Positions 1-64,000 of a stretch of DNA of 64,000 nucleotides are shown in pieces. Position 1 is the stretch's first letter. The number at the start of each line of letters is the position of its first letter. The stretch spans positions 3,494,010 through 3,558,009 of the forward strand of contig NZ_CP072467.1 in the NCBI RefSeq assembly GCF_018437505.1, written 5' to 3'. The notes beneath the pieces were generated by a model, which saw only the letters and a list, made by a program, of their open reading frames with translations, ran no database searches and had not been told where the DNA came from. This DNA is from Spiractinospora alimapuensis (GTDB taxonomy: Bacteria; Actinomycetota; Actinomycetes; Streptosporangiales; Streptosporangiaceae). A program made the translations under genes and the position numbers.

Positions 1-2
1 TG

Positions 3-1415
3 TTCGGCGTGCTGCTACTCAACGTCAACTACATCCAGGCGATCAAGGCCGACGACCTGCGCAACCACAGTCGGAACCCGCACAACATCGCCCGGCAGCT
101 CAATATGGAACGCGGGCCGATCCTCGCCGCGAACAGCGAGCAGCTCGCCTTCTCCGAGGAGACCGGCGAGGACGCGGCCTACGAGTACCGGCGGGTGTAC
201 GAGGACTCGGAGTACTTCTCCCACATCACCGGCTTCATGGTGCTGGGCAACCGCACCGGCATCGAGCGCTACGAGAACTCGTTGCTGGACGGGTCGGACA
301 GCCGCCTGTTCGTCCGCAACTTCATCGACACGCTCACCGGAGTCGAGAGCCAGGGCGCCAGCGTGGAGCTGACGTTGAACCCCGACGCGCAGCGCGCCGC
401 GTTGGACGGCCTGCGGGAGCAGGGTGGGCAGGGCGCCGCCGTCGCGCTCGACCCGACGACCGGCGCCATCATAGCCGCCGCGTCCCTGCCGACCTACGAC
501 GCCAACGAACTGGTCACGGAGAACGGCGGCGTCAACGCCGACTACGAGGCGGAGCTCGTCGACGAGGATTCCGACCAACCACTCCTGTTCCGAGCGCTCA
601 ACGAGCGGTATCCTCCGGGGTCCACCTACAAGGTCGTGACCGCGGCCGCGGCACTGGAGAACGGCTACAGCCCGGACACGACGTCGGAGGGCCCGGAGAC
701 GTTGGAGCAGCCTGAGGGCGGTCCGCCGCTGCCGAACTCCTTCGGTACCGCGTGCGCGGGGGGTAACCCCACCCTGGCGAAGTCGTTGGAGATCTCGTGT
801 AACACGTCGTTCGCGAACATCGCCCTCGACCTCGGAGCTGAGGTGATGTACGACCAGGCGACGGCGTTCGGCTTCAACCAGGAGGGTCTGGAGACCCCGC
901 TTCCCGTCACGGAGAGCCTCTCCCCCAACGAGTCCGGCAGTCCGAACGCGCTGCTCAACTCTGGTATCGGGCAGGGCAACCTGGAGGCGACGCCACTGCA
1001 GATGGCCATGGTGGCCGCCGGCGTGGCCAACGGGGGAGACGTCATGGAGCCCTATCTGGTCGAGCGGGTGCAGGGTCCCGACCTCTCCGAGATCGAGTCC
1101 GCAAGCCCGTCCGTTTACTCTTCCGCGATGAGTGGGGGGACAGCGAGCGATCTCACTGACATGATGGTTGGTGTCACGGAGGGTCCGGAAGCGACGGGCA
1201 GCGCCGCTCAGATTCCGGGAATGCAGGTCGCCGGCAAGACCGGTACCGCACAGGCGGGCACGGACCAAGAGAACCACGCCTGGTTCATCTCCTTCGCGCC
1301 CGCCGACGACCCTGAGGTCGCCGTCGCCGTCGTCATCGAGCATGGTGGCGGGTCAGGCGGCACGAACGCGGCTCCGGTCGCCAGAAACATCATGGAAGCG
1401 GTTCTCCAGGAATGA
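3..1415 (+). CDS. pbpA: Penicillin-binding protein (FtsI/PBP2-type transpeptidase), 5'-truncated at window edge
   Basis: ORF 9..1415 is open to the window start. It carries the SxN (SCN) and KTG(T) transpeptidase motifs. It overlaps the pknA start by 4 nt, as in the conserved pbpA-pknA-pknB cluster. Confidence 0.85.
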   Translation, partial: FGVLLLNVNYIQAIKADDLRNHSRNPHNIARQLNMERGPILAANSEQLAFSEETGEDAAYEYRRVYEDSEYFSHITGFMVLGNRTGIERYENSLLDGSDSRLFVRNFIDTLTGVESQGASVELTLNPDAQRAALDGLREQGGQGAAVALDPTTGAIIAAASLPTYDANELVTENGGVNADYEAELVDEDSDQPLLFRALNERYPPGSTYKVVTAAAALENGYSPDTTSEGPETLEQPEGGPPLPNSFGTACAGGNPTLAKSLEISCNTSFANIALDLGAEVMYDQATAFGFNQEGLETPLPVTESLSPNESGSPNALLNSGIGQGNLEATPLQMAMVAAGVANGGDVMEPYLVERVQGPDLSEIESASPSVYSSAMSGGTASDLTDMMVGVTEGPEATGSAAQIPGMQVAGKTGTAQAGTDQENHAWFISFAPADDPEVAVAVVIEHGGGSGGTNAAPVARNIMEAVLQE

Positions 1416-2896
1416 GCGACGGCGAGGACGCAAGCGGCCCCACTGAGGAGAGACAGGGAACTCTCCTCAGTTCGCGCTACGAGCTGGTAGAGCTCATTGG
1501 TAGCGGCGGTATGGGCGAAGTGTGGCGCGCCAACGACAGCCTGCTCAACCGCGAGGTCGCGGTGAAGCTGCTGCACGCGCGCCACATGGCCGACCGCGTG
1601 TCGCGAGAGCGGTTCCGAACCGAGGGCCGGATCACCGCCGTCCTGTCCCACCCGGGGATCGCCCAGGTCTTCGACTACGGCGAGCAGGACGACATCGCGT
1701 TCCTGGTCATGGAGTTCATCCCGGGCGAACCGTTGTCCGCCATCCTCGACCGCTACGCCAACGGCCTGGAGCCTCCGATGGTGGTCGACATCATCGTCCA
1801 GGTCGCCCGGGCCCTGGGGGCGGCCCACGCGCGCGGGGTGGTCCACCGCGATCTCAAGCCCGGCAACCTGATGGTCACGGGGGACGGGACCGTCAAGCTC
1901 ACGGACTTCGGAATCGCGCGCGGAAACGAGTCTCTGGGCCTGACCCAGACCGGAATGGTCATGGGGACGGCGCAGTACATCTCACCCGAACAGGCGTCGG
2001 GCTCGCCAGCCACGCCCGCCTCCGACCTCTACGCCTTGGGCGTCGTCGCCTACGAGTGCCTGTCGGGGAGCCCACCCTTCCACGCGGACTCCCCCCTGGC
2101 ACTCGCGCTCGCCCACGTCCGTGACACCCCTCCGCCACTCCCCGACCACCTGCCCGTCGAACTGCGGGACCTGGTGGACTCGCTGCTGCGCAAGACCCCG
2201 GAGGATCGCCCCGGCACCAGCGCCGAGGTGATCGCGATGGCACAGGGGCTCCCGTCCGACCCCACCCGGTTGGGCGGAGCCGCGACGTCCGTCATGTCCC
2301 AGGTGCCCACCTCCGCGACGCCCGTCCAGGGTGACGCCGTGGGTGACGCGCCCACCATGGTTTCCACCGGCGCGAAGGGCACGACGTCCACCCAGCCCAA
2401 CCCGCCGATCGACGCCGCAGCGGAAGACGACGGCGACGGCTCCGTTAGGCTTGCCGACAAGCCTGGTTCGGGTATGAGTCGCCGCTCGCGCATCCTGATG
2501 GTCGCGATCGCCGCCGTGGCGGTGCTCGCGATCGGAACGGTGGCGCTGAGCCAGCTCTTGAACGGAAGTGGTGACGATGGCCAGGTTGACGGAGGAACGG
2601 AACCGAGCCCGAGTCCCATTCGCGAGAGCACGGAAAGCTCACCGACCGACGACCCCGAACCAGAGCCCGAACTCGAGGAACCGCCACCCGCGCCCGACCC
2701 CGGTTACCAGGACGACGGGAGCGGCGGCGGGGGCACCCAGTATCCCGAACCCACCCACAGCTACAGTGAACCTCCCCCCGCCGACCCCACCACGGATCCG
2801 ACCGAGGGTGAGGTCGACCCCGAGCCAGATCCCGATCCGGGAGGCGAGGATCCACCACCGGACACCGGAGGTGGGAACGGTCCCGACCAAGAGTAG
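1412..2896 (+). CDS. pknA: Ser/Thr protein kinase PknA-like (Hanks kinase with Pro-rich C-terminal tail and one TM)
   Basis: Kinase motifs GSGGMGEVW, VAVK, HRDLKPGN and DFG are present. It sits between pbpA and pknB as in the conserved cluster. Confidence 0.85.
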   Translation: MSDGEDASGPTEERQGTLLSSRYELVELIGSGGMGEVWRANDSLLNREVAVKLLHARHMADRVSRERFRTEGRITAVLSHPGIAQVFDYGEQDDIAFLVMEFIPGEPLSAILDRYANGLEPPMVVDIIVQVARALGAAHARGVVHRDLKPGNLMVTGDGTVKLTDFGIARGNESLGLTQTGMVMGTAQYISPEQASGSPATPASDLYALGVVAYECLSGSPPFHADSPLALALAHVRDTPPPLPDHLPVELRDLVDSLLRKTPEDRPGTSAEVIAMAQGLPSDPTRLGGAATSVMSQVPTSATPVQGDAVGDAPTMVSTGAKGTTSTQPNPPIDAAAEDDGDGSVRLADKPGSGMSRRSRILMVAIAAVAVLAIGTVALSQLLNGSGDDGQVDGGTEPSPSPIRESTESSPTDDPEPEPELEEPPPAPDPGYQDDGSGGGGTQYPEPTHSYSEPPPADPTTDPTEGEVDPEPDPDPGGEDPPPDTGGGNGPDQE

Positions 2897-2956
2897 GTCC
2901 CATACTTCTCATCGGCTCGGCGACGTGATCGTGTCGCCGCAGAGTAACGAGGATTA

Positions 2957-4732
2957 GTGCACGACATGTCTCAGCCACGGCTACTCGGCGGCCGCTACCA
3001 ACTCGAAGGGGTGGTTGGTCAGGGTGGCATGGCCGAGGTCTACCGGGGGCGTGACATCCGGCTGGACCGGGTGGTCGCCGTCAAGACGTTGCGCCACGAC
3101 ATGGCCCGGGACCAGACCTTCCAGGCGCGTTTCCGCCGCGAGGCCCAGTCCGCGGCGTCCCTGAACCATGCCTCGATCGTCGCCGTGTACGACACCGGCG
3201 AGGACACCCTCGACGGTGTGTCGATTCCCTTCATCGTGATGGAGTACGTCGACGGTCGTACGGTCAAGGAGCTCATCGACGACGGCCGGCGGCTCCTGCC
3301 GGAACGCGCGATGGAGATCACCGAAGGCGTGCTGCGGGCGCTGGAGTACAGCCACCGCAACGGGATCGTGCACCGGGACATCAAGCCGGCGAACGTCATG
3401 CTCACCAAGCAGGCCGAAGTCAAGGTGATGGACTTCGGTATCGCTCGGTCGACCGACGAGAGCCAAGTGACGATGACCCAGACCGCCCAGGTCATCGGCA
3501 CCGCGCAGTACCTGTCGCCGGAGCAGGCCCGGGGCGAACGGGTGGACTCGCGCAGCGACATCTACTCCACCGGCTGTCTGCTCTACGAACTGCTCACCGG
3601 GCAACCCCCGTTCACGGGTGACACCCCGGTCTCCATCGCCTACCAGCACGTGCGTGAGGACCCGGTTCCGCCGACGCACCTGGACCCCGAGGTCCCGCAG
3701 TGGATGGAGGCGATCGTCCTCCGGGCGATGGCCAAGGATCCGGGACAGCGGTACCAGACCGCCGAGGACATGCGTAACGACATCCAGCGTGGGCTGTCGG
3801 GGATGCCGACCTCCGCCGCGATGGCGCCGGCCGGCGGCACGACGATGCTGCCTCCCGTGCAGGATGACGACGAGTACGACGACCGCAAGGGCGGGGGCGG
3901 TAAGAAGGCGCTGTGGGTCCTCCTGGTCCTCGCGGTGTTGGCCGCCCTGATCTTTCTTGGTTGGCTCTTCCTGCGAAACGGGGTCAACGACGTGTCGGTG
4001 CCCGATGTGGAGGGGATGGAGCAGTCCGCCGCGGAACAGCACCTCTCCGACGCGGGTCTCACGAACGTGGTGGTGGAGGAGCAGGCGGACTCCGAGATCG
4101 ATGAGGGCGACGCCATCGGCACGGAGCCGCAGGCGGGAGCCTCGGTCGCCGAGGACTCCGAGGTCACCCTGTTGGTCTCCACCGGCGCCGACGAGGTCGA
4201 CGTCCCTGACGTGGTCGGGTTGACGGAGAGTGAGGCCCAGCAGGAACTGCAGGACGCCGACCTCGAGGTGGGCCAGACCACGACCGAGCCGACCCAGGAC
4301 GCCGAACCCGGTGAGGTGATGCGGACGACTCCGGCGGCGGGGGACACCGTAGAGACCGGCTCCACGGTCGACCTGGTGATCGCGGATGAACCTGACGACG
4401 TCGAGGTGCCCGACGTGATGGGCCTCAGCGAGCAGGAGGCCATCAACGCCCTCAGCAACGTCGCCCTGGAGGGGTCGACGCAGACCGAGGTCGACAACGA
4501 CGCCGACGAAGGGTCCGTCGTCCGGCAGAACCCGGAGCCCGGCAGCGCTCTGCCGCCTGGTTCCACGGTCACCATCACCATCGCCGAGCACAACGAGGAC
4601 GATGATGATGACGACGATGACAACAACGGAAACAACGGGAACGGGAACGGCAACGACCCGTCCATCCCCTGGCCGCCGGGCGACGATGAGGACTTTCCCT
4701 GGCCGCGGGGGCGGGGCGGCGACAACGACTGA
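2957..4732 (+). CDS. pknB: Ser/Thr protein kinase PknB with extracellular PASTA repeats and Asp/Asn-Gly-rich C-terminal tail
   Basis: Kinase motifs GQGGMAEVY, HRDIKPAN and DFG are present, followed by a TM helix and at least three PASTA-like repeats (V.VPDV.G....A...L). The C-terminus ends in DDDDDDDDNNGNNGNGNGN. Confidence 0.9.
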   Translation: MHDMSQPRLLGGRYQLEGVVGQGGMAEVYRGRDIRLDRVVAVKTLRHDMARDQTFQARFRREAQSAASLNHASIVAVYDTGEDTLDGVSIPFIVMEYVDGRTVKELIDDGRRLLPERAMEITEGVLRALEYSHRNGIVHRDIKPANVMLTKQAEVKVMDFGIARSTDESQVTMTQTAQVIGTAQYLSPEQARGERVDSRSDIYSTGCLLYELLTGQPPFTGDTPVSIAYQHVREDPVPPTHLDPEVPQWMEAIVLRAMAKDPGQRYQTAEDMRNDIQRGLSGMPTSAAMAPAGGTTMLPPVQDDDEYDDRKGGGGKKALWVLLVLAVLAALIFLGWLFLRNGVNDVSVPDVEGMEQSAAEQHLSDAGLTNVVVEEQADSEIDEGDAIGTEPQAGASVAEDSEVTLLVSTGADEVDVPDVVGLTESEAQQELQDADLEVGQTTTEPTQDAEPGEVMRTTPAAGDTVETGSTVDLVIADEPDDVEVPDVMGLSEQEAINALSNVALEGSTQTEVDNDADEGSVVRQNPEPGSALPPGSTVTITIAEHNEDDDDDDDDNNGNNGNGNGNDPSIPWPPGDDEDFPWPRGRGGDND

Positions 4733-4881
4733 GTTGGTCGGGACGGTCACCGCGCCGGGCGCGCCGTGGCTCGTCACTGACCGCCCGGTCCACGGCTCCG
4801 TCCCACGTTTCCCGCCAGCGCCCCCGCGGCGGTACCCTGACTAACTGAGCTATCTCGTCCACCTGACCAGGAGCAGCGACC

Positions 4882-5139
4882 GTGCCCAAGTCCCGGAACG
4901 ACCGCAAGTCGCGTAAGGCCGTGTACACGCCGCCGCCCAAGACGGACGCACCGAAGGTCAGCCCCAAGTGGTTGGTGCCCACGATGTTGGGCTGCGGGAT
5001 CATCGGCATCCTGTGGCTGGCGGTCTACTACGTGACCGCGGGGCAGCTTCCGTTGATGGTGGAGTTGGGTCCGTGGAACCTCGCCGTGGGCTTCAGTTTC
5101 TTCATCGTCGCCGTGGCGTTGTCCACACGCTGGCACTGA
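4882..5139 (+). CDS. crgA: Cell division protein CrgA
   Basis: 85-aa basic N-terminus plus two TM helices. Sequence and position match actinobacterial CrgA downstream of pknB. Confidence 0.8.
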   Translation: MPKSRNDRKSRKAVYTPPPKTDAPKVSPKWLVPTMLGCGIIGILWLAVYYVTAGQLPLMVELGPWNLAVGFSFFIVAVALSTRWH

Positions 5140-5278
5140 GTGCCAGCAACGGGAAACGCCGGGTGAGACCTACCGCCATGTCGGGATTCACCCTGACTGC
5201 GGGTATCTATCCACAGAGTTATCCACAGGGTGTGAGCAGCGGGTTCATCTCCCTGTGGACAGACACCAGCCCAGGGGT

Positions 5279-6178
5279 TCAGCCGTACAGGGACATACCG
5301 GCGACGACGAGCCCCAGCAGTAGCGCCGCGTAACCACCCGTCAGCGCCGCATGGATGCCGGCACGGCTCCGCGAGCGCTTCGTCGCCCCGCCGTGGCCGG
5401 CACGCGGCAGGTAGGCGTAGACGAGGGCGAGGACCACCCCCCCGACGAGGCCACCGATGTGCGCGGTCCAGGAGATGCCGGAGACCACGAAGGTGATGAC
5501 GAGGTTCAGTCCGACCAGACCGAGTAGGAACTTCGTGTCGAGCCCCAAGCGTCGGCCGATGACGAGCGCGGCCCCGAAGAGCCCGAAGATCGCTCCCGAC
5601 GCGCCCACGGAGAGCTCGTAGGGCGTGGCGAGGAAGCCGAGCACGGATCCGCTCACGGCACTCAGGACCCACAGCGCGACGTAGCGCGCGTGCCCGAGGG
5701 CGCGTTCCAGGTTCGGCCCGATCACGTAGAGCGCGAACCCGTTGAACAGCAGGTGCCACCAGCCGACGTGGAAGAACGCGGAGGTGAGGAAGCGGTACCA
5801 CTCACCGATGAGCACACCGCCGAGGACGTCGCCCGGCAGCAGCCCGAGCCCCAGCATCCCGAAGTCGTACGTCAGCTCGGGCCGGACCTGCTGTGCGAGG
5901 AAGCACACCGCGATGAGGCCGAGGAGGGTCCAGGTCGCGTAGGGCGCCTGGGTCAACCGACCCCCGAACACGGTGCGGGCTTGGCGCACCGTGCGATTCC
6001 CCTCCGCCACGCAGTCCACGCAGTGGAAGCCGACCGACGCGGTCCGCATGCAGTCCGGGCAGATCGGCCGCTCACAGCGCGTGCATCGGACGTAGGTCTC
6101 CCGGTCAGGATGCCGGAAGCACGTCGGTCCCGCCTGGGCGGGATCGGTGGACTCTGGCGGAGGGGATTCAGATGTCAC
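5279..6178 (-). CDS. Rhomboid family intramembrane serine protease with N-terminal Cys4 zinc-ribbon
   Basis: Contains CxxC…CxxC, multiple TM helices, GASGAIFGL (the rhomboid GxSG) and a catalytic His in the TM region. Confidence 0.8.
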   Translation of the reverse strand: MTSESPPPESTDPAQAGPTCFRHPDRETYVRCTRCERPICPDCMRTASVGFHCVDCVAEGNRTVRQARTVFGGRLTQAPYATWTLLGLIAVCFLAQQVRPELTYDFGMLGLGLLPGDVLGGVLIGEWYRFLTSAFFHVGWWHLLFNGFALYVIGPNLERALGHARYVALWVLSAVSGSVLGFLATPYELSVGASGAIFGLFGAALVIGRRLGLDTKFLLGLVGLNLVITFVVSGISWTAHIGGLVGGVVLALVYAYLPRAGHGGATKRSRSRAGIHAALTGGYAALLLGLVVAGMSLYG

Positions 6179-6199
6179 GGGTTACGGTCTCCCGGAGAT

Positions 6200-6715
6200 C
6201 TAGCGACGTTCGATGGTCACCGACTGCACGACGATGTCCTCGGCCGGCCGGTCGTTCGCCCCGGTCTGCGCGTTGGCGATCGCGTCCACGACGTCCTGGC
6301 CCTGCTCGACCTCACCGAAGATGGTGTGGCGGTCGTTGAGGTGCGGCTGCGGACCGACGGTGATGAAGAACTGCGAACCGTTGGTGCTGGGCCCGGAGTT
6401 CGCCATGGCGAGCAGGTACGGACGGTCGAAGCGCAGCTCGGGGGTGAACTCGTCGCCGAACTTGTACCCCGGCCCGCCACGGCCGGAGCCGAGCGGGTCG
6501 CCGCCCTGGATCATGAAGCCCGGAATCACCCGGTGGAAGATCGTTCCGTCGTAGAGCGGAGCGTTGCTGGTCTCCCCGGTCTGGGGGTGCCGCCACTGCC
6601 GGCTGCCCTCGGCGAGCTCGACGAAGTTCGCGACGGTGTTGGGCGCCTTGTCCTGGAAGAGCCGCAGGACGATCTCGCCCTTGGTGGTCTTCAGGCGAGC
6701 CGTTGCCTCTGACAC
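6200..6715 (-). CDS. ppiA: Peptidyl-prolyl cis-trans isomerase (cyclophilin type)
   Basis: Cyclophilin motifs FHRVIPGFMIQGGD and FFIT are present. A GTG start at 6715 is preceded by GAAAGG. The longer ORF to 6835 is probably N-terminal over-extension. Confidence 0.9.
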   Translation of the reverse strand: MSEATARLKTTKGEIVLRLFQDKAPNTVANFVELAEGSRQWRHPQTGETSNAPLYDGTIFHRVIPGFMIQGGDPLGSGRGGPGYKFGDEFTPELRFDRPYLLAMANSGPSTNGSQFFITVGPQPHLNDRHTIFGEVEQGQDVVDAIANAQTGANDRPAEDIVVQSVTIERR

Positions 6716-6971
6716 GGTGTGCCTTTCCGATAGTTCATGCTGACGGAGTCCACGGTACCGCCGCGGGGGCCGGGAGCAGCGGCGTGTCAATATCTGTGAA
6801 TATGGGCATGCCCAGCGTATGTTTGGACATAACAAGCGGATAACGCCCCAGGTTGAGTGTTTGGGGGCGTACCCGCAGGTGGTGCTCGCACGGAACTATT
6901 CGTGCATAGGCACCTGTGTCCTCGGGTAGGGCGACCCGGACAACCGAACTCGACACCTAGGGGGATTCGAC

Positions 6972-7475
6972 GTGTCAATCACAGCGCTGCGCAGGAGGCG
7001 TACCGCACCGCCGGAGACACGGCTCGAGAAGTTCCAGGGCTTCGCGCGGGACCGGGCCGAACAGTTCGGGCCGTACGCGCGATCGGCCCAACGCAACGCT
7101 TCGGAGCGCATTCTTCAGGCGCGCGAGTGGTGCGCGCCGCGACTCGAAGTCGCCGCCAACCGTGTCGAGGACACGGTCGCACCGCGGGTCGCCAGCGCGC
7201 TGTCCGCGACGGCCCGCCGGGTTGAGCCCCCGAATCCCCGGTCGAGCCGGCGCCGTGTCCCGCGCGCGGTGATGGTCACCGGGATCATCGCAGCCGGCGC
7301 CGTGGTCGCCTTCGGGGTGTACCGCGCCCGGCGTGCCGCGCAGGAGGCGGAGTGGCAGGAGAACCTGGACCGCGTCCGTGAGCAGGTGCGGGAGACCAAG
7401 GACCAGGCCTCCTCGCACGGCGACGACACACGGGACGAGCAGGCGAGCGACTACAACGGGCGCGTTCGCACCTAG
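6972..7475 (+). CDS. Hypothetical single-TM protein
   Basis: 167-aa ORF with a GTG start, a basic N-terminus and one TM segment (VMVTGIIAAGAVVAFGVY). I recognise no family. Confidence 0.4.
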   Translation: MSITALRRRRTAPPETRLEKFQGFARDRAEQFGPYARSAQRNASERILQAREWCAPRLEVAANRVEDTVAPRVASALSATARRVEPPNPRSSRRRVPRAVMVTGIIAAGAVVAFGVYRARRAAQEAEWQENLDRVREQVRETKDQASSHGDDTRDEQASDYNGRVRT

Positions 7476-7598
7476 CGCGACCAACGGCGGGCGCCGGACG
7501 TGGATGACCACATCCTCCGGCGCCCGAGTCGTGTCCTCGCCAAGGAAGCGGCGCACGGGCTTGTCCTCGGGGCCCACCGATCCCGGGTGGGCGGGGGC

Positions 7599-8216
7599 TC
7601 AGGAGCGGTGCTTCACCGGTCGCAGGGTGAGGGGATACTTCCAGCTCGCGCCGAGAACGGCCGCGCAGGCGGCGATGGCGGGGAGGAAGAGCCAGCCCAC
7701 GAGCAGGAGGGCGTAGGCCAAGAAGCCGAGGCCCAGGGTGACGACACCGACCGGCACCACGAGGATGGACGCCAGCAAAAAGGTGAGCTGGTAGTTCAGG
7801 GCCTCGGTGGCGTGCTTCTTGACGTAGGGCGAGTCTCCCTTGGCCAGGAGAACGACCATCGGGCCCAGGGCCAGGCCGAGATATCCCAGGGCGTGGCCCG
7901 CTCCGGCCCAGAGCCGGTCACCGGCGTCCATGGGAACGGGTTCACCGTCGGAGTCGGTGGGCGTCGAGGCGGGCCCCGCGTCGTGCACCTGAAGGTCGTT
8001 GAGCAGCGGTTGGACATCGGTGGGGTACTTCGCGCCCATGGCGAGGCTGAGTCGGTGGTCGAACTCGTCCTCGTCCAGTTGTCCGCGAGCGTAGGCGTCC
8101 TTCAGGGACTCCGCGACCGCGTCGCGGTCGGCGTGAGTGAGGCGCTGTTCCGGAGGGCGCCCCACCCTGGAGTGCCCGGGGCGGACCCCCGACTGTCCCA
8201 CCCGCACGTCACCCAT
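7599..8216 (-). CDS. DUF1707 (N-terminal) / DUF4870-like membrane protein
   Basis: The N-terminus (THADRDAVAESLKDAYARGQLDEDEFDHRL) is typical of DUF1707. The C-terminus has multiple TM helices. Confidence 0.6.
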   Translation of the reverse strand: MGDVRVGQSGVRPGHSRVGRPPEQRLTHADRDAVAESLKDAYARGQLDEDEFDHRLSLAMGAKYPTDVQPLLNDLQVHDAGPASTPTDSDGEPVPMDAGDRLWAGAGHALGYLGLALGPMVVLLAKGDSPYVKKHATEALNYQLTFLLASILVVPVGVVTLGLGFLAYALLLVGWLFLPAIAACAAVLGASWKYPLTLRPVKHRS

Positions 8217-8386
8217 TGGTGCCCCCGAGTCTGGTCGGTCGTCGTACTCGGTTCCATTCTGGGGGACGTCGTGTCGTCCGCGCCATACGGGAAGTCCCCC
8301 ATGCTTCCCTGACCCGCGTTACCACTTTCGGCCAGGCCGGACCAGCGCGGACCCACCCCCGTGCGGGGGCGGTGCGTCCGGACCAG

Positions 8387-9178
8387 TCACGGAGACGGCT
8401 CCACCGTCGTGGTCAGTTCCGGGTCGCCGAAGCACACGTGCCGAGCGACGTCCTGTCCGTCCTTGAGCGGGGTCGGGAACGACCACGCGGCGTCCGGGAG
8501 CTCACTGCCGCCAACCCGAACGGTCCAGTACGTCGCCTCGCCCTTGTAGGGGCAGTGGCGGCGCTTCCGGCTGGGCACGAGCTCCGCCTGGACGTCCTCG
8601 AAGGGAATGTAGTGGCGGTTGGCGAGCCCGGTCTCCGACAGCACCTTCGCCTGCCCGGTCAGGGCCACTGTCGTTCCCTCCCAGTCGACGCGCACCAGAT
8701 CGGTGGTCTCACGGGCGTCGACGCGGTGGAACGGGTCCCGCAGGTGCCCGTGCACGCGTTCGGCCTCGTCGTACCAGGCGTCCGGGGCGTTCCAGTACAT
8801 CGCCGCCATTCCCCGGAGCCAGGACGCGGCTGGGGTGGGGTTCTCGTAGGCCCACACCGCGTCCGCGGATTCCTTGTCCGCGACGTGCAGCGACCAGTAG
8901 GAGGCGTCTCCCTTGAACGGACAGTGTGTCCGATGCTCGCTCGGTTTGAGCTGAGCCACGGCGAGATCCTCGAACGGCACGTACAGCACGGGCGGGAGGT
9001 TGGACTCGTGGACGAGGATCCCCCGGTTGGACTTCAGGACCGTCTTCCCGGCCAGCTCGGCGCGGATCCGACGCGGGAACGGATGGGCGTACAGCAGGTG
9101 CTGTGGTCCGTCGATCGCGTAGTTCACCGTTTCCGGTCGGTCCGTGGCGAGGGGACCTCCGCCGATCGTCAGCGACAT
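8387..9178 (-). CDS. DUF427 domain-containing protein (tandem DUF427 repeats)
   Basis: Two repeats carry HCP[FY]KG(D/E)A(S/T)YW and PxxYxPFEDV motifs. The start is set at the internal ATG 9178 (MSLTIGGG). The upstream 53 aa are Arg-rich and look like ORF over-extension. Confidence 0.65.
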   Translation of the reverse strand: MSLTIGGGPLATDRPETVNYAIDGPQHLLYAHPFPRRIRAELAGKTVLKSNRGILVHESNLPPVLYVPFEDLAVAQLKPSEHRTHCPFKGDASYWSLHVADKESADAVWAYENPTPAASWLRGMAAMYWNAPDAWYDEAERVHGHLRDPFHRVDARETTDLVRVDWEGTTVALTGQAKVLSETGLANRHYIPFEDVQAELVPSRKRRHCPYKGEATYWTVRVGGSELPDAAWSFPTPLKDGQDVARHVCFGDPELTTTVEPSP

Positions 9179-9354
9179 ACTCGCTCCCCGAGTCGTGATG
9201 CGTCTGTTCCCTCCTGATCGTTCCCCTCTCCGGAGCGGCCGCAACTCCGTTTCGTCGCGTTTGCGACCCGAGTGACGGATACGGCGATTGGGGTGTTTCC
9301 GCTGCGTACGTGGGTAGCGCTCCTGGTACGGCCGCAACGGGGAGGCGTCGGACC

Positions 9355-10311
9355 ATGGGCACCGTCCAGGAGGAGTACGTCCACAGTGGACGGCACGCCG
9401 TACGGATCGGCAAACCGGACAAGGAGATGTTCGGCGAGGGCGGCGTCACCAAACGCGAACTGGCGGAACACTATGCCGCGGTCGCCCCGTGGATGGTGCC
9501 GCTGGTCAGCGGTCATCCGCTCGCCCTGCAGCGCTTTCCGCACGGAATCACGGGTGAGGGGTTCTTCCAGAAGCAGGTACCCGCCGGAGCTCCCGCGTGG
9601 GTGGATCGGGTGACGGTCCCTCGGGACGAGGGCGGGACCGTCACCATGGTGGTGTGCGAGAGCGCGGCGACTCTGCTGTGGCTGGCGGACCAGGCCGCGA
9701 TCACCCTGCACTCGTGGTTGAGCCGTGGGGAGAACCCGCGCTACCCCGACCGGATCATCGTCGACCTCGACCCCGCGGACGGGGACTTCGCGGCGGTGCG
9801 CCAGGCCGCGCGTGAGGTGCGCGAGGTACTGGTCGAGGCCGGGCTGGCCACCTACCTGATGACGACGGGCTCGCGCGGCCTCCACGTGGTGTCGCCCCTC
9901 CGACCGGAGCAGGAGTACGCGGACGTGCGGGAGCTCGCCCGCACCGTCGCGGACCGGACGGCCGATCGGCACCCTAACGAACTCACCACCCTTGTCAGGA
10001 AGAACCGGCGCCGCGGGCGGCTGTTTCTCGACGTCCTGCGCAACTCCTACGCGCAGCACGCGGTCGCTCCCTACTCCGTACGGCCCCTTCCCGGTGCTCC
10101 CGTCGCCACGCCCCTGTTCTGGGAGGAACTGGATGACCTGCCCAGTGCCCAACAGTGGACCGTGCGCACCCTCGAGTCGCGGCTGGATCAGTTCGAGCGC
10201 GCGGGCGACGCCCCGTGGGCCGGCATGATGCGGCACGCCCGTTCTCCCCGGAAAGCCGCGCGTCTCGCCGCGGCGATCCCGGAACAGCGGGGACCCAGTG
10301 CGGATCCCTAG
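9355..10311 (+). CDS. LigD polymerase-domain (NHEJ primase-polymerase) stand-alone protein
   Basis: The sequence matches the LigD Pol domain family (e.g. FPxxGxxKxELxxYY-like, SRGLHV, LFLDxxRN). ATG 9355 is preceded by GGAGG. It is divergent from the DUF427 gene. Confidence 0.75.
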   Translation: MGTVQEEYVHSGRHAVRIGKPDKEMFGEGGVTKRELAEHYAAVAPWMVPLVSGHPLALQRFPHGITGEGFFQKQVPAGAPAWVDRVTVPRDEGGTVTMVVCESAATLLWLADQAAITLHSWLSRGENPRYPDRIIVDLDPADGDFAAVRQAAREVREVLVEAGLATYLMTTGSRGLHVVSPLRPEQEYADVRELARTVADRTADRHPNELTTLVRKNRRRGRLFLDVLRNSYAQHAVAPYSVRPLPGAPVATPLFWEELDDLPSAQQWTVRTLESRLDQFERAGDAPWAGMMRHARSPRKAARLAAAIPEQRGPSADP

Positions 10312-10416
10312 CGATTGATGCCACAATGCCCGAAAACATGTGGCGCACATCACAAAACGGGGAGACTGGGAGATCGTCCTCCCACCGTCCACGCAGTGCC
10401 TTCGAAGGGAACAGTC

Positions 10417-11631
10417 ATGGTGGGCAACAAAGTGGTCGTCTATCAGGGACCAGGCCGCGTCAGCGTCGAAAGCACCGACTACCCGAAACTGGAGATCCCC
10501 GCCGAGGTCGCGGATGCCTTCGGCATCAAGCGCGCGGCCCCGCACGCGGTGGTTCTCAAGGTCGTCTCCACCAATATCTGCGGAAGCGACCAGCACATGG
10601 TGCGTGGTCGAACCACGGCTCCCGTGGGTCAGACCCTGGGTCACGAGATCACCGGTGAGGTCGTCGAGGTGGGTGACGACGTGCTCTTCGTCAAACCCGG
10701 CGACATCTGTTCGACCCCGTTCAACATCGCCTGCGGCCGGTGTCGCATGTGCGACGAACGCAAGACCGGCATCTGTCTGAACGTGAACCCCGGCCGCGCC
10801 GGGGCCGCCTACGGCTATGTGGACATGGGCGGGTGGATCGGTGGGCAGGCCGAGTACGTCATGGTGCCGTACGCGGACTTCAACCTGCTGCGGTTCCCCG
10901 ACCGGGACCAGGCCCTGGAAAAGATCATGGACCTGACCATGCTGTCGGACATCTTTCCCACCGGCTACCACGGCGCGTACACCGCCGGCGTCACCTCGGG
11001 TTCCACGGTGTACGTCGCGGGTGCGGGGCCCGTCGGACTGGCCGCGGCGCACGCCGCGCAACTGCTCGGGGCCTCCGTGGTCATCGTGGGGGACATGGTG
11101 GACGACCGGCTGGCCCAGGCCCGCGCCTTCGGGTGCGAGACCGTGGACCTGTCCTCGGGCGACGCCCTTCCCGACATGATCGAGCAGATCGTGGGGGAGC
11201 CGTCGGTGGACGCGGCGGTGGACGCCGTGGGGTTCGAGGCCCGGGGGCACGGAGAGAACGCCGGGGAGGCACCGGCGACCGTCCTGAACGACCTCATGAC
11301 CATCGCCCGGGCCGGGGCCGGACTCGGCATTCCCGGCCTCTACGTCACCGGAGACCCCGGCGGTGTGGACGAGAACGCCAAGGTCGGACAGATCGGGGTC
11401 CGACTGGGGCTCGGCTGGGCGAAGTCCCACCGGTTCACCACCGGCCAGTGCCCGGTGAAGAGCTACAACCGGCAACTGATGAACCTCATCCTGTCCGGAC
11501 GGGCCCAGATCGCCAAGGCGGTCAACGCCACCCGCATCACCCTGGACGAGGCGCCCCAGGGGTACAGCGACTTCGACCGCGGCGCGGCCAAGAAGTTCGT
11601 GATCGACCCACACGGGATGATCCCGGCCTGA
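10417..11631 (+). CDS. fdhA: Glutathione-independent formaldehyde dehydrogenase (Zn-dependent ADH superfamily)
   Basis: Near-collinear with Pseudomonas putida FdhA (VVLKVVSTNICGSDQHMVRGRTTA, GYVDMGGWIGGQAEY, KFVIDPH). ATG 10417 has an RBS. Confidence 0.9.
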   Translation: MVGNKVVVYQGPGRVSVESTDYPKLEIPAEVADAFGIKRAAPHAVVLKVVSTNICGSDQHMVRGRTTAPVGQTLGHEITGEVVEVGDDVLFVKPGDICSTPFNIACGRCRMCDERKTGICLNVNPGRAGAAYGYVDMGGWIGGQAEYVMVPYADFNLLRFPDRDQALEKIMDLTMLSDIFPTGYHGAYTAGVTSGSTVYVAGAGPVGLAAAHAAQLLGASVVIVGDMVDDRLAQARAFGCETVDLSSGDALPDMIEQIVGEPSVDAAVDAVGFEARGHGENAGEAPATVLNDLMTIARAGAGLGIPGLYVTGDPGGVDENAKVGQIGVRLGLGWAKSHRFTTGQCPVKSYNRQLMNLILSGRAQIAKAVNATRITLDEAPQGYSDFDRGAAKKFVIDPHGMIPA

Positions 11632-11670
11632 CCCCGGCCCGTGAGTGGTCCGTGAGCGTGGTCCGTGGTG

Positions 11671-12795
11671 TCAGGCGTCGGGTGGGACCAACTGCCGGGA
11701 GAACAGCCCCTGGCAGGCCTTCGGGTCGAACCAGGTGGACTTCGGGGGCATGACGAGCCCGGCGTCCGACACCGCGACGACATCGGCCATGGTGGCGGGG
11801 TGGGGGAGGAAACCCACCCCGTCGTGGTCGGTGAGCAGCGCGTCGAGGGTCTCCGCCTCCGACGCCCCGCGGACGTACCGCACGGCGTGCTGACCGAACA
11901 GGGGCACCAGCACCTCGTGGTCCAGACGCACGCTGTCGAGCTGTGAGAGGAGCCCGTCGGTACTGTCCCGCAACCACATGCGGTACCACCGGCCGTCCAG
12001 GGCGAGCGCGACCGCGCCCGGGCTCGGCGGCGGGGGGTGGACTCCAGGCCAGTCGTCCACCCGGGCCACAGCGGGGGAGCGCTCCAGTATCGCCAGGATG
12101 TCTCGCGCCGTTCGCCCCGCGGGTCGGACCACCGAACGCGGGTAGCCGAGGATCCGCATCTCGTCACTGGGGAAGAGTGCCCCCAGGGTGAACGCGGCGG
12201 CGTGGTCGGGGCCGATCTCGGGGTGCCCCGCGGCGAAACGTTCCGCGGCCGCCATACGGTGGTGGCCGTCGGTGATGTACAGGGCGTCCAGCGCCCCCAG
12301 TTCTCGACCCACGACGCGCAGGGCGTGCGCTTCGCGGACCACCCAGGCGCGGTGCGTGGCGGGGCCGATCGTGTCCAGGTCGACGTCCGGCTCGGCTGCC
12401 GTGATTGTGCGGAGGACCTCACTCAGTGCGGGGCGGGGCTGGTGCGTGAGCATCACCGGTGTGTTCTGGAATCGCGCCTCGGTGAGGTGCTCCAGGACCC
12501 CCTCCTCCCGACCGGGGTCGGTCGCCTCGTGGGGTCGCACCCGGCGGTCCCGGTAGTCCGCGATCGGGACTTCGACGACAACGCCGGTCTGCTGGTGTGC
12601 GCCCTCCGCGATCTGGTAGACGACCACGGCCGGCTCACGAAGACGGGTCATGGCGCCGACGCGCATCAGCGGGGCCACGTCCTCAGGGTCGTGCGAGTAG
12701 CCGGCGTGGTCCCGGTCGGCCAGGAGCAACCGGGGTGGACGCACCCCCACGCCCGCCCGCGTCTCACTGGCCTCGGCGCTCGTCCGGGCCGCCAT
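11671..12795 (-). CDS. DUF1015 family protein
   Basis: The 483-aa ORF was trimmed to ATG 12795, which overlaps the stop of the upstream dehydrogenase (ATGA overlap). The conserved core is recognisable as DUF1015. Confidence 0.7.
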   Translation of the reverse strand: MAARTSAEASETRAGVGVRPPRLLLADRDHAGYSHDPEDVAPLMRVGAMTRLREPAVVVYQIAEGAHQQTGVVVEVPIADYRDRRVRPHEATDPGREEGVLEHLTEARFQNTPVMLTHQPRPALSEVLRTITAAEPDVDLDTIGPATHRAWVVREAHALRVVGRELGALDALYITDGHHRMAAAERFAAGHPEIGPDHAAAFTLGALFPSDEMRILGYPRSVVRPAGRTARDILAILERSPAVARVDDWPGVHPPPPSPGAVALALDGRWYRMWLRDSTDGLLSQLDSVRLDHEVLVPLFGQHAVRYVRGASEAETLDALLTDHDGVGFLPHPATMADVVAVSDAGLVMPPKSTWFDPKACQGLFSRQLVPPDA

Positions 12796-13793
12796 CAGGA
12801 GCCGTCCGCACCGAGTGAGGCGGGGTTGAGGTCCCGATTGACGCAATGGAGCAGCGTGCCGGCGGTGAACGCGTCGACGATCTCCAGCACGCCGTCCGCC
12901 ACCGACTGTTGCGCCTGTTCGGTGGACGCCCCGATGTGGTGGGTGCCGTAGACGTTGGGGTGTCGGGTCAACGGTGAGTCGAAGTGCGCGGTGGCGGTGG
13001 TGGGCTCGTCGGGGAACACATCCAGTCCGACGCGGATGCCTTTGGCGTCCATGGCCTCGAGCAGCGCGGCCTCGTCGATCACGTCGCCCCGCGACGTGTT
13101 GATCAGGATCGTGCCCGGCCACATCAGCCCGAGCAGGCCGCGTCCGACCAGGCCGCGGGTGCTCTCTCCACCTGGTACGTGCAGCGAGAGCACATCACAG
13201 GTGGCCACCAGGGTCTCCAACGTGTCCACGTAGGTCACGCCGATCGCGCGGGCCCGCTCCAGCGTCGCGGTGTCCCGACCTCGTTTCGCCACCGCGTGCA
13301 CCGACGTACCGAAGGCGGCGACGCGTTCGGCGAAGGCCAGACCGATGTCACCCAGCCCCACGATCCCGATCCGGCGCCCCTTGACGCCGCGCGCCCGCTG
13401 GAACTCCTTCTTGTTCCACTCGCCGGCCCTGAGCTGGGCCACGTTGTCGGGGATGCGGCGATCCACCGCGAGGAGCAGCCCAACGGCGAGCTCGGCGACG
13501 GCGACGGCGTTGCGGCCGGGCACGTTGCACACCGAGATCCCGTGCCGGCTCGCCGCCGTGGTGTCGATGGTGTTCGTTCCCGACCCGGCCCGAATCACGA
13601 GCTGCAGGCGGTTGGCCGCCGCGAGGGCGTCGGCCGTCACCTTGGTGCTGCGGACGACCAGGGCGTCGTACCCCCGGATCCCCTTTGGCAGGTCCTCGGC
13701 GGTGATATCGGGCTCGTACGAACAGTCATGGCCGCGCTGGTGAAGCTCCGCGCGGGACGCCTCTGGAAACGTATCGGCGACAAGGATTCTCAT
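12795..13793 (-). CDS. D-isomer-specific 2-hydroxyacid / phosphoglycerate dehydrogenase family (SerA-like)
   Basis: Contains the GxGxIGxxxA NAD-binding motif (IGIVGLGDIGLAFAERVAAFG) and the catalytic R/E/H arrangement. It is translationally coupled to the DUF1015 gene. Confidence 0.85.
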   Translation of the reverse strand: MRILVADTFPEASRAELHQRGHDCSYEPDITAEDLPKGIRGYDALVVRSTKVTADALAAANRLQLVIRAGSGTNTIDTTAASRHGISVCNVPGRNAVAVAELAVGLLLAVDRRIPDNVAQLRAGEWNKKEFQRARGVKGRRIGIVGLGDIGLAFAERVAAFGTSVHAVAKRGRDTATLERARAIGVTYVDTLETLVATCDVLSLHVPGGESTRGLVGRGLLGLMWPGTILINTSRGDVIDEAALLEAMDAKGIRVGLDVFPDEPTTATAHFDSPLTRHPNVYGTHHIGASTEQAQQSVADGVLEIVDAFTAGTLLHCVNRDLNPASLGADGS

Positions 13794-14049
13794 CGGCGCT
13801 CCCCTGCCACGGCTTATTGGGTGTGAATACCCATCGCCTCACGGAAACACACTGCTGTTTCGCATGACACAAAGAGTTTCTTATAACGCAATCGTGACAA
13901 GCCGTGTGGCACCACGCAACCCCACCACCCCCAGAGATTCCCGCCGCCCCAGCCGGTGGGGTGTGGGTCAGGTCGGCGTTCCGGCGGGTCGATTCGTGTC
14001 GACATGGCGCCTTGTCGACGTGACGCCACCCGATCGCCGCGTGCTACCG

Positions 14050-14073
14050 TTGAATGAACTTATGTTCATTCAA
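14050..14073. promoter_or_regulatory. Perfect palindrome TTGAATGAAC-TTAT-GTTCATTCAA, 15 bp upstream of the TetR start; putative TetR operator/autoregulatory site
   Basis: 10-bp perfect inverted arms were seen directly in the sequence. The site is AT-rich in a GC-rich genome and overlaps the likely promoter. Confidence 0.45.
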
Positions 14074-14087
14074 CGGGGGAGGGCCGG

Positions 14088-14720
14088 TTGCCCCGAAGCC
14101 AGGAGCAGTTCGAGGCGATGCGCGTCGCCACGCGGGCCCGCGTCCAGGACGCCGGGACACGACTCTTCGCCCGCAAAGGCTTCGCGGCCACGAGCATCCG
14201 GGACATCGCACGGGAGGCGGGGACCAGCACCGGACTGATCTACCGCCACTACGCCACCAAGGAGGACCTGTTCGCCGACCTGGTGGGCTACGCCGTCGCC
14301 GGACTCGACGCCGTGATCGAGCGATTCGCGACCGTCGCCCCCACCGGGGGTGGACCGAGCACCGCGGCCGGTGTTCTCGGCGATTTCACCGCCGAGTTCG
14401 TCCACGACATCGAGCGGGACGAGGGTTTCTCCGAGTTCTTCCTGTTGATGAACCAGCTCTATTCGATGGACGACCCACCAGTGGAGGTCGAACGACTGGC
14501 GGACCGCCATCGCCGGCTCCTGCGCGCGACCTCGGCTCTCATCGAACGGGGCCAGGCGGAGGGCGCGTTCCGTGCGGGAGACCCCGCCCAGCTCACCACC
14601 TGCTACTACGCCGCGATCGGCGGCCTGGTGAGCATGAGGCTCGCCCTGCGACGGGACTTCGTCGCCCCCTCAGCGCCTCTGTTGATGGGCTTCCTGACCA
14701 AGGAGCGCTCCCGTGATTGA
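14088..14720 (+). CDS. TetR/AcrR family transcriptional regulator
   Basis: N-terminal HTH (TRLFARKGFAATSIRDIAREAGTSTGLIYRHYATKEDLF). TTG start with GGGGGAGGG upstream. Confidence 0.8.
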   Translation: MPRSQEQFEAMRVATRARVQDAGTRLFARKGFAATSIRDIAREAGTSTGLIYRHYATKEDLFADLVGYAVAGLDAVIERFATVAPTGGGPSTAAGVLGDFTAEFVHDIERDEGFSEFFLLMNQLYSMDDPPVEVERLADRHRRLLRATSALIERGQAEGAFRAGDPAQLTTCYYAAIGGLVSMRLALRRDFVAPSAPLLMGFLTKERSRD

Positions 14721-15303
14721 CGTCGTACCGGCGTCGGAGTTGGGCGAGTCCCACCGTCGCCGCATCACCGAGGTCTTCACCTCAGGGTTCGGGGCGGACT
14801 TCAGGTCGTTGTCCAAGGATCCCCAGACGCTCACCGACGCCTTCGAGCACATGCTCGTCCTGGACCTCTTCTACGCCGGGTTGGTCGACGGCGTACCGGC
14901 CGGTATCGCCGCCTGTACCGACGGGGTCCAGAAGTCCACCCGCCACGACGGACGCGAACTGCGCCGCCACCTGGGGTTCGTCAAGGGCACCATCGCCGAC
15001 TTCGTGTTTCGCTCCGAGTTCGGCGGCGGCGTCCCCGACATCACCCCCGGGGCGGCGTCGATCGAGTTCGTCGCCACGGCACCGGAGTACCAGGGCCGAG
15101 GGGTCGCCCGCGCGATCCTCACCCATCTGCTCGAGCTTCCGGACTACCGCGAGTACGTCATCGACGGCGTCGCCGACACCAACGTGGCCGCGCTACGGCT
15201 GTACGAGAAGCTCGGCTTCACGGAGTTCCGCCGGCACAAGGTGCGACACACCAGGGTGACCGGCATCAACCACTACCTGGCGCTGCGGCTCGTCCAGGGT
15301 TGA
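14713..15303 (+). CDS. GNAT family N-acetyltransferase
   Basis: Acetyl-CoA binding motif (EYQGRGVARAILTHL…LGF). It overlaps the TetR gene by 8 nt. Confidence 0.75.
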   Translation: MIDVVPASELGESHRRRITEVFTSGFGADFRSLSKDPQTLTDAFEHMLVLDLFYAGLVDGVPAGIAACTDGVQKSTRHDGRELRRHLGFVKGTIADFVFRSEFGGGVPDITPGAASIEFVATAPEYQGRGVARAILTHLLELPDYREYVIDGVADTNVAALRLYEKLGFTEFRRHKVRHTRVTGINHYLALRLVQG

Positions 15304-15336
15304 TTCCCGCCGTGCCCCACCGCACCACCAACTTGA

Positions 15337-15354
15337 CCTCAACAGAGGTTGAGG
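15337..15354. promoter_or_regulatory. SoxR-box-like palindrome CCTCAAC-AGAG-GTTGAGG, abutting the upstream TTGACC hexamer and ~45 bp upstream of the MFS gene
   Basis: 18-bp site with 7-bp perfect arms. It resembles the SoxR box CCTCAAG-N4-CTTGAGG, which sits between -35 and -10 of SoxR targets. A soxR gene lies 2 kb downstream. Confidence 0.5.
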
Positions 15355-15399
15355 CGGTGTGCTGATCCCGCTCAGAGATCACCAACGAGAGCGAGGATC

Positions 15400-16906
15400 A
15401 TGCAGACGGAAACGACGTCGTCGACACCTCCAACCGAGGGTTCACGGGCCCGCCCCTCTCCGCTGACCCTGCCGGTCATCCTTGTCGGCGTCGTACTCGT
15501 CGCCATGTCGATCTCCGGGGCGGCGGTCGCCCTGCCGAGCCTCGGGGTGGACCTGGACGCCTCCGGATCAGCCCTCAACTGGGTCGTCGCCGGATACAAC
15601 CTCGCGTTCGCGGCCATGACCCTCGTCGCGGGCTCCACGGCCGACCGGATCGGACGCCGCAGGGTCTTCGTCGGCTCCGCCATGGTCTTCACCGCCGGGT
15701 TCACGGTGACGGCTCTCAGCCCGTCCATCCTGCTGATCGACGTGGCACGGGTCGTGTCCGGGCTCGGTGGCGCCGGGATCATGGCCGCCGGTGGAGCGGT
15801 CATCGCCGCCTCCTACTCGGGATCAGTGCGGACCAAGGCGTTCGCCCTGATGGGAACGATGGCGGGAGTCGGGATCGCCCTGGGACCGACGCTCTCGGGG
15901 CTGCTGGTCAGCGCGACCGGATGGCGGGGCGGGTTCGCCGTGTTCGCGGTCATCGGGGTCGCCATCACGATCGGCGCGACCCGCCTGCCCGAATCCCGGG
16001 CCGCCGTCGCGGGGCGATCGGACTGGCTCGGCAGTGCCCTCTTCGTCGGTGCGCTGACGGCCCTCATGTTCGGGATCCTGGAAGCACCAACCCTGGGCTG
16101 GAAGAACCCTCTCGTTCTCCTCACCGTCGGCGGAGGTCTGTTGCTGCTGGTGGTCTTCGGCGTCTCGCAACGGCGCGCGGCGTCCCCGGTGCTCTCCCCC
16201 TCCTTGGTGACCAACCGGGGATTCATGGGCTGGTGCCTCGCGACACTCACGACATCCGTCGGTTTCCTGGGCGTGCTGGTGTTCCTGCCGACCTACCTGC
16301 AGGCTGTGGGCAACCTCTCACCAGCCACCGCGGGGTTGGCGATGCTGCTCCTCACCGCGCCCGTCCCGGTGACCCCACTGGGAGCGGCGGCCCTGGTCAA
16401 CCGAGGTGTGTCGCCTCGAATTCTGATCGTCCTCGCCCTGGCCCTGGTGACCGCCGGCAACTTCGGCCTCATGGGCCTCTCGGCCGATCACCCCGTGGCC
16501 GCCACGGCCGTGCCGCTGCTCCTGATCGGCGTCGGCATGGGCGTCCTTCGGAATCACCGACGGGCAGGCGATGAGCCTCGTCCCCTCAGACATCGTGGGT
16601 ATGGCCGCCGGCTTCCTCAACACGCTGCGCGGGGCCGCGGAAGCGCTGGTCATCGCGGTCTTTGGCGCCGTACTGCTCGGCCTGCTCACCGCGCGTCTGG
16701 GCGACGCGGACCACGCCGCCAGCGTCGGCGCGGGGCTGCTGGACGCCGGGGGCGGAGTGGCGGAGATCGAGGTCTTCACGTGGTCGTGGGGCATGACCCA
16801 GTTGGGAATCGGGGCGTTGTGTCTCCTCCTCTCCGTGGGGGTCGCGTTCCTGGTCTTTCGACGTCCCAAGGCGCACACGGCCCGTCCCACCACCACCCCA
16901 CGTTGA
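15400..16906 (+). CDS. MFS transporter (DHA2-like, 14-TM drug:H+ antiporter family); reading frame broken by an apparent 1-nt indel near 16541-16547
   Basis: ORF 15349..16917 is MFS-like up to ~16540 and then reads nonsense. ORF 16571..16906 in another frame ([15 protein letters not shown]… in frame) gives the proper TM-rich C-terminus. One base gained or lost restores a ~500-aa protein. Confidence 0.7.
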
Positions 16907-16961
16907 CCTCAACTTAGCTTTATGTCCTAAGTTCGGGGGTGGACCAACCAGAGGAGAACAC

Positions 16962-17588
16962 ATGAGCGTCTACACGCTGCCCGAGCTCCCCTACGACTAC
17001 GCCGCGCTGGAGCCCCACATCAGCGGCAAGATCATGGAGCTGCACCACGACAAGCACCACGCGGCCTACGTCGCCGGTGCGAACAGCGCGCTGGACGCGC
17101 TGGCCGAGGCCCGGGACAAGGGTGACTTCGCCGCGGTGAACCTCCACGAGAAGAACCTCGCGTTCCACCTCGGCGGGCACACCAACCACACGGTCTTCTG
17201 GAACAACCTCTCCCCCGACGGTGGTGGCGAGCCCGAGGGTGAGCTGGGTGCCGCGATCAAGGACCAGTTCGGCAGCTTCGCCGCCTTCCAGGGTCACTTC
17301 ACCGCGACCGCGACGGGAATCCAGGGGTCGGGATGGGCGATCCTTGGCTGGGACTCCGTCGGCCAGCGCCTGTCCATCTTCCAGCTCTTCGACCAGCAGG
17401 CCAACGTCCCCGCCGGGATCGTTCCGCTCCTCATGCTGGACATGTGGGAGCACGCCTTCTACCTGGACTACCTCAACGTCAAGGGCGAGTACGTGAAGGC
17501 GTTCTGGAAGATCGCGAACTGGGCCGACGTCGCCGCCCGGTTCGACCGTGCCCGCACGGCCACCGACGGTCTGATCGTCCCGGCCTGA
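16962..17588 (+). CDS. sodA: Superoxide dismutase [Fe/Mn]
   Basis: Full-length match to the family ([14 protein letters not shown], the metal ligands H/H/D/H). Confidence 0.95.
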
Positions 17589-17607
17589 CGCACTCGAGTC
17601 GCAGGGA

Positions 17608-18140
17608 ATGCCGCACGCCAGTCCGGGGGACCGTCTCACCATCGGTGAGATCATGCGCCGGACTGGCGTGTCCGCGTCCGCACTCCACTTCTACGAGCGC
17701 ATCGGCTGATCGTCGCCGAACGCAACAGCGGCAACCAACGCCTCTACCCACGGCACATGATCCGCCGGGTCTCCCTCATCGTCGTCGCCAAACGGCTCGG
17801 CATCCCGCTCGCCGACGTCGGCACGGTGTTCGCGACCCTACCCACGGACCAGGCCCCGTCCCACGAGGACTGGCAACGTGTCTCCCGGATGTGGAAGCGA
17901 CAGCTCGAGGCACGGCGTCGGGAGATCGAGGCGCTCGAGCGGGAACTCACCGGCTGCATCGGATGTGGCTGCCTGTCCATGCGGGCCTGCCTCCTCCTCA
18001 ACCCCGACGACACGCTCGGCGCGAGCGGCCCGGGACCCCGTCCGGCTCCAGTCCCCCGCACCGGATCAGCCGCGCCGAGCCTCCAGGAAGACACCAGACT
18101 CCCCGCGACACTGACTCCCGGCCCCCTCACGGATCGGTGA
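17608..18140 (+). pseudogene. soxR: SoxR (MerR-family redox-sensing regulator, [2Fe-2S]), interrupted by a 1-nt frameshift at ~17703-17707
   Basis: The N-terminal HTH (LTIGEIMRRTGVSASALHFYERIG) is followed by an in-frame TGA. Frame 2 continues LIVAERNSGNQRLYPRHMIRR…CIGCGCLSMRAC, the SoxR cluster motif. Either a pseudogene or an assembly indel. Confidence 0.6.
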
Positions 18141-18212
18141 GTTCTGGTGGACCCGGGACACGGCGGCGGAGCGGGGTAGGGGTTCGGTGTCCGTCCCCGA
18201 ACCCTGGGAGCT

Positions 18213-19016
18213 GTGGTGCGCTACGCCTTGTTTCTTCCGCCCTTCGGTGAACTGGCCGATCCGACCGTCCTGGCCGACCTCGCGGCCGACGCGGAGGCCG
18301 CGGGTTTCCAGGGGTTCTTCCTCTGGGACCACATCGCCCGCCCGCACCGACCGGAGCTCGCCGTCGGCGATCCCTGGATCTCACTGGCCGCCGTCGCCAC
18401 CCGGACCGAACGGATGACACTGGGCACGCGGATCACCCCCCTGACGCGCCGCCGGCCACAGGTCGTCGCTCGGCAGGCCGTCGCGCTGGACCGACTCAGC
18501 GGCGGACGGTTCGTACTGGGCGTCGGCCCCGGAACCGACAGCGGAGGCGAGCTCACCCGGTTCGGTGAGGTCGCCGCCTTGCGGGAACGAGCCGCGCGGC
18601 TCGACGAGGCCCTGGACGTCGTGTGTCAGTTGTGGAGCGGTGAGGAAGTCGAACACGACGGCACGCACTTCCGCGTCGACGGCCTGCGGTTCCTGCCGAC
18701 GCCCGTGCAGCGGCCGCGGATTCCCATCTGGGTCGCGGCCCAGTCCACCAACCCCGGGCCCATGCGACGCGCGGCGAGGTTCGACGGACTGTGCCCGGAG
18801 ACGACGCCGGAGGGCCTCGCGGAGATGCTCGCCGGAATCGGGGAACGGCGCGGAGGCCTCGACGGCTTCGACGTGGCCGCCGCCGGCCCACCCGGGCAGG
18901 ATCCCGAGCCGTACCGCGCCGTCGGCGCGACCTGGTGGCTGGTGCAGCTTCCGGAGATCACGACCGTGGACGAGGTCACCGCGGAGATCGAACGGTTCGC
19001 CGCGGTGTCGCGCTGA
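18213..19016 (+). CDS. LLM-class (luciferase-like) F420-dependent oxidoreductase
   Basis: Family-typical sequence (…GFQGFFLWDH…, RFVLGVGPG, the TIM-barrel LLM pattern). Confidence 0.7.
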   Translation: MVRYALFLPPFGELADPTVLADLAADAEAAGFQGFFLWDHIARPHRPELAVGDPWISLAAVATRTERMTLGTRITPLTRRRPQVVARQAVALDRLSGGRFVLGVGPGTDSGGELTRFGEVAALRERAARLDEALDVVCQLWSGEEVEHDGTHFRVDGLRFLPTPVQRPRIPIWVAAQSTNPGPMRRAARFDGLCPETTPEGLAEMLAGIGERRGGLDGFDVAAAGPPGQDPEPYRAVGATWWLVQLPEITTVDEVTAEIERFAAVSR

Positions 19017-19065
19017 CACGGTGACCCCTGGGGTCGCCCGCGCCACCGAGGCGCGGGCTCCCCGG

Positions 19066-20043
19066 TCAGGAGGGTGATTCGTAGCGCGCGGCGATCGCGG
19101 TGGCCCGTCGGCGCAGGGAGACCCGCAGCCACGAGGGGCTCAGTGCCTCGGCGTCCGTCCCGAGCTGCCACACCGCCCACTCGGCGTGACGCGCGTCTTG
19201 GAAGGTCACCTCCAGCCGGAGCCAATCGTCCCGGTCTGCCTCCTCCGCCCAGAGGGAGAGCGCGGTACTCACCAGGTCCTCCCGACGCCGCGGCTCTACT
19301 CTCACGTCCACGGTGACCTGTTCGCCGCCGGTACGGAACCCGACGCTTCGCTCTTGCCAGAGGTGGCCCAGATCCACCCGCTCTGGACGCCGTGCCGGCT
19401 CGGAGAGTGTCTCAGCGGCCGTCACGCGGGCCAGCCGATACGTCCGATCCGCTCCCGATCTGGTCGCCAACAAATAGGCGCGGTCGCGCACGGAGACCAA
19501 TCCGATGGGGTCGACGGTCCTCCAACGCGGGGGCTGGTCCACTGCCGCGTAATGGATGCGCAACCGATGGCCGTGGAGTACGGCACCGCGGACCTCAGCG
19601 AGGATCTCCTCAGGGATCTCCTCTGCCTCCAATGGCCGCGAGAGGAGGTCGGCCTCGGGGTCGACGAGGAGCCTCTCGGCTACCCCCGCCGCGACATCTC
19701 GATGGCTCCTCGGCAGCGCGTCGACCACCTTGAGCATCGCCGAAGCCAGCGCTGAGCGCAGTCCAAACGGCTGGGCGCCGCGCCGTGACCCGGCGATCAG
19801 CAAAGCGAGGGCCTCGTCGCGGTTAAGCCCGGTGAGTGCCGTCCGCAATAACCCTGGCACCAGGGCGAACCCGCCGTGTCGGCCGCGCACGGCGTACACC
19901 GGAACACCGGCCGTGGACAGCGCCTCGATGTCCCGCAGCACGGTACGGGTGGACACCTCCAACTCGCGGGCGAGCTCCGTCGCCGACAACCGCCCGCGCT
20001 GGCGTAGGAGAAGCACCAGGGAGACGAGACGATCCGCGCGCAT
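19066..20043 (-). CDS. YafY-family transcriptional regulator (HTH + WYL + WCX domains)
   Basis: N-terminal HTH_11 (LSATELARELEVSTRTVLRDIEAL), a central WYL-like region and a C-terminal WCX-like region. Divergent from the RidA gene. Confidence 0.75.
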   Translation of the reverse strand: MRADRLVSLVLLLRQRGRLSATELARELEVSTRTVLRDIEALSTAGVPVYAVRGRHGGFALVPGLLRTALTGLNRDEALALLIAGSRRGAQPFGLRSALASAMLKVVDALPRSHRDVAAGVAERLLVDPEADLLSRPLEAEEIPEEILAEVRGAVLHGHRLRIHYAAVDQPPRWRTVDPIGLVSVRDRAYLLATRSGADRTYRLARVTAAETLSEPARRPERVDLGHLWQERSVGFRTGGEQVTVDVRVEPRRREDLVSTALSLWAEEADRDDWLRLEVTFQDARHAEWAVWQLGTDAEALSPSWLRVSLRRRATAIAARYESPS

Positions 20044-20175
20044 ACGAGAAAAGTATCGCTATACACGACACAGGGTGTCGTGATTCGTTGCGAGGCTGCT
20101 CCACATGACGCCGCACGCGGCCCCTCCGGGCCGCTCGGTGTCCGTTACCCATGGATCGAAACGGAGCGAGCAACG

Positions 20176-20571
20176 ATGGAACGAACGGCGATCAACCCGG
20201 TGAAGTGGTCGTTGGAGATGGGATTCAACCAGGGTGAAATCGTCTCCGGGAGCTCCCGGACCCTGTACTGCTCCGGACAGACCGCGATGGGGCCCGACGG
20301 CACACCCCTGCACGTCGACGACATGGCGGGCCAGGTCACGCTGAGCCTGGACAACCTGGAGGCCATCCTGCACGAGGCCGACATGTCCCTGTCCAACCTC
20401 GTCCGCCTCAACGTCTACACCACGGACGTCGATCTCCTCTTCACGCACTACGGCCTCCTCGCCGCCCGCCTGGGAGCCGCCCAGGTCGCCCCCACCACCA
20501 CGATGCTCGGTGTGACCCGTCTCGCGGTAGCCGGCCAGATGGTCGAACTGGAGGGAACCACCGTGGGGTGA
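20176..20571 (+). CDS. RidA/YjgF family protein
   Basis: 131 aa with a typical RidA fold signature (…TTMLGVTRLA.GQMVELEG). ATG 20176. Confidence 0.8.
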   Translation: MERTAINPVKWSLEMGFNQGEIVSGSSRTLYCSGQTAMGPDGTPLHVDDMAGQVTLSLDNLEAILHEADMSLSNLVRLNVYTTDVDLLFTHYGLLAARLGAAQVAPTTTMLGVTRLAVAGQMVELEGTTVG

Positions 20572-20787
20572 GGTGAACGCCTATCCGGAGCTCGGTGAGT
20601 CTCCGGGCCCCGGCGGGAGGGCGGGGGAGAGCGCGCGGAACCACGGTCGGCTCTCGCCCCGCCGCTACGTCCCGCGGTCACGGCTCCAGCGCGCCCCGGC
20701 ACGGCTCCTCCATTCTGGTGCCGCACATATGACCAACCACTATCGTGAGATTGAAACGGCCTATCCCCCAATCTCACAGGACGTCCC

Positions 20788-23124
20788 ATGGATGGCGATG
20801 CCACGTCAACGAATCCTCACGCACCACTCACCATCACCCCGGAATTCGCACAAGCCCTGGAGCTGCTGCACAATGGTAGTAATATCTTTCTGACCGGCAA
20901 GGCAGGGACGGGTAAGTCCACGCTTATTCGCCGATTCTTGTCGGAATCGAATCGCAAAACGGTCATTGCCGCGCCGACTGGCATTGCCGCACTCAATGTC
21001 GATGGGTACACGATTCATCGTCTTTTCTCGTTTACGCCCGGCGTCACAGAAGACACCGTGCGAGGTGACCGTTATTATCCCGCGCGATTCGTGAAGGTAC
21101 TGCGAGAGCTCGACACACTCATCGTCGACGAGGCATCGATGGTGCGCGCGGACCTCTTCGACGCGATGGCGACAGCGCTCGAACGCTTCGGCCCGCGACC
21201 GGGCGAGCGTTTCGGCGGTGTACAACTCGTTCTCGTGGGCGACCTGTACCAACTGCCGCCCATCGTCCGCGACGTCGAGGCGACCTACATCACCGAACGC
21301 TTCGGCACACCGTACTTCTTCTCCGCCCGAGCGTTTGACCGCGAACATTTCCCGACCGTAGAGCTCAATACCGTCTTCCGTCAGCTTGGCGATACCCGCC
21401 TTGTCGAATTGCTCAACGCAGTACGAGAGGGAGCCCTGCTGGCGGACGCTCGTGTCGAGTTGAATACCCGCACCCGACCCGATTTCGAACCGGCGACGGA
21501 CGAATTCTGGCTGACTCTGGCCACCACCAACCGCATCGTCGCAAAGCGCAACTCCGAGATGCTCGAACGTCTCGATTCTTCACCGCGCACCTTCGCCGCG
21601 ACGTGCACCGGCGAAACCGACTCCTTCGAGTTCCCGACTGACAAGCGCCTCGAGATCGCCGTCGATGCCCAGGTCATGTTGTTGAACAACGATTCTTCGG
21701 GGCGCTGGGTCAACGGAAGTCTCGGACGGATCACCGCGATCCGACAGGACGACGATGAGCCGGTTGTCGACGTCCTGCTCCGCGACGGCGGCACGGTGGA
21801 GGTACGCCCGCATCGTTGGGAGATCACCCGGCCCGTCATCACGAGCGGCGGTCGCCTCGAACACGAAGTGATCGGCTCGTTCACACAGCTCCCCCTGAAG
21901 CTCGCCTGGGCCATCACCATCCACAAGAGCCAGGGGCAGACTCTCGACCGTGTCGTGGTCGACCTCACGGGCGGCACTTTCGCCAATGGGCAGCTCTACG
22001 TCGCCCTCAGCCGTTGCACGAGCTTCGAGGGCCTCGTCCTGAAGCGCGACGTGCGCCCGCGTGACTTGAAGACCGACATCGTCATCCGCCGCTTCCTCCA
22101 CGGGAGCCTCGACACGAGCCAGCCGTCCGGGCATGTGTGTCTGGCCGTGCTCACCGTTGGACACGAAGGCGACCGATACCGTCCTCGACCGGTCGAAATC
22201 GCCCTTGTCACCGACGACGGCGACGAGGCCACGACCGTCGTCAACCCCACGAGCGACCTCTACTCCGCGCAGGTTGACTACGACCTCTTCGTCGACGACG
22301 TGGCTCTGGCTCCCGTTCTCACCGAGGCGTGGGCCGCGCTCTCGCCCCTCCTGGCCGGACGCGTGCCCGTTGGCGTCGGCGTTGACGAGACTCTTGGCCA
22401 CATCGACTTCGAGCTCAAACGCAACGGCGTCGTGGAACAGATGCCGCTCGGTACCGATATCCCCGAACGGCTACTGACGGACGGCGAGCGCACCGCTCTT
22501 CGCGCCCCGAGCGCTCTGGAGCGTGCCCGGACGCTGAACGGCATCGTGCGGCGCTTGGAGGTCGACTCACCGCGTCCCGCGGCGAGCCCGAGCGGCACCC
22601 CTTTCGCCAAACATCCACGCGGACGTGGGTACCTACAAGGACGCCTGAGCGAATCGTCCAGCCCGGCCGATGTCTTCACCGTCGGCGGCCACCTCTCGGC
22701 CGAGAGTGATCCGGCCATGGAGCTCGCCGACCTCCTGCGCGACGCCTGGGAGCGCGTCGTCGACCGTGACGCGCGGATCATCGCCAGGCTGCGCGATGCC
22801 GAACGGCACTTTGGCGTGACCATCCTGCCTGATGGCGTGGAAGACCTGGCGGAAGTCTCGCTCTCGACAGTGCTGGTCCCCGGAGCACGCGTGTGCTTCA
22901 CCGGCGAGGTCGTCTCCGACCGGCACGGCGCACACGGCCGCGACGCGATGGAACGCATCGCCCGCGACAAGGGACTCGCGATCTCCAAGAACGTGACCAA
23001 GACCAAGACCGACGTGCTGGTCGTCGCGCAGCGGGGCACCCAGTCGGGCAAGGCGAAGAAAGCGGCTCAGTGGGGTAAACCCGTCATCGCCGCCGACGAC
23101 TTCCTCGACTGGGTGGCCGGGTAG
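20788..23124 (+). CDS. Pif1/RecD-like SF1B DNA helicase fused to a degenerate exonuclease-like region and a C-terminal BRCT domain
   Basis: Walker A GKAGTGKST, Walker B LIVDEASMV, motif III GDLYQLPPI and motif V/VI TIHKSQGQT are present. The C-terminus VCFTGEV…TKTKTDVLVVAQRGTQSGKAKKAAQWGKPVIAADDFLDW is a BRCT pattern. The first ~1 kb is visibly lower in GC than its surroundings. Confidence 0.7.
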   Translation: MDGDATSTNPHAPLTITPEFAQALELLHNGSNIFLTGKAGTGKSTLIRRFLSESNRKTVIAAPTGIAALNVDGYTIHRLFSFTPGVTEDTVRGDRYYPARFVKVLRELDTLIVDEASMVRADLFDAMATALERFGPRPGERFGGVQLVLVGDLYQLPPIVRDVEATYITERFGTPYFFSARAFDREHFPTVELNTVFRQLGDTRLVELLNAVREGALLADARVELNTRTRPDFEPATDEFWLTLATTNRIVAKRNSEMLERLDSSPRTFAATCTGETDSFEFPTDKRLEIAVDAQVMLLNNDSSGRWVNGSLGRITAIRQDDDEPVVDVLLRDGGTVEVRPHRWEITRPVITSGGRLEHEVIGSFTQLPLKLAWAITIHKSQGQTLDRVVVDLTGGTFANGQLYVALSRCTSFEGLVLKRDVRPRDLKTDIVIRRFLHGSLDTSQPSGHVCLAVLTVGHEGDRYRPRPVEIALVTDDGDEATTVVNPTSDLYSAQVDYDLFVDDVALAPVLTEAWAALSPLLAGRVPVGVGVDETLGHIDFELKRNGVVEQMPLGTDIPERLLTDGERTALRAPSALERARTLNGIVRRLEVDSPRPAASPSGTPFAKHPRGRGYLQGRLSESSSPADVFTVGGHLSAESDPAMELADLLRDAWERVVDRDARIIARLRDAERHFGVTILPDGVEDLAEVSLSTVLVPGARVCFTGEVVSDRHGAHGRDAMERIARDKGLAISKNVTKTKTDVLVVAQRGTQSGKAKKAAQWGKPVIAADDFLDWVAG

Positions 23125-23302
23125 CGGCTGAGCGCCGTCGACGGGTGTGATCCCGGCAAGGACAGCACTCCGTACCACCTTGCCGTCAACGGCGATGACT
23201 CGTCTGATCGGCGGCGGCGCCGATGGTCGGGTACATCGCCAGTCGGCCAGAAAACCAAGAACCCCGCCCGACCGGACGGGGTTCGTAGGCTGTGTGGTTC
23301 GG

Positions 23303-23375
23303 TGGAGCCAAGGGGATTCGAACCCCTGACCTCTGGTATGCAAAACCAGCGCTCTGCCAACTGAGCTATGGCCCC
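23303..23375 (-). tRNA. tRNA-Ala (anticodon TGC)
   Basis: The reverse complement folds as a 73-nt cloverleaf with anticodon loop TTTGCAT and the G3:U70 alanine identity pair. The 3' CCA is not fully encoded. Confidence 0.9.
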
Positions 23376-23537
23376 CGGGCATGCCGACGGCATGAGCATA
23401 CAACGAGGAGGACGGAGCCGGGACACGGGTTTTTGAACCGCGGGGGGTGGCTACCCCGCGGCCAAACGACTCCGTACAGACAAAAATGCGGCAGCCGAGC
23501 CGCGCCTGGCGCGACACGACTGTCCGCGCGGGCCACC

Positions 23538-23660
23538 TCAGTTGTCGCTGGCCGCGCCTGCCTCAGTCCACAGGTCGATCTCCGCGCGGTCGGCCTGAAT
23601 CTTGCGGTAGACAGCGAAAGCCCCGAGGGCAACCAGCACCAGGATCAGCAGTTTCTTCAC
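23538..23660 (-). CDS. DLW-39 family small membrane protein (40 aa), unlisted in ORF track
   Basis: Translation from GTG gives KKLLILVLVALGAFAVYRKIQADRAEIDLWTEAGAASDN, with the hallmark DLW motif. An RBS-like GAGG lies upstream. Confidence 0.5.
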   Translation of the reverse strand: MKKLLILVLVALGAFAVYRKIQADRAEIDLWTEAGAASDN

Positions 23661-23801
23661 GGTGTGGACCTCTTCTTAACCTCGTGTGCAGTACCACGTT
23701 TCGCCCGATCCGCCGGCAATGTATCCGGGGCGGAAACGAACGTATAACGTTACTCTCTTCGCAGCATAGCTTGTCCGTGGGACGGATCCCGGCACCCCCG
23801 G

Positions 23802-24635
23802 TCACGCGAACAGGGCACGCCTCCGTAGAGCGGTGATCGTGGGCTTCGCCGGTGTCGCGAGCTCGGCGAGTCGCTCCCAGACGGCCTCGCAGCGCGCGAC
23901 CGCGCCCGGTGACTCCTCGATCCTGCCTCCCGCGGCCGCGTCCAGATAGGCGAGGGCACTCTCGTCCCCGTCGAACTCCAGCAGGCTGAAGGGTCCGGCC
24001 GCCCCGGCGTGGGGACCGGCGGCGGTGGGGATGAGCTGGATCGTCACCCCGGGGTTCCTCTCCGCGACGGTGACCAGGTGGCGCAACTGGGTGTGGAGGA
24101 GGTCGGAGTCCCAGGCGACACGCTGCAGGGCCTCCTCCTCGAGGATGGCGTGGTAGCGCAGGCCGGTGGGATGCTCCAGGACCTCCTGGCGTTTCAGGTA
24201 GCCGGCCACCACCCGGTCCACGGCGGCCCCGTGTCGTCCCTGGGCACGGGCGAGGCACTCCGTGTACTCCGGCACCTGCAACAGGTCAGGAACGACGATC
24301 CCGGCGTAGGTCCGAATGGCCACCGCGCCCGCTTCGTTGCCCACGTAGGCCAGGGGGAGGACGTCGGCGTATTCGGTCCACCACGGACGCAGTCGCGACT
24401 CTCGGGCAAGCGTGAGGATGGCCTCCCGCTTGACGCCGGTGACCCCGTAGAGCCGCAAAAGTTCCGACACTTCCATGATCGACGGCCATTTGCGGATTCC
24501 GGACTCTATGTGGCCGAGTTTGGCGGGTGACCATTCCAGTTCCCCGGCCACGGCGTTGACCGTGAGGCCGGCACGCACCCTTTGCTTGCGCAGTTCAGTG
24601 GAGAGACGGCGACGGCGAACGGTGGGACTCGTCAT
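23802..24635 (-). CDS. XRE-family HTH regulator with C-terminal DUF5753 (Scr1-like)
   Basis: N-terminal HTH (LSTELRKQRVRAGLTVNAVAGELEWSPAKLGHIESG) plus the DUF5753 C-domain. Start set at the internal ATG 24635. Confidence 0.75.
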   Translation of the reverse strand: MTSPTVRRRRLSTELRKQRVRAGLTVNAVAGELEWSPAKLGHIESGIRKWPSIMEVSELLRLYGVTGVKREAILTLARESRLRPWWTEYADVLPLAYVGNEAGAVAIRTYAGIVVPDLLQVPEYTECLARAQGRHGAAVDRVVAGYLKRQEVLEHPTGLRYHAILEEEALQRVAWDSDLLHTQLRHLVTVAERNPGVTIQLIPTAAGPHAGAAGPFSLLEFDGDESALAYLDAAAGGRIEESPGAVARCEAVWERLAELATPAKPTITALRRRALFA

Positions 24636-24848
24636 CACTTTGTCCGCGAATTGCTCCTGACGATGTGCTTCAAGCGAAACACTCTCCCCAGCGTCTGGCA
24701 ATCCATTGCCCGAATCTGGTCACCGCGCCAATTCCACCGACCTTGGTCGCTCAAGGGTGCGCACCAGGGTACGGTGCGCATACAACTTCGGATTCTGACC
24801 GGGTGACATCGCCGTGGAATCCAACCACGTCCGTCACCACTGGAGACG

Positions 24849-25157
24849 ATGAGACACCAAACCGACGACGCCGAGAACTCAGCCGCCAACGCGGAGCGGG
24901 AGCTTCCCCCCTCTGTCCGCGGCCGCCTGATCGCCAAGCTTCGCACGGGCGTGCACGTCGAGGACGCGGCCCGCGAGCTGGGGATCAACCCCCAACGGCT
25001 GTTCTCCGCGGCCCGCATGCTGCCGTCGTTCGAAGAACAGTTGGACGCCACCCTGATGGCCGAACGCGACCCGGACCTGCCACACGGCACGGTGACCGGC
25101 TACAACAAGCGGTGTCGCTGTCCCGAGTGCCGGGCGGCGATCAACCGACGATTCTGA
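24849..25157 (+). CDS. Hypothetical small DNA-binding protein (HTH + CRCPEC zinc-ribbon-like tail)
   Basis: 102-aa ORF with GGAG 4 nt upstream of the ATG. It contains LGINPQRLFSAA (HTH-like) and HGTVTGYNKRCRCPECRAA. Confidence 0.3.
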   Translation: MRHQTDDAENSAANAERELPPSVRGRLIAKLRTGVHVEDAARELGINPQRLFSAARMLPSFEEQLDATLMAERDPDLPHGTVTGYNKRCRCPECRAAINRRF

Positions 25158-25673
25158 TCCGGGGCAACGTCACCCGCGATCCGCCGGTACCCCCGCCCTG
25201 CCGCGGGCGCGCGCCGATACGCCGGTTCCGGACCACGATTCGGATGGCCAATTCCTGACGAGTGCGACGGAACGTGCTTAGGTCGTCCGAATCGGGGGAA
25301 AACGCTCCACATGAGCGAGAGTGTCGACTGGTCCATCATGAGCGACGAGGAGTTCCTGGCGGTACTGCGCGAATTCCTGCCTGTGGACTCACCCACCGCG
25401 ATGTCCGACAGCGGAGACGACTGAGGGCGCGGAACCAAGCACCTGGAAGCTCCCCGACCCTGACCCCCGACCCACCAGACCCCGTTCCACTGACCAGGAA
25501 TGACCCCTGGCCACAAGCCCCTGCCAACCGGCTGTCCGTTCGGATCCGCCCATGGGCTGGAGCGAGGAACGCGGTCCCCTCGCGGTCGGCGGTACGGCCG
25601 TGTGCGTGTGCCCACGACCCACGGCCCGGCGTCGTGTGGCCACCTACGGCCACCGACGATCGCGGAGTGTCCG

Positions 25674-26693
25674 TTATTCGTCCTCGGTGTCGCGGGGTGG
25701 CATTCCCCCGATGGCTTCGAACGCCGCGCTGATGGCCGCGCCGTCACTGGCCACGGACAGCAGAGCGAGCAGCAGGACCCGCGCCTTCAGCGGTGCCAGG
25801 AACCCCGCACCGATGAGCCCACGGTCCAACAAGTCGCTCTCCGATCCGGGGAATCCGTAGGTGCTGCTCATGACCGAACCGCCACCGGTGCGGGAGGCCA
25901 GGACGACGGGAACCCGCGCCGCCAGCGCACCCAGCGTTTCGGCCAGGTGCGCCGGCACGTGCCCCCCGCCGAATCCCGCGACGACCAACGCGTCCAATTC
26001 CTCCGCGCCACGCAAGGAGTATCCGTCGTCGGCGAGCGTCACGGTGACCAGGCCGACGCGAGGCCAGTCCGCCGACTGGGGACGCGGCATCGCCACCCGG
26101 CGCTCCAGGCGGTTGACGATGCGGGGGTCGCCCTCCACCACATAGCCCAGCGGCCCACCGTTGGGTGACTGGAACGCCGCGGGGGACGAGCTGTGGGTCT
26201 TCAGGACCCGCCGCGCCGCGTGGATCTCGTCGTTCATCACGACCAGCGCGCCCTCGCCGCTCGCCGTGTCCGACGCGGCGACGCGGATCGACGCCAGCAG
26301 ATTGGCGGGGCCGTCCGGACCGGCGTGGGCGGGGGAGCGCATCGCCCCGGTGACGACGAGCGGCTGCGGCCCGGTGTGCCACAGGTCCAGCAGGAACGCG
26401 GTCTCCTCGAGGGTGTCGGTTCCCTGTACGACGACGGCTCCGTCGGCCCCCTCGGCCAGCCGTTCCTCGATCGCGGCCGACAGGGCCGCGAGGTCGTCCA
26501 GTCCGAGACTCGCGCTGGAGATCCGCTTGAGGTCCACCACGTCCACGGTGACGTCCGTGGCGCGGATCCCCGGAATCGCGGCGACGAGGTCGTCTCCGGT
26601 GAGCATGGGGACAACGGGTCCGCTGTCCTGCGGCCCCATGGCGATCGTGCCGCCCAGGGTGAAGACAACGACATTCTTCGAACTGGACTCCAC
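25674..26693 (-). CDS. L-asparaginase
   Basis: N-terminal TLGGTIAM motif with the catalytic Thr, then the GxxxxHGTDT-like VVVQGTDTLEETAF motif. Confidence 0.85.
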   Translation of the reverse strand: MESSSKNVVVFTLGGTIAMGPQDSGPVVPMLTGDDLVAAIPGIRATDVTVDVVDLKRISSASLGLDDLAALSAAIEERLAEGADGAVVVQGTDTLEETAFLLDLWHTGPQPLVVTGAMRSPAHAGPDGPANLLASIRVAASDTASGEGALVVMNDEIHAARRVLKTHSSSPAAFQSPNGGPLGYVVEGDPRIVNRLERRVAMPRPQSADWPRVGLVTVTLADDGYSLRGAEELDALVVAGFGGGHVPAHLAETLGALAARVPVVLASRTGGGSVMSSTYGFPGSESDLLDRGLIGAGFLAPLKARVLLLALLSVASDGAAISAAFEAIGGMPPRDTEDE

Positions 26694-26895
26694 CGGCTCA
26701 CCCTCCTCGAATCCCGCCGTTCGGCGCCGGCCACATTACCCGGATCCGGTACCGCGCCGGCCGAGGCGGAGCACGGGGGGAACACGCGTCCGGGTACGGG
26801 ACGGCACACCTGGCGGGCGGCGTCCTCCACGTTCTGGGTGGTGCGGCCGGTATCCTTGGGCCGAATCCCGCGGCGCAGAGGCAGAGCACTCGATC

Positions 26896-27909
26896 ATGAC
26901 AGACTCCACACGCAAGACGTCCCTCACCGGCATCAAGCCGACAGGTGACCCGCATCTCGGCAACCTCATCGGTGCGATCCGTCCCGGCCTGCGACTGGCG
27001 GAGTCCTACGACGCCCTGTACTTCATCGCCGACTACCACGCGCTCACCACGATCCGGGACGCCGCGGAGATCCGGAACTACACGCGTTCGGTGGCCTCGG
27101 CGTGGATCGCGGCGGGTCTGGATCCGGAGCGGATCACCATCTACCGGCAGTCGGACGTGCCGGAGACCTTCGAGCTGGCCTGGGTGCTGTCCTGCGTCAC
27201 CGCCAAGGGCCTCATGAACCGGGCCCACGCCTACAAGGCCGCGCGGGACCGCAACCTCGAGGCGGGCGACGCCGACCTCGACGCCGGCGTCAACATGGGG
27301 TTGTTCAACTATCCCGTGCTGATGGCCGCCGACATCCTGATCATGGACACCGACGTGGTTCCGGTCGGCCGGGACCAGGCGCAGCACGTGGAGTACGCGG
27401 CGGACATCGCCGGGTCCTTCAACCACGCCTTCGGTGAGACGGTGCGGGTCCCCAGCTCGGTCATCCCGAGTGAGGAGACCGGGCGCACCCTGCCGGGGAT
27501 CGACGGCCGCAAGATGAGCAAGAGCTACGGCAACACCATTCCGCTGCTGGCGCCGGAGAAGCAACTGAAGAAGCTGGTACGGCGGATCGCCACCGACAGC
27601 ACGGCGGTCGAGGAGCCCAAGGACCCGGACTCCTCCGCGGTGTTCCAACTCCTGGAGCAGTTCGCGTCCCCGGAGGTCACGGCGGACGCGCGCAAGCGGT
27701 TGGAGGCCGGCGGCACGGGGTGGGGTGACCTGAAGAACGAGCTGTTCGAGGTGCTCAACCCCCAGCTCGAGCCGATTCGCGAGCGCTACGCGGAGCTGAT
27801 GGCGCCGGGGAGCGACCTCGACGAGATCCTCGCGGCCGGTGCCGTGCAGGCCCGTGCCCGCGCGCACACCGTTCTCACCCGGGTCCGCGAGGCGACCGGC
27901 ATCGGCTGA
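26896..27909 (+). CDS. trpS: Tryptophan--tRNA ligase
   Basis: HIGH-type motif (GIKPTGDPHLGNLIGA) and KMSKS. ATG 26896 inside the longer artefactual ORF. Confidence 0.9.
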   Translation: MTDSTRKTSLTGIKPTGDPHLGNLIGAIRPGLRLAESYDALYFIADYHALTTIRDAAEIRNYTRSVASAWIAAGLDPERITIYRQSDVPETFELAWVLSCVTAKGLMNRAHAYKAARDRNLEAGDADLDAGVNMGLFNYPVLMAADILIMDTDVVPVGRDQAQHVEYAADIAGSFNHAFGETVRVPSSVIPSEETGRTLPGIDGRKMSKSYGNTIPLLAPEKQLKKLVRRIATDSTAVEEPKDPDSSAVFQLLEQFASPEVTADARKRLEAGGTGWGDLKNELFEVLNPQLEPIRERYAELMAPGSDLDEILAAGAVQARARAHTVLTRVREATGIG

Positions 27910-28115
27910 CCGCTGTCGGGGCCGCGGCCCCCTTCGGCGCGTGACCCGGCGCGCGTTCTCCGAACCGACCGCGGGGCGTCGCCTGGGCCGGCCGGTCCGC
28001 CCAGGTCACAGCGACACGGCGCACCCCTGACACCGCCGTATACTCTGCGTCGTCCCCCAATCCGTCTCATCCCGGACGGATCCCGACAACTCGCACCCCG
28101 TTGGGAGGCGGCACA

Positions 28116-29081
28116 GTGGCGCTCCTCGCTCGGATCGGGGCCTTCGCCGGCCGGTGGTTCGCGGTTCTGACCCTGCTCGGGGCGGTCATCGGGCTCCTGC
28201 TGCCCGACCAGAGCGCCCAGCTCGCGCCCCACGTCTCTCTACTGCTCGGCATCATCATGTTCGGGATGGGGCTGACACTGCGGCCGATCGACTTCGCCGT
28301 CGTCGTGAAGCACCCCAAAGCGGTGCTTCTCGGTGTCGCCGCGCAGTTCGTGGTCATGCCGCTGCTCGGGTTCGGGATCGCCCACGCTTTCGCGATGGAT
28401 CCCCTGCTGGTGGTGGGGATGATCCTCGTCGGCGCCGCCCCCGGCGGAACGGCGTCCAACGTGATCGTCTACCTGGCGCGCGGCGACGTCGCGCTCTCGG
28501 TCGCGATGACGTCCATCTCCACGCTCCTCGCTCCGCTGCTCACCCCGTTGCTGGTGCTGGCTCTGGCGGGCTCGACGCTTCCGGTGGACGCCGGCGAGCT
28601 CTTCCTGTCCATCGTGCAGATGGTCCTCGTGCCGGTGGTCGCCGGGTTGCTGCTGCGTTCCTTCGCCACCAAACTCGTCGAGAAGATCCTGCCGATTCTG
28701 CCGCTGGTCTCCGTCCTCGGCATCCTGTTGGTCGTCGCCGGCGTGGTGGGTGCGAACGCCGACGCGGTCCTCTCCGCCGGGCTGCTGGTCGCCCTGGCCG
28801 TCATCCTGCACAACGCCGGCGGGCTCGGCCTGGGCTACCTCCTCGCCTGGGTGACCGGCACGCCGGAGAGCACCCGGCGGGCGGTGAGCATCGAGGTCGG
28901 CATGCAGAACTCCGGTCTGGCGGCCGGCCTGGCGACCGCGCACTTCGCGCCGCTGGCCGCGCTGCCCGCCGCACTGTTCTCCGTGTGGCACAACTTCTCC
29001 GGTGCCCTGATCGCGACCTACTGGGCCCGCCGGGCACCTCGGTCCAGCGAGTCCCTCGAGGTCACGTCGGAGGAGTCCTAG
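28116..29081 (+). CDS. Bile acid:sodium symporter (BASS/SBF) family transporter
   Basis: ~320 aa, 8-10 TM helices, conserved …GAAPGGTASNV… motif. GTG 28116 has GGGAGG upstream. Confidence 0.8.
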   Translation: MALLARIGAFAGRWFAVLTLLGAVIGLLLPDQSAQLAPHVSLLLGIIMFGMGLTLRPIDFAVVVKHPKAVLLGVAAQFVVMPLLGFGIAHAFAMDPLLVVGMILVGAAPGGTASNVIVYLARGDVALSVAMTSISTLLAPLLTPLLVLALAGSTLPVDAGELFLSIVQMVLVPVVAGLLLRSFATKLVEKILPILPLVSVLGILLVVAGVVGANADAVLSAGLLVALAVILHNAGGLGLGYLLAWVTGTPESTRRAVSIEVGMQNSGLAAGLATAHFAPLAALPAALFSVWHNFSGALIATYWARRAPRSSESLEVTSEES

Positions 29082-29092
29082 ACCCGCTGGTG

Positions 29093-29794
29093 TCACGCAC
29101 CTGCCGGCGGCTGCCCCAGAGCGGTGGGCTCCGACATCGTGAACGTCGCCTCCACGTCCGCGCGCAGCGTGATCCGCGGGACCCCCACCTCGACCCTTGG
29201 CGGGGGAGCGCCCGGTTCGTCCGGTCGCGCGCCGCGAAACGCTTCCTGTCCGGCCGGCGGCGGGAGGCCCGGCGCGGGTTCGGCCCGCGAACTCAGTCCC
29301 ACGTCGGCGATCTCGCGGAGTCCGGTCAGCGTTCCCCCGAGCGCCTCGGCGTAGGTCCGCGCACGCGTGACGGTCTCCTCCACCGCCTGTGACCGGGCGC
29401 GTCCGTACATCGGCGAGGCGGGTCGAAGTTCCCAGGACGGGCCCACCACCTCGGTGAGGTCCTGGTCCGCGAATTCGCCGATCATCGTGCTCATCGCGTC
29501 GAAGTCCCCGACCGTGAGCCGGATCCGGACGCTGCCGTGGTAGCCACGCACCCGCTCCCCCCGCCCGTGATGGAGCTGGGGGTGAACGTTCAGAACGCCC
29601 GTTTCCGCGTCCTCGACCGCCTCCCCGAAGGACCGGATCCGTGCCAGCACGGCGTCGTTCCGCGCGGCGAGGCGGTCCAGGGCGCGTCGGCGATCCTTGT
29701 CCCGCGCACTCGTGACGAGGGTGAGCCGGGCGATCTCCGGGTCGACCTCCATAACGGCCTCACCTCGGACCCGCACGATGGGCGGTGTCGTCAT
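29093..29794 (-). CDS. SIMPL (DUF541) domain protein
   Basis: The core matches the SIMPL/26-kDa periplasmic immunogenic protein family. Start set at the internal ATG 29794. Confidence 0.65.
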   Translation of the reverse strand: MTTPPIVRVRGEAVMEVDPEIARLTLVTSARDKDRRRALDRLAARNDAVLARIRSFGEAVEDAETGVLNVHPQLHHGRGERVRGYHGSVRIRLTVGDFDAMSTMIGEFADQDLTEVVGPSWELRPASPMYGRARSQAVEETVTRARTYAEALGGTLTGLREIADVGLSSRAEPAPGLPPPAGQEAFRGARPDEPGAPPPRVEVGVPRITLRADVEATFTMSEPTALGQPPAGA

Positions 29795-30124
29795 AGCGTT
29801 CCCCTTCCGTGCTCTCCACGACCCCCGGTCGGGAGGTGAGAGTAGCCCGGCGTCGGCGATGTCCTCGTTTCGCCCGTCGACCCGCGTCGGGCGCACCACC
29901 GGAGCCCCGGCGTTGTTTCACGGAAAACATCGTGACGACACCGCGCTGTAGCGCCCTGTCGACTTGCCGTGATGCCCAAGTGGCCACATCGCGACCCCAT
30001 TGGGCCGAATCCGGTCAGGTGACGCCCTGGCGCCATGGGGGTCGAATGGCGTCTTATAGGGTCGTGCTTCCGCATCGCCCGCCGGGTGGTGCAGTGGCGG
30101 CGGGCGAAGGCGGCAGAACGGCGT

Positions 30125-30805
30125 ATGGGTGAGTTCCTCGATGCGGCACTCGGGTTCCCCACCGTTCTCTTCTCGTTCGCCTTGGTCGTCGTCCTGGCCT
30201 ACTGGCTCCTCGCGCTCCTGGGCGTGCTCGACCTGGGTCTGCTCGACTCCTCCGACGACGGCGACGGTCCAGGCATGGGCGCGATGCTCAGCGCCATCGG
30301 ACTCGGTGGCATGCCGGCCACGTTGTCGCTGTCACTGCTCGTCCTTCTGGCATGGTTCTGCAGCCTGGTTGGGAATGTCGTGATCGATTCCCTCACGGGG
30401 TTGTCCACCCCGATCGTCGTCCTTCTCGGTCTGTTGGTCCTGGTGATCGCCGTGACGATCGCGTGGGGGCTGACCAGCGGCGTGGCCGTGGGCATCCGTC
30501 GACTGTTTCCGACGCGACGGAGCCCGGAGCAGCAGCGTGAGGGCACCCAGGCCATGGGCGCGTCCGCGCGTTCCGCCGGTGAGCTGGTCGGGCGCACCTG
30601 CACCGTGCGCACGCTGCGGGTCGACCAGGAGTTCGGGCAGGCGGAGGTCCTCTCCAAAGACGGCTCCACCATGCTCATCCAGGTCCGCACGATCGACGAC
30701 GACGCCCTCACGTCAGGCGACACGGCGTTGATCTTCGATCACGACACGAAGACGGGTTTATACCGCGTCGCTCGGTTCGACGCCCTGAGCGCTGGAGAGC
30801 CCTGA
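30125..30805 (+). CDS. NfeD-like membrane protein (TM segments + C-terminal OB-fold domain), flotillin partner
   Basis: Several N-terminal TM helices, then a C-terminal beta-rich segment (GRTCTVRTLRVDQEFGQAEV…GDTALIF) typical of the short NfeD family. It lies directly upstream of the flotillin gene, as in the yuaF-floT arrangement. Confidence 0.6.
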   Translation: MGEFLDAALGFPTVLFSFALVVVLAYWLLALLGVLDLGLLDSSDDGDGPGMGAMLSAIGLGGMPATLSLSLLVLLAWFCSLVGNVVIDSLTGLSTPIVVLLGLLVLVIAVTIAWGLTSGVAVGIRRLFPTRRSPEQQREGTQAMGASARSAGELVGRTCTVRTLRVDQEFGQAEVLSKDGSTMLIQVRTIDDDALTSGDTALIFDHDTKTGLYRVARFDALSAGEP

Positions 30806-30991
30806 CCCGAAGAGGCTCGGCGGCGCGCACCCGTGTGCCGCCCGCACCGACCGGGGAACGCGACGTTTCGGCGTCGCGCCCATGAGATCCGCACCTCGAG
30901 CGCGACCAGCCGCCTGACCGACCGCCCCTCGTACCGCCCGCCCCGACCCACCGCTCACGCATCCCCTCAAGGCCAGGGAGTCCAACCCCGA

Positions 30992-33010
30992 ATGGAAGCC
31001 ATAGGTATCGCCGGCGGCATCCTCATCGCCGCTCTCGTCGTCATCGCGCTCGTTCTGCCGATCATGCTCATCCGCCTGTTCCGCAAGGTCAAGCAGGGTG
31101 AGGCGCTCATCATCTCCAAGGTCCGCGACGTCGACGTGACCTTGACCGGTGCAGTGGTCCTCCCGGTGCTGCACAAGGCCGAGCTGATGGACATCTCGCA
31201 GAAGTCCATCATGCTGGAACGGTCGGGGAAGAACGCGCTCACCTGCAAGGACAACATCCTCGCCGACATTCGGATCAAGTTCTTCCTCCGCGTCAACCCG
31301 CAGAAGACCGACATCCTGCGGGTCGCGAAGAACATCGGTGTGGAGAGCGCGAGCAGCCAGGACAAACTGCAGGACCTCTTCGACGCCAAGTTCGAGGAGG
31401 CGCTGAAGACCGTCGGGAAGTTCTTCGACTTCGAGGACCTGTACACCCAGCGCAAGGAGTTCCGCGACCGGATCGTCGAGGTCATCGGCAACGACCTGTA
31501 CGGCTACGTCCTGGAGGACGCGGCCATCGCCGACCTGAAGCAGACTCCGCTTTCGGAGCACGACCCGAACAACATCCTCGACGCCGAGGGCATCACCAAG
31601 ATCACCGAGCGCACGGCCATCCAGCATCGGCGCACCAACGAGCTGCAGAACGAGCGCGACAAGGAGATCAAGCGCAGCGACACGGAGACCGCCGAGACCC
31701 TGGCCGAACTCGAGCGGCAGGAAGCCGAGGCGAAGGCGCAGGCGACGCGGGAGATCGAGACGATCCGCGCCCGCGAGGAGGCCGAGACCCAGCGGGTCCA
31801 GGCCGAGGAACGCCTGAAGGCGCGCACCGCGGAGCTGCGTACGGAGGAACAGCTCGGGGTCCAGCGGGAGAACCAGCAGCGTGAGATCGCAGTCGCGGAG
31901 AAGAACCGCGAGCGGGTCATCGCGGTGGAGAGCGAGCGGATCGAGAAGGACCGCATGTTGGAGACCGTCGCCCGTGACCGCGAGGTCGAGCTCTCCACGA
32001 TCGCCAAGGACAAGGAAGTCGAGGCCGAGAAGCGCGAGGTCGCCGACGTCGTCCGCGAGCGGGTCGCGGTGGACAAGACCGTCGCCGAGGAGGAGGAAGC
32101 GATCAAGCGGCTGCGCGCGGTCGAGGAGGCCGAGCGCGAGCGGCAGGCGATCGTCATCAAGGCGGAGGCCGAGGCGCAGGAGAACCTGGTCAAGGACATC
32201 AAGGCCGCGGAGGCCGCGGAACAGTCGGCCAAGCACCGCGCCGCCGAGGAGCTGACCCTGGCCGAGAGCCGCCAGCAGGCCGCCGACCTCGACGCACGCT
32301 CCCAGATCCGGCTGGCCGAAGGAAAGCAGGCCGAGGCCGCGGCCGAGGGGTTGGCGCAGGTACAGGTGCGCGAGTCCGACGCCGCCGCCCTCGAGAAGGT
32401 CGGCAAGGCGGAGAACACCGTCGCACGTGAGAAGGCCACCATCGAGGCCGACGCGATCGCCGCGAAGCTCAAGGCCGAGGCCGAGGGGCTGAACGAGAAG
32501 GCGAGCGCGATGGCCGCACTGGACGAGGTGAGCCGGGAACACGAGGAGTACCGGCTCCGTCTGGACGCGGAGAAGGAGGTGCGCCTGGCCGGGATCGACG
32601 TCCAACGGCACGTCGCGGAGGCGCAGGCGACGGTGCTCGCCTCCGGTCTGGAGAGCGCCGACATCAACATCGTCGGCGGCGACGGCATGTTTTTCGACCG
32701 GATGGTCAACTCGATCGGCCTGGGCAAGGCGGTGGACGGGTTCGTCGGCAACTCCGACGTGGCGCAGTCGCTCGCCGGGTCGTGGTTGAACGGTGACTCC
32801 GACTTCACCGCCGACCTGTCCCGACTCCTGGGCTCAGTGAACACCGAGGACGTCAAGAACCTGACGGTGTCCGCCCTCCTGGTCAAGCTGATCCAGGGTG
32901 GCTCCCCGGAGTCGGACAAGCTGCAGGCGCTCCTGGACAAGGCACACACACTCGGCGTGGCGAACCACCGCGTGGCCTCTCTCGCCGCTGTTGACGACAC
33001 GAAGCGGTGA
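30992..33010 (+). CDS. Flotillin (SPFH/band-7 domain) family protein
   Basis: N-terminal TM, SPFH domain, long E/A/R-rich coiled-coil (EAEA) region and a conserved flotillin C-terminus. 672 aa from ATG 30992. Confidence 0.85.
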   Translation: MEAIGIAGGILIAALVVIALVLPIMLIRLFRKVKQGEALIISKVRDVDVTLTGAVVLPVLHKAELMDISQKSIMLERSGKNALTCKDNILADIRIKFFLRVNPQKTDILRVAKNIGVESASSQDKLQDLFDAKFEEALKTVGKFFDFEDLYTQRKEFRDRIVEVIGNDLYGYVLEDAAIADLKQTPLSEHDPNNILDAEGITKITERTAIQHRRTNELQNERDKEIKRSDTETAETLAELERQEAEAKAQATREIETIRAREEAETQRVQAEERLKARTAELRTEEQLGVQRENQQREIAVAEKNRERVIAVESERIEKDRMLETVARDREVELSTIAKDKEVEAEKREVADVVRERVAVDKTVAEEEEAIKRLRAVEEAERERQAIVIKAEAEAQENLVKDIKAAEAAEQSAKHRAAEELTLAESRQQAADLDARSQIRLAEGKQAEAAAEGLAQVQVRESDAAALEKVGKAENTVAREKATIEADAIAAKLKAEAEGLNEKASAMAALDEVSREHEEYRLRLDAEKEVRLAGIDVQRHVAEAQATVLASGLESADINIVGGDGMFFDRMVNSIGLGKAVDGFVGNSDVAQSLAGSWLNGDSDFTADLSRLLGSVNTEDVKNLTVSALLVKLIQGGSPESDKLQALLDKAHTLGVANHRVASLAAVDDTKR

Positions 33011-33017
33011 TCGCCGC

Positions 33018-36000
33018 GTGACCGATGTGAGTGACGGGCCCTCCTCCACCGAGGAGGGCCCCTCCCCCGACTCCGGATCCACCCTCGACGCCGGAACCTA
33101 CGAGATCCTCCGCGGCCGCCTCGCGGAACAGGCCGCCGAACTGTCCCGGCGCGCCGAGCTGCTGAACACCCGTCGGCTGGAGGTCTTCGGCTCCAGTGAG
33201 CTGCGGCTGCTGGGCACCGAACGTATCCGCACCGAGCACAACTGCGTGCCGCGGGACATCGTCGCCGTGGGCGGGCTGATGATGTTCGGCTACAACGTGT
33301 TCATCGGCCTCAAACCAGAGACCACGGTCAGCGACGTGTTCGCGACGTACTCCTTCGAGCGGAAGCTCGAGGGTGACGGTTTCCGGTTCGTCGAGGCCGA
33401 GCACGAGGAGCTGCCGGGGCTGCTCGCCGACTCCCAGTTCCTCCGCGACTTCGGTGAGCTGTACCGCTACTACAAGGACACCCGGCTCATGCAGCTCCGC
33501 CGGGTGGAGGGCAAGCTCCTCGCGGTCTTCCAGATCGGTCTGCGCACCGACGACACGCGGGTGCTGCGTTGGGCGGTGACCCCGCGCGGCGAGGTCTCCT
33601 ACCGGGACAACCGGGGCGACCGCGATCACGTCTTCCCCGCCCCTCACGACTTCACGTGGGTCGAGACCACCCGTGAGGACCACGTGCTCGGGCGCCATCC
33701 CCACATCTCCATCCTGGACAAGGTGTTCGTGGAGACGGTCGGGGGTGACCTGACCGTCAAGGTGGAGAACAACACGGAGGTCGGGGCCGGCATCTACAGC
33801 GAGCCGGTCGACGAGCCGCTGCAGAGTCTGGCCGACGCCGACGTCCACTACGCCGAGGTCGGCCCCCTCATCCTGATCAGGATCCGGCCCTACAACGAGA
33901 CCACGCGGCGCCACCTGGTGTTCAACACCCGCACCAACGAGGTGGTGCGGCTGGACGGCATCGGCCGCGCGTGCCGTCGTCTCCCCGAGGACCAGGGCAT
34001 CATCTTCCCCGGCGGCTACTACCTGGCCACCGGTGCCTCCACGACCTTCGACACTGACTTCACCGACCTGGAGTTCGAGCGGACCATTCGCTCGCCCAAC
34101 GGTGAGGACGTGCTCTACGCCTTCCACGGACGCGAGGAGGGACGCAGCCTGCTGCTTCCCTACAACGTGATCCGCAAGGAGGTCGCCAACCCGATCGACT
34201 GCCACGGATACTCGCTGTTCGACGACGGCACGCTGGTGCTGTTCCGGAGCACCAGCGACGAGCCCACGCGGGTCCATCCTCTTCAGGTGTGGTCGACACC
34301 GTTCGTGTCCGACGTACACGCCGCCGCCCAGCCCACGGGGACCGGTCCGTTGGAGCGGGTCGGCAACGCCGACCTGGTGCGGGGGATCTCCGACGCGCTG
34401 TCGATCACCCGCATGGTGGACGAGATGTCCCCGTCCACCGCCGTGTTCGAGGCGCTCATCGCGGCCTGCCGGCGGATCGGCGACCACTACCACTGGCTGG
34501 GCGAGGAGGAACTGGAGGCTCTGGCCGAGCCGGTCCAGGAGGTACGCGCCACCGCCCGTCAGGTCCTGGAGGAGTTCGAGAACGTCCAGGCCCTGACCCG
34601 GCAGGCCGCCGAGGCCCTGGAGACCGCGGAGACGGAGATCGCCTCCTTGGTCCGCCGCGCCCGCTCCGAGGACGGTGACAGCGCCGACGCCTGGGTCACC
34701 CTCCTGGCCGAGGTGCGCCGCGCCCAGGGGCGGGTCGTGACCCTCGGCGAGATGCGCTACGTCGACGGCGACCGGGTCGCCGACCTGGGACGTCGACTCT
34801 CCGAGGAACTGGACGCGACCGGCCAGCGGGCGGTGGACTTCCTGCGACGGGAGGAGGCGTTCGCCGCGTACCACGTCGAAGTGCGGCGGCTGAGCGACGA
34901 CGCCGAGGCGATCACCTCCGTCGCCGCCGCCGAACCGGTCGCGGAACGCCTCGCCGAGCAGACCGAGGGGCTGGAGGTCGTCACCGAGGTCATCGACGCC
35001 CTGGACATCGGCGACGCCCAGGTCCGCACCGCGGTGCTCGAACGGATCGGCGAGGTGGCCGGGGCGGTCAACCGGGCCCGCGCCGCACTGGGGGCGCGAC
35101 GACGCGAGCTGATGGACTCCGAGGGCCGTGCGGAGTTCGCCGCGGAGTTCGCCCTCCTCGGCCAGGCCGTCACCGCCGCACTGGCCGCCGCCGACACCCC
35201 CGACGCCTGCGACGACCAGCTCGGCCGGCTCATGCTGCGGTTGGAGAACCTGGAGTCGCGGTTCGCGGAGTTCGACGACTTCCTGGCCGACCTGACCGCC
35301 AAGCGCGAGGACGTCTACGAGGCCCTGTCCGCGCGCAAGCAGGCGTTGCTGGACGAGCGATCCCGCCGCGCCGACCGGTTGGCGTCCTCGTCCGAACGGA
35401 TCCTGTCCGGGGTCCGGCGTCGTGCCGCGGCGCTGGAGACCATCGACGACATCAACACCTACTTCGCCTCCGATCCGATGGTCGCCAAACTTCGGTCGAC
35501 CGCGGAGGAACTCCGCGCCCTCGGTGACACGGTGCGCGCGGAGGAACTGGACGGCCGGGTCAAGACGGTCCGCGAGGAGGCCGGCCGGGCACTACGGGAC
35601 CGGGTCGACCTCTACGACGATGGCGGGGAGACACTCCGGCTGGGGCGCCACCGGTTCGCGGTGAACACCCAACCCATCGACCTGACCATGGTGCCGCACC
35701 AGGGAGAGATGGCGATCACGGTGACCGGCACCGACTTCCGCCAACCGGTGCGTGACGCCGACTTCCAGGAGACCCGCGCCTTCTGGGAGCGGCTGTTGGT
35801 GTCGGAGTCCCCCGAGGTCTACCGGGCGGAGTACCTCGCCGCGGGGATCCTCGCCGACGCCGAGGCCGGTGTGGACGCCCCGTCGATCGCCGAACTGTCC
35901 GAGGCGGCGTTGGGGGACGGCGACGCGTTGTCCGCCATCGTGCGCGGGGCGGCCGAGGCCCGCTACGACGAGGGATACGAGCGTGGTGTCCACGACCACG

Positions 36001-38033
36001 ACGCCGCCCTGATCCTCCGGGCGGTGTTGCGCCTGCGCGCGGCGGCCGGGCCGCTCCGCCACGCGGCCCAGGCTCGCGCCGCGGCCCGGCTCTTCTGGGC
36101 GTTCGGCGCGGAGCCGGAGTCCCGCACGGCGTGGCAGACCCGGTCGGTGTCCCTGGCCCGGGCCCGCGACGTGTTCGGACCGCGTTCGTCGTCGTCGGCG
36201 CTCGGCGCACTGCACGACGAACTGGCCGACGCCGTCGGCCAGTTCCTGGACTCCTCAGGGGTGCCGACGACCGCCGCGACCGCGGCCGGCACCTACCTGG
36301 TGGAGGAGCTGGCACAGTCCCCCACCGGCTTCGGGGTCAGCGCGGAGGCCCGCTCCCTGCTGGACGGGTTCCGGTACGCCCTCGGCGGACCGACCGCCGC
36401 TGCCTACAAGGAGTTCACCTCCGATCTCGCGGCGCTGGGCGGGCTGGCGGAACGGCACCAACTGGCCTCCGCCTGGATGGGCGCCTACACGGCGACCCTC
36501 GACGGCGCCACCCCTCCGAGGGAGGTGGTGGACGAGGCGGTCGCGGTGGAGTTGTGCGGAACCGCGGTCCCGCGGTACGACTCCTCCGCCGAGCTGACGG
36601 CGACGGTCGAGGGGGTGCTCGGCGCGCATCCGCGGATCAGCGAGCGCCGGGTCAAGCTGCGTCTGGACGAGTTCCTCGAGCGCACGCGGAGATCGCGCGA
36701 GGAGGACGCGCCCGCGTTCCGTGCCTACCTGCGACGGCGCAACGAGCTGGTGGAGGCCGAACGGTCCCGACTCCGCCTGGAGGAGTACACGCCCAAGGTG
36801 ATGAGCGGGTTCGTCCGCAACCGTCTCCTCGACGAGTCCTACCTGCCACTGATCGGCGACAACCTGGCCAAGCAGCTCGGCGCCACGGGGGACGGCAAAC
36901 GCACCGACAACAACGGCCTGCTCCTCCTCATCTCTCCGCCGGGGTACGGAAAGACCACCCTGATGGAGTACGTGGCGAGCCGACTCGGTCTGGTGTTCGT
37001 GAAGGTCAACGGCCCTGCCCTGGGCCACGCGGTCACGTCCCTGGATCCCGCCGACGCGCCCGACGCCACGGCCCGGCAGGAGGTCGAGAAGATCGGGTTC
37101 GCCCTGGAGATGGGCAGCAACGTACTGCTGTACTTGGACGACATCCAGCACACGAACCCGGAACTGCTGCAGAAGTTCATCTCCCTCTGTGACGGCCAAC
37201 GCCGGATGGAGGGAGTGTGGGAGGGACGCACCCGCACCTACGACATGCGCGGCAAGCGCTTCGCCGTGTGCATGGCGGGCAACCCCTACACCGAGCAGGG
37301 ACAGCGGTTCCGGATCCCGGACATGCTGGCCAACCGGGCCGACGTCTACAATCTCGGCGACGTTCTCTCCGGCAAGGACGACGTGTTCGCGCTCAGTTAC
37401 ATCGAGAACGCGCTCGCGGCCAACACCGTGCTGGCTCCCCTGTCCGGCCGCGACCGGGGGGACATCGAACTCCTGGTGCGGATGGCCTCCGGCGACGGCT
37501 CGGTGCACTCCGATCGCCTGTCCCACCCGTACTCGCAGGTGGAACTGGAGCAGATTCTCGCGGTGCTGCGCAAACTGCTCCGGGTGCAGCAGGTTGTGCT
37601 CGCCGTGAACCAGGCCTACATCGCCTCGGCCGCGCAGTCCGACGACGCCCGGACCGAACCGCCGTTCCAACTCCAGGGCTCCTACCGCAACATGAACCGG
37701 TTGGCGGAGCGCGTGGTCCCGGTGATGAACGAGGCCGAACTCGAGGCCCTGATCGACGACCACTACCTCGGCGAGGCCCAGACACTCACCGCCGGGGCGG
37801 AGGCCAACCTTCTGAAACTCGCCGAACTTCGTGGCACCCTCACCCCGGAACAGGAAGAACGCTGGACCGAGGTCAAGTCCGCCTACCTCCGCACCAAGGC
37901 CCTCGGCGGCGACGGCGAGGACCCCGTGTCCCGAGCCATCGGCGCCGTCGGTCTCCTCGCCGACCGGGTCGGCGACGTCCAATCCGCGATCGAACGCGCC
38001 TCGGACCGGCCGTCGGGGTCGAACGGGCGGTGA
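33018..38033 (+). CDS. Giant (~1,670 aa) protein: N-terminal beta-rich region, long coiled-coil middle, AAA_5 (MoxR/dynein-type) ATPase module near the C-terminus
   Basis: GTG starts 8 nt after the flotillin stop. Walker A ISPPGYGKTT, Walker B LLYLDDIQH, sensor CMAGNPYT and an RF arginine-finger region are present. The frame is uninterrupted for 5 kb. Confidence 0.7.
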   Translation: MTDVSDGPSSTEEGPSPDSGSTLDAGTYEILRGRLAEQAAELSRRAELLNTRRLEVFGSSELRLLGTERIRTEHNCVPRDIVAVGGLMMFGYNVFIGLKPETTVSDVFATYSFERKLEGDGFRFVEAEHEELPGLLADSQFLRDFGELYRYYKDTRLMQLRRVEGKLLAVFQIGLRTDDTRVLRWAVTPRGEVSYRDNRGDRDHVFPAPHDFTWVETTREDHVLGRHPHISILDKVFVETVGGDLTVKVENNTEVGAGIYSEPVDEPLQSLADADVHYAEVGPLILIRIRPYNETTRRHLVFNTRTNEVVRLDGIGRACRRLPEDQGIIFPGGYYLATGASTTFDTDFTDLEFERTIRSPNGEDVLYAFHGREEGRSLLLPYNVIRKEVANPIDCHGYSLFDDGTLVLFRSTSDEPTRVHPLQVWSTPFVSDVHAAAQPTGTGPLERVGNADLVRGISDALSITRMVDEMSPSTAVFEALIAACRRIGDHYHWLGEEELEALAEPVQEVRATARQVLEEFENVQALTRQAAEALETAETEIASLVRRARSEDGDSADAWVTLLAEVRRAQGRVVTLGEMRYVDGDRVADLGRRLSEELDATGQRAVDFLRREEAFAAYHVEVRRLSDDAEAITSVAAAEPVAERLAEQTEGLEVVTEVIDALDIGDAQVRTAVLERIGEVAGAVNRARAALGARRRELMDSEGRAEFAAEFALLGQAVTAALAAADTPDACDDQLGRLMLRLENLESRFAEFDDFLADLTAKREDVYEALSARKQALLDERSRRADRLASSSERILSGVRRRAAALETIDDINTYFASDPMVAKLRSTAEELRALGDTVRAEELDGRVKTVREEAGRALRDRVDLYDDGGETLRLGRHRFAVNTQPIDLTMVPHQGEMAITVTGTDFRQPVRDADFQETRAFWERLLVSESPEVYRAEYLAAGILADAEAGVDAPSIAELSEAALGDGDALSAIVRGAAEARYDEGYERGVHDHDAALILRAVLRLRAAAGPLRHAAQARAAARLFWAFGAEPESRTAWQTRSVSLARARDVFGPRSSSSALGALHDELADAVGQFLDSSGVPTTAATAAGTYLVEELAQSPTGFGVSAEARSLLDGFRYALGGPTAAAYKEFTSDLAALGGLAERHQLASAWMGAYTATLDGATPPREVVDEAVAVELCGTAVPRYDSSAELTATVEGVLGAHPRISERRVKLRLDEFLERTRRSREEDAPAFRAYLRRRNELVEAERSRLRLEEYTPKVMSGFVRNRLLDESYLPLIGDNLAKQLGATGDGKRTDNNGLLLLISPPGYGKTTLMEYVASRLGLVFVKVNGPALGHAVTSLDPADAPDATARQEVEKIGFALEMGSNVLLYLDDIQHTNPELLQKFISLCDGQRRMEGVWEGRTRTYDMRGKRFAVCMAGNPYTEQGQRFRIPDMLANRADVYNLGDVLSGKDDVFALSYIENALAANTVLAPLSGRDRGDIELLVRMASGDGSVHSDRLSHPYSQVELEQILAVLRKLLRVQQVVLAVNQAYIASAAQSDDARTEPPFQLQGSYRNMNRLAERVVPVMNEAELEALIDDHYLGEAQTLTAGAEANLLKLAELRGTLTPEQEERWTEVKSAYLRTKALGGDGEDPVSRAIGAVGLLADRVGDVQSAIERASDRPSGSNGR

Positions 38034-38115
38034 GTTCGACGGGCGGCGGGGCTGTCGGTTCGTGTTCCGCGGGGGCGGGGAGGACGTCGTCTCCTCCCTG
38101 CCCCCGCGGTTCGGA

Positions 38116-38841
38116 TCAGTCGGGGAGGATCCGGCGCAGAATCAGCCGCTCGCCCAGGGCCCACCCGGTGGAGACCAGCAGGTAGAGACCGGCGGCCAGG
38201 GGGACGAAGGCGGCGACCACCGCGGTCATGTACGGCAGGTAGGTGACGATGCCCGGCATCTGCGGCGTCGCCGCGCCGGTGCTCACGGCGGCGTTGTCCC
38301 GCATCGTCGGCACCATGACGTAGCGCCGCTGCGCCCAGGCGATCACCGCGAGGAACGCGATGATCAGCACGAAGACCGGCTCCACCATCGCCCCCTGGGA
38401 CGTCGCGGTCAGGGTGGCCCCCAGCTCCACACCGCCGAAGGTGTCCGACAGCAAGGCGTTGTCGGCACCGGAGGCTCCGACGAAGACGCCGTACAGGGCG
38501 AGGACGATGGGAATCTGCACGAGCCCCGGCAGGCACCCGGCGAAGGGCGAGGACCCCGCCTCGGAGTAGACCTTGCGCTGCTCGGTCATCATCCGTTGGG
38601 GGTCTTTCCGGTACCGGGTGCTGATGCGGGCGAGATCCGGTGCGATGCGTTTGCGCACCTTCTCGGCGCGCACCTGGGAGACGGCCACCGGCACCAGCGC
38701 GAGACGCACCGCGACGGTCAGGAGCACGATGGACAGCCCCGCCGCACCGGCGGGGACGACGGGTGTGAGTGCTGAGGAGATCGCGACCAGGGCCGAGGAC
38801 AGTAGGTCCATGGCGGCCGCGACGGGGGCAAGACTGTACAA
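38116..38841 (-). CDS. yidC: YidC/Oxa1 family membrane protein insertase (short form)
   Basis: 5-TM insertase core (…PFAGCLPGLVQIPIVLALY…). TTG start with a GAAGGG RBS. Confidence 0.8.
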   Translation of the reverse strand: MYSLAPVAAAMDLLSSALVAISSALTPVVPAGAAGLSIVLLTVAVRLALVPVAVSQVRAEKVRKRIAPDLARISTRYRKDPQRMMTEQRKVYSEAGSSPFAGCLPGLVQIPIVLALYGVFVGASGADNALLSDTFGGVELGATLTATSQGAMVEPVFVLIIAFLAVIAWAQRRYVMVPTMRDNAAVSTGAATPQMPGIVTYLPYMTAVVAAFVPLAAGLYLLVSTGWALGERLILRRILPD

Positions 38842-38944
38842 GGGTGGGCCCTTCGTCCGGAACGGGTGTTGTCACTGGACGTCGGGCCGCTCGCTCCCTC
38901 TCCCGTGGAGAGAGACCTACGGTTGGGAGAATTGGGAGAAGTGG

Positions 38945-39256
38945 TCAGCGAGCGGCCACGAGGGCCGCTCCCGGTGCTCTGGGCCGGGGCCGACCGGGCG
39001 TGTCGGGCGCCCGCAGCGGAACGACCTGTAGTCGTTCGGACTTGCGGCGCATGGCACGTACGGCGTCCGGAGCGGCGTCTCCGGCGGGCCAGGACGAGAA
39101 CCCACGCACCAACCGCAACGCGAGAAACGCCGCCGCGGTAACCGCGAGCAGCGCGAACGCCCCGGACATCCCCGGCGTTCCGGGAGCCGCGGCGGAGAAC
39201 TCGAACGGCAGGGTCCCCAGGTATAGGAACTCCAAGAGGGCGATGACGAAGTGCAC
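38945..39256 (-). CDS. Hypothetical small membrane protein
   Basis: 103-aa ORF with a GTG start preceded by GGGAGGAGGGGG. It has two hydrophobic helices and is co-directional with yidC. Confidence 0.35.
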   Translation of the reverse strand: MHFVIALLEFLYLGTLPFEFSAAAPGTPGMSGAFALLAVTAAAFLALRLVRGFSSWPAGDAAPDAVRAMRRKSERLQVVPLRAPDTPGRPRPRAPGAALVAAR

Positions 39257-39744
39257 GTTCCCCCTCCTCCCAACCGCGTCACCCGCAGTCTACGGTCACC
39301 CCACCCCCCAACGCCGGGGGCCCGTCCACTTCCGGACACCAACGCCGGCCCCGAACCCTCGACCCAGGCCTCGACCGTCTACGGCGGAGGGAGCAGAGAC
39401 GTGGTTGCCACACGGGCCCGGCGCGGAGCGCCCAAGCAAGCAGAGGGGGTACCCCAACGAGCACACCGGACGCCCCGCGAGCAGGTTCACCACAGCCAGC
39501 CCGCGGGCCCACCTGTGTCCAGGCCCTCGATCTCCTGCGGCGCCGAACGGATTCGCTTACGGCAAGCTGCCACGGACCGCTCCAGCCACCAGAGAGCGGG
39601 TCCTCCACAGCACGCCGTACACGCAGAGCCACCACCGGACGCTAGACCGAGCCACCTTCGCTCCAGGCCCTCGACCACCACCAACGCCCAGCCAACATTG
39701 CCACGCGGGGGGCATGGGGGGTCGTCCCCCCAACAAACACAAAC

Positions 39745-39790
39745 AAGACGACCCTGCGAGGCTGCCTTAGCAGCCGAGCAGGGTCGTCTT
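39745..39790. terminator. Nested stem-loop (13-bp perfect stem AAGACGACCCTGC/GCAGGGTCGTCTT, 20-nt loop containing GGCTGC/GCAGCC); likely the native tRNA-Ile terminator left at attL
   Basis: Perfect complementarity was seen directly. It lies immediately downstream (tRNA sense) of the displaced 3' tRNA-Ile fragment. Confidence 0.45.
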
Positions 39791-39796
39791 AGAGTC

Positions 39797-39840
39797 GCGT
39801 GGGCGTACGTGGACTTGAACCACGGACCTCATCCTTATCA
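39797..39840. repeat. attL: 44-bp direct repeat (3' portion of tRNA-Ile, anticodon loop to 3' end) identical to 49960-50003
   Basis: cgtgggcgtacgtggacttgaaccacggacctcatccttatcag is identical at both sites. The left copy cannot fold into a complete tRNA. Confidence 0.85.
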
Positions 39841-39922
39841 GTTCGATCCGGGTCGATCTCAGAAGTGTGCTGACGTGGACTCGGCGTCCGCCGCCGTCCG
39901 CCTGAGTCACGTGGTGTCTGGT

Positions 39923-39947
39923 CGCGTTGCTGTCACTACTGCTGTCA
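39923..39947. repeat. 25-bp direct repeat cgcgttgctgtcactactgctgtca (copy 1, inside the element's P' arm, 83 bp from the attL core)
   Basis: Identical to 49888..49912 (48 bp from the attR core). Candidate integrase arm-type site. Confidence 0.55.
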
Positions 39948-40360
39948 GACCGCATCATCGCTGAACGTCCGCCAGCCTCGCACATGCACGGACGACATGT
40001 GCGTTCCTCACTCGCGTCAGGTGGCGGTCCTCCCATCCCGGCGGCGGGTGACGGCGGTATCGAACCGGCGCGGGTTCTGGCGCGTGCGGTCTGTACCCGG
40101 GCACGTCCCGCATCGCGCCAGGTTCCGTGTCGGAACCGGGGGTCCATGGGGGCGGGAGCCCCCTGGTTCCACCAGTCCGCACCCGCGCAAGCGTCCACCG
40201 TTCGGGACCGGGCGGCAGCCCGCAGCCCGAGCGGTGGACGGGGCTGGTGCGACGGCGCGCAGCGCCGGCGCCTTGATCCCATACAGCCGGATTCGGCAGC
40301 GATTTCTACCTGAGCGCCAATGACCTCGATACATTCTTTCCGATCAAGAGATATCTACAA

Positions 40361-41362
40361 TTGGACCACCAGAAAGCAGACTTCAATCCCGACCCAAACA
40401 TTGGGCCTCGAACAAACACCAACAAGGCGATAAAATTTCAGATCCATCGGAGGATGACACGATCAAGCACAAAGAGAGGGACAACTTTGGTAAACACAGG
40501 CGAACCCGATGCAACCGATGACGCCAATCCGCCTAACAGTACAGAAGGCCCCACCACGGCTGCCTATGATCTTGCTGACACAAGATTCAGATTACATGAG
40601 AACCAGAGTGCTATCGAAAAGGAAGAGAACGGCAAGAGATACTCGTCGTGGGCCATTACATCAACCTTCGTGTTTCTGATATTGATAGCGGCACTCAACT
40701 ACATCGACCCTCCCCACACACCCCTTCTGTGGATCAACATCGGAACAGGGATTGTTGCCATTACCGCGATAATTTGGAGCGGACTAAACGTAACCCACAG
40801 AAATGCGAGCATAACAAGACTCCACTCATCACGTCGAAAATTGCGCGACGCAGAGAAGAACGCCAGGATTCGCGTATCCGATCGAGACTTGACACGAATC
40901 CTCTGGAACTACCACTCGGACATCGCGGCAGCCATCGATGACTACAGAGCCAGCGCTCGCAGCTACAGGACCATCCACAATAGATTCCAGACCTTCATCA
41001 TTGTTGTCTCCCTCCTGGTTACCGCAGTAACCACCGCCTCTGCACAGTTCTCTGGACTCGAATGGATCGCCGCAGTCCTCAGCTTCTTGGTCGCCGTATC
41101 GACAGGAATTCTTGGCTACTTCAAGTTCCGCGATCGCGGAGTAAACTTACAACGAGCGGCGGATGACCTGGAATACGAATACAATTCAGTCGAACTTGGG
41201 ATCAATTCTTACCGCAATGAGGAGAATACAGACAAACGTCTGAAGCTATTTGCAGAAAAATCCGAGTCCATCAAAATTGAACAAAGGAAGCGAGAGCAAC
41301 AAATGGAGCAAGGCCCAGAGCAGCAGACGACATCCGGCGGCAGCGAAGGCTCAGGACAATAG
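40361..41362 (+). CDS. AT-rich cargo gene: 4-TM membrane protein with tandem SLATT/DUF4231-like 2-TM modules (predicted pore-forming/effector-type)
   Basis: The ORF is far lower in GC than the rest of the window. It has two pairs of TM helices, each followed by a basic/acidic helix (…YRTIHNRFQTFIIVVSLLVTAVTTA…LSFLVAVSTGILGYFKFRDRGVNLQRAADDLEYEY). The pattern matches DUF4231/SLATT. The start is uncertain (TTG 40361 or ATG 40454). Confidence 0.55.
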   Translation: MDHQKADFNPDPNIGPRTNTNKAIKFQIHRRMTRSSTKRGTTLVNTGEPDATDDANPPNSTEGPTTAAYDLADTRFRLHENQSAIEKEENGKRYSSWAITSTFVFLILIAALNYIDPPHTPLLWINIGTGIVAITAIIWSGLNVTHRNASITRLHSSRRKLRDAEKNARIRVSDRDLTRILWNYHSDIAAAIDDYRASARSYRTIHNRFQTFIIVVSLLVTAVTTASAQFSGLEWIAAVLSFLVAVSTGILGYFKFRDRGVNLQRAADDLEYEYNSVELGINSYRNEENTDKRLKLFAEKSESIKIEQRKREQQMEQGPEQQTTSGGSEGSGQ

Positions 41363-41414
41363 ATCTCGCATCATCCCATGAATTCATCTTGCTTCATTCC
41401 TGTAAAGTGTCCCC

Positions 41415-42197
41415 ATGAGCCCGGAACGACTCATAAACCTTGGGCAAGAGCTTGGCCGCCTGAGAAAGTCAGTCGGACAGTCAGGCCGCACGTTGGCCTT
41501 CCTAGCGTCGGTCCCACAGCCGACCATATCCCGCGTTGAGAACGGACAGCGGGTGCGATCGGTTGAGGTGGTCGAACGCATCATTTCTGCTTTGCCGCTG
41601 GATGAGGGCGAGGCGGCCCGGTTGCGATCGAATGCGCGGGCCGCGTATGCGGAGGAGGCTCCTCCTCGGATCGATTCGGGGTTCTCGCTGAAGTCGGACG
41701 CTGTGCGCAGGTTGGAACGTTCGGCGACGGTGGTGTGGAGCTTTCAGTCCGCGGTACTGCCTCGGCTGCTCCGGACTGCCGAGTACAGCCAGGCTGCGGG
41801 CATGCCGCGTCTGAACAGTTCGGATCTCCTCGACGACGAGAGTCGAGCCTTCCGGTTCCTGGTGACTGAGGGCGCGCTGCGGACCTGGCCGGGTGCCGCC
41901 GAAGTGATGCCAGGTCAGCTCAACCACCTGACGTACGCGTCGACCCGGCCGAACCTATGGCTCGGTGTAATCCCCTGGTCGACGCCCATGCACACCATGC
42001 CTCCCCACGGGTTCACCGTGTACGACCAAGCGGCGGTGTCGGTGGAGACCTTCACGGCCGAGTTGACGATCACTGACCCGAACGACGTGACCGCCTACCG
42101 GGACGCCTTCGCAGATCTGGAACGCGCTGCCGTGACTGGGGACGAAGCACTGGCCGTGTTGGACACGATCCGTGAGGACCTCGGACGATTCCATTGA
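41415..42197 (+). CDS. XRE-family HTH regulator with DUF5753 C-domain (Scr1-like)
   Basis: HTH (GRTLAFLASVPQPTISRVENGQR) plus DUF5753. Paralogous to the chromosomal copy at 23802-24635. Confidence 0.75.
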   Translation: MSPERLINLGQELGRLRKSVGQSGRTLAFLASVPQPTISRVENGQRVRSVEVVERIISALPLDEGEAARLRSNARAAYAEEAPPRIDSGFSLKSDAVRRLERSATVVWSFQSAVLPRLLRTAEYSQAAGMPRLNSSDLLDDESRAFRFLVTEGALRTWPGAAEVMPGQLNHLTYASTRPNLWLGVIPWSTPMHTMPPHGFTVYDQAAVSVETFTAELTITDPNDVTAYRDAFADLERAAVTGDEALAVLDTIREDLGRFH

Positions 42198-42272
42198 TTC
42201 AGTGAATTCGTTGAATCATTCTGCCTTGGTGGCTTACCCTGCCCACAAGCAAGGTGTATAGCCCCCTAGACG

Positions 42273-42680
42273 ATGGTGGTTTTGATGGATCGCTGGTCTC
42301 GAATGTTCACCGCGCGCCCTGACCAAGTCGGTGCGGCGCGGGCCTTTACGTGTGGCGTACTGGAGGGACACCCCTCGTGCGATGACGCGTTGGTCGTCGT
42401 CAGCGAGCTGGCCACCAACTCCGTCCAGCACTCCTTAAGCGGGTGCTACGAGGGTCCGTTCATCGTCTCGATCGAGGTCCACGAGGAATCGGTACGTCTG
42501 AGTGTCCTGGACCTCGGCTCGGACTCCGAGCCGGTGCTTGAACAGCCAGAGGACGCCACGCAAGAACGTGGACGTGGACTGTGGTTGGTCGCGCAACTCT
42601 CCAAGGAGTGGGGTGTGGAGGCGGTGCAGGCAGAGTTCCTGCGGGTGTGGGCCGAACTCGTTCCCGAAACCGCCCCATGA
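42273..42680 (+). CDS. HATPase_c-type ATP-binding protein (RsbW/anti-sigma-factor-like Ser kinase family)
   Basis: ~135 aa with …VSELATNSVQHS… (N-box) and …ERGRGLWLVAQLSKEWGV… (G-box-like). This is the typical Streptomyces partner of XRE/DUF5753 genes. Confidence 0.7.
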   Translation: MVVLMDRWSRMFTARPDQVGAARAFTCGVLEGHPSCDDALVVVSELATNSVQHSLSGCYEGPFIVSIEVHEESVRLSVLDLGSDSEPVLEQPEDATQERGRGLWLVAQLSKEWGVEAVQAEFLRVWAELVPETAP

Positions 42681-42814
42681 CCGGTCCGCGCATGCCTCGG
42701 CGGCGCCGACTGTTCAACGCCATCAGCTCAACATCGGGCCAGGTCATGGATCCTGCCTTGTCTAGGGACCTAGACTCTCCCTCAGAGGACTGTGCGCACG
42801 AGGGAAGGGGGCCG

Positions 42815-43660
42815 ATGTCCAGCGAGTTTGAGCGCATTGCCGCCATGGAGGACCCGTTCGCGCTCCTGCGTGCGGCGACCGACCGGCTCAGTGAGGCACA
42901 GCAGGAGGTCACGGACCTGTCCCGGCTGCGCCGTCGCACAATTCAGGACCTGCACGCGCAAGGTCTCTCCTACGCGCAGATCGCCACACAGGCCGGCCTG
43001 AGCCGCGGTCGCATCCACCAGATCCGTCATACCGGTCCCGCTCCGGAAGGCGCGTTCTTCGGATCGGGCACGGTCACCATTGTCACGCCACTGCGGCCCG
43101 AGCCGGGCAAACCGCGGGCTGCAGTGTCCCTGGATGACCTCAACACCGGCAAGCGACTGGAGGACCTTGTCCGCTCCTTCGACCTGACGGTGCAGGACGA
43201 TCATGTCAGCGTTGACGGGGTGGTCGACCTGGATCGCCCTGGCCTGGTGGTCGTGTGCGGGCCGCGGATGTCGGAAGCGATGGCCAGGACCTACGCGCTC
43301 GATCCCGTGTTCGCCTGGGAACGTAACGATGCCGGCCCATGGTGTATTCGGGACCGGCGCACCGGGAAGGCCCACTACGCGGGCTCGGACGAGGCGCCGC
43401 CCTCGGCTGGTGACATCGGATACCTGGGTCGCCTTCCTCGGCCGGATGGTGCTGGCTCGATTCTGGCCATCGCTGGTATCCACCCGGTGGGCTCGCTGGG
43501 GGTGGCCCACTGGCTGACCACCGACATCGCCACCCTCTGGGGCCAGGTCGGGGATCAGGACTTCTCCGTCCTCATCCGTACCGAGTACGACCCGGACACC
43601 AATGAACCGGTGAAAACCGAGATGGCGACTCCGCTCTACCGTCACGAGGACGGGCGTTGA
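42815..43660 (+). CDS. Hypothetical protein with N-terminal sigma-70 region-4-like HTH
   Basis: ATG 42815 with GAGGGAAGGGGG upstream. HTH RRRTIQDLHAQGLSYAQIATQAGLSRGRIHQI. The C-terminal 200 aa are of unknown family. Confidence 0.5.
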   Translation: MSSEFERIAAMEDPFALLRAATDRLSEAQQEVTDLSRLRRRTIQDLHAQGLSYAQIATQAGLSRGRIHQIRHTGPAPEGAFFGSGTVTIVTPLRPEPGKPRAAVSLDDLNTGKRLEDLVRSFDLTVQDDHVSVDGVVDLDRPGLVVVCGPRMSEAMARTYALDPVFAWERNDAGPWCIRDRRTGKAHYAGSDEAPPSAGDIGYLGRLPRPDGAGSILAIAGIHPVGSLGVAHWLTTDIATLWGQVGDQDFSVLIRTEYDPDTNEPVKTEMATPLYRHEDGR

Positions 43661-44481
43661 GTTTCCGCCTGGCCACAGCTCGCGCCAAACCCGATCGGCC
43701 CAACGAGGACTTCGCCGCCGTGGGAACGAACGCGGCGGTCCTCCTCGATGGTGCGGGCACTCCGCCCGGAACCGTGTCCGGGTGCGTTCACGGAGTCGCG
43801 TGGTACGCCTCCACCCTCGGCGGGCTGCTCCTGGGGGCGCTCGGCTCTGCGAACAGTCCTGCCGGCGCGTTGGCTGACAGCATCGAGCGGGTCAACCAGC
43901 TCCACGCGGACACCTGCGACCTCAAGCACTCCGAAACACCCTCCTCCACCGTCGTCGCCCTGCGCTGGGATCACGCACACTGCGAGTACCTCGTGCTGGC
44001 GGATTCCGTGCTGGTCTTCGACCGAACCGGGAACGCGTCCCCGGACGTGGTGACAGACGACCGGGAAGCCGTCATGGGCGCTGAACTTCGCGGCCCCATG
44101 GACGCTCTACACACGGGGACGCCCGAACACTCCCGCGCGTGGAGCGACTACGCGGCCACTCTCGCCGACCACCGCAACCAACCAGGCGGATTCTGGGTCG
44201 CCAGCACCGATCCAAGCGCCGCAGACGAGGCGATCGCCGGTCGGGTGCCTCTGGACCAGGTGAACGCGGTCGCACTGCTCAGTGACGGTGCGAGCCGTCT
44301 GGTCGACCGCTTCCGCCTGACGACATGGCGCGCAACCCTCGATTCCCTCGCCCACGCCGGCCCTGCCGACCTGATCGACCAGGTCCGAACGGCAGAGCAC
44401 GGCGACCCAGACGGGCGACGATGGCCACGCGCCAAGAACCATGACGATGCGACCGTGATCTACGGACACCCCAGAGCCTGA
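43657..44481 (+). CDS. PP2C-family (SpoIIE/PP2C_2-like) protein phosphatase
   Basis: Carries NEDF, LLDGAGT and LLSDGASRLV motifs typical of PP2C_2 metal-binding sites. The TTG start overlaps the upstream stop (TTGA). Confidence 0.6.
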   Translation: MSFRLATARAKPDRPNEDFAAVGTNAAVLLDGAGTPPGTVSGCVHGVAWYASTLGGLLLGALGSANSPAGALADSIERVNQLHADTCDLKHSETPSSTVVALRWDHAHCEYLVLADSVLVFDRTGNASPDVVTDDREAVMGAELRGPMDALHTGTPEHSRAWSDYAATLADHRNQPGGFWVASTDPSAADEAIAGRVPLDQVNAVALLSDGASRLVDRFRLTTWRATLDSLAHAGPADLIDQVRTAEHGDPDGRRWPRAKNHDDATVIYGHPRA

Positions 44482-44603
44482 ATACCCCCCTAGACAACCG
44501 GCGGACATCGCGCTACCTTTTGTCTATACCCCTAGACAACATCAACGGGAATTAGGCGTTCGCAGCGTCTAGGGGGCTAAACGGACAAGAGAGAGGCTGA
44601 CCG

Positions 44604-45008
44604 ATGGCGATTCAAGGTGCGCTTCCGGTGGAGTTCGGAGTCGTGTTCCCGCACGGTGCTTTCGCGCTCGGCGTGGAGGCGATCACGGATTTCGAGACGA
44701 AGAAGCCGCAGATGGACAAGGCGACCGGGTTGCCGCTGTGGGCGGTGGAGGTGATCGACGCCGATCCGGAAGCGCGCGGTAAGGCGAAGTCGGTGAAGGT
44801 GAAGGTTGCCGCGGACGTGTGCCCGACACTGCCGGATGAGGTGGGCGGTATGCCGTTTCGCCCGGTCGAGTTCGAGTCGATGTCCGTCGTGCCCTACGTC
44901 GACGACAACGGGCGCCGACCGCGTGTGGCCTACTCGCTGCGTGCTCGCGGTGTGAGGACCCCCGGATCTGGGGCGCGAAAGTCGCCTGCGGCCAAGGAAG
45001 CCGCCTAG
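44604..45008 (+). CDS. Hypothetical AICE protein (134 aa)
   Basis: ORF of normal GC immediately upstream of the tra/rep operon. No motif recognised. Confidence 0.4.
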   Translation: MAIQGALPVEFGVVFPHGAFALGVEAITDFETKKPQMDKATGLPLWAVEVIDADPEARGKAKSVKVKVAADVCPTLPDEVGGMPFRPVEFESMSVVPYVDDNGRRPRVAYSLRARGVRTPGSGARKSPAAKEAA

Positions 45009-45105
45009 AACGACGGTGGGGCGGCGCGATGTTGGCGCATCACGTCGCCCCGGAATCCTCCCCCTGCTATCCCTTGCGAAGACCTGGAAGAGGTGTCCCC
45101 TCATT

Positions 45106-45369
45106 ATGTCCGACCACCCTGCCCAAGTCCGTCTGGCTGCGCAGATCTCGCACTTCCTCGCTCTGGCCGGAGAGCGGATGCGCCGCCCCGCTGGCGACGT
45201 CATGGCCCCGGATGACGACCTGGCGTTCTTCGAACACAAGGCCGCGCTGTTCACGCGGATCGCCGCTGAGAGCCCCGATGACGAGCTCCGCCAGGAGGTG
45301 GCCGCCCGCGCGCGTGCTCAACTGTCCGAGGCGTTGCGGCGCCACGGGGTGGGCGGGGGCGAGCGGTGA
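45106..45369 (+). CDS. Hypothetical small AICE protein (87 aa)
   Basis: Internal ATG of ORF 45016..45369. Its stop overlaps the traB start (GTGATG). Confidence 0.3.
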   Translation: MSDHPAQVRLAAQISHFLALAGERMRRPAGDVMAPDDDLAFFEHKAALFTRIAAESPDDELRQEVAARARAQLSEALRRHGVGGGER

Positions 45370-46805
45370 TGGCGTTCCTGAGCAACGGGGCCACCCAAGT
45401 ACAGCCGACGGTGCCGCTTCCCTCTTCCGCGCTGCGCTTCACGACGCCTGTGGTGCGCACACCGGCCGCCTTCGTCCTCGCTGGCTGGTTGCTACGCCTC
45501 CTGACCTTCACTGCCAAGCTCCCCCTCCGTTTCCCCACGGCGGTCACCCTGGCCGCGACTTCGTCCGTGGTCGCTTCCATGCTGGGCTGGGTCGCCGCGA
45601 CTGGGCTATGGGTGGTGCTCGGGACGCTGCTGGGCGTGTGGGCCTGGCGTCGACCGGCCTCCTTTCGCCGGCTGGTCACGCTGCGCCTGCTGGCGGCATG
45701 GCGGTGGTGGTGGGTCTACGCTCGCCACTGGCAACCCGTGCTGGTGGTCGCTGGGCTGGCGGAGTCCTACGCTGAGCGGCGCTACCTGCCGCGGATTCGC
45801 CGCGTGCGCTGCACGGACCATTCCGATCGGGTGCGCGTACGTCTCGTCTCCGGCACCGCGCCCTCCGACGTCGAGAAGCGGGTCACCGAGCTTGCCCACG
45901 GGTTCGGCGCACCGTCGTGTCGGGTGGAGGTCGCCGGTCCGCGGGACGTGGTGCTGGAGTTCCCTCGCTTCGATCCGCTGGCCGACCCGGTCGATGCCCT
46001 GGACGTTCCCGCAACCGCCTCCCCGGCCGCACTGCCCATAGGAGTTCGGGAGGACGGCGGTACCTGGTGGCTGCGGCTGCACGGCACCCATGTTCTGACC
46101 GTGGGAGTGACCGGCGCCGGGAAGGGGTCGGTGATCTGGTCGACGATCCGTGCCCTGCTCCCCGGGGTGGACGACGGGTCGGTACAGATCTGGGCGATCG
46201 ACCCCAAGCGTATGGAGCTCTCCTTCGGGCGGCGCCTGTTCGCGCACTACGCAGACACCGCTGAGTCCGCGGTGGACCTGCTGGAACAGGCAGTTGCCGA
46301 CATGCAGGGACGAGCGTCGCGCTACGCCGGGCACCAACGCACCCACCGGCCTACCAAACGTGACCCCTTCGTGGTCGTCGTGGTCGACGAGGTGGCCTTC
46401 CTGACCGCCTACCACCCTGACCGCGACATCCGGCGGCGTGCGGAGAACGCGATCGCCACCCTCACCTCGCAAGGGCGCTCGGTCGGGTTCTCAGTACTCG
46501 CCGCCTTGCAGGATCCCCGCAAGGAGGTGCTGAACCTCCGCAACCTGTTCCCCGACAAGATCGCCCTCCGGCTCGACGAGGCGTCCCAGGTTGACATGGT
46601 GCTCGGTGCGGACGCTCGGGAACGGGGCGCCAACGCACACCTGATCGATCCGGCGCTCCCTGGGGTCGGATTCGTGCGCTGTGAAGGTTCACCCGTCCCA
46701 CTGAGGGTCCGGGCCGCGTTCGTCACCGACGACGACATCGACCACATGGCCGACCACCACGCCCGTCCCGCACTGTCGGCCGTACCCCACGAGGGGGCCG
46801 CCTGA
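45366..46805 (+). CDS. traB: FtsK/SpoIIIE-family DNA translocase (AICE transfer protein TraB/TraSA-like)
   Basis: N-terminal TM helices, Walker A VGVTGAGKGS, Walker B VVVVDEVA. Translationally coupled to repSA. Confidence 0.8.
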   Translation: MMAFLSNGATQVQPTVPLPSSALRFTTPVVRTPAAFVLAGWLLRLLTFTAKLPLRFPTAVTLAATSSVVASMLGWVAATGLWVVLGTLLGVWAWRRPASFRRLVTLRLLAAWRWWWVYARHWQPVLVVAGLAESYAERRYLPRIRRVRCTDHSDRVRVRLVSGTAPSDVEKRVTELAHGFGAPSCRVEVAGPRDVVLEFPRFDPLADPVDALDVPATASPAALPIGVREDGGTWWLRLHGTHVLTVGVTGAGKGSVIWSTIRALLPGVDDGSVQIWAIDPKRMELSFGRRLFAHYADTAESAVDLLEQAVADMQGRASRYAGHQRTHRPTKRDPFVVVVVDEVAFLTAYHPDRDIRRRAENAIATLTSQGRSVGFSVLAALQDPRKEVLNLRNLFPDKIALRLDEASQVDMVLGADARERGANAHLIDPALPGVGFVRCEGSPVPLRVRAAFVTDDDIDHMADHHARPALSAVPHEGAA

Positions 46806-48487
46806 TGCCAACCCCAACCGGCAAGAGCACCCGTGCCGAACGTATGGCCCAACCTCTCGCGCGTGAGGTGGCCGAACAGATCGCGGCCGACAAGGGGGTC
46901 TGCATCCGCCCTGTCTCGCTGCGACGTGTTGATACGCGTACCGGAGACTCCGAGGTGATCGACGTTCCGTGCGGCTCGACCCTCGAATCTCGGTGTCCGG
47001 CCTGCGCCAAGCGCAAGCGATCGATCCGCCGCACCCAATGCGAGGAAGGGTGGCACCTGGCAGAGGACCCCACACCCGAACCCAACGATCCCACCGAGGT
47101 TCAGCGCTCCTGGGTGGAACAGCGCGCTCTCGTGACCGCGGAACGCGACCTCCTGGCCACCACCGACCTCGACGCCGACCGCCTGGCCGCGCTGGACGCC
47201 GCGATCGCCGACCTGGACGAAGAGATCAAAGCGTCCGGGCTTCGGGGATCGGTGTCTCCTCGCTCGTCCTCGTCGGGCACCTCCCGGCGCGTGCGTTCCA
47301 CCAAACGGCGCAAGGACGCACCAGACCTCCCTAAACGCCAGATGGCCAAAACGACCGTGGGGCGGTCCTACGAGGACCCCGCGACGGGCAAGACGTTCCG
47401 ACCGTCGCTTTTCCTCACCCTCACCTGCGACACCTACGGGCGCGTGAAGCCCGATGGCACGCCGGTGGATCCCGCGACCTACGACTACCGGCGGGCCGCG
47501 CGGGACGCGTTGCACTTCTCCAAGCTCATCGACCGGTTCGTGCAGAACCTGCGGCGCGTGGCGGGCTTCGATGTCCAGTACTTCGCGACGGTCGAACCCC
47601 AACGCAGGCTGGCACCGCACCTGCACATGGCCACGCGTGGGACGCTCCCACGGGCCGAGTTGCGCCAGATCGCCGCCGCCACCTACCACCAAGTCTGGTG
47701 GCCACACGTCGACAAGCCCCTCTACGGCGGCACCAACCTGCCTGGCTGGGACGAGTCGATCGATGGCTATGTCGACAGGACCACAGGGGAAGTACTGCCC
47801 ACCTGGGACGAAGCGTTGGACGCGCTCGATGCCGACCCCGATGCCGAACCCATGCACGTCGTCCGCTTCGGCCCCCAGATCGACGCCAAGGGCGTGGTGG
47901 CCGGCACCCAGGACGCCGATCGGTGCGTGCGGTACCTCGCGAAGTACCTCACCAAGGACATCGCCGACTGCCACGACATCGAGTCCTCAGCACAGGAACG
48001 ACACGTGGAACGCCTCGTGGACGCGCTGCGCTTCGAACCCTGCTCGCCCCGGTGCTCGAACTGGCTGCGCTACGGCATCCAACCCCAGGACGCCAAAGCG
48101 GGCATGACCCCCGGATACTGCCGCTCCAAGGCCCACCGCCGCGAACACCTCGGCTACGCGGGCCGGCGGGTCCTCGTCTCCCGCAAGTGGTCCGGCAAGA
48201 CACTCGCCGACCACAAGGCCGACCGCCTGGCCTGGGTCCTCGACGCCCTGGGCATCGATCCCAACACCAACCCCACGGACGAGGGCCAGGGCGACGGCCT
48301 CACACTCACACCGCCCGCGGATTCCTCCGGTCACCACACCTGGGAACTCGCCAGACCGACTGACCCCGACGTCCCGCCACGGGAACATCGGCTCCTCCGT
48401 GCGGTCGGTGAGGCCCTGAAACGCCGTGCGCGACTCGACCACGCACGCGAGACCAACCGTTCGGCAACCAGAGAGGCCGCGGCATGA
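46805..48487 (+). CDS. repSA: Rolling-circle replication initiator, RepSA family
   Basis: 560-aa protein with Cys-rich N-terminus and a HLHMATRG region. Position between tra and xis-int is typical of pSAM2-type AICEs. ATGA overlap with traB. Confidence 0.7.
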   Translation: MPTPTGKSTRAERMAQPLAREVAEQIAADKGVCIRPVSLRRVDTRTGDSEVIDVPCGSTLESRCPACAKRKRSIRRTQCEEGWHLAEDPTPEPNDPTEVQRSWVEQRALVTAERDLLATTDLDADRLAALDAAIADLDEEIKASGLRGSVSPRSSSSGTSRRVRSTKRRKDAPDLPKRQMAKTTVGRSYEDPATGKTFRPSLFLTLTCDTYGRVKPDGTPVDPATYDYRRAARDALHFSKLIDRFVQNLRRVAGFDVQYFATVEPQRRLAPHLHMATRGTLPRAELRQIAAATYHQVWWPHVDKPLYGGTNLPGWDESIDGYVDRTTGEVLPTWDEALDALDADPDAEPMHVVRFGPQIDAKGVVAGTQDADRCVRYLAKYLTKDIADCHDIESSAQERHVERLVDALRFEPCSPRCSNWLRYGIQPQDAKAGMTPGYCRSKAHRREHLGYAGRRVLVSRKWSGKTLADHKADRLAWVLDALGIDPNTNPTDEGQGDGLTLTPPADSSGHHTWELARPTDPDVPPREHRLLRAVGEALKRRARLDHARETNRSATREAAA

Positions 48488-48675
48488 GTGCCCTTCCGAC
48501 GCGACGCCTACTGACCGTCCCCGAAGTCATGGGCGCGTTGCGCCTCGGGCGCTGGAAGGTCTATGAGCTGATCCGATCCGGCCGGCTGAAGTCGGTGAAG
48601 ATCGGGCGCGACCGCCGCATCCCCACAGAAGCCCTGGACACGTTCATCTCCGAGCTACGAGAGGAAGCCGCCTGA
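48484..48675 (+). CDS. xis: Excisionase (Xis, HTH_17/MerR-like DNA-binding)
   Basis: 63 aa. LTVPEVMGALRLGRWKVYELIRSGRLKSVKIGRDRRIP is the excisionase pattern. Overlaps repSA and int. Confidence 0.7.
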   Translation: MSALPTRRLLTVPEVMGALRLGRWKVYELIRSGRLKSVKIGRDRRIPTEALDTFISELREEAA

Positions 48676-49886
48676 TGGCCACACGTAACCCCGCTTCTCG
48701 TGACGAGCCGGAAGGCCGCAAAGGCAAACGCGACCGTGCCAACGGGGAGGGAACGGTCTACCAGCGCAACGACGGTCGGTGGGTCGCTGAAGCGTACGTA
48801 CTCGCCTCGGATGGTTCCCTGAAGCGCGTTCAGCGCTATGCCCGTACGCGCAAAGCGGCCTATGACAGGCTCACGGCGCTTCAGGAGAACAGCAACCGGA
48901 ACATCGCGGTTCCGAATCGCCCGTGGAAGCTGGGGGAGTACCTCGACTACTGGCTGGAGCACGTGGCCAAGCCGTCGGTGCGGGCGACGACCTACGCCAA
49001 GTACGAGCAGATGGTGCGCCTGTACTTGAAACCAGAGCTCGGCAGTCAGCGACTCGACCGGCTACGGGTCGCCACGATCCAGACGTGCCTCAACGGGCGG
49101 CTGAAAGGAGGCGACTCTATCGCCAAGGTGCACGCGATGCGCACCACGCTCAGCTCGGCGCTGACCCGTGCCATGCGGGAAGAGCTGATCACGGTGAATC
49201 CCGCTCGGCTCGTCACTCTGCCCGCGGAGTCGCCCGAACGGCTCAGGCCCTGGAACGCCGAGGAGGGGAGGCGGTTCCTCGACCACGCCCGAAGCCACCA
49301 CCTGTACCCGGTGTTCGTGCTCATGCTCATCTACGGGCTGCGGCGGGGCGAAGTGCTGGGGCTGTCCTGGGAGGACGTCGACCTGGAACAGGACGTCATG
49401 TCGATACGTCGCCAAGTCCAACGCGTTGACGGTTCCCTCGAACTGGTGGAGGTGAAGACGCGCGCCGGTCGGCGGTCATTGCCGCTGCTGTCCTGGGCTC
49501 GCGACGCCCTGACCGATCAAGCGCAATGGCAGACGCGGAAGCGCCGCACCGCCGGAGAGGCTTGGGTCGATACCGGCCTCGTCTTCACCACCAGGACCGG
49601 GCGGGCGATCCAGCCGCGGAACCTGTCACGCAGCTTCGAACGACTGTCGGCGTCAGCCGGCATGCGCCCTATCCGGCTGCACGACCTGCGGCACTCGGCG
49701 GCCTCGTTGCTCAAGCGTTCTGGAGTCGCTCCGCGGGACGCGATGGAGATCCTCGGGCACAGCCGGATCTCGGTCACGATGGAGATCTACACGCACAGCG
49801 ACGAGGAGACGCAGCGGGAAGGGCTCGGCCGACTGGGCGGGGCGCTCTTCGGCGACGAGGACGAGAACCAGAACGGGGATTCGTGA
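48675..49886 (+). CDS. int: Tyrosine-type site-specific integrase
   Basis: Phage-integrase C-terminal catalytic residues (…R…, HDLRHSAASLL, …Y…). Adjacent to the tRNA attachment site. Confidence 0.9.
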   Translation: MATRNPASRDEPEGRKGKRDRANGEGTVYQRNDGRWVAEAYVLASDGSLKRVQRYARTRKAAYDRLTALQENSNRNIAVPNRPWKLGEYLDYWLEHVAKPSVRATTYAKYEQMVRLYLKPELGSQRLDRLRVATIQTCLNGRLKGGDSIAKVHAMRTTLSSALTRAMREELITVNPARLVTLPAESPERLRPWNAEEGRRFLDHARSHHLYPVFVLMLIYGLRRGEVLGLSWEDVDLEQDVMSIRRQVQRVDGSLELVEVKTRAGRRSLPLLSWARDALTDQAQWQTRKRRTAGEAWVDTGLVFTTRTGRAIQPRNLSRSFERLSASAGMRPIRLHDLRHSAASLLKRSGVAPRDAMEILGHSRISVTMEIYTHSDEETQREGLGRLGGALFGDEDENQNGDS

Positions 49887-49887
49887 C

Positions 49888-49912
49888 CGCGTTGCTGTCA
49901 CTACTGCTGTCA
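49888..49912. repeat. 25-bp direct repeat (copy 2), begins 2 nt after int stop
   Basis: Identical to 39923..39947. Confidence 0.55.
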
Positions 49913-49945
49913 AAGGCCCCTGCCGGATTCCGGACAGGGGCCTTT
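49912..49945. terminator. Stem-loop AAAGGCCCCTG-(ccggattccgga)-CAGGGGCCTTT downstream of int
   Basis: 11-bp perfect stem with an inner CCGGA/TCCGG mini-stem. Putative int terminator, or part of the P arm. Confidence 0.45.
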
Positions 49946-49959
49946 GTGCAGCTTATGGA

Positions 49960-50003
49960 CGTGGGCGTACGTGGACTTGAACCACGGACCTCATCCTTAT
50001 CAG
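49960..50003. repeat. attR: 44-bp direct repeat, lying within the intact tRNA-Ile
   Basis: Identical to 39797..39840. Confidence 0.85.
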
Positions 50004-50035
50004 GGATGCGCTCTAACCGACTGAGCTATACGCCC
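49962..50035 (-). tRNA. tRNA-Ile (anticodon GAT)
   Basis: 74-nt cloverleaf on the reverse complement. Acceptor GGGCGTA/TACGCCC, anticodon stem CATCC/GGATG, loop CTGATAA, T-loop TTCAAGT. Confidence 0.9.
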
Positions 50036-50100
50036 GCAACCGGGGGAAACTTTACCGCATCTGTGCCGTGGCGGCGAACTGGTGCGGTTCTGGGTTCAGT

Positions 50101-51734
50101 CTAGCGTGTGCGGCGGATCCATGCGGCCGTGTTTCCGGGGAGTTCGGGGGTGTGGATGGGGTGGCTGGAGATGAGGATTTCGCCGGGGGGGAGGGGGGTG
50201 GGGGTGGGGCCGGTGTTGACGAGGACGAGGACTGAGGGGTCGCGTCGGAAGGCGAGGACGGGGCCGGTGTTGTGGTGGGGGTCCCAGTCGAGGGTTTCGG
50301 TGGGGGTGAGCTGGCGGCGGATGGCGAGGGCCGCTCGGTACAGCTCGAGCGTCGAGGTGGGGTCGCCGGTTTGGGCTTGGACGGATTCCTCGGCCCAGTG
50401 GGGTGGTTGGGGGAGCCAGGTTCCGTTGGGGCCGAAGCCGAGGGACGCGCCGGTGCGGGTCCAGGGGAGGGGGACGCGGCAGCCGTCTCGGCCTTTCATG
50501 GTGTGGTCGCTGCGCGCGTACTTGGGGTCTTCGATTGAGTCCGGTGGGAGGTCGGCGACCTCTTCGAGGCCGAGTTCCTCGCCTTGGTAGAGGTAGGCGG
50601 ATCCGGGGAGCGCGAGTTCGAGGAGGGCGGCGGCGCGGGCGCGGCGTCGGCCCAGGTCGAGGTCGGCGGCAGGGGCGGTCCCGTCGCTGAGGAGCCATTT
50701 CTCGAGGTCGGTTCCGGGCGGGAGTCCCAGCACGGAGGGCTGGCGCACGGTGTCGTGGTTGGCGAGGACCCATGTCACCGCCGAGGAGACGGATCGGGCG
50801 GCGGCGATGGAGGCGTCGATCACCTGTCGGTAGGCGTCAGCGTCCCAGGGGCAGGAGAGGAAGTCGAAGTTGAAGGCCTGGTGGAGTTCGTCGGGCCGGG
50901 TGTAGCGGACGCGCCGATCGCTGGGCAGCCACGTCTCGGCGACGGCCATGCGGGGCTCGTCGTACTCGTCGAGGACCGCACGCCACTCCGGTACACCTCG
51001 TGCACGTTGGGGCGGTCGAGGTAGGGGTGGTCGGGGTTCGCGTTGAGGTCGTCGAGTCGGTTGCCGCCCTCGACCACGGTCACGTCGCGCAGCGGGTCCG
51101 CGAGGTCCTTGTTGAGCGCGTAGGCGACGTCGATACGGAACCCGTCCACACCACGGTCGGCCCAGAAGCGCAGGATGTCCCGGAACTCGGCGCGGACCTC
51201 GGGGTTGTCCCAGTTGAAGTCGGGCTGCTCACGGGCGAACAGGTGGAGGTACCACTGGCCGTCCGCCACTCGGGTCCAGGCGGGGCCGCCGAAGGTCGAG
51301 ACCCAGTTCGTGGGGGGCAGTTCGCCGTTGGTTCCGCGCCCGTCCCGGAACACGTACCGGTCGCGGGCGGGCGATCCGGGTGCGGCGGCGAGCGCGTCCT
51401 GGAACCAGCGGTGGAGGACAGAGCTGTGGTTGGGGACGACGTCGATCAGGATCTTGAGACCGCGATCGTGCGCGGCGCGCACGAGAGCGTCGAAGTCCGC
51501 CAGTGTGCCGAGCAGGGGGTCCACGTCGCGGAAGTCCGCGACGTCGTATCCGCCGTCGGCCCACCCTGAGGGGTAGAAGGGGGAGAGCCACAGGCCGTCG
51601 ACGCCCAGTGCCGCGAGGTGGTCGAGGCGCTCGGTGACGCCGGCGATGTCGCCCACGCCGTCGCCGTCAGCGTCGGCGAAGCTCCGGGGGTAGACCTGGT
51701 AGATCACGGCGTCGCGCCACCATGGAGAAGTCAC
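50101..51734 (-). CDS. GH13 alpha-glucosidase / oligo-1,6-glucosidase family; frame broken by an apparent 1-nt deletion at ~50986-50991
   Basis: The N-terminus (WWRDAVIYQVYPRSFAD…DVVPNHSS…GFRIDVA) is in one frame and the C-terminus (MAVAETWLP…) in another. The junction reads HEVYR|EWRAVLDEYDEPRMAVAE when one G is added. GTG start with GGAGG upstream. Confidence 0.75.
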
Positions 51735-51771
51735 GTCCCGCCTCCAGCTCGTTCGTCGGGTGCTCGTCGGG

Positions 51772-52790
51772 TCAGGCCCCGGGTCGGGGCGTGGTGTCGA
51801 GGTGGACCGGCGTAGGACCAGTTGCGTGGGCAGTACCACGTGATAGTCCCGGGGCACGTCCCCCTCGAGGGCCGAACCAGCGAGTTGCCCCGCCTGGAAG
51901 CCCAGGTCGTAGACGGGTTGCGCGACCGTGGTCAGGTCGAGAACCTCCGCTACGTCGTTGTTGTCGAAGCCGACGACGGAGATCGCGTCGGGCACCGCGA
52001 CCCTCGAGCGCTGCAGGGTCGTGAGGACACCCATCGCGATGTCGTCGGACTCGGCGAGTACAGCGGTGGGAACTGTATCGCTGGACAGCAGTTCGGCCAT
52101 GCCCGACGCGCCGCCACGGTGTCCCGGCCCACCGATGACGAGCCTGCGGGGCAGGCCGGCCGCCGCCATCGCCTCCGCGTGCCCCCGCCACCGCTCGTCG
52201 GAGGTCCAGGCGAACCCGGTGGCGTCGCGGGATCCGATGAAGGCGACGTCAGTGTGCCCGAGGTTGAGCACGTGCCGGGTGGCCGCGACGGACGCCGCCT
52301 CGTTGTCGATATAGACACTGGGATACTCGTCGACCCGCTGGTTGCAGAAGACCAGCGGCACGCCGAGCTCGTCGAGACGGGCCCGCTCGGTGGTCTTCAA
52401 GTCCAGGGCGACCGCGATCACGGCGTCGGCGTTACGGCTCAGCGGTAGTCGCCGCAGGCACGCGTCGAGCTGGCCGACGTCGCCCACCTGGTACACGAGG
52501 AGGTCGAGGTCCGCGTCCCGGAGGGCGTCGCTCACGCCGGCCAGCGCCACGCCGAAGAACCAGGGCTGGAGGAACGGCACCAGCGCCGCGATCCTCCCGG
52601 TGCGCCCGGTGACGAGCCCGGACGCGTTGCGGGACACCACGTAGGACAGTTCCCGCGCGCAGCGTTCCACCCGGCGGCGAACCTCGGGATCAACCCCGGG
52701 CGCGCCGCGCAGAGCCCGGGACACGGTCGACAGGGACACTCCCGCTCGGTCGGCCACGTCCCGCATGCGCGAACCAGGGGAGTTCTGCAT
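51772..52790 (-). CDS. LacI-family transcriptional regulator
   Basis: HTH MRDVADRAGVSLSTVSRAL plus a periplasmic-binding-like sugar domain. No in-frame stop before the glucosidase. A TGA at 51772-51774 in the +1 frame sits right before the glucosidase RBS, which suggests another 1-nt indel. Confidence 0.65.
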
Positions 52791-53014
52791 GATCCTCACG
52801 GTATGGCGGAATCGACCGTCTTGGCAACGTTTTCACAATCTCCCAGGTGATTTCTTCCCCTATAGCGCACCACAAATGTCTATAGCCCGACTTACGGGTG
52901 TTGACCATGTCACATCCACCTGGCAACGTTTGCACTGTCCGAGTTCGCATCGTCCGGCTGGAAAATCCAGCTCGTCGGCACCAGTGCCGTCGGGACCGTG
53001 AGCGAGGGAGCATC

Positions 53015-54322
53015 ATGTCCGTCCGGCAACGCTCGCAACGCCCGGCTCGTCGGTGGAGCGCTGTCGCGGCGACGGCGGCACTCGGTCTCGTCCTCACCAC
53101 CTCATGCGGGGAGCCACCAAGCTCCGGCGAAGCCGGGAGCGCCGCGGGCCTCGCGGACGACCCCCAGTTCGTCTGGGCGGTGACCGGCGCCGACCGCCAG
53201 ATCCACGAGGACGTGGCCCGCGCCTGGAACGAGGCGAACCCGGACCGACAGGTGGAGATCTTCTTCCTGCCCCCGACCGCCGACGAGCAACGGCAGGCGA
53301 TGTTCCAGGACCTGCAGACCCAGGCGGGACAGTTCGACGTGCTGGGGCTCGACGTCATCTGGACCGGGGAGTTCGCCGACTACGGCTACATCACCAGCAT
53401 GGAGGACCATCGGGACGCGGTCGAGGGGGTGAGCCTCGATGGGCCGCTCAGGAGCGCGGAGTGGGACAACGAGCTCTTCGCCCTGCCCTACTCCTCCAAC
53501 GCCGCCTTCCTCTACTACCGGACCGACCTCGTGGACGAGCCACCGGAGACCTGGCAGCAGCTCATGGAGTCCGGACTGGAGATCGCGGAGCGGGAGGGCA
53601 TCTCCGGCTACGTCGCCCAGGGGGACCAGTACGAGGGTTTCGTCGCCAACTACCTGGAGTTCTTCTGGGCCGCGGGCGGGGAGATCTTCGACTCCGACCA
53701 GTCGCGGAGCGAGTTCCTCGCCGGGGACGCCGCGGACACCGCGCTGAGCTACATGCACGACGCCTACGCCAACGGCCTGTTCGCACCGGGGTTCGACTCC
53801 ATGGTCGAGGACGACGCCCGGGCGCTCTTCCAGGCGGGCGACGCCGTGTACATGCGGAACTGGCCCTACGCGGTACCGCTGATGGAGGGCGAGGGGGGGG
53901 AGGAGACCGCGGTCGCGGGCTCCTTCGACATCGCCCCCCTGCCGACCTTCGACGGCGAGGGGACCACGAGCGCGCTGGGCGGTCTCAACAACGCGGTCAG
54001 CACGATCAGCGACAAGCGCGAACTCGCCGAGGAGTTCGTCGTCTGGGCGGCCACGTCCACCGAGGCACAGGAGGTCCTGGCGTCCCACAATCTTCCGCCC
54101 ACCATGGAACGCCTCTATGACGAACACACCGACGACCGAACGTTCCAGGTGCTCCGTGAGGTCCAGCGGTACTCACAGCCGCGCCCACCGGTCCCCGGCT
54201 ACAACTCGCTCTCACTGGCCATGCAGGACAACCTGCACCCGGCCTACCGCGGCGAGAAGAACCTCGACAGCGCGCTGAGCTCCGTCGACACCGCTGCCAC
54301 CGACGCCCTGAGCAACAGGTGA
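53015..54322 (+). CDS. ABC transporter substrate-binding protein (sugar, family 1 SBP) with lipoprotein signal
   Basis: Signal peptide plus lipobox (LTTSC), SBP_bac_1-like. Followed by two permeases. Confidence 0.85.
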   Translation: MSVRQRSQRPARRWSAVAATAALGLVLTTSCGEPPSSGEAGSAAGLADDPQFVWAVTGADRQIHEDVARAWNEANPDRQVEIFFLPPTADEQRQAMFQDLQTQAGQFDVLGLDVIWTGEFADYGYITSMEDHRDAVEGVSLDGPLRSAEWDNELFALPYSSNAAFLYYRTDLVDEPPETWQQLMESGLEIAEREGISGYVAQGDQYEGFVANYLEFFWAAGGEIFDSDQSRSEFLAGDAADTALSYMHDAYANGLFAPGFDSMVEDDARALFQAGDAVYMRNWPYAVPLMEGEGGEETAVAGSFDIAPLPTFDGEGTTSALGGLNNAVSTISDKRELAEEFVVWAATSTEAQEVLASHNLPPTMERLYDEHTDDRTFQVLREVQRYSQPRPPVPGYNSLSLAMQDNLHPAYRGEKNLDSALSSVDTAATDALSNR

Positions 54323-54327
54323 GGACC

Positions 54328-55224
54328 ATGACGCACTCCACGCCACCGGTTCGTCGACACCTGGGAGAGCGAGCGCTCGGGCGCATCTTCCTCACGCCGT
54401 CGTTCACGTTCATGGCGCTGATCGCCCTGTTCCCCGTCGGCTACGCCGTGGTGATGAGCCTGTACGCGATCCGCGGGTTCCACCAGGACTTCGTCGGGAT
54501 CCGGAACTACGTCGACGCGCTGACGGACGTGAACTTCTACTCCGCGGCGTGGAACACCCTGGTGTTCACCGTCGCGTCCGTCACCCTGGAGTTCGTGATC
54601 GGGATGGCGTTCGCGTTGATCATGCACAACGCGTTCGTCGGCCGAGGCCTCACCCGGGTGGTCATCCTGATCCCCTGGGTGGTCCCCACCGCGGTGGCCG
54701 CCCAGGTGTGGCGCTACATGTTCGACCCCAACCCCGGCTTCGTGAACTCCGTTCTGGGAACGGACGTCAACTGGCTGCGCGACCCGGGCTGGGCCATGGT
54801 CGGCATGATCACCGCCGACGTGTGGAAGACCGCGCCGTTCGTCGCCTTGCTGCTACTGGCCGGACTCCAGACCATTCCGAGGGACTTCTACGAGGCGGCA
54901 CGGGTCGACGGGGCGAACGCTGTGCAGCGCTTCTTCTCCGTGACGCTCCCGCTGCTACGCCCCGCCATCGTGGTGGCCCTGCTCTTCCGGACCGTGGACG
55001 CCCTGCGAATGTTCGACTTCGCCTACATCTTCGCGGGCTACTCCAACTCGCTCGCCACCCTGTCGGTCTACGCCCAGCGCTACCTGGTGGCCGAGCCCCT
55101 CCTGGGATACGCCAACGCGCTCTCAACCATCACGTTCGTCCTGGTGATGGTCGTCGGGCTCCTCTTCATCAGTCGCATGGGCCATTCGATGCTCGGCGAC
55201 ACCGTCCGAGAGGTGAAGCGATGA
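54328..55224 (+). CDS. Sugar ABC transporter permease (MalF/UgpA-like)
   Basis: 6 TM helices and the EAA motif region (…EAARVDGAN…). Confidence 0.85.
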   Translation: MTHSTPPVRRHLGERALGRIFLTPSFTFMALIALFPVGYAVVMSLYAIRGFHQDFVGIRNYVDALTDVNFYSAAWNTLVFTVASVTLEFVIGMAFALIMHNAFVGRGLTRVVILIPWVVPTAVAAQVWRYMFDPNPGFVNSVLGTDVNWLRDPGWAMVGMITADVWKTAPFVALLLLAGLQTIPRDFYEAARVDGANAVQRFFSVTLPLLRPAIVVALLFRTVDALRMFDFAYIFAGYSNSLATLSVYAQRYLVAEPLLGYANALSTITFVLVMVVGLLFISRMGHSMLGDTVREVKR

Positions 55225-56111
55225 CGGCCGCCCACGACGCCCAGCCCACGCTCGCCCGCCGACGCCGCCGCTCGGCCGTCGGCAACATCGCCAAGCTCGT
55301 GGGTCTCGCCCTCGTCCTCGTCTGGTGCCTCTTCCCGTTCCTGTGGATGGCGATGACGAGCCTCCGCGGCGGCGCCATCGCACTCACCGACCCCAACATC
55401 CTGGTCGGACCGTTCCGCATGACCAACTACCAGGACGTGGTCGGGCAGGGGTTCCACTTCGCCCTGCGGAACTCGCTGATCGTCGCTGGAGTGACCACGC
55501 TGATCGGCATTCCCGTGGCCGCACTCGCCGGCTACACGCTGGCACGCCTACCGCTGCGGGGGCGCTACCTGCTGCTCGCCGCGACACTCGTGGTGACGCT
55601 CTTTCCGCCGGTGGCGCTGGTGAACCCGCTTTACCGTCTCTACCTCGAGATCCACGAGCTCGTCGGGATCAACCTATTGAACTCCTACGCCGGGATGATC
55701 ATCCCGTACGTGGCCCTGACGTTGCCGTTGTCCATCTTCATCCTGACGACCTTCTTCGCCAGCATCCCGACGGAGATCGAGGAGGCCGCGAAGGCCGACG
55801 GCGCGACGCCCTGGCAGGCCTTCTCCAAGATCGTGGTCCCGCTGGCGGCGCCGGGGGTGGGGGCGGCGGCGATCCTGACCTTCGTCTACGCCACCAACGA
55901 GTTCCTGCTCGCCTACTCGTTCGCTCCCCGTGACCTCAACGTGCAGACCGTCCCGGTGTTCATCGGGACGTTCGAACGGGTCGGCTACGAGAACCCCATC
56001 GGTCAGGTGATGGCCGCGTCCGTCCTCGTGTCGATTCCCCTGGTCATCTTCGTTCTGATCATGCAGCGCTGGATCGTGAGCGGGTTGACCTCGGGAGCCG
56101 TCAAGGGCTGA
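55221..56111 (+). CDS. Sugar ABC transporter permease (MalG/UgpE-like)
   Basis: 6 TM helices and the EAA motif (EEAAKADGATPWQAF). The ATG overlaps the upstream stop. Confidence 0.85.
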   Translation: MTAAHDAQPTLARRRRRSAVGNIAKLVGLALVLVWCLFPFLWMAMTSLRGGAIALTDPNILVGPFRMTNYQDVVGQGFHFALRNSLIVAGVTTLIGIPVAALAGYTLARLPLRGRYLLLAATLVVTLFPPVALVNPLYRLYLEIHELVGINLLNSYAGMIIPYVALTLPLSIFILTTFFASIPTEIEEAAKADGATPWQAFSKIVVPLAAPGVGAAAILTFVYATNEFLLAYSFAPRDLNVQTVPVFIGTFERVGYENPIGQVMAASVLVSIPLVIFVLIMQRWIVSGLTSGAVKG

Positions 56112-56231
56112 GCGGGGGAACGGGAGCCGGAGCCAGCGCAGGCGCGAACGACGGACGCCTTGTCTCCACAGGTCTGTGGAGACAAGGCGCCATGTCGACA
56201 ATCGCCTCGATCCGGCGGGCGATGCCCCGGT

Positions 56232-56993
56232 CTACTCCGACTCGCTGAGGGTGATGTCCAGTCCCCCCACGAGGTCGGCCGCCAGGTTGTACAGCATGGA
56301 GCCGAACGTGGACAACGCGGTGATGAGGACGATGTTCGCCGCGCCCCACAGGCCGGTGTAGCCGAGCACCTTCGCCGCGGAGAACCAGGTGTCCGGGTTC
56401 AGCCCCAGGTCGTCCTCCTCCCCACCGTCGGTGAGGGAGGTGATCAGCTCGGTGATGGCGTCGAAGACCCCGAGCGCCGAGAGGATCACGTAGACGACGG
56501 ACACGGCGACGAACAGGATGATGAAGCACACCAGCGAGATGACGAAACTGAACTTCATCACCGACCAGGGTTCGACCCGGCTCAGCGTCAGGTGCGCGCG
56601 ACGCACCTCCCGCTCCCCGGTGCCCGACCCACCGCCGGAATCCCCGGGGCCGTCGTCGTCGGACCCACCCGACGACGACGGCACGGGTTGCGGCCGGCCG
56701 CCCGCCGACGAGGAACCCCGCGCGGAAGCGGAGTCGGAGTCACTGTCGGAGTCGCCGCCCGAGGACTCGCTCCGGGAAGCCCTCTCCCGGACGGACGCGC
56801 GGGCGCTGGCCGTGACAGCCGTGGGGGAGTCGTCGTCGGAGTCCCGCGAGTCCCGTTCCCGACTCTCGGTGTCCGTGTCCTCAGCGCCTTCCTCCGTGGC
56901 GTCCGTCTCGGCCTCGGTGGCGTCGGTGTCGTCCTCCTCCGACAGGGTGTCGACACCGACGGAGTCGTCCTGGTTGTTCTTGGCTTTGGCCAC
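56232..56993 (-). CDS. DUF3566 domain-containing membrane protein (conserved gyrA-downstream gene in actinobacteria)
   Basis: Acidic/Ser-Asp-rich N-terminal half, then the DUF3566 TM core (…EPWSVMKFSFVISLVCFIILFVAV…). Confidence 0.7.
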   Translation of the reverse strand: MAKAKNNQDDSVGVDTLSEEDDTDATEAETDATEEGAEDTDTESRERDSRDSDDDSPTAVTASARASVRERASRSESSGGDSDSDSDSASARGSSSAGGRPQPVPSSSGGSDDDGPGDSGGGSGTGEREVRRAHLTLSRVEPWSVMKFSFVISLVCFIILFVAVSVVYVILSALGVFDAITELITSLTDGGEEDDLGLNPDTWFSAAKVLGYTGLWGAANIVLITALSTFGSMLYNLAADLVGGLDITLSESE

Positions 56994-57035
56994 GGTAGCG
57001 CTGCACTCTCTCTCGTTCGGCGCCCAAGAGCTGGG

Positions 57036-59600
<2,565 letters not shown>

Positions 59601-59665
59601 TGGCTGAAGGGTCCTTTTCTGATCGTTCGTGGAGTCGAGGGGACGTCGCCGTCCGTCGCCCGGGC

Positions 59666-61777
<2,112 letters not shown>

Positions 61778-61907
61778 CTACCCGTAATGATACCGTGCGC
61801 AGCGACAGAATGCGGCATCTGCGCCGCTGTACCTGTCAGGGACGCGCGTAATCCCGGTGGGTCGAATCCCCCCACACGGATGACCTTCCCGGAATGCGGA
61901 GCGCACT

Positions 61908-62453
61908 TCAGCGCTCACCGATTCCCCTCCGCCGGGCCCCTCCCGGCCCCCGAACCCGCACCGACTGCACGGCTCCATCGCCGAGTTCCCCATTAAGCCT
62001 ACGCAGCAGCTGCGGTGCCAGTGCCCTGACCTGCGTCGCCCAGGACGGGGAGTCGGCCGTGACCACGAGTTCACCGTTCTCCACCCGTTCCGGACGCACG
62101 TGCGCCGCCAGGCGTTCGCCCACGATCTGCTCCCAGCGACCGAACACGCCGCCGATTGCCACCTGGTCCTGCCAACCGTGTTCGATCAGCCAGGCCCGGA
62201 TCGCCGCGTCGAACGTCTGGGGATCGGTGCGTGCCCGACTGGGCCGCGGTCGGCCACGGCGTCGGTGCGGTGTCGGTGCCGCCCCGCGCTCCCCGCCGCA
62301 CGCGCCTCGGCCAGGGCCCGACGGGCGAGGTCGGCGCCACTGCGCACGTGGGGGGTCGCGTCGGCTCCTGGTCGCGGTTCCTGCTCCGTGGGTGGCGGGG
62401 AGCCCGCCCCGGTCGTCCCGGCGGTGGAGAGGAGCGCGGGCCGCTGTGTCGGC

Positions 62454-62461
<8 letters not shown>
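61908..62461 (-). CDS. DUF721 (Rv0004-like) protein; N- and C-terminal parts are in different frames (apparent 1-nt indel ~62250-62290)
   Basis: The N-terminus MSEPTQRP…[14 protein letters not shown] is in one frame. The C-terminus [18 protein letters not shown]…[14 protein letters not shown]… is in another. Together they mirror Rv0004-type proteins. The start overlaps the recF stop. Confidence 0.55.
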
Positions 62462-63605
<1,144 letters not shown>

Positions 63606-63615
63606 CGCGACCAGC

Positions 63616-64000
63616 CTATTCGTTCGCGGGAGCCTCAGTGGGTCCACCGGAGAGTGAGTGACCACCGAACTGGTTCCGCAGTGCCGAGATCACCTTCATG
63701 GCGGGGGAGGCGTCCTGCCGCGACGCGAACCGGGCGTACAGCGCGGCCGTGATCACGGGGGCGGGAACCGCGTGGTCGACGGCGCTCTGCACCGTCCACC
63801 GCCCCTCCCCGGAGTCCGCGGCCCACGCCGGAACGTCGCGCAGTTCGGGGTCCTCCCGCAGCGCCCGCACCAGGAGGTCCAACAGCCAGGAGCGCACGAC
63901 CGTGCCCTCCCGCCAACTGTCGAGGGTGCCCTCGACGTCGCTCACGAGGTCCGAGGCGGACATGAGCTCGTACCCCTCGGCCAGGGCCTGCATCATCCCG
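63616..64000 (-). CDS. 6-phosphogluconate dehydrogenase (decarboxylating)-like protein, C-terminal part; gene continues beyond window end
   Basis: The sequence matches the 6PGD C-terminal domain (…WLLDLL…AAD…). This is the canonical position between dnaN and recF in actinomycetes. Confidence 0.6.

Follow-up and report, generated by a model that had tools for sequence, protein, structure and literature searches.

A Pif1-family helicase gene of Spiractinospora alimapuensis encodes a dead exonuclease-BRCT module

The gene at positions 20788..23124 of the window (the whole 64,000-nt stretch of DNA analyzed here) encodes a protein in which a Pif1 helicase is followed by a pseudo-DEDDh exonuclease, a linker domain, and a BRCT domain, in that order. 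We hold this architecture, and the loss of the exonuclease active site, to be almost certain. The best explanation overall, to which we assign a probability of roughly 0.6, is that a Pif1 helicase with a dead exonuclease-BRCT module acts in genome maintenance; for the functional reading of the protein we put the chances at about even. Very little is known of the roles of bacterial Pif1 helicases and of how non-helicase domains steer them. The helicase-exonuclease-BRCT combination is common in actinobacteria, the only database label of family members is "AAA family ATPase," and we found no description of a Pif1-dead exonuclease-BRCT combination in the literature searched.

Results

Gene and locus

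The protein is 100% identical to the NCBI "AAA family ATPase" of S. alimapuensis, and the gene in this genome is an ordinary family member. The initial annotation had placed it alone between a RidA gene and tRNA-Ala, and the mapped flanks agree:

20176-20571, + strand: RidA-family gene (PF01042)
20745..20777, + strand: perfect 9-bp inverted repeat, GTGAGATTG-N15-CAATCTCAC, seen in the sequence
20788..23124, + strand: complete ORF with an ATG start, 778 aa plus stop
23259-23284, - strand: terminator hairpin of tRNA-Ala(TGC)
23301-23375, - strand: tRNA-Ala(TGC), convergent with the helicase gene

A likely AGGA ribosome-binding site and the ATG follow directly after the inverted repeat. The repeat forms a hairpin in the MFE fold, with a z-score for the region of only -1.2, and could serve either as an operator or as a hairpin in the 5' UTR. 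We also considered, and rejected, a link between the helicase and the adjacent pair formed by a WYL-WCX regulator and RidA. Because this pair was present at 59 of 80 loci of diverse actinobacteria and the helicase at none of the 80, the two genes are neighbors unrelated to the helicase.

A Pif1-family helicase core

The N-terminal part of the protein carries the following features:

20788..22092, + strand: Pif1-family SF1B helicase core, aa 1-435 (Pfam; phmmer against PDB)
20896-20922, + strand: Walker A of the helicase core
21118-21141, + strand: Walker B of the helicase core
21151-21261, + strand: Pif1 signature plus motif III of the helicase core
21913-21942, + strand: motif V of the helicase core
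21997-22014, + strand: motif VI of the helicase core

Pfam PIF1 matched this region with an E value of 1e-22 (81 bits against a cutoff of 25.9); AAA_19/AAA_30 and UvrD_C_2 also matched. In phmmer searches against PDB, the best matches were SsPif1 (8bns, E 3.7e-109), DdPif1 (8bnv, 2e-89), and BaPif1 (5fhd, 8e-72), with the yeast and human PIF1 proteins matched at ~1e-46. When aligned to SsPif1, SF1 motifs I, Ia, II, III, IV, V, and VI were all intact (GKAGTGKST, APTGIAA, LIVDEASM, GDLYQLPP, VFRQ, ITIHKSQGQT, and YVALSR), and the Pif1 signature DLFDAMATALERFGPRPGERFGGVQLVLVGDLYQLPP, at aa 122-158, lined up with that of solved Pif1 proteins. These results bear out the earlier reading of an intact set of SF1B Pif1 motifs. 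The RecD2 model TIGR01448 scored just 86.6 bits against a cutoff of 500 and the top PDB matches were all Pif1, which places the helicase, by its sequence, nearer to Pif1 than to RecD2. The gene product is thus probably an ATP-driven 5'->3' DNA helicase of the Pif1 family.

A middle domain with an exonuclease fold and a dead active site

Behind the core lies a domain that the initial annotation had described as DnaQ-like, with DEDD spacing and probably no activity:

22123..22587, + strand: pseudo-exonuclease of DEDDh/DnaQ fold, aa 446-600
22147-22179, + strand: Exo I relic, VLTVGHEGDRY
22369-22392, + strand: Exo II relic, VGVGVDET
22504-22530, + strand: Exo III relic, APSALERAR, residues 573-581

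Independent sequence-profile and structure tests supported that description. The domain has an RNase H-like DEDD fold, so the possibility that the middle region lacked any exonuclease fold was not realized, and the catalytic D and E of Exo I, D of Exo II, and H and D of Exo III are not in place. The Exo I site had been recognized correctly as VLTVGHEGDRY, in which the D is replaced by T and the E by G. In Exo II the D is replaced by T, and in Exo III the H is replaced by A or P and the D by E or R, depending on the register. The segment HIDFEL, previously taken for Exo III, was misassigned: it lies within the helix that follows Exo II, and the Exo III relic is APSALERAR. Judged by these residues, the middle domain is a DEDDh homologue by fold and not an active member. 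Among curated libraries, Pfam and NCBIfam gave no match to the isolated middle region, and of the library models tried only PADLOC PDC-S48 matched it, weakly. A profile of the domain searched against PDB sequences with hmmsearch returned only a spurious match to a repeat protein, which we discarded.

The Exo I carboxylates coordinate the catalytic metals in DEDDh enzymes. In Mycobacterium smegmatis (Msm) DnaQ, the D28A/E30A/D112A variant has served as the exonuclease-dead control (PMC11348249). A true helicase-nuclease, in which the middle domain still acts as a nuclease or other hydrolase through rearranged acidic residues, is very improbable. Such a reading would draw on four acidic positions that are invariant or nearly invariant (D462, D533, E542, and an E/D at 578); D533 precedes the Exo II position by two residues, and position 578 falls, in one register, on the Exo III Asp. 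Because of these residues, some catalysis, residual or altered, retains a small probability. However, no family member keeps the Exo I carboxylates, with T/x and G standing in their place, the general base of Exo III, a His, is missing, and H459/E460, immediately after the Exo I relic, vary freely among relatives, unlike an active site. In addition, the longer relatives carry a separate intact DEDDh exonuclease at the N terminus, which would make a second exonuclease redundant there.

The dead state is shared across the helicase-fused family

None of 152 helicase-bearing relatives had an intact Exo I motif (DxETTG) downstream of Walker A, and 131 of the 152 had the dead motif xVG...RPRPxEIA. 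The loss of the active site is old and common to the whole helicase-fused family, and the pseudo-exonuclease is therefore a conserved pseudo-enzyme module and not the decay of one gene. The term "degenerate" used in the initial annotation holds in that the catalytic residues are replaced, but not in the sense of decay in a single gene. Many noncatalytic positions of the domain are invariant in the family, which indicates purifying selection on a nonenzymatic function.

The family is large in actinobacteria: at E<=1e-10, a profile of the C-terminal part matched 418 cluster representatives (clusters at 50% identity), stand-alone DEDDh-BRCT relatives and gene fragments included. In the longer relatives the intact N-terminal DEDDh exonuclease comes with an Lsr2 DNA-binding domain. 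Both are absent from the 778-aa protein, and we found no relic of either segment 5' of its start.

The linker and the BRCT tail

The remainder of the protein consists of two domains:

22588..22872, + strand: linker domain, aa 601-695, two short strands and two long helices
22873..23121, + strand: BRCT domain, aa 696-778, basic, pI 9.8

The linker is the least conserved part of the protein, with a mean identity of 44% to relatives, and aligns to the longer helical linker of stand-alone DEDDh-BRCT proteins. The C-terminal BRCT domain that had been proposed is clear by fold and by profile matches to NCBIfam and PADLOC models; in Pfam it is marginal, the isolated tail scoring 22.9 bits against a cutoff of 22. 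Two residue pairs in the tail, T705-G706 and T737-K738, are conserved at 97 to 100%. They may correspond to phosphate-pocket residues ([S/T]-G after beta1 and T/S-K at helix 2), a putative mapping modeled on the BRCTs of BRCA1, RFC1, and LigA.

The protein terminates at the BRCT boundary. A search of the protein for clamp-binding motifs returned nothing credible, including no C-terminal Q[Y/L]ALF; the candidate QLPLKL at residue 367 was dismissed, as it falls within an invariant segment of the helicase core just before motif V. The pseudo-exonuclease is acidic, with a pI of 4.6. The full-length AF2 model (pLDDT 84.7, pTM 0.75) predicts a single compact body made up of the four modules.

A low-GC3 5' segment

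We compared GC3 along the gene with that of 291 coding windows, each of 100 codons, from the 64,000-nt window, and one segment stood out:

20788..21237, + strand: anomalously low-GC3 5' segment, codons 1-150 (GC3 against the 291 windows)

The GC3 profile is not uniform. Codons 1-100 had a GC3 of 0.58 (z -3.8; 0.3% of the 291 windows are equally low) and codons 51-150 a GC3 of 0.66 (z -2.7), and these were the only outliers. GC3 is mildly low over codons 100-300 (0.74 to 0.77) and reaches 0.78 over the entire gene (z -1.4). The dip in GC reported earlier for the first ~1 kb is real (0.55 to 0.63, compared to 0.64 to 0.69 in the rest of the gene and 0.68 in the window), but it is strong over only the first ~450 nt, or ~150 codons. 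Low 5' GC3 was absent from the genes of four relatives, whose GC3 is uniformly high. A mosaic origin of the low-GC 5' end was rejected, since the nearest relatives are unchanged along the entire protein.

One might suppose that the gene was acquired and is now inert or decaying, its low-GC 5' end a product of relaxed selection, and the strongly atypical GC3 of the first ~150 codons and the mixed phyletic affinity of the neighborhood would fit this. We consider it highly unlikely. The ORF is full length without a frameshift or stop, and all helicase motifs and nearly all family-invariant residues are kept, those within the low-GC3 segment included. The protein encoded by that segment is 70 to 80% identical to relatives, and the GC3 anomaly is therefore confined to synonymous sites.

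Horizontal acquisition and distribution

The helicase gene sits in a neighborhood of mixed phyletic affinity. Its nearest relatives fall outside the host's own order; the neighboring asparaginase, examined as a phyletic control, also had best named matches without Nocardiopsidaceae and, because its affinities are equally nonfamilial, adds no sharpness on transfer. The higher, not lower, GC3 of the relatives' genes counts against transfer. No integrase occurs among the neighboring genes, and the 27-nt 3' end of tRNA-Ala occurs only once in the 64,000-nt window with up to 3 mismatches allowed. With neither integrase nor att repeat, we rejected a genomic island integrated at tRNA-Ala as unsupported. 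Horizontal acquisition of the Spiractinospora copy, as the initial annotation had suggested, is plausible but unproven, and the case made for it is weak.

Relatives are found in numerous Brachybacterium, Demequina, and Leucobacter species, with 63 to 70% identity across orders. Among relatives the helicase gene is always solo and its immediate neighbors are metabolic, with no conserved partner. A plasmid collection did not contain the architecture, holding only core-level Pif1 matches at 40% identity or less, and the architecture was absent from genuine phage records as well; the sole full-length "phage" match, MT835623.1, is a misfiled bacterial fragment.

These data bear on whether the protein is a single-gene anti-phage or anti-plasmid defense helicase. 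In that reading, the Pif1 motor would act on invading DNA, and the C-terminal module, derived from DEDDh-BRCT, would recognize either the end of foreign DNA or some protein of a phage. The active stand-alone relatives of the C-terminal half belong to PDC-S48, matching its model end to end (E 1e-88 to 1e-102), and the 778-aa query matches the PDC-S48 model co-linearly. In some relatives there are defense genes 4 to 8 kb away, of the restriction, Abi, and toxin-antitoxin kinds (GmrSD, Abi_2, Mrr, HipBA, and type I and type III restriction), and the position of the S. alimapuensis gene next to a tRNA, together with its nearest relatives outside the order, would also suit a defense gene. However, PDC systems are only guilt-by-embedding candidates (bioRxiv 10.1101/2024.01.29.577857). 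Of the 411 positions of the PDC-S48 model, the query matches only fragments (21-108 and 330-405), without the catalytic residues; in true members the match spans positions 1-404, with E values of 1e-90 or better. Given these fragments, the helicase fusion, and the dead active site, we rejected the query as a PDC-S48 member. The remaining PADLOC matches are to generic SF1B helicases, and an effector nuclease is missing from the short form. Such a level of identity across orders, in many species of several genera, resembles a conserved chromosomal function. The defense role raised in the initial annotation is thus not favored by the metabolic neighbors, the want of a conserved partner, and the absence from plasmids and phages, and we regard it as unlikely.

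Discussion

A genome-maintenance helicase is the most likely role for this protein. We propose that its C-terminal 45% descended from a DEDDh-exonuclease-linker-BRCT protein, of a family that counts among its members the PADLOC candidate PDC-S48 and, at a greater distance, actinobacterial DnaQ, and that the exonuclease active site was lost long ago in the helicase-fused lineage. The helicase protein would unwind DNA but not degrade it, with the pseudo-exonuclease and BRCT as a noncatalytic targeting or regulatory module. The ligand of the BRCT may carry a phosphate and would then be a partner protein or the 5'-phosphorylated end of a DNA strand, and the acidic dead exonuclease may hold a protein partner or a 3' end. 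In a high-GC chromosome, such a helicase could help replication or repair to proceed across G-quadruplexes, R-loops, protein blocks, or gaps. Here we infer the biological role of the family from the biochemistry of its domains.

We further speculate, as a rather long shot, that the dead-DnaQ and BRCT module mimics DnaQ, the proofreader of actinobacteria, and docks the Pif1 motor onto the replicase, perhaps at the DnaE1 PHP domain or the clamp region, where DnaQ normally binds. If so, actinobacteria would possess an accessory helicase tethered to the replisome, equivalent to the PCNA- or replisome-recruited Pif1 and Rrm3 of eukaryotes, and the long-form relatives would have regained a working exonuclease along with an Lsr2 DNA-binding domain.

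Recognizing the dead module corrects the "AAA family ATPase" annotation. For experiments on targeting, be it to the replisome, to DNA ends that carry a phosphate, or possibly to invading DNA, the TG/TK pair of the BRCT and the conserved surface GDRYRPRPVEIA offer a handle.

Among known systems, TePif1, DdPif1, and SsPif1 have the same Pif1 core (E 4e-109 to SsPif1) with a C-terminal accessory module directly after it. In those proteins the accessory module is a WYL domain that binds ssDNA and modulates unwinding (PMC9964779; bioRxiv 10.1101/163188), whereas here it is a dead DEDDh domain, a linker, and a BRCT (~340 aa), with an acidic exonuclease part. By analogy, the dead module may function in parallel to the ssDNA-binding WYL domain found at the C terminus of other Pif1 helicases from bacteria, although its acidity argues against a general ssDNA-binding surface like WYL.

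PDC-S48 comprises stand-alone proteins of ~380 to 430 aa with the order DEDDh exonuclease-helical linker-BRCT. The C-terminal half of our protein is homologous to them and co-linear over 320 columns (hhalign 99.9%, E 1.6e-36), and the BRCT sequences are very similar (RVCFTG...VTK..D.LV....SGKAKKA). DxETTG, HNxxFD, and HxAxxDA are all intact in the PDC-S48 proteins, which lack a helicase; in contrast, the query lacks the Exo I and His residues, has a shorter linker, and is fused behind a Pif1 motor.

Mycobacterial DnaQ (NCBIfam NF004719 / PRK06063) consists of a DEDDh exonuclease, a BRCT, and a clamp-binding motif, and both proteins have the exonuclease-then-BRCT order. Its BRCT is essential for function and has been proposed to bind DnaQ to the replicase (PMC11348249). 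The query BRCT matches NF004719 model positions 232-306 (E 7e-9); we rejected membership in this group, as the match reaches 29 to 35 bits against a cutoff of 389 and covers the BRCT segment only. Unlike mycobacterial DnaQ, the query lacks the catalytic residues and the C-terminal Q[Y/L]ALF and is fused to a helicase.

Inactivated catalytic folds are kept as DNA-guiding or recognition modules beside an active SF1 motor in RecC of RecBCD and in AddB. Those machines are multisubunit assemblies with active nucleases, whereas the query is a single polypeptide, a short form without a nuclease. A precedent for an accessory module of this sort is pExoDinG (PMC11981726). ExoDinG and pExoDinG are SF2 Fe-S DinG helicases with an active or pseudo-exonuclease at the N terminus, and the query is an SF1B Pif1; the dead domain of pExoDinG is N-terminal and DEDDy-like, whereas that of the query is C-terminal and DEDDh-like and is followed by a BRCT. 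Beside pExoDinG, the protein described here would stand as a clear SF1B case in which a helicase has retained a dead nuclease fold that serves a function.

A Pif1 helicase with a dead exonuclease domain

The initial annotation of this gene proposed a Pif1 helicase with a degenerate exonuclease-like middle and a BRCT tail. The gene's intact ORF encodes a 778-aa product that is 100% identical to a protein of Spiractinospora alimapuensis (order Streptosporangiales, family Nocardiopsidaceae) labelled 'AAA family ATPase' at NCBI. The Pif1 helicase core spans aa 1-435, with matches to Pfam PIF1 (E 1e-22), AAA_19, AAA_30 and UvrD_C_2, and all of the helicase motifs (Walker A, Ia, Walker B, the Pif1 signature, and III to VI) were found. 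The top matches in a phmmer search of PDB sequences were Pif1 helicases only, whereas RecD2 and RecD models gave scores far under their cutoffs. Judged by its sequence, the motor is a true Pif1-family SF1B helicase.

Matches of the helicase to PDB sequences (phmmer)
SsPif1 (8bns): E 3.7e-109
DdPif1 (8bnv): E 2e-89
Bacteroides Pif1 (5fhd): E 8e-72
Thermus Pif1: E 1e-64
Yeast and human PIF1: E ~1e-46

The middle region (aa ~446-600) matched no curated domain in Pfam or NCBIfam. Its profile aligned with the N-terminal RNase_T domain of longer relatives (74% probability, E 2.8e-5), and the isolated segment was matched by PADLOC model PDC-S48 (E 4e-5), a candidate defence family of stand-alone DEDDh exonuclease-helical linker-BRCT proteins. 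The entire C-terminal half was co-linear over 320 columns with 22 stand-alone DEDDh-linker-BRCT proteins (99.94% probability, E 1.6e-36), and residues 436-778 were modelled confidently by AlphaFold2 from 24 family sequences (pLDDT 85.9, pTM 0.84). From this model and these alignments, we conclude that aa ~446-600 have the fold of a DEDDh (DnaQ-like) exonuclease but lack its active site, so the proposal of an exonuclease-like middle with substituted catalytic residues was borne out. The stand-alone proteins retain DxETTG, HNxxFD and HxAxxDA, all of which are missing from the query.

Catalytic positions in active relatives and in the query
Exo I: D-x-E in active relatives; T-V-G in the query
Exo II: Asp in active relatives; Thr in the query, with an invariant Asp (D533) two residues upstream
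Exo III His: His in active relatives; Ala or Pro in the query
Exo III Asp: Asp in active relatives; Glu or Arg in the query (one-residue register ambiguity)

The Exo I site had been placed correctly from the outset, but HIDFEL (aa 538-543), first read as Exo III, belongs to the helix after Exo II; the relic of Exo III is APSALERAR (aa 573-581). Because neither Exo I carboxylate remains and the His is gone (compare the D28A/E30A/D112A variant that served as the exonuclease-dead control for Msm DnaQ [PMC11348249]), the middle domain is predicted to have no exonuclease activity. A full-length model was built from 39 sequences (pLDDT 84.7, pTM 0.75). Helicase and pseudo-exonuclease are only ~10 residues apart, a short link that points to one compact body and not to a tail on a loose tether.

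Conservation of the dead state across the family

We scanned 269 related proteins for these motifs; a helicase Walker A is present in 152 of the proteins. None of the 152 had an intact DxETTG beyond Walker A on its downstream side, while the dead motif xVG...RPRPxEIA was recognisable in 131; D-x-E was also absent from more divergent members (<50% identical). In 44 of the 152, a DxETTG lies upstream of Walker A, within the N-terminal exonuclease of long forms. Many other positions of the pseudo-exonuclease do not vary, among them G458, R467, E470, P487, D490, A508-P509, D533 and R545. As read from these alignments, the dead state is ancient and selected, and the middle domain is a conserved pseudo-enzyme that is not decaying.

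The nearest relatives share 63-70% identity over 98-99% of the length and belong to Leucobacter, Microbacterium, Brachybacterium, Brevibacterium, Demequina, Bogoriella, Acidipropionibacterium, Schaalia and Gordonia. The family takes three forms.

Short form: ~770-790 aa, the class of the query
Extended form: N-terminal extension of ~130 aa, uncharacterised
Long form: 1000-1230 aa, an active DEDDh exonuclease at the N-terminus, in most cases followed by an Lsr2 DNA-binding domain

Long-form proteins (P0044, P0062, P0064, P0066 and ~40 others) contain two exonuclease-fold domains, the active N-terminal one (best NCBIfam match NF004719, E 1e-48) and the dead one after the helicase. Brachybacterium contains both short and long forms. 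A profile search with the C-terminal half returned 1104 cluster representatives at E<=1e-3 and 418 at E<=1e-10, counts that take in fragments and stand-alone active DEDDh-BRCT proteins, the latter being end-to-end PDC-S48 members. Three proteins (P0157, 372 aa; P0159, 397 aa; P0141, 336 aa) are apparent stand-alone dead exonuclease-linker-BRCT modules without a helicase, which could represent gene fragments, split genes or proteins in their own right. Six divergent members of 979-1360 aa (P0123, P0124, P0125, P0127, P0188 and P0263) have another BRCT-like segment behind the first and end in a hydrophobic stretch resembling two transmembrane helices, followed by an Arg/Lys-rich tail, a sequence pattern suggestive of membrane-anchored Pif1 variants.

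In the literature searched, which took in surveys of prokaryotic Pif1, structural papers, studies of DnaQ-BRCT and a DinG-family review, we found no account of a Pif1 helicase that combines a dead DEDDh domain with a BRCT. Databases already list the family's proteins, under generic names, and the Spiractinospora gene is an ordinary member.

Genomic context and origin of the gene

The gene follows a divergent regulator/RidA-family pair in a window of 68% GC.

19066-20043, minus strand: HTH_11-WYL-WCX regulator
20176-20571, plus strand: RidA-family gene
20745-20777: perfect 9-bp inverted repeat, GTGAGATTG-N15-CAATCTCAC, abutting the helicase gene's likely ribosome-binding site (AGGA)
20788-23124, plus strand: helicase ORF
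20788-21237, plus strand: GC3 dip (0.58-0.66), first ~150 codons only
23301-23375, minus strand: tRNA-Ala(TGC), convergent with the helicase gene, with its own terminator hairpin
25674-26735, minus strand: asparaginase

The MFE fold pairs the inverted repeat into a hairpin, but the region overall is not significantly structured (z -1.2). Nearby genes also encode an Fe/Mn superoxide dismutase, a MerR regulator, a luciferase-like oxidoreductase and an HTH-DUF5753 regulator.

The low GC first noted at the gene start is real but confined. GC3 is 0.58 over codons 1-100 (z -3.8), with only 0.3% of 291 coding windows from the whole 64,000-nucleotide stretch as low, and 0.66 over codons 51-150 (z -2.7); the rest shows nothing unusual, and GC3 over the full gene is 0.78 (z -1.4). 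Since GC3 is uniform (0.85-0.94) in the genes of four relatives, and since the nearest relatives stay the same from end to end of the protein, with no protein-level mosaic, the dip is a synonymous-site peculiarity of the Spiractinospora copy. Elsewhere in the window, four consecutive ORFs (41406-45317) have GC3 of 0.73-0.77 against a norm of 0.80-0.92 and may form another compositionally atypical region.

The WYL-WCX/RidA pair is a conserved two-gene module, present in 59 of 80 retrieved loci, in Streptomyces, Nonomuraea, Nocardia and Frankia as well as Chloroflexota and Rubrobacteraceae MAGs; protein identity is 72-80%, unusually high for taxa so far apart. The asparaginase has its best named relatives (~60% identity) in Nocardia, Actinokineospora and Alloactinosynnema, not Nocardiopsidaceae. 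Together, these results suggest that the neighbourhood as a whole is accessory genome of mixed affinity.

Horizontal acquisition of the helicase gene, as initially proposed, is favoured by its best 120 matches, all non-Streptosporangiales or taxonomically unknown, by its position next to a tRNA 3' end, and by its absence beside the WYL-RidA module in all 59 other loci. Against or neutral to this reading, no integrase or other mobility gene was found among the neighbours and no att repeat, the architecture was not found in PLSDB plasmids, and the asparaginase's best named relatives also lie outside Nocardiopsidaceae. The sole full-length 'phage' match, to a long-form member on a human faecal contig filed in GenBank as 'UNVERIFIED: Bacteriophage sp.' (MT835623.1), was rejected: the contig has no phage genes, encodes an FAD oxidase, an ABC-class ATPase, MFS and TauE transporters, a rhodanese, OGG and an IS481 transposase, and appears to be a piece of high-GC bacterial DNA that was misfiled. 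On balance, acquisition is plausible, with somewhat better than even odds, but not demonstrated.

Proposed function and precedents

We propose that the query would act as an active 5'->3' Pif1 helicase without nuclease activity, with pseudo-exonuclease and BRCT forming a fixed, non-catalytic module that targets or regulates the motor. The best candidate for binding a phosphorylated DNA end or a partner protein is the BRCT, which is basic and has a conserved TG/TK pair, while the acidic dead exonuclease would more probably offer a protein-contact or autoregulatory surface than bind DNA generally.

A defence role, for which homology to PDC-S48 (a candidate family only; bioRxiv 10.1101/2024.01.29.577857) and the loose proximity of relatives to defence genes could be cited, seems improbable. 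In the four relatives' contexts read, the helicase gene stands alone amid metabolic genes and no partner is conserved; in some cases, genes for restriction, Abi or toxin-antitoxin systems are found 4-8 kb from relatives' helicase. Two near-identical loci with the same helicase (L087 and L088) differ in defence content 4-8 kb upstream, type I restriction and GmrSD in one versus Abi_2, a methyltransferase and Mrr in the other, which points to a defence-island hotspot near the helicase but not including it.

Genome maintenance is the likely role. The proposed module has precedents: TePif1, DdPif1 and SsPif1 likewise carry a C-terminal accessory domain on a Pif1 motor, there a WYL domain that binds ssDNA (PMC9964779; bioRxiv 10.1101/163188), here a pseudo-exonuclease and BRCT. 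The DinG helicase pExoDinG also has a pseudo-exonuclease, proposed to be regulatory or to bind ssDNA (PMC11981726), and mycobacterial DnaQ also has a BRCT, where that domain is essential for function and is proposed by the authors to bind DnaQ to the replicase (PMC11348249).

Follow-up and report, generated by a model that had tools for sequence, protein, structure and literature searches.

The giant AAA+ protein encoded beside a flotillin gene in Spiractinospora alimapuensis belongs to a widespread three-gene cassette

The flotillin locus of S. alimapuensis is an ordinary orthologue of a widespread three-gene family, in which the genes for a small membrane protein, a YqiK-type flotillin and a giant soluble AAA+ protein are inherited together as a cassette. 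This module provides a flotillin with a dedicated, co-inherited AAA+ ATPase; it is highly conserved and occurs in at least six phyla. We lean, with modest conviction, towards the view that the locus is a self-contained membrane module, whose ATPase acts on the cytoplasmic flotillin scaffold or on its clients in membrane stress. Knowledge of this action could show how flotillin assemblies are built, opened, or cleared under membrane stress, and could clarify the connection between flotillin and PspA/ESCRT-III repair.

The window, i.e., the whole 64-kb stretch of DNA that was analysed, contains the unit and its two boundaries as follows.

29093-29899, reverse strand: SIMPL/DUF541 gene, the 5' boundary of the three-gene unit
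30125-30805, forward strand: gene 1, most likely a YqiJ/DUF1449-type membrane protein, ATG 30125 to stop 30805, 226 aa
30806-30991, forward strand: spacer of 186 nt that separates genes 1 and 2, without notable features
30992-33010, forward strand: gene 2, YqiK-type flotillin, ATG 30992 to TGA 33008-33010, 672 aa
33018-38033, forward strand: gene 3, giant soluble AAA+ protein, GTG 33018 to stop 38033, 1,671 aa
38042-38057, forward strand: weak terminator-like hairpin just 3' of the giant stop, from a consensus scan only
38116-38841, reverse strand: YidC-like gene, the 3' boundary of the three-gene unit

All three open reading frames are real genes, with GC3 values of 0.84-0.91 and hundreds to thousands of homologues for each. 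A GGGAG-like Shine-Dalgarno sequence lies about 12 nt 5' of the flotillin ATG. The gap from the flotillin stop to the giant start is 7 nt, essentially the 8 nt given in the first-pass annotation, and it becomes 16 nt with the alternative start annotated by NCBI (GTG 33027, giving 1,668 aa). Neither an RNA structure signal (fold z-score 0.03) nor an Rfam match was found in the spacer 30806-30991, and a consensus scan revealed no sigma-70-like promoter in the spacer or the surrounding region. The hairpin at 38042-38057 is not evidence of function, five terminator-like sites having been found in the region against 2.1 expected. About 2 kb downstream of the unit, still inside the window, there is a low-GC island with a SLATT-like gene.

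The protein of gene 1, which is 100% identical to the NCBI “DUF1449 domain-containing protein” P0393 of S. alimapuensis, contains three hydrophobic segments and, at the C-terminus, a beta-rich domain that bears the motif VGRxCxVRTxRVDxxFGQAEV...G..ALIFDYD. It had been named NfeD at first, an identity that the profile searches did not validate: no Pfam or NCBIfam match, NfeD included, appeared for it even at E<=10, and neither the protein nor 13 homologues matched NfeD (PF01957) or any other Pfam family at E<=1. A search of PDB sequences with the family profile likewise gave no match at E<=10. The protein is instead most likely a three-TM protein of the YqiJ/DUF1449 type; it resembles E. coli YqiJ weakly (hhalign E=1.3e-3, a weak probability of 19%), in an alignment that is collinear and has the FGQ motif on both sides. 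In Hymenobacter, pQBR103, and Proteus a homologue of it precedes the flotillin gene, and this position is also that of the YqiJ/DUF1449 (“NfeD2”) family.

Gene 2 had been called a flotillin, and this name holds. In BLASTP the protein matches E. coli YqiK at E=2e-29 over 449 aa, covering the SPFH region (26% identity), and it matches PDB flotillin-1 at E=0.004; PF01145 is present in homologues at 66-73% identity, which bear the name flotillin or YqiK. The protein itself has no Pfam or NCBIfam match even at E<=10, Band_7 and Flot included. Because genes 1 and 2 both lack such matches, their identities are based on pairwise or profile comparison with YqiJ and YqiK of E. coli. From its N-terminus onwards, the flotillin has a TM helix, the SPFH domain, a long helical region rich in Glu and Ala, and a C-terminal region of the flotillin type. 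Its single hydrophobic TM segment (residues 1-33) is followed by RLFRKVK, and the Glu/Ala-rich region (about 240-540) aligns with YqiK and includes a putative coiled coil. By the positive-inside rule, the SPFH and coiled-coil parts of the flotillin and the C-terminal domain of the YqiJ-like protein are predicted to face the cytoplasm. A special C-terminal docking tail of the giant-linked flotillins was considered and rejected, since this tail is variable, occurring in some lineages and missing in pQBR103 and Deinococcus. Streptomyces StlP is a different, stomatin-like SPFH protein.

The following features were located in the giant protein.

33138-34493, forward strand: DUF3686 (PF12458), giant residues 41-492, Pfam E=2.7e-217, model positions 1-448 of 448
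34854-35108, forward strand: DUF7902, giant residues 613-697, in the helix-rich stalk region (about 480-865), Pfam E=5.9e-27
36921-37298, forward strand: core of the AAA+ module, giant residues 1302-1427, AAA_5 and AAA Pfam matches
36933-36959, forward strand: Walker A SPPGYGKTT, invariant in 23 diverse homologues
37125-37142, forward strand: Walker B LLYLDD (Asp-Asp), invariant in 23 diverse homologues

The giant, whose length agrees with the 1,670 aa or so first estimated, has no TM segment and is a soluble protein, in contrast to its two partners, the flotillin and the YqiJ-like protein, which are anchored in the membrane. With its full-length PF12458 match and its C-terminal AAA+ module, it is a member of the DUF3686/PF12458 family, which comprises 803 representatives at 50% clustering, those that are not fragment-like being 1,600-1,900 aa long. 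The beta-rich N-terminus that had been noticed earlier is a beta-propeller: the DUF3686 region consists of an N-terminal helix followed by the propeller, of about seven four-stranded blades, and a flanking helical bundle. The stretch of “~700 aa of coiled coil”, on the other hand, was overstated; by composition only, a helix-rich part of about 350-400 aa (residues ~480-865) is followed by a beta segment (~870-915) and by a helical region richer in Gly and Pro (~920-1190).

The AAA_5 assignment stood up to the HMM check, with 29.2 bits against a Pfam gathering threshold of 22 (residues 1302-1427), and the AAA model scored 26.5 bits against 21.2. The motifs of this module had been described as intact. 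Walker A, candidate sensor-1 N1422, and candidate Arg finger R1440 were located, the last two also invariant in the 23 diverse homologues, but Walker B is Asp-Asp rather than the canonical Asp-Glu (hhhhDE); a DDIQ Walker B is also found in the active ATPase DnaA. In a model of the AAA+ fragment (pLDDT 80.7), a beta-hairpin precedes the sensor-1 strand (fragment residues 207-220), and the best Foldseek matches in PDB were NorQ, CbbQ, and RuvB. The module is closest in predicted fold to the MoxR-family ATPases NorQ and CbbQ. At the sequence level, the similarity to MoxR proteins is limited to about 125 residues (E=1e-6), and the giant profile gave only Walker-A-level matches among PDB sequences. 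MoxR-type ATPases normally work with VWA-domain partners. The giant resembles the MoxR family (NorQ, CbbQ, RavA; AAA_5) in its best structural matches, its AAA_5 score above threshold, and the hairpin that its model shows before sensor-1; unlike that family, it has about 1,300 extra N-terminal residues, the Asp-Asp Walker B, and no VWA partner, no VWA-domain gene being present in the window neighbourhood or in the annotated loci inspected.

Most named database entries of this family are called “DNA repair ATPase”, a legacy label without support. That the giant is a DNA repair ATPase, as this name says, is extremely improbable: the idea comes from the title that Pfam gives to PF12458 (“ATPase involved in DNA repair”), together with names copied from that title, and from nothing else. 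Searches with Pfam and NCBIfam detected no DNA-binding, nuclease, or SMC/Rad50/RecN-type ATPase domain in the giant, RuvB matches the P-loop region only (18.8 bits against a cutoff of 282), the constant partners are two membrane proteins, and repair genes were seen in no neighbourhood inspected. No papers on DUF3686/PF12458 were found in the literature.

The association with flotillin is best seen in the comparison of genomes. A neighbourhood comparison had been set beforehand as a test that could refute the association, and it decisively did not refute it; in 82 of 82 informative loci (77 of the 77 genome loci having upstream DNA, plus Hymenobacter, pQBR103, Deinococcus, Vibrio, and Proteus), a flotillin gene lies directly upstream of the giant homologue on the same strand. 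In this genomic sense the giant is flotillin-associated, as had been proposed. The loci come from Actinomycetota, Myxococcota, Bacteroidota, Gammaproteobacteria, Deinococcota, and one Clostridia MAG (at least six phyla), and a YqiJ-like gene was detected in 66 loci. When the flank ORFs of 80 loci were clustered and the neighbours of the Clostridia MAG and Myxococcus genes were used in tblastn, no fourth conserved gene common to the lineages emerged; a 660-aa gene downstream of the cassette is a synteny specific to Streptomyces. The divergence from the window proteins is correlated across loci (r=0.79 for giant and flotillin, r=0.81 for flotillin and YqiJ-like protein), which is also expected of any two vertically inherited genes.

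It was suggested earlier that the genes are translationally coupled. For the flotillin and the giant this is plausible, as in many actinomycete genera their genes overlap by 4 nt at the stop and start or are separated by at most 11 nt; for gene 1 and gene 2 it does not hold, because they are 186 nt apart and thus uncoupled. The coupling is not tight everywhere: in Streptomyces, 40-260 nt lie between the flotillin and giant genes. The Streptomyces gaps of up to 260 nt would also suit a quite different view, in which the three genes share a transcript but not a function, the substrates of the giant are unrelated ones in the cytoplasm, and the linkage serves regulation alone. However, in six phyla the adjacency and order of the genes stay strictly the same, with all flanking genes changing around them, and strict adjacency in bacterial operons usually means a shared complex or pathway; we consider functional independence decidedly unlikely.

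The association of the flotillin with the giant is not new. The first-pass annotation had said of the three-gene unit that it is not a textbook flotillin operon. Ravi, Anantharaman, Aravind, Gennaro et al. (mSystems 2024; PMC11237479) described an operon of YqiJ/YuaF, flotillin, and beta-propeller AAA+ genes, often joined to CesT/Tir-PspA, with the type example in Dokdonia donghaensis near ANH61663.1. Their study is purely computational, and an abbreviated form of the operon is mentioned in one sentence (PMC11237479). The window matches the gene order of that operon, i.e., a three-TM YqiJ/YuaF protein, a Band-7 flotillin, and a protein with beta-propeller, coiled coil, and AAA+ module; without the CesT/Tir-PspA dyad, it represents the abbreviated three-gene form. 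Two further operons agree with the published one: that of Hymenobacter, in the order Tir, PspA, DUF1449, flotillin, giant, and that of pQBR103, in which YjfI and PspA precede the SPFH and giant genes. Because the giant of the Hymenobacter Tir-PspA operon is 44% identical and its flotillin 39% identical to the window proteins, the window family is the family of Ravi et al.

The joining of the module to CesT/Tir-PspA (IM30/ESCRT-III) genes in Bacteroidota and Pseudomonas suggests the same physiology. One might go further and propose that the giant remodels PspA/IM30 (bacterial ESCRT-III) polymers in the manner of Vps4, that the role of the flotillin and the YqiJ-like protein is only to bring it to the membrane, and that the actinomycete PspA is encoded elsewhere. 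The CesT/Tir-PspA genes directly upstream of the module in Hymenobacter, and their presence in the same operon on pQBR103, speak for this proposal. We nevertheless regard it as unlikely, since tblastn with Hymenobacter and pQBR103 queries found no PspA, Tir, or YjfI gene in the 64-kb window or within +/-8 kb at 80 genome loci, whereas flotillin is always adjacent; moreover, the AAA+ core of the giant is MoxR-like and not that of the classic-clade Vps4, and no MIT-like domain was detected in it.

The distribution of the giant also bears on an anti-phage or conflict system, in which a large NTPase would sense invasion and the membrane component would be the effector. The combination of a giant NTPase with a propeller and a coiled coil recalls such systems, there are copies on megaplasmids (pQBR103, Hymenobacter, and Deinococcus), and the SLATT-like gene of the low-GC island is close by. 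Yet PADLOC returned only Walker-A-level (P-loop) noise at E>=0.002, the domains detected include no nuclease, protease, or pore-forming effector, phage genomes gave no matches, and the giant occurs on just 13 of 72,556 plasmid records, several of them chromosome-sized. Its identity is 58-73% across actinomycete genera (41-55% in other phyla), which seems unlike that of patchy, fast-evolving defence genes. We consider a conflict system very unlikely.

Bacterial flotillins have been widely studied, but there is still debate over how they work, and those studied in most depth function without ATP. In the membrane module that we favour, the flotillin would form an oligomeric scaffold on the cytoplasmic face, with the YqiJ-like protein as its membrane partner, and the ATPase, its synthesis matched to that of the flotillin (whose stop lies 7 nt from the ATPase start here and overlaps it in many genera), would dock onto this scaffold through its propeller or stalk. 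ATP may be used to assemble, disassemble, or remodel the scaffold, or alternatively to unfold or extract client proteins that it holds, and the module may be part of a membrane-stress or membrane-protein quality-control response. The giant may likewise have the “mechano-ATPase or scaffold” role first suggested for it. It should be mentioned that gene linkage alone cannot separate flotillin, PspA, or third-party clients as the target of the ATPase, and that no experimental paper on the giant family was found in the literature.

A more specific picture, which we offer tentatively and hold to be rather doubtful, is that the giant forms a MoxR-like ring, docked by its beta-propeller and stalk on the cytoplasmic apex of a YqiK-type flotillin cage, and that it opens or disassembles the cage, or extracts the clients inside, in an ATP-dependent manner. 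If this is true, HflK/C-FtsH would have in the ring a dedicated counterpart on the cytoplasmic face, and the ring would be the first partner of a bacterial flotillin found to consume energy, with a coupling in some phyla to PspA/ESCRT-III membrane repair. In the HflK/C-FtsH pair, HflK/C is turned towards the periplasm, and FtsH is an AAA protease of the classic clade with a membrane anchor. Published work pairs SPFH cages with AAA+ machines such as HflK/C-FtsH. As an SPFH scaffold that is functionally linked with an AAA+ ATPase in the quality control of membrane proteins, HflK/C-FtsH may serve as a model for the module; the giant differs from FtsH in being soluble, in its MoxR-like core, in being encoded in the same operon as its scaffold, and in having no protease domain (Pfam/NCBIfam). 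The comparison is an analogy and not a statement of family membership.

Among flotillins themselves, S. aureus FloA-NfeD holds unfolded proteins without the use of ATP (PMC11222466). The SPFH2/NfeD2 operons yqiJ-yqiK of E. coli and yuaF-floT of B. subtilis (Hinderhofer et al. 2009; PMC2636767) resemble the window in gene order: a small protein with several TM segments and a beta-rich C-terminal domain comes first, and a single-TM flotillin follows. They differ from it as two-gene operons without an ATPase, and the likeness of the proteins is limited, with 26% identity between the window flotillin and YqiK and a marginal similarity of gene 1 to YqiJ. Shewanella SO1376/SO1377 is of the same two-gene YqiJK type without an ATPase, and has a terminator at its end.

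In the window, whose overall G+C content is about 68%, three co-directional genes on the plus strand are marked by a frame-specific GC3 of 0.84-0.91. Because both flanking genes lie on the minus strand, the unit consists of exactly these three genes:

29093-29899, minus strand, SIMPL/DUF541 gene, upstream neighbour of the unit
30125-30805, plus strand, gene 1, 226 aa
30992-33010, plus strand, gene 2, flotillin, 672 aa
33018-38033, plus strand, gene 3 (the "giant"), 1,671 aa; 1,668 aa from the annotated GTG at 33027
38116-38841, minus strand, YidC-like gene, downstream neighbour of the unit

The TGA of the flotillin gene ends at 33010 and the giant begins with GTG at 33018, a gap of 7 nt that bears out the close spacing described in the first-pass annotation. 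A spacer of 186 nt separates genes 1 and 2; it contains no RNA structure signal (z = 0.03), Rfam match, or promoter-like site.

Gene 1 had been taken for NfeD, a label that the searches do not support: neither its product nor 13 homologues matched any Pfam model, NfeD included. A profile of the family also matched none of the PDB sequences. The protein combines three hydrophobic segments with a beta-rich domain at its C-terminus, in which the pattern VGRxCxVRT..FGQAEV...G..ALIFDYD is conserved. NCBI labels it "DUF1449 domain-containing" and its relatives "YqiJ family" or "OB-fold-containing", and a profile comparison aligns it collinearly, though weakly, with Escherichia coli YqiJ (E = 1.3e-3, probability 19%). 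It is best called a YqiJ/DUF1449-type protein, a group whose resemblance to NfeD was considered very remote by Hinderhofer et al. 2009 (PMC2636767). The loop that links TM1 to TM2 (columns 35-100 of the gene 1 family alignment, A4; window 30230-30300) varies greatly in length among homologues. It is acidic in actinomycetes and, in Myxococcus and Corallococcus, rich in Gly/Ala repeats and in His (HDHDAH, GHAGHSHLHD); it may be a metal- or lipid-facing element.

No Pfam model matched the gene 2 protein. BLASTP aligns it with E. coli YqiK over 449 residues (E = 2e-29, 26% identity), beginning in the TM helix and taking in the SPFH domain, and by this alignment the two are clearly homologous. Human flotillin-1 chains in the PDB match weakly (E = 0.004), and homologues sharing 66-73% identity go by the names flotillin, SPFH, or YqiK, many with PF01145. 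A single N-terminal hydrophobic helix is followed by RLFRKVK, and the positive-inside rule places the bulk of the flotillin in the cytoplasm, like the giant, in which no transmembrane segment was found. Genes 1 and 2 are both predicted to encode membrane-anchored proteins whose bulk is cytoplasmic.

The giant belongs to the DUF3686 family and has the following Pfam matches:

residues 41-492, DUF3686 (PF12458, titled "ATPase involved in DNA repair"), E = 2.7e-217
residues 613-697, DUF7902, E = 5.9e-27
residues 1302-1427, AAA_5, 29.2 bits (cutoff 22)
residues 1302-1380, AAA, 26.5 bits (cutoff 21.2)

The AAA_5 assignment made at first pass is thus upheld by its HMM; NCBIfam returned RuvB P-loop matches only, all below threshold. 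The giant has over 6,600 close homologues; clustering the family at 50% identity leaves 803 representatives, and the non-fragment-like ones span 1,600-1,900 aa. Sequences are 58-73% identical across the genera Nocardiopsis, Micromonospora, Amycolatopsis, Nonomuraea, and Streptomyces, and 41-55% identical in other phyla; for a protein of this length, such conservation is high. In an alignment of 23 diverse members, on which invariance was judged, the Walker A motif SPPGYGKT, GNPYTE with the sensor-1 candidate N1422, PDMLANRAD with the Arg-finger candidate R1440, and a striking lid-region motif, RTEPxFxLQGSYRxM, are all invariant, as is the DDIQH of the Walker B motif LYLDDIQH (window 37125-37142, residues 1370-1375). 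Of the AAA+ motifs called intact at first pass, Walker B needs correction: it carries Asp-Asp, not Asp-Glu. E. coli DnaA has LLIDDIQF (ALLIDDIQFF), so that the DDIQ core is common to both proteins and the Asp-Asp of the giant is compatible with ATP hydrolysis. Its Walker B hints at an ATPase activity that is possibly slow or regulated, rather than dead.

Residues 1-530 of the giant were modelled from a 15-sequence alignment (pLDDT 85.4, pTM 0.84). In the model, a disordered tail (1-24) and a long helix (27-57) precede a beta-rich domain (63-426) built of about seven four-stranded blades, after which come helices (444-529). Among PDB structures, Foldseek matched this model almost exclusively to beta-propellers (IFT-A WD40 domains, paraoxonase, the trilobed-protease propeller, prolyl oligopeptidase, Sec12, and the clathrin terminal domain) with E~1e-5 but TM of just 0.2-0.3; therefore, the fold class is clear and a close relative is absent. 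The beta-rich N-terminus noticed at first pass is accordingly a predicted beta-propeller. The model of residues 1190-1671 (pLDDT 80.7) shows a Rossmann-like AAA+ core, then a helical lid and C-terminal helices, with a beta-hairpin placed between Walker B and the sensor-1 strand. Its top PDB matches in Foldseek are the MoxR-family proteins NorQ and CbbQ, with RuvB next (E about 1e-6, TM up to 0.6 relative to the target). When the PDB was searched with a family-wide sequence profile, only P-loop-level matches came up, and no structure has been solved for a family member or close relative. From the propeller to the AAA+ module, composition alone suggests a region rich in helix and low in Pro/Gly (~480-865), a beta-like stretch (~870-915), and a helical region with higher Gly/Pro (~920-1190). 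By this composition, the ~700 aa of coiled coil proposed earlier is an overestimate. Overall, the giant is a large soluble protein that joins a putative protein-interaction propeller to an extended helical region and a conserved MoxR-like AAA+ motor.

A scan of one genome per species with conserved giant peptides gave at least 595 loci, of which the best 80 were analysed with 8-kb flanks; the most divergent giants (30-40% identity) lie outside this sample. By tblastn with the window proteins, a flotillin homologue lies directly upstream on the same strand in 77 of the 77 loci with upstream DNA, the remaining three of the 80 ending at a contig edge. These 77 include Myxococcus, Corallococcus, two deltaproteobacterial MAGs, a proteobacterial MAG, and a Clostridia MAG, and in 66 loci a YqiJ-like gene precedes the flotillin gene. 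The window's own flanking genes (SIMPL, YidC, SBF) were absent from all sampled loci by tblastn, and clustering the flank ORFs of all loci revealed no extra gene common to different lineages. Annotated records show the same linkage in Deinococcus actinosclerus, Vibrio campbellii, Proteus mirabilis, Hymenobacter sp. DG25B, and the Pseudomonas fluorescens plasmid pQBR103. Overall, homologues of the giant adjoin a flotillin in 82 of 82 informative loci from six phyla, so that the pairing seen at first pass holds in other genomes and the tie to flotillin is robust. In Deinococcus actinosclerus the annotated order is hypothetical, hypothetical, "DNA repair protein"; a role in DNA repair is what this label and the PF12458 title suggest, and we consider it highly improbable for a protein found beside a flotillin at every informative locus.

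The three genes form a strictly co-inherited cassette. The divergence of the three proteins from the window copies correlates across loci (r = 0.70-0.81), which is consistent with inheritance as a unit, as it would be for any vertically inherited genes. In many actinomycete genera the giant starts no more than 11 nt from the flotillin stop or overlaps it by 4 nt; in Streptomyces the distance is 40-260 nt. Gaps of the latter size would also suit genes that are merely co-regulated, a reading that we find unlikely beside an adjacency kept in six phyla. The module occurs in only 13 of 72,556 plasmid records, several of them truly chromosomes or chromids, and was not found in phage genomes; with this distribution, we regard a defence system, to which carriage on plasmids might point, as very unlikely. 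Only in Streptomyces, at 12 loci (L028, L037, L041, L053, L055, L057, L059, L061, L062, L068, L072, and L080), does a gene of ~660 aa keep synteny with the module, just downstream of the giant in 11 and upstream in L041. It is lineage-specific and outside the core, and its sequence suggests a membrane protein that carries TrkA-like NAD-binding repeats.

The three-gene arrangement is already known from computational description. Ravi et al. (mSystems 2024, PMC11237479; preprint 2020) include operons joining CesT/Tir-PspA to the three-gene set, and an entry in their supplementary table gives Dokdonia with the same gene order. A Hymenobacter operon runs Tir, PspA/IM30, DUF1449, flotillin-like, "DNA repair ATPase", and this last protein is 44% identical to the window giant over 97% of its length; therefore, the DUF3686 family is the ATPase of Ravi et al. 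On the Hymenobacter plasmid (L082, 3658-12971), Tir-PspA precedes the module, with a divergent gene for a LexA-family regulator upstream. On pQBR103 (L083, 43-13247), the module comes last in a series of ten co-directional genes: YjfI, PspA/IM30, rhomboid protease, DUF2491, DUF350, DUF1190, glutathionylspermidine-synthase family, YqiJ-like, SPFH, and giant. The cassette is thus joined recurrently to PspA/IM30 genes in two phyla, and the main alternative is that the motor works on PspA polymers, not on flotillin. No PspA or Tir was found near the module in the window or the 80 genome loci, which therefore represent the abbreviated form, lacking the CesT/Tir-PspA dyad, mentioned by Ravi et al.; we hold a PspA substrate to be rather unlikely. 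Our literature search found no paper mentioning DUF3686 or PF12458 and no experimental study of any module member. Two candidates for the same system were rejected: Shewanella SO1376/SO1377, a YqiJK operon of two genes closed by a terminator, and Streptomyces StlP, a stomatin-like SPFH protein in another cluster. As an orthologue, the window locus is ordinary: it belongs to a module that is widespread, conserved, wrongly named, and untouched by experiment, and the interest lies in the mechanism rather than in any peculiarity of the window.

We lean, by a small degree, towards an ATPase acting on a flotillin scaffold. Solved cages of flotillin and other SPFH proteins are reported to form oligomeric scaffolds; the flotillin would likewise build one on the cytoplasmic face, with the YqiJ-like protein as its membrane partner. 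The giant would be made in step with flotillin, dock there, and spend ATP on remodelling the scaffold or processing clients held on it. Staphylococcus aureus FloA-NfeD is reported to hold unfolded proteins ATP-independently (PMC11222466), and the giant's proposed ATP-driven action would complement such holding. A parallel would be HflK/C cages, which pair with the AAA+ protease FtsH.

A segment of reduced G+C (39000-44600; 0.58 at 40-42 kb versus ~0.68 elsewhere) sets in about 1 kb past the module and encodes:

40361-41362, DUF4231/SLATT_5-like 2TM protein
41415-42197, HTH_31+DUF5753 regulator
42273-42680, HATPase_c_2 anti-sigma-like protein
42581-43660, sigma-70 region 4/HTH protein
43657-44481, PP2C_2 phosphatase

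No tRNA gene was found near this segment, which has the appearance of a regulatory or conflict island that was acquired. Elsewhere, a class I Trp/Tyr-tRNA-synthetase-like ORF (26161-27909) has its Pfam domain at residues 254-533 only, and its 5' part overlaps an opposite-strand asparaginase gene (25674-26693); the true start is probably near 26.9 kb. Finally, GC skew reaches +0.20 in the 2-kb bin 50001-52000, against absolute values of at most 0.11 elsewhere, and this bin coincides with a 671-aa ORF on the minus strand (50820-52832).

What the first reader, a model, noticed from the sequence alone, without database searches (positions are those of the whole stretch)
39797..50003. AICE-type integrative element inserted in tRNA-Ile(GAT)
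A perfect 44-bp direct repeat covers the 3' half of tRNA-Ile. One copy lies inside the intact tRNA (49962-50035). The other (39797-39840) cannot fold into a tRNA. The 10.1 kb between them carries int-xis-repSA-traB, all overlapping by ATGA/GTGATG, which is the pSAM2-like AICE backbone. The native tRNA terminator hairpin (39745-39790) is displaced to the far end. This region is accessory DNA and holds the most unusual cargo in the window.
Basis: partly seen in the sequence, partly recalled or inferred. Interest (0 to 1): 0.6.

Follow-up and report, generated by a model that had tools for sequence, protein, structure and literature searches.

The report
Conjugative element inserted in tRNA-Ile
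A 10.1 kb self-transmissible plasmid-like element (an actinomycete integrative and conjugative element of the pMR2/pSAM2 kind) sits intact in the tRNA-Ile gene of Spiractinospora alimapuensis. It is an ordinary member of a known class, but it uses a conserved four-gene control module that I found described nowhere, in place of the textbook repressor.

Summary
Int, Xis, RepSA and an FtsK/TraB translocase all pass HMM searches. The element is an AICE of the pMR2 type (pra-tra-rep-xis-int).

Related elements with Int at 61-88% identity lie at tRNA-Ile(GAT) in Lipingzhangella, Nocardiopsis, Sphaerisporangium and a metagenome contig. Where both ends are present, they have repeats in the same register and the same arm-type repeats around the core.

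Most of the supposed unusual cargo is backbone. The genes for XRE-DUF5753, HATPase_c_2, a sigma-region-4 HTH protein and a PP2C phosphatase occur in the same order upstream of pra-traB-repSA-xis-int in all seven other lineages I sampled. They come with conserved CCCCTAGAC boxes in the promoter regions. A sister element in Nocardiopsis carries a GntR (KorSA-like) regulator instead.

The only true cargo is an AT-rich SLATT/DUF4231 membrane protein, and it recurs in the same slot of another AICE. A conserved structured non-coding stretch carries a pC194-type CTTGAT nick motif and is probably the replication origin.

Verdict: new member of a known kind, low-to-moderate interest. The regulatory module is the part worth following.

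The parts
39745..39790 (-). Native terminator hairpin of tRNA-Ile, now separated from the gene by the element. It lies outside the element.
   Evidence: Inverted repeat I2. On the tRNA strand it folds at -46.6 kcal/mol and is followed by a U-rich tail. Equivalent hairpins sit just outside attL in L004 and L005.
39798..39841 (.). attL core: a 44-nt copy of the 3' half of tRNA-Ile (anticodon loop to 3' end).
   Evidence: 100% identical to 49960-50003. No tRNA is called here. L004 (44 nt) and L005 (43 nt) have a repeat in the same register.
39923..39947 (+). P' arm-type repeat (GCTGTCA-CTACT-GCTGTCA), a candidate Int arm-binding site.
   Evidence: Perfect 25-nt copy of 49888-49912. It is conserved in sequence and in distance from the core in L004 and L005. 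Precedent: pACPL and pSAM2 arm-type sites (PMC3364876).
40036..40200 (.). Conserved, highly structured non-coding block. Candidate single-strand origin or Rep-binding region (inferred).
   Evidence: 74-86% identical to L004 and also conserved in L005. The wider stretch 40020-40320, which includes this block, folds with a DNA z-score of -4.2 (+) and -3.5 (-). The hairpins are kept in 3 sequences with a few compensatory changes. There is no codon-position GC signal.
40204..40305 (+). Conserved hairpins followed by CCTTGATCCCATACAGCC. CTTGAT at 40272-40277 is a candidate double-strand-origin nick site for RepSA.
   Evidence: The 18-mer is exact in the window, L004, L005 and L017 (which has a different Int and tRNA), and has 4 mismatches in pMR2. 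Hairpins are conserved. CTTGAT is the pC194-family nick site and pSAM2 belongs to that family (PMC2440964).
40454..41362 (+). Cargo: a four-TM SLATT/DUF4231 membrane protein, AT-rich (50.6% GC).
   Evidence: NF033634 SLATT_1 at 81 bits and PF14015. The source genome annotates a 302-aa form. Four hydrophobic segments. A 64% homolog occupies the same attL-proximal slot of another AICE, L017. It is AT-rich in three hosts.
41415..42197 (+). XRE HTH_31 + DUF5753 regulator (WhiJ-like).
   Evidence: PF19054 at 102 bits and PF13560. It holds the same position in L005, L008, L010-16, L030 and L032. The WhiJ/AbaA pairing is described in PMC10294661.
42259..42272 (+). Operator-like box TAGCCCCCTAGACG, abutting the start codon of the HATPase_c_2 gene.
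   Evidence: Equivalent boxes are found in L005, L008 and L010-12.
42273..42680 (+). HATPase_c_2 protein (RsbW/SpoIIAB/AbaA-like anti-sigma-type kinase fold).
   Evidence: PF13581 at 50 bits. Weak PDB match to RsbW, E=0.003.
42760..42775 (.). Palindromic box GTCTAGGGACCTAGAC, upstream of the HTH gene.
   Evidence: The same palindrome lies upstream of the L005 homolog.
42815..43660 (+). Sigma-70-region-4-like HTH protein with a C-terminal alpha/beta domain. Candidate master regulator that binds the CCCCTAGAC boxes (inferred).
43657..44481 (+). PP2C_2-type (PPM) phosphatase-like protein. Its TTG start overlaps the HTH gene's stop.
   Evidence: PF13672 at 26.5 bits. NED, DG and SDG acidic motifs are invariant in 5 homologs.
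44483..44579 (.). Three boxes in the pra promoter region: two direct (44483-44496, 44525-44538) and one inverted (44566-44579).
   Evidence: All 4 exact CCCCTAGAC 9-mers of the 64-kb window lie in the element's intergenic regions, against 0.33 expected. The two-direct-plus-one-inverted layout recurs in L005, L008, L010-12 and L014-16.
44604..45008 (+). Pra-like activator gene.
   Evidence: 42% identity to a protein annotated 'plasmid replication, integration and excision activator' on a Streptomyces plasmid, and 37% to pMR2. 80-83% identity to L004 and L005.
45106..45369 (+). Small conserved-position ORF (87 aa) of unknown function.
   Evidence: A small ORF sits in the same position in all relatives, with weak sequence conservation at 16-42% identity. 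No family hit.
45366..46805 (+). TraB-type FtsK/SpoIIIE double-stranded-DNA translocase.
   Evidence: PF01580 E=4e-10 and NF041214 plasmid_TraB, well below its cut-off. Walker A GVTGAGKGS, Walker B VVVVDE and an N-terminal TM segment. 41% identity to pMR2 Tra.
46805..48487 (+). RepSA rolling-circle replication initiator (pMR2 subtype).
   Evidence: PF20199 at 334 bits. HLH (HUH) and YLAKY motifs. 52% identity to pMR2 Rep.
48484..48675 (+). Excisionase (Xis).
   Evidence: PF12728 HTH_17 at 46.7 bits. ATGA overlap with repSA.
48675..49886 (+). Tyrosine integrase specific for tRNA-Ile(GAT).
   Evidence: PF00589 plus PF14659. R...HxxR...H...Y residues present. Homologs at 61-88% identity all abut tRNA-Ile(gat).
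49888..49912 (+). P arm-type repeat, 47 nt from the core.
   Evidence: The same spacing is seen in L004 and L005.
49912..49945 (.). Element-borne bidirectional terminator hairpin that now serves the rebuilt tRNA-Ile and int.
   Evidence: Folds at about -40 kcal/mol. Conserved in L003, L004, L005 and L008.
49960..50035 (-). attR core (49960-50003) inside the intact tRNA-Ile(GAT) (49961-50035).

Best explanation

Integration. A tyrosine integrase recombined the element's attP with the tRNA-Ile(GAT) gene that lies a few kb from gyrBA. attP consists of a 44-nt core identical to the anticodon-loop-to-3'-end half of the tRNA, flanked by GCTGTCA-N5-GCTGTCA arm-type sites. Integration rebuilt the tRNA from element DNA and left the old 3' half and its terminator at attL.

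Life cycle (inferred from the pSAM2 model). On induction, Xis and Int excise a circle. RepSA nicks a CTTGAT origin in the conserved non-coding block next to attP and replicates the circle by the rolling-circle mode. The single TraB (FtsK-like) protein pumps double-stranded DNA into a recipient hypha, where Int reintegrates it.

Control. The pra-orfX-traB-repSA-xis-int genes lie head to tail, several of them overlapping, behind a Pra-like activator gene. The promoter of that gene carries three CCCCTAGAC boxes. The element has no KorSA (GntR) repressor or Pif (Nudix). Instead it carries a conserved four-gene module: a WhiJ-like XRE-DUF5753 protein, an AbaA/RsbW-like HATPase_c_2 protein, a sigma-region-4 HTH protein with an alpha/beta sensor-like domain, and a PP2C phosphatase.

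I propose that the HTH protein binds the boxes, and that the kinase-like protein and the phosphatase set its activity. That would make the transfer decision a phosphorylation or partner-switch decision. This step is inferred, not shown.

Cargo. The only cargo is an AT-rich SLATT membrane protein, probably a conflict or exclusion effector.
For: Shown by the sequence:
- att repeats and tRNA.
- All four hallmark proteins by HMM and their catalytic motifs.
- No phage structural proteins.
- pMR2 homology: RepSA 52%, TraB 41%, Pra 37%.

Shown by comparison:
- Int homologs at 61-88% identity in five loci all abut tRNA-Ile(gat).
- L004 and L005 have 44- and 43-nt repeats in the same register, each matching its own host's tRNA, and arm repeats at the same distances.
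- Each host has its own native hairpin outside attL and shares the element-borne hairpin inside attR.
- The non-coding block is conserved and structured, with an exact CCTTGATCCCATACAGCC also present in an element with a different Int and in pMR2.

Regulatory module:
- Same four genes in the same order in L005, L008, L010-13, L014-16, L030 and L032.
- The boxes are conserved in place and number and are non-random.
- The HTH segment of the sigma-like protein is invariant across 26 homologs.
- The sister element L004 has a GntR gene plus a different palindrome and no boxes.

Literature: the pSAM2 control circuit, the CTTGAT nick site and pMEA300 at tRNA-Ile (PMC2440964); the pra-tra-rep-xis-int family (PMC3218068); arm-type repeats flanking the att identity segment (PMC3364876).
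Against: - No excised circle, empty attB or transfer has been observed. Activity is inferred from intactness alone.
- No Spd (spread) proteins, Nudix or GntR genes are present, so the element is a minimal version and could be transfer-defective.
- The box-to-HTH assignment is an inference. The XRE protein also has a fairly conserved HTH and could be the box binder.
- There is no STAS-domain partner, so this is not a canonical partner-switching set. The C-terminal domain of the HTH protein matched only generic alpha/beta folds.
- The Sigma70_r4 and PP2C_2 Pfam scores are marginal: 23.8 bits against a cut-off of 24.1, and 26.5 against 24.
- The origin assignment rests on a 6-nt motif plus conservation.
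Confidence: 0.88

Rival explanations
1. It is a defective, fixed remnant of an AICE. It was inherited vertically in Nocardiopsaceae and is no longer mobile, kept only because it rebuilds tRNA-Ile and carries useful regulators.
For: - Related elements sit at the same tRNA in several genera of the family.
- One of them (L003) lacks a detectable attL within 10 kb, and L008 has a decayed remnant next to it.
- No spd, Nudix or kor genes are present.
- No empty site could be found.
Against: - The 44/44 and 25/25 repeats are perfect, although the attL half-tRNA is under no selection.
- All eleven ORFs are open with coupled starts.
- The regulatory module differs between the Nocardiopsis element (GntR) and the Spiractinospora, metagenome and Sphaerisporangium elements (four-gene module). 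The cargo also differs in every element. Neither fits simple vertical descent.
- The left flanks are unrelated between hosts.
Confidence: 0.1
2. It is an integrated temperate phage or phage satellite using a tRNA-Ile integrase, not a conjugative element.
For: - The integrase matches phrog_1 strongly at 245 bits.
- The XRE and HATPase_c_2 proteins also match PHROG families.
- The element is small and inserted in a tRNA.
Against: - No capsid, portal, terminase, tail or lysis protein appears in PHROGs or Pfam.
- A RepSA rolling-circle initiator plus a TraB-type FtsK translocase plus a Pra-like gene is the AICE signature.
- The backbone is collinear with the characterised AICE pMR2.
Confidence: 0.02

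Closest known systems
pMR2 of Micromonospora rosaria (11.2 kb AICE; the RepSA-MR2 / Tra-pMR2 family of Ghinet et al. 2011, PMC3218068)
   Same: The pra-(small orfs)-tra-rep-xis-int module is in the same order. Identities are RepSA 52%, TraB 41%, Pra-like 37% and Xis 39%. A similar CCTTGATC...TACAG...CAATTCGGCAAC motif lies in the non-coding DNA. Size is about 10-11 kb.
   Different: The Int is unrelated in practice (23% identity) and pMR2 targets tRNA-Phe (PMC2440964). pMR2 carries a UTRA/GntR-type regulator, DUF2637 and several small spread-type ORFs. The window element has none of these and carries the XRE / HATPase_c_2 / HTH / PP2C module instead.
pSAM2 of Streptomyces ambofaciens (the paradigm AICE)
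   Same: It has the same life-cycle logic: a repSA-xis-int operon activated by Pra, an att identity segment in the 3' part of a tRNA, arm-type Int sites flanking the attP core, rolling-circle replication with a pC194-type nick site, and a single FtsK-like Tra protein (PMC2440964, PMC3364876).
   Different: pSAM2 targets tRNA-Pro. Its control uses KorSA (GntR) and Pif (Nudix), both absent here. Its RepSA belongs to the other subfamily (RepSA-SAM2). The NCBIfam RepSA and TraB equivalog models score far below their cut-offs here: 28.9 bits against 700, and 33.6 against 800.
pMEA300 of Amycolatopsis methanolica
   Same: It is an AICE that also integrates in a tRNA-Ile gene (table in PMC2440964).
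   Different: It has a RepAM replication protein, a different Tra clade and KorA regulation. Whether it uses the same isoacceptor and the same sublocation in the tRNA was not checked here.
WhiJ-AbaA-BldB loci of Streptomyces (PMC10294661)
   Same: An XRE-DUF5753 DNA-binding protein sits next to a HATPase_c anti-sigma-like protein. WhiJ9 binds direct repeats in an adjacent intergenic region.
   Different: No DUF397/BldB partner was seen among the called genes. Here the pair is fused into a fixed four-gene unit with a sigma-r4 HTH protein and a PP2C phosphatase, on a mobile element.

Membership tests
[quoted passage not shown] | Site-specific recombinase (tyrosine or serine) at one end, next to attP | tested here: met
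   PF00589 at 88.6 bits plus PF14659. Catalytic R, HxxR, H and Y are present. The gene ends 74 nt from the core.
[quoted passage not shown] | Flanking direct repeats (att identity segment), typically the 3' end of a tRNA gene | tested here: met
   Perfect 44-nt repeat, one copy inside tRNA-Ile(gat).
[quoted passage not shown] | Own replication initiator (RepSA, RepAM or Prim-Pol) | tested here: met
   PF20199 RepSA at 334 bits against a cut-off of 34. HUH and Y motifs present.
[quoted passage not shown] | Single FtsK/SpoIIIE-domain Tra protein instead of a type IV secretion system | tested here: met
   PF01580 at 39.9 bits against a cut-off of 24. Walker A and B motifs and a TM segment. 41% identity to pMR2 Tra. 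No T4SS components appeared among the Pfam hits.
[quoted passage not shown] | GntR- or XRE-family regulator | tested here: met
   XRE HTH_31-DUF5753 protein. No GntR.
[quoted passage not shown] | Excision, autonomous replication and conjugative transfer actually occur | not testable with these tools
   This needs junction PCR, read evidence or mating assays. The metagenome scan for junctions was uninformative.
pMR2-type family (pra-tra-rep-xis-int, RepSA-MR2, Tra-pMR2) | Conserved module pra, tra, rep, xis, int in this order | tested here: met
   The order was verified. It is collinear with pMR2.
pMR2-type family (pra-tra-rep-xis-int, RepSA-MR2, Tra-pMR2) | RepSA and Tra fall in the pMR2 clades by phylogeny | tested here: inconclusive
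   Only pairwise identity to pMR2 was measured (52% and 41%). No tree against the RepSA-SAM2 set was built. The NCBIfam pSAM2-type RepSA equivalog scores only 28.9 bits against 700, which fits a non-SAM2 type.
pSAM2 control circuit (KorSA-Pra-Pif) | GntR repressor KorSA acting on the pra promoter | tested here: not met
   No GntR domain appears in any ORF of the element. The pra promoter carries CCCCTAGAC boxes rather than the GntR-type palindrome seen in L004.
pSAM2 control circuit (KorSA-Pra-Pif) | Nudix immunity factor Pif | tested here: not met
   No NUDIX hit. One is present in the GntR-type relative L017.
pSAM2 control circuit (KorSA-Pra-Pif) | Pra activator upstream of the transfer and replication genes | tested here: met
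   orf134 is 42% identical to an annotated 'plasmid replication, integration and excision activator'. Its function as an activator was not tested.
Partner-switching module (RsbW/RsbV/RsbU type) | Anti-sigma kinase (HATPase_c_2) plus PP2C phosphatase plus STAS-domain antagonist | tested here: not met
   The kinase-like and PP2C-like proteins are present, but no Pfam search found a STAS domain. The alpha/beta domain of the HTH protein does not match SpoIIAA/STAS folds.

The most novel reading that the evidence does not exclude
The four-gene unit (WhiJ-like XRE-DUF5753, AbaA/RsbW-like HATPase_c_2, a 280-aa sigma-region-4 HTH protein with an alpha/beta sensor-like domain, and a PP2C phosphatase), together with its CCCCTAGAC boxes, is an undescribed master switch for conjugative transfer. 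It replaces KorSA/Pif in a very widespread family of AICEs found in Streptomyces, Actinomadura, Nocardiopsaceae, Streptosporangiaceae and Carbonactinospora. In this reading, a phosphorylation or partner-switch step on a sigma-like DNA-binding protein decides when pra, and hence excision, replication and transfer, is turned on.
Probability: 0.45. Interest if true: 0.55.

Novelty: new member of a known kind. Interest (0 to 1): 0.33.

Why it matters
As an AICE in a tRNA gene, this is routine accessory DNA. It marks a small mobile island a few kb from gyrBA in S. alimapuensis, and it could serve as an integrating vector (int plus attP) for Nocardiopsaceae.

The more useful result concerns what looked like cargo. 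It is a conserved control module shared by hundreds of elements in antibiotic-producing actinomycetes, and it has clear candidate operators. AICE regulation is known in detail for little beyond pSAM2 (KorSA/Pra/Pif). A second, interchangeable control logic would be directly testable by EMSA on the CCCCTAGAC boxes, by deleting the kinase-like and phosphatase genes, and by measuring excision. It also links the large, poorly understood WhiJ/AbaA paralog families to mobile elements.

The recurrent AT-rich SLATT gene in the cargo slot adds a candidate conflict or exclusion effector carried by AICEs.

Tried and rejected
1. Empty attB. The single genome-contig scan, run with the left-flank YidC-like protein, found only Nocardiopsis coralli at 73% identity. 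That locus has no tRNA nearby, so it is not syntenic. The left flanks of L004 and L005 are unrelated to the window. The test therefore could not be made.

2. Exact-protein look-up of the window Int returned nothing, although the homology search later found the 100% match in S. alimapuensis.

3. A megablast of the whole element against PLSDB plasmids gave only a 47-nt tRNA-like hit.

4. A metagenome scan for the core+TTCGA junction, meant to catch free attP circles, returned 11 short contigs. They carry related arm repeats but other tRNA-Ile variants and no Int homolog, so there is no clear attP evidence.

6. PADLOC found no recognised defence system, only weak SLATT/2TM hits.

7. Rfam found nothing in the conserved non-coding block.

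8. The consensus promoter/terminator scan found no sigma-70-type promoter and did not call either tRNA hairpin, because their T-tails are interrupted.

9. The prophage reading is rejected, because there are no structural genes.

10. Repeat family D1 inside traB/repSA and inverted repeats I1 and I5 were not followed up. I took them for chance or coding-sequence matches.

Full report

Yes. ARAGORN finds tRNA-Ile(gat) at 49961-50035 on the minus strand, and Rfam scores it at 74.8 bits. The repeat finder returns a perfect 44-nt direct repeat at 39798-39841 and 49960-50003.

On the tRNA strand the repeat starts in the anticodon loop (CTGATAAGG) and runs to the 3' end. No tRNA is called at the left copy.

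The hairpin at 39745-39790 exists. On the tRNA strand it folds at -46.6 kcal/mol and is followed by a U-rich tail.

A codon-position GC profile shows that all real genes between the repeats are on the + strand.

**2. Gene content**

| Gene | Coordinates | Evidence |
|---|---|---|
| int | 48675-49886 | Phage_integrase plus SAM-like N-domain |
| xis | 48484-48675 | HTH_17, 46.7 bits |
| repSA | 46805-48487 | PF20199, 334 bits |
| traB | 45366-46805 | FtsK_SpoIIIE, E = 4e-10 |

- Catalytic motifs are present: Int R/HxxR/H/Y, RepSA HLH and YLAKY, TraB Walker A and B with a TM segment.
- PHROGs finds no capsid, portal, terminase, tail or lysis protein, so this is not a prophage.
- orf134 (44604-45008) has no HMM family. 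It is 42% identical to a protein annotated 'plasmid replication, integration and excision activator' on a Streptomyces plasmid, and 37% identical to a pMR2 protein.
- Against the characterised AICE pMR2, identities are RepSA 52%, TraB 41%, Xis 39% and Int only 23%.
- The backbone is therefore the pra-tra-rep-xis-int module that Ghinet et al. defined for pMR2-type AICEs (PMC3218068), joined to a different integrase.

**3. Source and relatives**

The Int protein is 100% identical to a protein of Spiractinospora alimapuensis. The nearest Int homologs are:

| Source | Int identity | Locus |
|---|---|---|
| Lipingzhangella sp. | 88% | L003 |
| Nocardiopsis sediminis | 82% | L004 |
| soil metagenome contigs | 82% | L005, L006 |
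| Sphaerisporangium fuscum | 61% | L008 |

In every case the int gene abuts tRNA-Ile(gat).

- L004 has a perfect 44-nt repeat and L005 a perfect 43-nt repeat, in the same register as the window. Each matches its own host's tRNA, whose T-stem differs from the window's.
- L003 has no detectable attL within 10 kb. L008 has a decayed integrase fragment next to its attL. Together these show both decay and repeated use of this site.
- gyrB, gyrA and a DUF3566 gene lie a few kb to the right in the window. In L004 and L008 the tRNA follows DUF3566 directly.

**4. The attachment site**

A second perfect repeat, CGCGTTGCTGTCACTACTGCTGTCA, lies at 39923-39947 and 49888-49912. Both copies are inside the element.

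In the circular form they would flank the core, 47 nt away on the int side and 81 nt away on the other side. Sequence and spacing are both conserved in L004 and L005.

This matches published arm-type integrase sites. In pACPL a 43-nt identity segment is flanked by two 21-nt repeats like those that pSAM2 Int binds (PMC3364876).

A conserved hairpin at 49912-49945 lies between int and the tRNA in all relatives. Each host has a different native hairpin just outside attL.

**5. A conserved non-coding block: the probable origin**

- 39799-40301 is 74-86% identical to L004 although it shows no coding signal.
- It folds far better than shuffled sequence on both strands, with z-scores of -4.2 and -3.5.
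- Its hairpins are kept in three elements.
- It ends in CCTTGATCCCATACAGCC. This 18-mer is exact in L004, L005 and L017, and L017 has a different Int and tRNA. It is recognisable in pMR2.
- CTTGAT is the nick site of the pC194 family, to which pSAM2 belongs (PMC2440964).
- I therefore read 40204-40305 as the RepSA double-strand origin. The hairpin cluster at 40036-40200 would be a single-strand origin or a Rep-binding region. This is inference.

**6. The 'cargo' is mostly backbone**

The four genes concerned are:

| Coordinates | Protein |
|---|---|
| 41415-42197 | XRE HTH_31-DUF5753 |
| 42273-42680 | HATPase_c_2 |
| 42815-43660 | sigma-region-4-like HTH protein |
| 43657-44481 | PP2C_2 |

- These four genes occur in the same order, directly upstream of pra-traB-repSA-xis-int, in L005 and L008.
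- Starting from homologs of the HTH protein, I found the same arrangement in Streptomyces (L010-13), Carbonactinospora (L014-16), Haloactinospora (L030) and Actinocorallia (L032), with several different integrases.
- All seven other lineages sampled show this arrangement.
- The sister element L004 has the same pra-to-int backbone at 72-82% identity, but carries a GntR gene and an ACCTATCAGGT-type palindrome instead. The regulatory module is therefore exchangeable.

**7. Candidate operators**

- All four exact CCCCTAGAC 9-mers of the 64-kb window lie in the element's intergenic regions, against 0.33 expected; none of 100 shuffles reached four.
- One box abuts the HATPase_c_2 start codon.
- A palindromic GTCTAGGGACCTAGAC lies upstream of the HTH gene.
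- Three boxes, two direct and one inverted, lie upstream of pra.
- The pra-promoter triplet recurs in L005, L008, L010-12 and L014-16. The boxes before the HATPase_c_2 and HTH genes recur in most of these loci. L004 has none.
- The HTH protein is 62-88% identical across the best 120 of its 531 homologs, and its helix-turn-helix is invariant. That makes it the best candidate box binder. The XRE protein remains possible.

**8. What the module proteins look like**

- The PP2C-like protein keeps its NED, DG and SDG acidic motifs.
- The HATPase_c_2 protein weakly resembles RsbW and SpoIIAB.
- The XRE / HATPase_c pair is the WhiJ/AbaA type known from Streptomyces development (PMC10294661).
- Full-text searches found no paper that links this module to AICEs. 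That is absence in the searched library, not proof of novelty.

**9. True cargo**

- 40454-41362 encodes a four-TM SLATT/DUF4231 protein.
- Its GC content is 50.6%, against 68% for the window.
- Homologs are few, and all the named ones are actinomycete.
- The 64% homolog in Nocardiopsis sp. FIRDI 009 sits in the same attL-proximal slot of a GntR-type AICE with another integrase.
- Three homologs are all AT-rich in GC-rich hosts.
- Other elements fill the same slot with a Cap4 nuclease, Fic plus a kinase, or Dcm plus Vsr. The slot looks like a hotspot for conflict genes.
- PADLOC recognises no complete defence system here.

**10. Mechanism and verdict**

The best explanation is an intact pMR2-type AICE. 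It integrates by Int at the anticodon-loop-to-3'-end segment of tRNA-Ile. It would be excised by Xis and Int, replicated by RepSA from a CTTGAT origin, and transferred as double-stranded DNA by TraB. These life-cycle steps are inferred from pSAM2 (PMC2440964).

Pra-dependent expression would be gated by the four-gene module through the CCCCTAGAC boxes, which is my inference.

Mobility of this particular copy is not shown. The perfect repeats, the open reading frames, and the differences in cargo and regulatory module between relatives argue against a fixed relic. No empty site or circular junction could be obtained.

tRNA-Ile is already a known AICE target, through pMEA300 (PMC2440964).

The finding is a new member of a known kind. 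Its most interesting aspect is the conserved alternative control module, which I found described nowhere.

Noticed in passing
window 50101-52799 (minus strand): One ORF (50820-52799) reads a LacI HTH, a periplasmic-binding-type sugar sensor and the N-terminal half of an alpha-amylase catalytic domain in a single frame. The C-terminal half of the amylase domain is in another frame (50101-50949), overlapping by 130 nt. This looks like a regulator-enzyme fusion plus a frameshift, meaning a pseudogene or a sequencing error.
   Followed up: no
window 50036-56231: In Nocardiopsis sediminis (L004) and Sphaerisporangium (L008), tRNA-Ile follows the DUF3566-gyrA-gyrB genes directly. In the window about 6 kb (LacI/amylase plus two + strand genes) lies between DUF3566 (56232-56993) and the tRNA. 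This is a second, unexplained insertion on the other side of the tRNA.
   Followed up: partly
L008 240-711: Just left of the Sphaerisporangium element's attL there is a 129-aa integrase C-terminal fragment (74% DNA identity to the resident int), a hairpin and a half tRNA. This is the remnant of an earlier element at the same site, i.e. tandem accretion.
   Followed up: partly
window 40454-41362; L017 10001-10876; L018 10001-10858: The SLATT/DUF4231 gene is about 51-53% GC in three hosts of 67-69% GC. The AT-richness is conserved rather than a sign of recent import. It may reflect silencing or expression control of a toxic membrane protein.
   Followed up: partly
L010-L012, about 14027: In the Streptomyces versions of the element, an extra CCCCTGGAC-type box lies just upstream of repSA, and DUF2637/SpdB spread genes are inserted between traB and repSA. 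The Nocardiopsaceae elements lack both.
   Followed up: no
L019-L029 (metagenome contigs): Eleven short soil contigs carry a tRNA-Ile 3' half, then TTCGAT and, about 90 nt on, a doubled GTTGCCGTCAC motif. This is the same attL/P'-arm layout with a variant arm repeat and other tRNA T-stems. It suggests a much wider set of tRNA-Ile-targeting elements.
   Followed up: partly
window 39798-39841 versus L004 897-940: The att cores of sister elements differ at paired T-stem positions (CGTGG/CCACG versus CCAGG/CCTGG), yet each is identical to its own host's tRNA. Each element's attP is therefore matched to its host, which points to transfer among close relatives or to homogenisation of the two copies.
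   Followed up: no
window 23301-23375: tRNA-Ala(tgc) lies 16.5 kb to the left of attL on the same strand. It was not examined for integrated elements.
   Followed up: no

Follow-up and report, generated by a model that had tools for sequence, protein, structure and literature searches.

A candidate regulatory cassette and a separate SLATT gene on a pSAM2-type AICE of Spiractinospora alimapuensis

The stretch of DNA analysed here, a 64-kb window of the Spiractinospora alimapuensis genome, contains a complete pSAM2-type AICE of 10.2 kb (39798-50003), integrated in tRNA-Ile. Five co-directional genes (g1 to g5, + strand) lie between attL and the transfer genes. This layout had been described in an earlier note on the same DNA and is confirmed by the ORF coordinates and by 44-bp repeats at the two ends; the identification of the element as an AICE is likewise supported. 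Its features are listed below.

39798..39841, no strand: attL, a 44-bp direct repeat, 100% identical to the tRNA-Ile 3' end at attR
39923..39947 and 49888-49912, no strand: 25-nt direct repeat, the second copy between int and attR
40192..40303, + strand: conserved non-coding double-hairpin element, left edge of a variable cargo slot
40454..41362, + strand: g1, solitary 4-TM protein with a C-terminal SLATT_1/DUF4231 domain and a variable N-terminal 2-TM hairpin
41415..42197, + strand: g2, XRE HTH + DUF5753 regulator, WhiJ-like
42256..42271, no strand: putative operator O1, GTATAGCCCCCTAGAC, in the g2/g3 spacer, ending 1 nt before the g3 ATG
42273..42680, + strand: g3, HATPase_c_2 protein (50 bits), predicted RsbW/SpoIIAB/AbaA-like Ser kinase or antagonist
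42760..42775, no strand: putative operator O2, GTCTAGGGACCTAGAC, ending 39 nt before the g4 ATG
42815..43660, + strand: g4, regulator of 281 aa; sigma-70 region-4-like HTH at the N-terminus, α/β domain at the C-terminus
43657..44481, + strand: g5, PP2C_2 phosphatase (26.5 bits, cut-off 24), overlapping g4 by 4 bp
44480-44495, 44522-44537 and 44567-44582, no strand: putative operators O3-O5, filling the g5-pra intergenic region
44604..45008, + strand: pra homologue, activator of replication, integration and excision
45016..45369, + strand: 117-aa ORF between pra and tra, no Pfam match
45366..46805, + strand: traSA-type FtsK/SpoIIIE DNA translocase, by domain search
46805..48487, + strand: repSA replication initiator (RepSA, 334 bits)
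48484..48675, + strand: candidate xis, a 63-aa HTH excisionase-like ORF whose position matches an HTH_17 gene in two other loci (L091, L093)
48675..49886, + strand: tyrosine integrase; homologues carry Phage_integrase
49960..50003, no strand: attR, second copy of the 44-bp repeat, the 3' end of tRNA-Ile
49961-50035, - strand: tRNA-Ile(GAT), containing attR

In the reconstituted attP each arm carries one copy of the 25-nt repeat, so the copies may be arm-type integrase sites. The pra product is 42% identical to that of a plasmid gene annotated 'plasmid replication, integration and excision activator', pra is 80-89% identical in Nocardiopsis AICEs, and the xis ORF is translationally coupled to repSA and int. 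As stated earlier, no nucleotidyltransferase is present on the element. The double-hairpin element is 79-87% identical in five related AICEs and folds by RNAalifold into 35 pairs, eight of them with compensatory changes; it has no matching Rfam family. Between it and the regulatory genes lies the attL-proximal cargo slot, where related elements carry restriction and Abi genes. There, 135 upstream ORFs match 125 Pfam families, among them C5, N6 and EcoRI methylases, GmrSD, AAA_15/AAA_21, HNH and Mrr. DUF4365 and a Cap4 nuclease are found in S. bacillaris elements of identical backbone type, one in each.

The ORF of g1 is open from a TTG at 40361 (40361-41362), and the ATG at 40454 is the start annotated in the source genome (302 aa). 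Its assignment to SLATT/DUF4231 was borne out by two profile searches, both above cut-off (DUF4231, 35.7 bits against 24.7; NCBIfam SLATT_1, 81.1 bits against 41). The further proposal of tandem SLATT units held in part: the four TM helices do form two hairpins, but the SLATT match is confined to residues 187-314, in the second hairpin, and the N-terminal and C-terminal halves have no detectable homology to each other (hhalign probability 8.6%). The C-terminal tail, EQRKREQQLEQ, is charged and conserved. At 50.4% GC, g1 is indeed AT-rich relative to g2-g5 (65.6%) and to the window (68%). The recent foreign origin proposed on these grounds is weakened, as the g1 gene family has 48-58% GC in hosts of 62-70%; AT-richness is thus typical of the entire family and gives no evidence of recent arrival in the present genome.

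The earlier note had read all five genes as one sensor–effector system for abortive infection or exclusion, in which a kinase/phosphatase switch gates the SLATT effector. Such a reading draws on the co-directional, tight spacing of the genes and on the lack of a predicted terminator in the 52 nt between g1 and g2, so that co-transcription is possible in this particular element. It draws also on the role of SLATT proteins as effectors of defence systems (DRT10 preprint 10.64898/2026.04.29.721553) and on a weak PADLOC match to RTasSLATT. The neighbourhoods, however, separate g1 from the rest. When proteins of the window were searched by tblastn against 80 loci fetched with g4, SLATT was found in 0/80, and the seven SLATT loci held no homologue of g2 (XRE), g4 (HTH) or g5 (PP2C). 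Homologues of g1 stand alone in other AICEs, beside GntR/NUDIX, AbiTii, CYTH or NACHT genes. In addition, the 16-bp operator described below is absent upstream of g1, the GC contents of g1 and g2-g5 lie 15 points apart, Haloactinospora alba carries the same AICE without g1, and PADLOC returned nothing for g3, g4 or g5. A single five-gene system is therefore highly improbable.

Instead, g1 is an unrelated passenger in the variable cargo slot, separate from the switch. Going by the analogy of SLATT effectors in defence systems and of the restriction and Abi genes that fill the same slot in sister elements, its most likely role is in defence or exclusion, as a gene that acts at the membrane and works on its own. 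With the SLATT effectors of CBASS-like, SLOG and reverse-transcriptase (DRT3/DRT10) defence it shares a bona fide SLATT_1 domain (2 TM plus flanking helices). It differs from them in having no adjoining cyclase, SLOG protein or reverse transcriptase, either here or in the seven homologous loci, and in its extra, non-homologous N-terminal hairpin and conserved charged tail.

For g2-g5, profile searches agreed with the domains assigned earlier (XRE/DUF5753, HATPase_c, HTH and PP2C). The g2 product matches HTH_31 and DUF5753 (102.5 bits), and its XRE recognition helix is conserved. The g4 ORF opens at 42581, and its real start is the ATG at 42815, in agreement with about 120 full-length homologues; its Sigma70_r4 score of 23.3 bits is slightly below the cut-off of 24.1, yet this domain is recorded for most homologues. 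The C-terminal α/β domain of g4 matches no Pfam family and is also found fused to XRE-type HTHs, a distribution that fits a sensor domain used by transcription factors. Catalytic motifs are kept in 77-80 orthologues, namely the N, G1 and G2 boxes of g3 and all metal-binding PP2C Asp motifs of g5. A possible fusion of g4 with a PP2C-like region is seen in one protein of 565 aa, whose PP2C_2 match (E = 0.0014, 18.6 bits) stays below the 24-bit cut-off. On one plasmid, the partners of g4 are a protein fusing PP2C to UTRA and a P-loop kinase.

Of the 73 loci whose upstream sequence is long enough, 71 keep the order XRE/DUF5753 – HATPase_c_2 – HTH+α/β – PP2C_2; g5 adjoins g4 in 79/80 loci, and g2 and g3 accompany it in 77/80. 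Roughly 75 genomes, spread over several actinomycete families (hosts in Streptomyces, Actinomadura, Streptosporangium and Nocardiopsis), share this four-gene synteny, which nearly always stands immediately 5' of pra–tra–repSA (pra downstream in 71 of the 80 loci, tra in 67, repSA in 57). The most conserved cassette gene is g4, with 60-88% identity across families versus 35-52% for g2.

The spacers of the cassette share a 16-bp palindrome, GTCTAG-N4-CTAGAC. The 64-kb window contains five copies of CCCTAGAC against 1.07 expected (0/100 shuffles reach five), and all five fall in the g2/g3, g3/g4 and g5/pra spacers, with none elsewhere in the window. The starts of O3-O5 are 42 and 45 nt apart. This layout recurs over the 80 loci, nearly all of which keep O2 in a constant register (start 43 nt before the g4 start), and Streptomyces elements add one site just 5' of repSA. 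In 102 kb of AICE loci that do not carry the cassette, there were 0 sites.

The alternative to the cassette in such elements is seen in Nocardiopsis sp. FIRDI 009 (L001), where the interval between a homologous SLATT gene (left) and pra-tra-repSA (right) holds, instead of g2-g5, a flavoprotein, NUDIX, GntR, two unknown ORFs and a second GntR. Homologues of GntR/NUDIX occur in 6/6 long SLATT loci (L001-L006) versus 0/80 cassette loci, and AICEs that do not have the cassette carry these KorSA/Pif-like genes in the equivalent position. In the minimal AICE of H. alba (XRE, HATPase, HTH, PP2C, pra-like, small ORF, FtsK, RepSA, Xis, Int), the cassette is the sole content besides transfer and integration genes. 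Thus g2-g5, earlier taken for cargo, is the element's own regulatory region, in the slot occupied elsewhere by KorSA (GntR) and Pif (NUDIX).

These observations bear on whether g2-g5 might be an autonomous passenger with no part in mobility control, serving defence or addiction, or a WhiJ/AbaA-type reprogramming of host development or antibiotic production. The pair g2-g3 does resemble WhiJ-AbaA paralogue pairs acting on Streptomyces development (PMC10294661), and g4-g5 pairs also occur on plasmids, some of which do not carry g2-g3. The transfer backbone is moreover less conserved than the cassette (25-32% identity for the FtsK protein in elements with 62-64% for g4), as would fit a self-contained module. 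We nevertheless consider this unlikely, given that the operator recurs before pra and repSA, the drivers of replication and excision, that the cassette and KorSA/Pif are mutually exclusive at one position, and that the cassette is the only regulator on the H. alba element. Every AICE encodes a regulator of the GntR or XRE family, according to te Poele et al. (PMC2440964), and PADLOC gave no matches.

We therefore consider it likely that the region combines an AICE regulatory cassette, g2-g5, acting as an excision/transfer switch, with independent SLATT cargo, g1. Judged from gene order and operator placement, the cassette probably controls the timing of AICE excision and transfer, with g4 the probable operator-binding master regulator. 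We favour g4 as the binder because its conservation exceeds that of g2 and because the sites, or repeats related to them, persist where g2-g3 are absent: locus L076 keeps a site with no g2 within 6 kb, and related C-run/TAGAC-like repeats precede g4-like genes on plasmids with g4-g5 but no g2-g3. A possible, though doubtful, alternative is that g2 is the operator-binding master repressor, analogous to Kor, and g4 a downstream activator or sigma-like target antagonised by g3. It would accord with the 16-bp palindromes typical of XRE dimers, the conserved g2 recognition helix, the position of O1 within the g2-g3 spacer, the XRE- or GntR-family regulators reported on AICEs, the direct regulation by WhiJ9 of its neighbouring gene (PMC10294661), and the pairing of an anti-sigma-family g3 with a sigma region-4-like HTH. 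It fits poorly with the motif-like repeats that persist away from g2 and with the near invariance of the operator, which parallels g4 better than g2.

If g4 is the regulator, its dimer (less likely that of g2) would bind the operators and control g3, g4-g5 and pra, in the simplest form as a Kor-like repressor keeping the element integrated. The products of g3 and g5 would act antagonistically on the C-terminal α/β domain of g4, or on g2, through Ser/Thr phosphorylation or sequestration. Such antagonism would allow some signal to flip the switch, releasing pra and leading to excision, replication and transfer. No STAS domain or other known kinase substrate occurs among these genes, which counts against this scheme.

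Among the closest known systems is the KorSA-Pra-Pif circuit of pSAM2 (Sezonov, Possoz and colleagues; reviewed in PMC2440964). In that circuit Pra switches on rep-xis-int and KorSA keeps pra repressed; no trigger of transfer is known. The cassette shares with it the position between the att-proximal end and pra-tra-repSA-xis-int, the presumed downstream target pra, and a resident regulator with operators before the activator gene; from one sister element to another, either module can stand in for the other. In place of a GntR repressor and a NUDIX hydrolase, however, it has an XRE/DUF5753 protein, a kinase-like HATPase_c_2 protein, a PP2C phosphatase and an HTH protein (sigma-r4-like) whose α/β domain is new, and its operator is a different palindrome with up to six sites. 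The earlier comparison with partner switching (RsbW-RsbV-RsbU/P, SpoIIAB-SpoIIAA-SpoIIE) stands insofar as a small HATPase_c_2 anti-sigma-type kinase, a PP2C phosphatase and a presumed target protein with a sigma region-4-like HTH are conserved together. The set is not canonical: it lacks a STAS anti-anti-sigma protein (Pfam; hhalign against SpoIIAA, 0.25% probability) and a complete sigma factor, as g4 has no sigma region 2 and is thus not a sigma factor, and it resides on a mobile element along with its own operators. In the WhiJ-AbaA-BldB clusters of Streptomyces (PMC10294661), g2 finds its WhiJ architecture and g3 its adjacent AbaA-like HATPase_c; unlike these clusters, the cassette has no DUF397/BldB-like gene, and its g2-g3 pair is constantly linked to an HTH-PP2C pair, is carried by AICEs and comes with operators before pra and repSA. 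Since WhiJ/AbaA paralogues act on host development, the cassette could also, or instead, target host genes.

We found no description of g2-g5 or its operator in the literature, and the cassette is apparently undescribed; the novelty earlier claimed for all five genes applies to this set, to which g1 does not belong. If the proposed role is correct, the cassette would give AICEs another kind of master switch, based on phosphorylation, over their excision, replication and transfer.

The element that carries g1-g5, the five genes whose reading the earlier note had proposed, spans 10.2 kb between the two copies of a 44-bp direct repeat. It has the pSAM2-type set of tyrosine integrase, Xis, RepSA, FtsK-like Tra and pra together with att repeats in a tRNA gene, and is therefore a complete pSAM2-type AICE. 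Every gene of the AICE lies on the + strand. The 134-aa gene is named a pra homologue because it shares 42% identity with a plasmid gene annotated 'plasmid replication, integration and excision activator'.

39798-39841: left copy of the 44-bp direct repeat (attL)
40361-44481, + strand: g1 (SLATT/DUF4231), g2 (XRE + DUF5753), g3 (HATPase_c_2), g4 (sigma-r4-like HTH + unassigned domain) and g5 (PP2C_2), in this order
after g5, + strand: 134-aa gene (pra homologue), 117-aa ORF, FtsK/SpoIIIE translocase, RepSA, 63-aa excisionase-like ORF and tyrosine integrase, in this order
49960-50003: right copy of the repeat, the 3' end of tRNA-Ile(GAT)

For g1-g5, the positions and order put forward earlier were borne out, as were the contrast in GC and the guessed domains. 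An Rfam scan of 38000-50500 returned the tRNA as its sole match, and a promoter/terminator scan returned no promoters and one terminator, fewer than the shuffle expectation. A perfect 25-nt direct repeat lies just within both element ends (39923-39947 and 49888-49912); its copies fall on both arms of the attP formed upon excision and are candidate arm-type integrase binding sites. Outside the element, about 950 nt at 38842-39797, between a 241-aa hydrophobic ORF (38116-38841, minus strand) and attL, are strongly strand-asymmetric (AT skew reaches +0.34 and GC skew falls to -0.16), with no ORF of coding-type GC3 signature and no Rfam match.

The earlier note had read g1-g5 as one undescribed sensor-effector module for defence or exclusion. 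A gene-neighbourhood survey run both ways, based on 80 genomic loci fetched with the g4 profile, shows that the five genes do not form a single unit. Among these loci g5 directly follows g4 in 79, and g2 and g3 lie upstream of g4 in 77 (71 of the 73 in which upstream sequence suffices); the SLATT gene occurs in none of the 80, and g2, g4 and g5 are absent from all seven SLATT loci. The closest relative, in Haloactinospora alba, is the same AICE without g1: its XRE gene stands directly 3' of a conserved non-coding element of about 100 nt, and in the window g1 lies between the two. A defence role for g2-g5 likewise finds no footing in present evidence, as a PADLOC-DB 2.0 scan of all proteins left g3, g4 and g5 unmatched, gave g2 only generic HTH 'control protein' models and, beyond g1, yielded only weak HTH matches. 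What stands of the proposal is a signalling set, g2-g5 (hereafter the cassette), that is real, conserved and apparently undescribed; its coupling to the SLATT gene and its status as cargo do not stand. The tempting 'new defence system' at this locus is a backbone module juxtaposed with a cargo gene.

That cargo gene, g1, matched both SLATT-type profiles above their curated cut-offs (NCBIfam NF033634 SLATT_1, 81.1 bits against 41; Pfam DUF4231, 35.7 bits against 24.7), in agreement with its original assignment. Its product is 100% identical to a protein annotated in the genome of Spiractinospora alimapuensis, the source of the window. The proposed tandem of two SLATT-like units did not survive closer comparison: g1 has four TM helices, of which only the C-terminal hairpin is SLATT, and the N-terminal hairpin is variable with no detectable relation to it (hhalign between the halves, 8.6% probability, rejecting a tandem at the sequence level). 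In the 302-aa protein, the two TM helices of the SLATT domain appear as hydropathy maxima at 177-201 and 197-225 and as helices 146-196 and 200-222 in the predicted model, for which Foldseek against the PDB returned nothing at E < 0.3, only BAR-domain-like helical noise. Six homologues were looked up, representing seven loci in Nocardiopsis, Streptomyces and metagenomes (40-64% identity). Their GC content is 48-58% in hosts of 62-70%; low GC is therefore a family trait and no date stamp, and the recent foreign origin once suggested by the AT-richness of g1 is unsupported.

These homologues sit at the edges of other AICEs or AICE remnants, beside GntR, NUDIX, CYTH, NACHT, AbiTii or PycTM genes. 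In one case an AbiTii gene lies directly upstream of the SLATT homologue (L006, 6639-8873), and another SLATT-bearing element encodes a PycTM-domain protein (L005, 11801-12226). Whereas SLATT conflict systems (CBASS-like, SLOG, DRT) have an adjacent nucleotide-generating or nucleotide-sensing partner, g1 does not: no SMODS cyclase, SLOG protein or reverse transcriptase was found on the AICE by domain search or beside the homologues at the seven loci. In PADLOC-DB 2.0, g1 weakly matches RTasSLATT (E = 2.8e-4). By analogy, the simplest reading is that g1 would act at the membrane on its own, in defence or exclusion.

Cargo varies in the stretch that runs from the conserved hairpin element to the regulatory genes; this cargo slot is located as follows.

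Slot, fetched loci L008-L087: 0-4.5 kb upstream of the XRE gene
Slot, S. bacillaris element L091: 4213-7691
Slot, S. bacillaris element L092: 3676-7381
Hairpin element, window: 40192-40303
Hairpin element, other fetched loci: L093 8401-8509; L001 7750-7849; L033 2727-2822; L024 1-94; L030 1177-1480

The 135 ORFs scanned upstream of g2 in the 80 loci gave matches to 125 Pfam families, including C5, N6 and EcoRI methylases, GmrSD, AAA_15/AAA_21, HNH, Mrr and ResIII, and many slot ORFs are low in GC3. The two S. bacillaris elements share the same backbone, one carrying DUF4365 plus unknowns and the other a Cap4 nuclease plus AAA_23. In AICEs with the cassette, this attL-proximal slot is a hotspot: its cargo is diverse, often low in GC and rich in families of restriction-modification and Abi type, and it is a place to seek actinomycete defence genes. 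The non-coding element of about 100 nt that borders it is 79-87% identical among AICEs with differing flanking cargo and folds as a pair of GC-rich hairpins, the first of which has an outer stem that differs in sequence between elements yet remains complementary (8 compensatory pairs in 5 sequences). It matches no Rfam family and could be a clt/oriT-like site, an origin, a terminator/promoter region or an ncRNA.

Having separated the cassette from g1, we turn to its place on the element. In most of the 80 loci the cassette stands immediately upstream of the pra-tra-repSA genes, with a pra homologue downstream in 71, an FtsK-type Tra in 67 and RepSA in 57. The sister AICE of Nocardiopsis sp. 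FIRDI 009 has SLATT on the left and pra-tra-repSA on the right at 73-78% nucleotide identity to the window, and where the window has g2-g5 it carries a flavoprotein, a NUDIX gene, a GntR gene, two small ORFs and a second GntR gene. GntR and NUDIX homologues occur in all six long SLATT loci; tblastn with the sister-AICE proteins found none in the window or the 80 cassette loci, and the window has no such Pfam matches. GntR and NUDIX proteins are of the KorSA and Pif type of pSAM2, respectively. Unlike pSAM2-type AICEs that carry KorSA (GntR) and Pif (NUDIX), the window AICE has neither. From this module swap and distribution, the cassette takes the regulatory place on the element, and it and the classical regulators are mutually exclusive.

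A second line of evidence comes from a 16-bp palindrome, GTCTAG-N4-CTAGAC, present in five copies in the window.

O1: ends 1 nt before the g3 start codon
O2: ends 39 nt before the g4 start codon
O3-O5: in the 122-nt spacer before pra, starts 42 and 45 nt apart

The sequence CCCTAGAC has only five copies in 64 kb, all of them O1-O5, against 1.07 expected, and none of 100 shuffles reached five; no palindrome lies upstream of g1 or g2 in the window. The 80 loci repeat the layout: the g2/g3 spacer holds one site, g4 is preceded by one or two in fixed register and pra by three, and many of these sites are perfect. Streptomyces-type elements add one site immediately before repSA, in its short upstream spacer, and only two sites across all loci were classed as upstream of g2. 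AICE loci without the cassette gave 0 sites in 102 kb. In pSAM2, pra is repressed by KorSA, and Pra activates the rep-xis-int operon (PMC2440964). The layout of sites before pra and repSA, together with their absence where the cassette is absent, ties the cassette to the excision and replication genes.

Two cassette proteins could bind this site, and g4 is favoured over g2, which is a possible binder, because of its conservation, the repeats found on plasmids and the site kept without g2-g3. No other cassette protein comes close to the conservation of g4 (60-88% identity across families, with a nearly invariant HTH); g2 shows 35-52% identity across loci. Distant g4-g5 pairs on Streptomyces and Micromonospora plasmids have no g2 or g3 within 6 kb, and upstream of these plasmid g4 genes lie similar-style repeats with a C-run beside TAGAC, TTAAC or TAAAC. 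One chromosomal locus without g2-g3 retains a palindrome site. Compared with a sigma factor, g4 has Sigma70_r4 only (residues 102-151 of the long ORF), the remainder being an α/β domain; domain search found no region 2. The C-terminal 190 residues match no Pfam family, their model is a three-layer α/β fold of moderate confidence with generic fold matches only, and a PDB sequence search with the g4 profile gave nothing below E = 0.1. Other proteins carry this domain joined to XRE-type HTHs, an arrangement expected of a domain that receives signals in one-component regulators. A STAS identity, prompted by an invariant 'GSLGV' after a β-strand, was rejected by hhalign against an approximate SpoIIAA sequence.

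The flanking genes are a predicted kinase and phosphatase. g3 (HATPase_c_2, 50 bits) conserves its N box (E..N..H), G1 (D.G) and G2 (GRGL) across 77 orthologues and is predicted to be an anti-sigma-type Ser kinase with intact ATP-binding boxes. g5 (PP2C_2, 26.5 bits; cut-off 24) conserves the PP2C metal-binding motifs NEDF, DGAG, SDGA and DDAT across 80 orthologues. g4 and g5 overlap by 4 bp in the window, their tblastn matches elsewhere lying a median of 21 nt apart, and one library protein may be a g4-PP2C-like fusion, its PP2C_2 match falling below the cut-off (E = 0.0014). On the Streptomyces uncialis plasmid NZ_CP109292 (L089, 5920-8742), the gene after a distant g4 homologue encodes a 443-aa protein that shares 44% identity with g5 (PP2C) over its N-terminal 270 residues and ends in a UTRA ligand-binding domain; next comes a P-loop AAA_33/zeta-toxin-like kinase that replaces the HATPase_c_2 protein. 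The locus appears to be a variant switch, with another kinase fold and a phosphatase that would sense a small molecule. At another plasmid locus an Abi_2 protein lies just downstream of the g4-g5 pair (L090, 8260-8925). Actinoallomurus purpureus (L018, 6001-7644) has g4 and g5 as an intact pair (67% and 56% identity to those of the window), with g2-g3, operator sites and nearby pra or tra all absent; the 500 nt upstream of its g4 (5500-6010) start with tandem repeats of about 16 nt (GGCCGGCTCGGTGGCC). This pair may be a domesticated or decayed copy.

Known systems resemble the cassette in part. Partner-switching modules likewise pair a HATPase_c_2 kinase with a PP2C phosphatase, and to that extent the resemblance noticed earlier is real; however, the cassette lacks two of their defining features, because it has neither a STAS protein (domain search; hhalign against SpoIIAA) to serve as phosphorylated antagonist nor a complete sigma factor with regions 2 and 4 as output, g4 having region 4 only. 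In the WhiJ-AbaA architecture of Streptomyces developmental loci (PMC10294661), an XRE HTH + DUF5753 protein stands beside a HATPase_c protein, as in g2-g3. WhiJ-AbaA-BldB clusters also have an adjacent small DUF397 (BldB-like) protein, whereas the cassette has no such partner, and no small ORF lies in the g2/g3 (75 nt) or g3/g4 (134 nt) gaps. The KorSA/Pra/Pif circuit of pSAM2 works similarly, but none of its regulatory proteins is common to the cassette. AICE reviews and surveys name GntR- or XRE-family regulators, Pra, NUDIX and Imp, and leave the cassette, the kinase/phosphatase pair and the palindrome unmentioned. Full-text searches for the domain combination (including AICE with WhiJ/AbaA) and the operator sequence returned nothing relevant, within a coverage that mostly excludes subscription journals.

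We thus reinterpret g2-g5 as a putative phosphorylation-type master switch with a defined operator regulon in a widespread family of actinomycete conjugative elements. In the most economical model, g4 dimers would sit on the operators and restrain g3, g4-g5 and pra; the activity of g4 (or g2) would be set by g3 and g5, through phosphorylation or sequestration; and a signal tipping the g3/g5 balance would release pra, leading to excision, replication and transfer. A broader joint reading, which we offer tentatively and regard as somewhat doubtful, would combine two parts: a new Ser/Thr phospho-switch, in which a HATPase_c_2 kinase and a PP2C act on a new, receiver-like α/β domain in an HTH master regulator that has its own regulon of 16-bp operators, and govern whether members of a large family of actinomycete conjugative elements and plasmids excise and transfer; and, beside it, a hotspot of defence genes in which the solitary SLATT protein, with its four TM helices, serves alone as the membrane effector.

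Genes move among Streptomyces and related antibiotic producers chiefly by way of AICEs. The switch reading makes the long-open trigger of AICE transfer experimentally approachable: a widely conserved cassette that combines kinase and phosphatase genes, two DNA-binding proteins and a precisely placed operator before pra and repSA is a concrete, testable handle on that trigger, the palindrome lends itself to use as a reporter target, and the presence of a kinase with a phosphatase suggests that the signal is post-translational. If true, the phospho-switch would be the missing signal-transduction step of Streptomyces-type conjugation.
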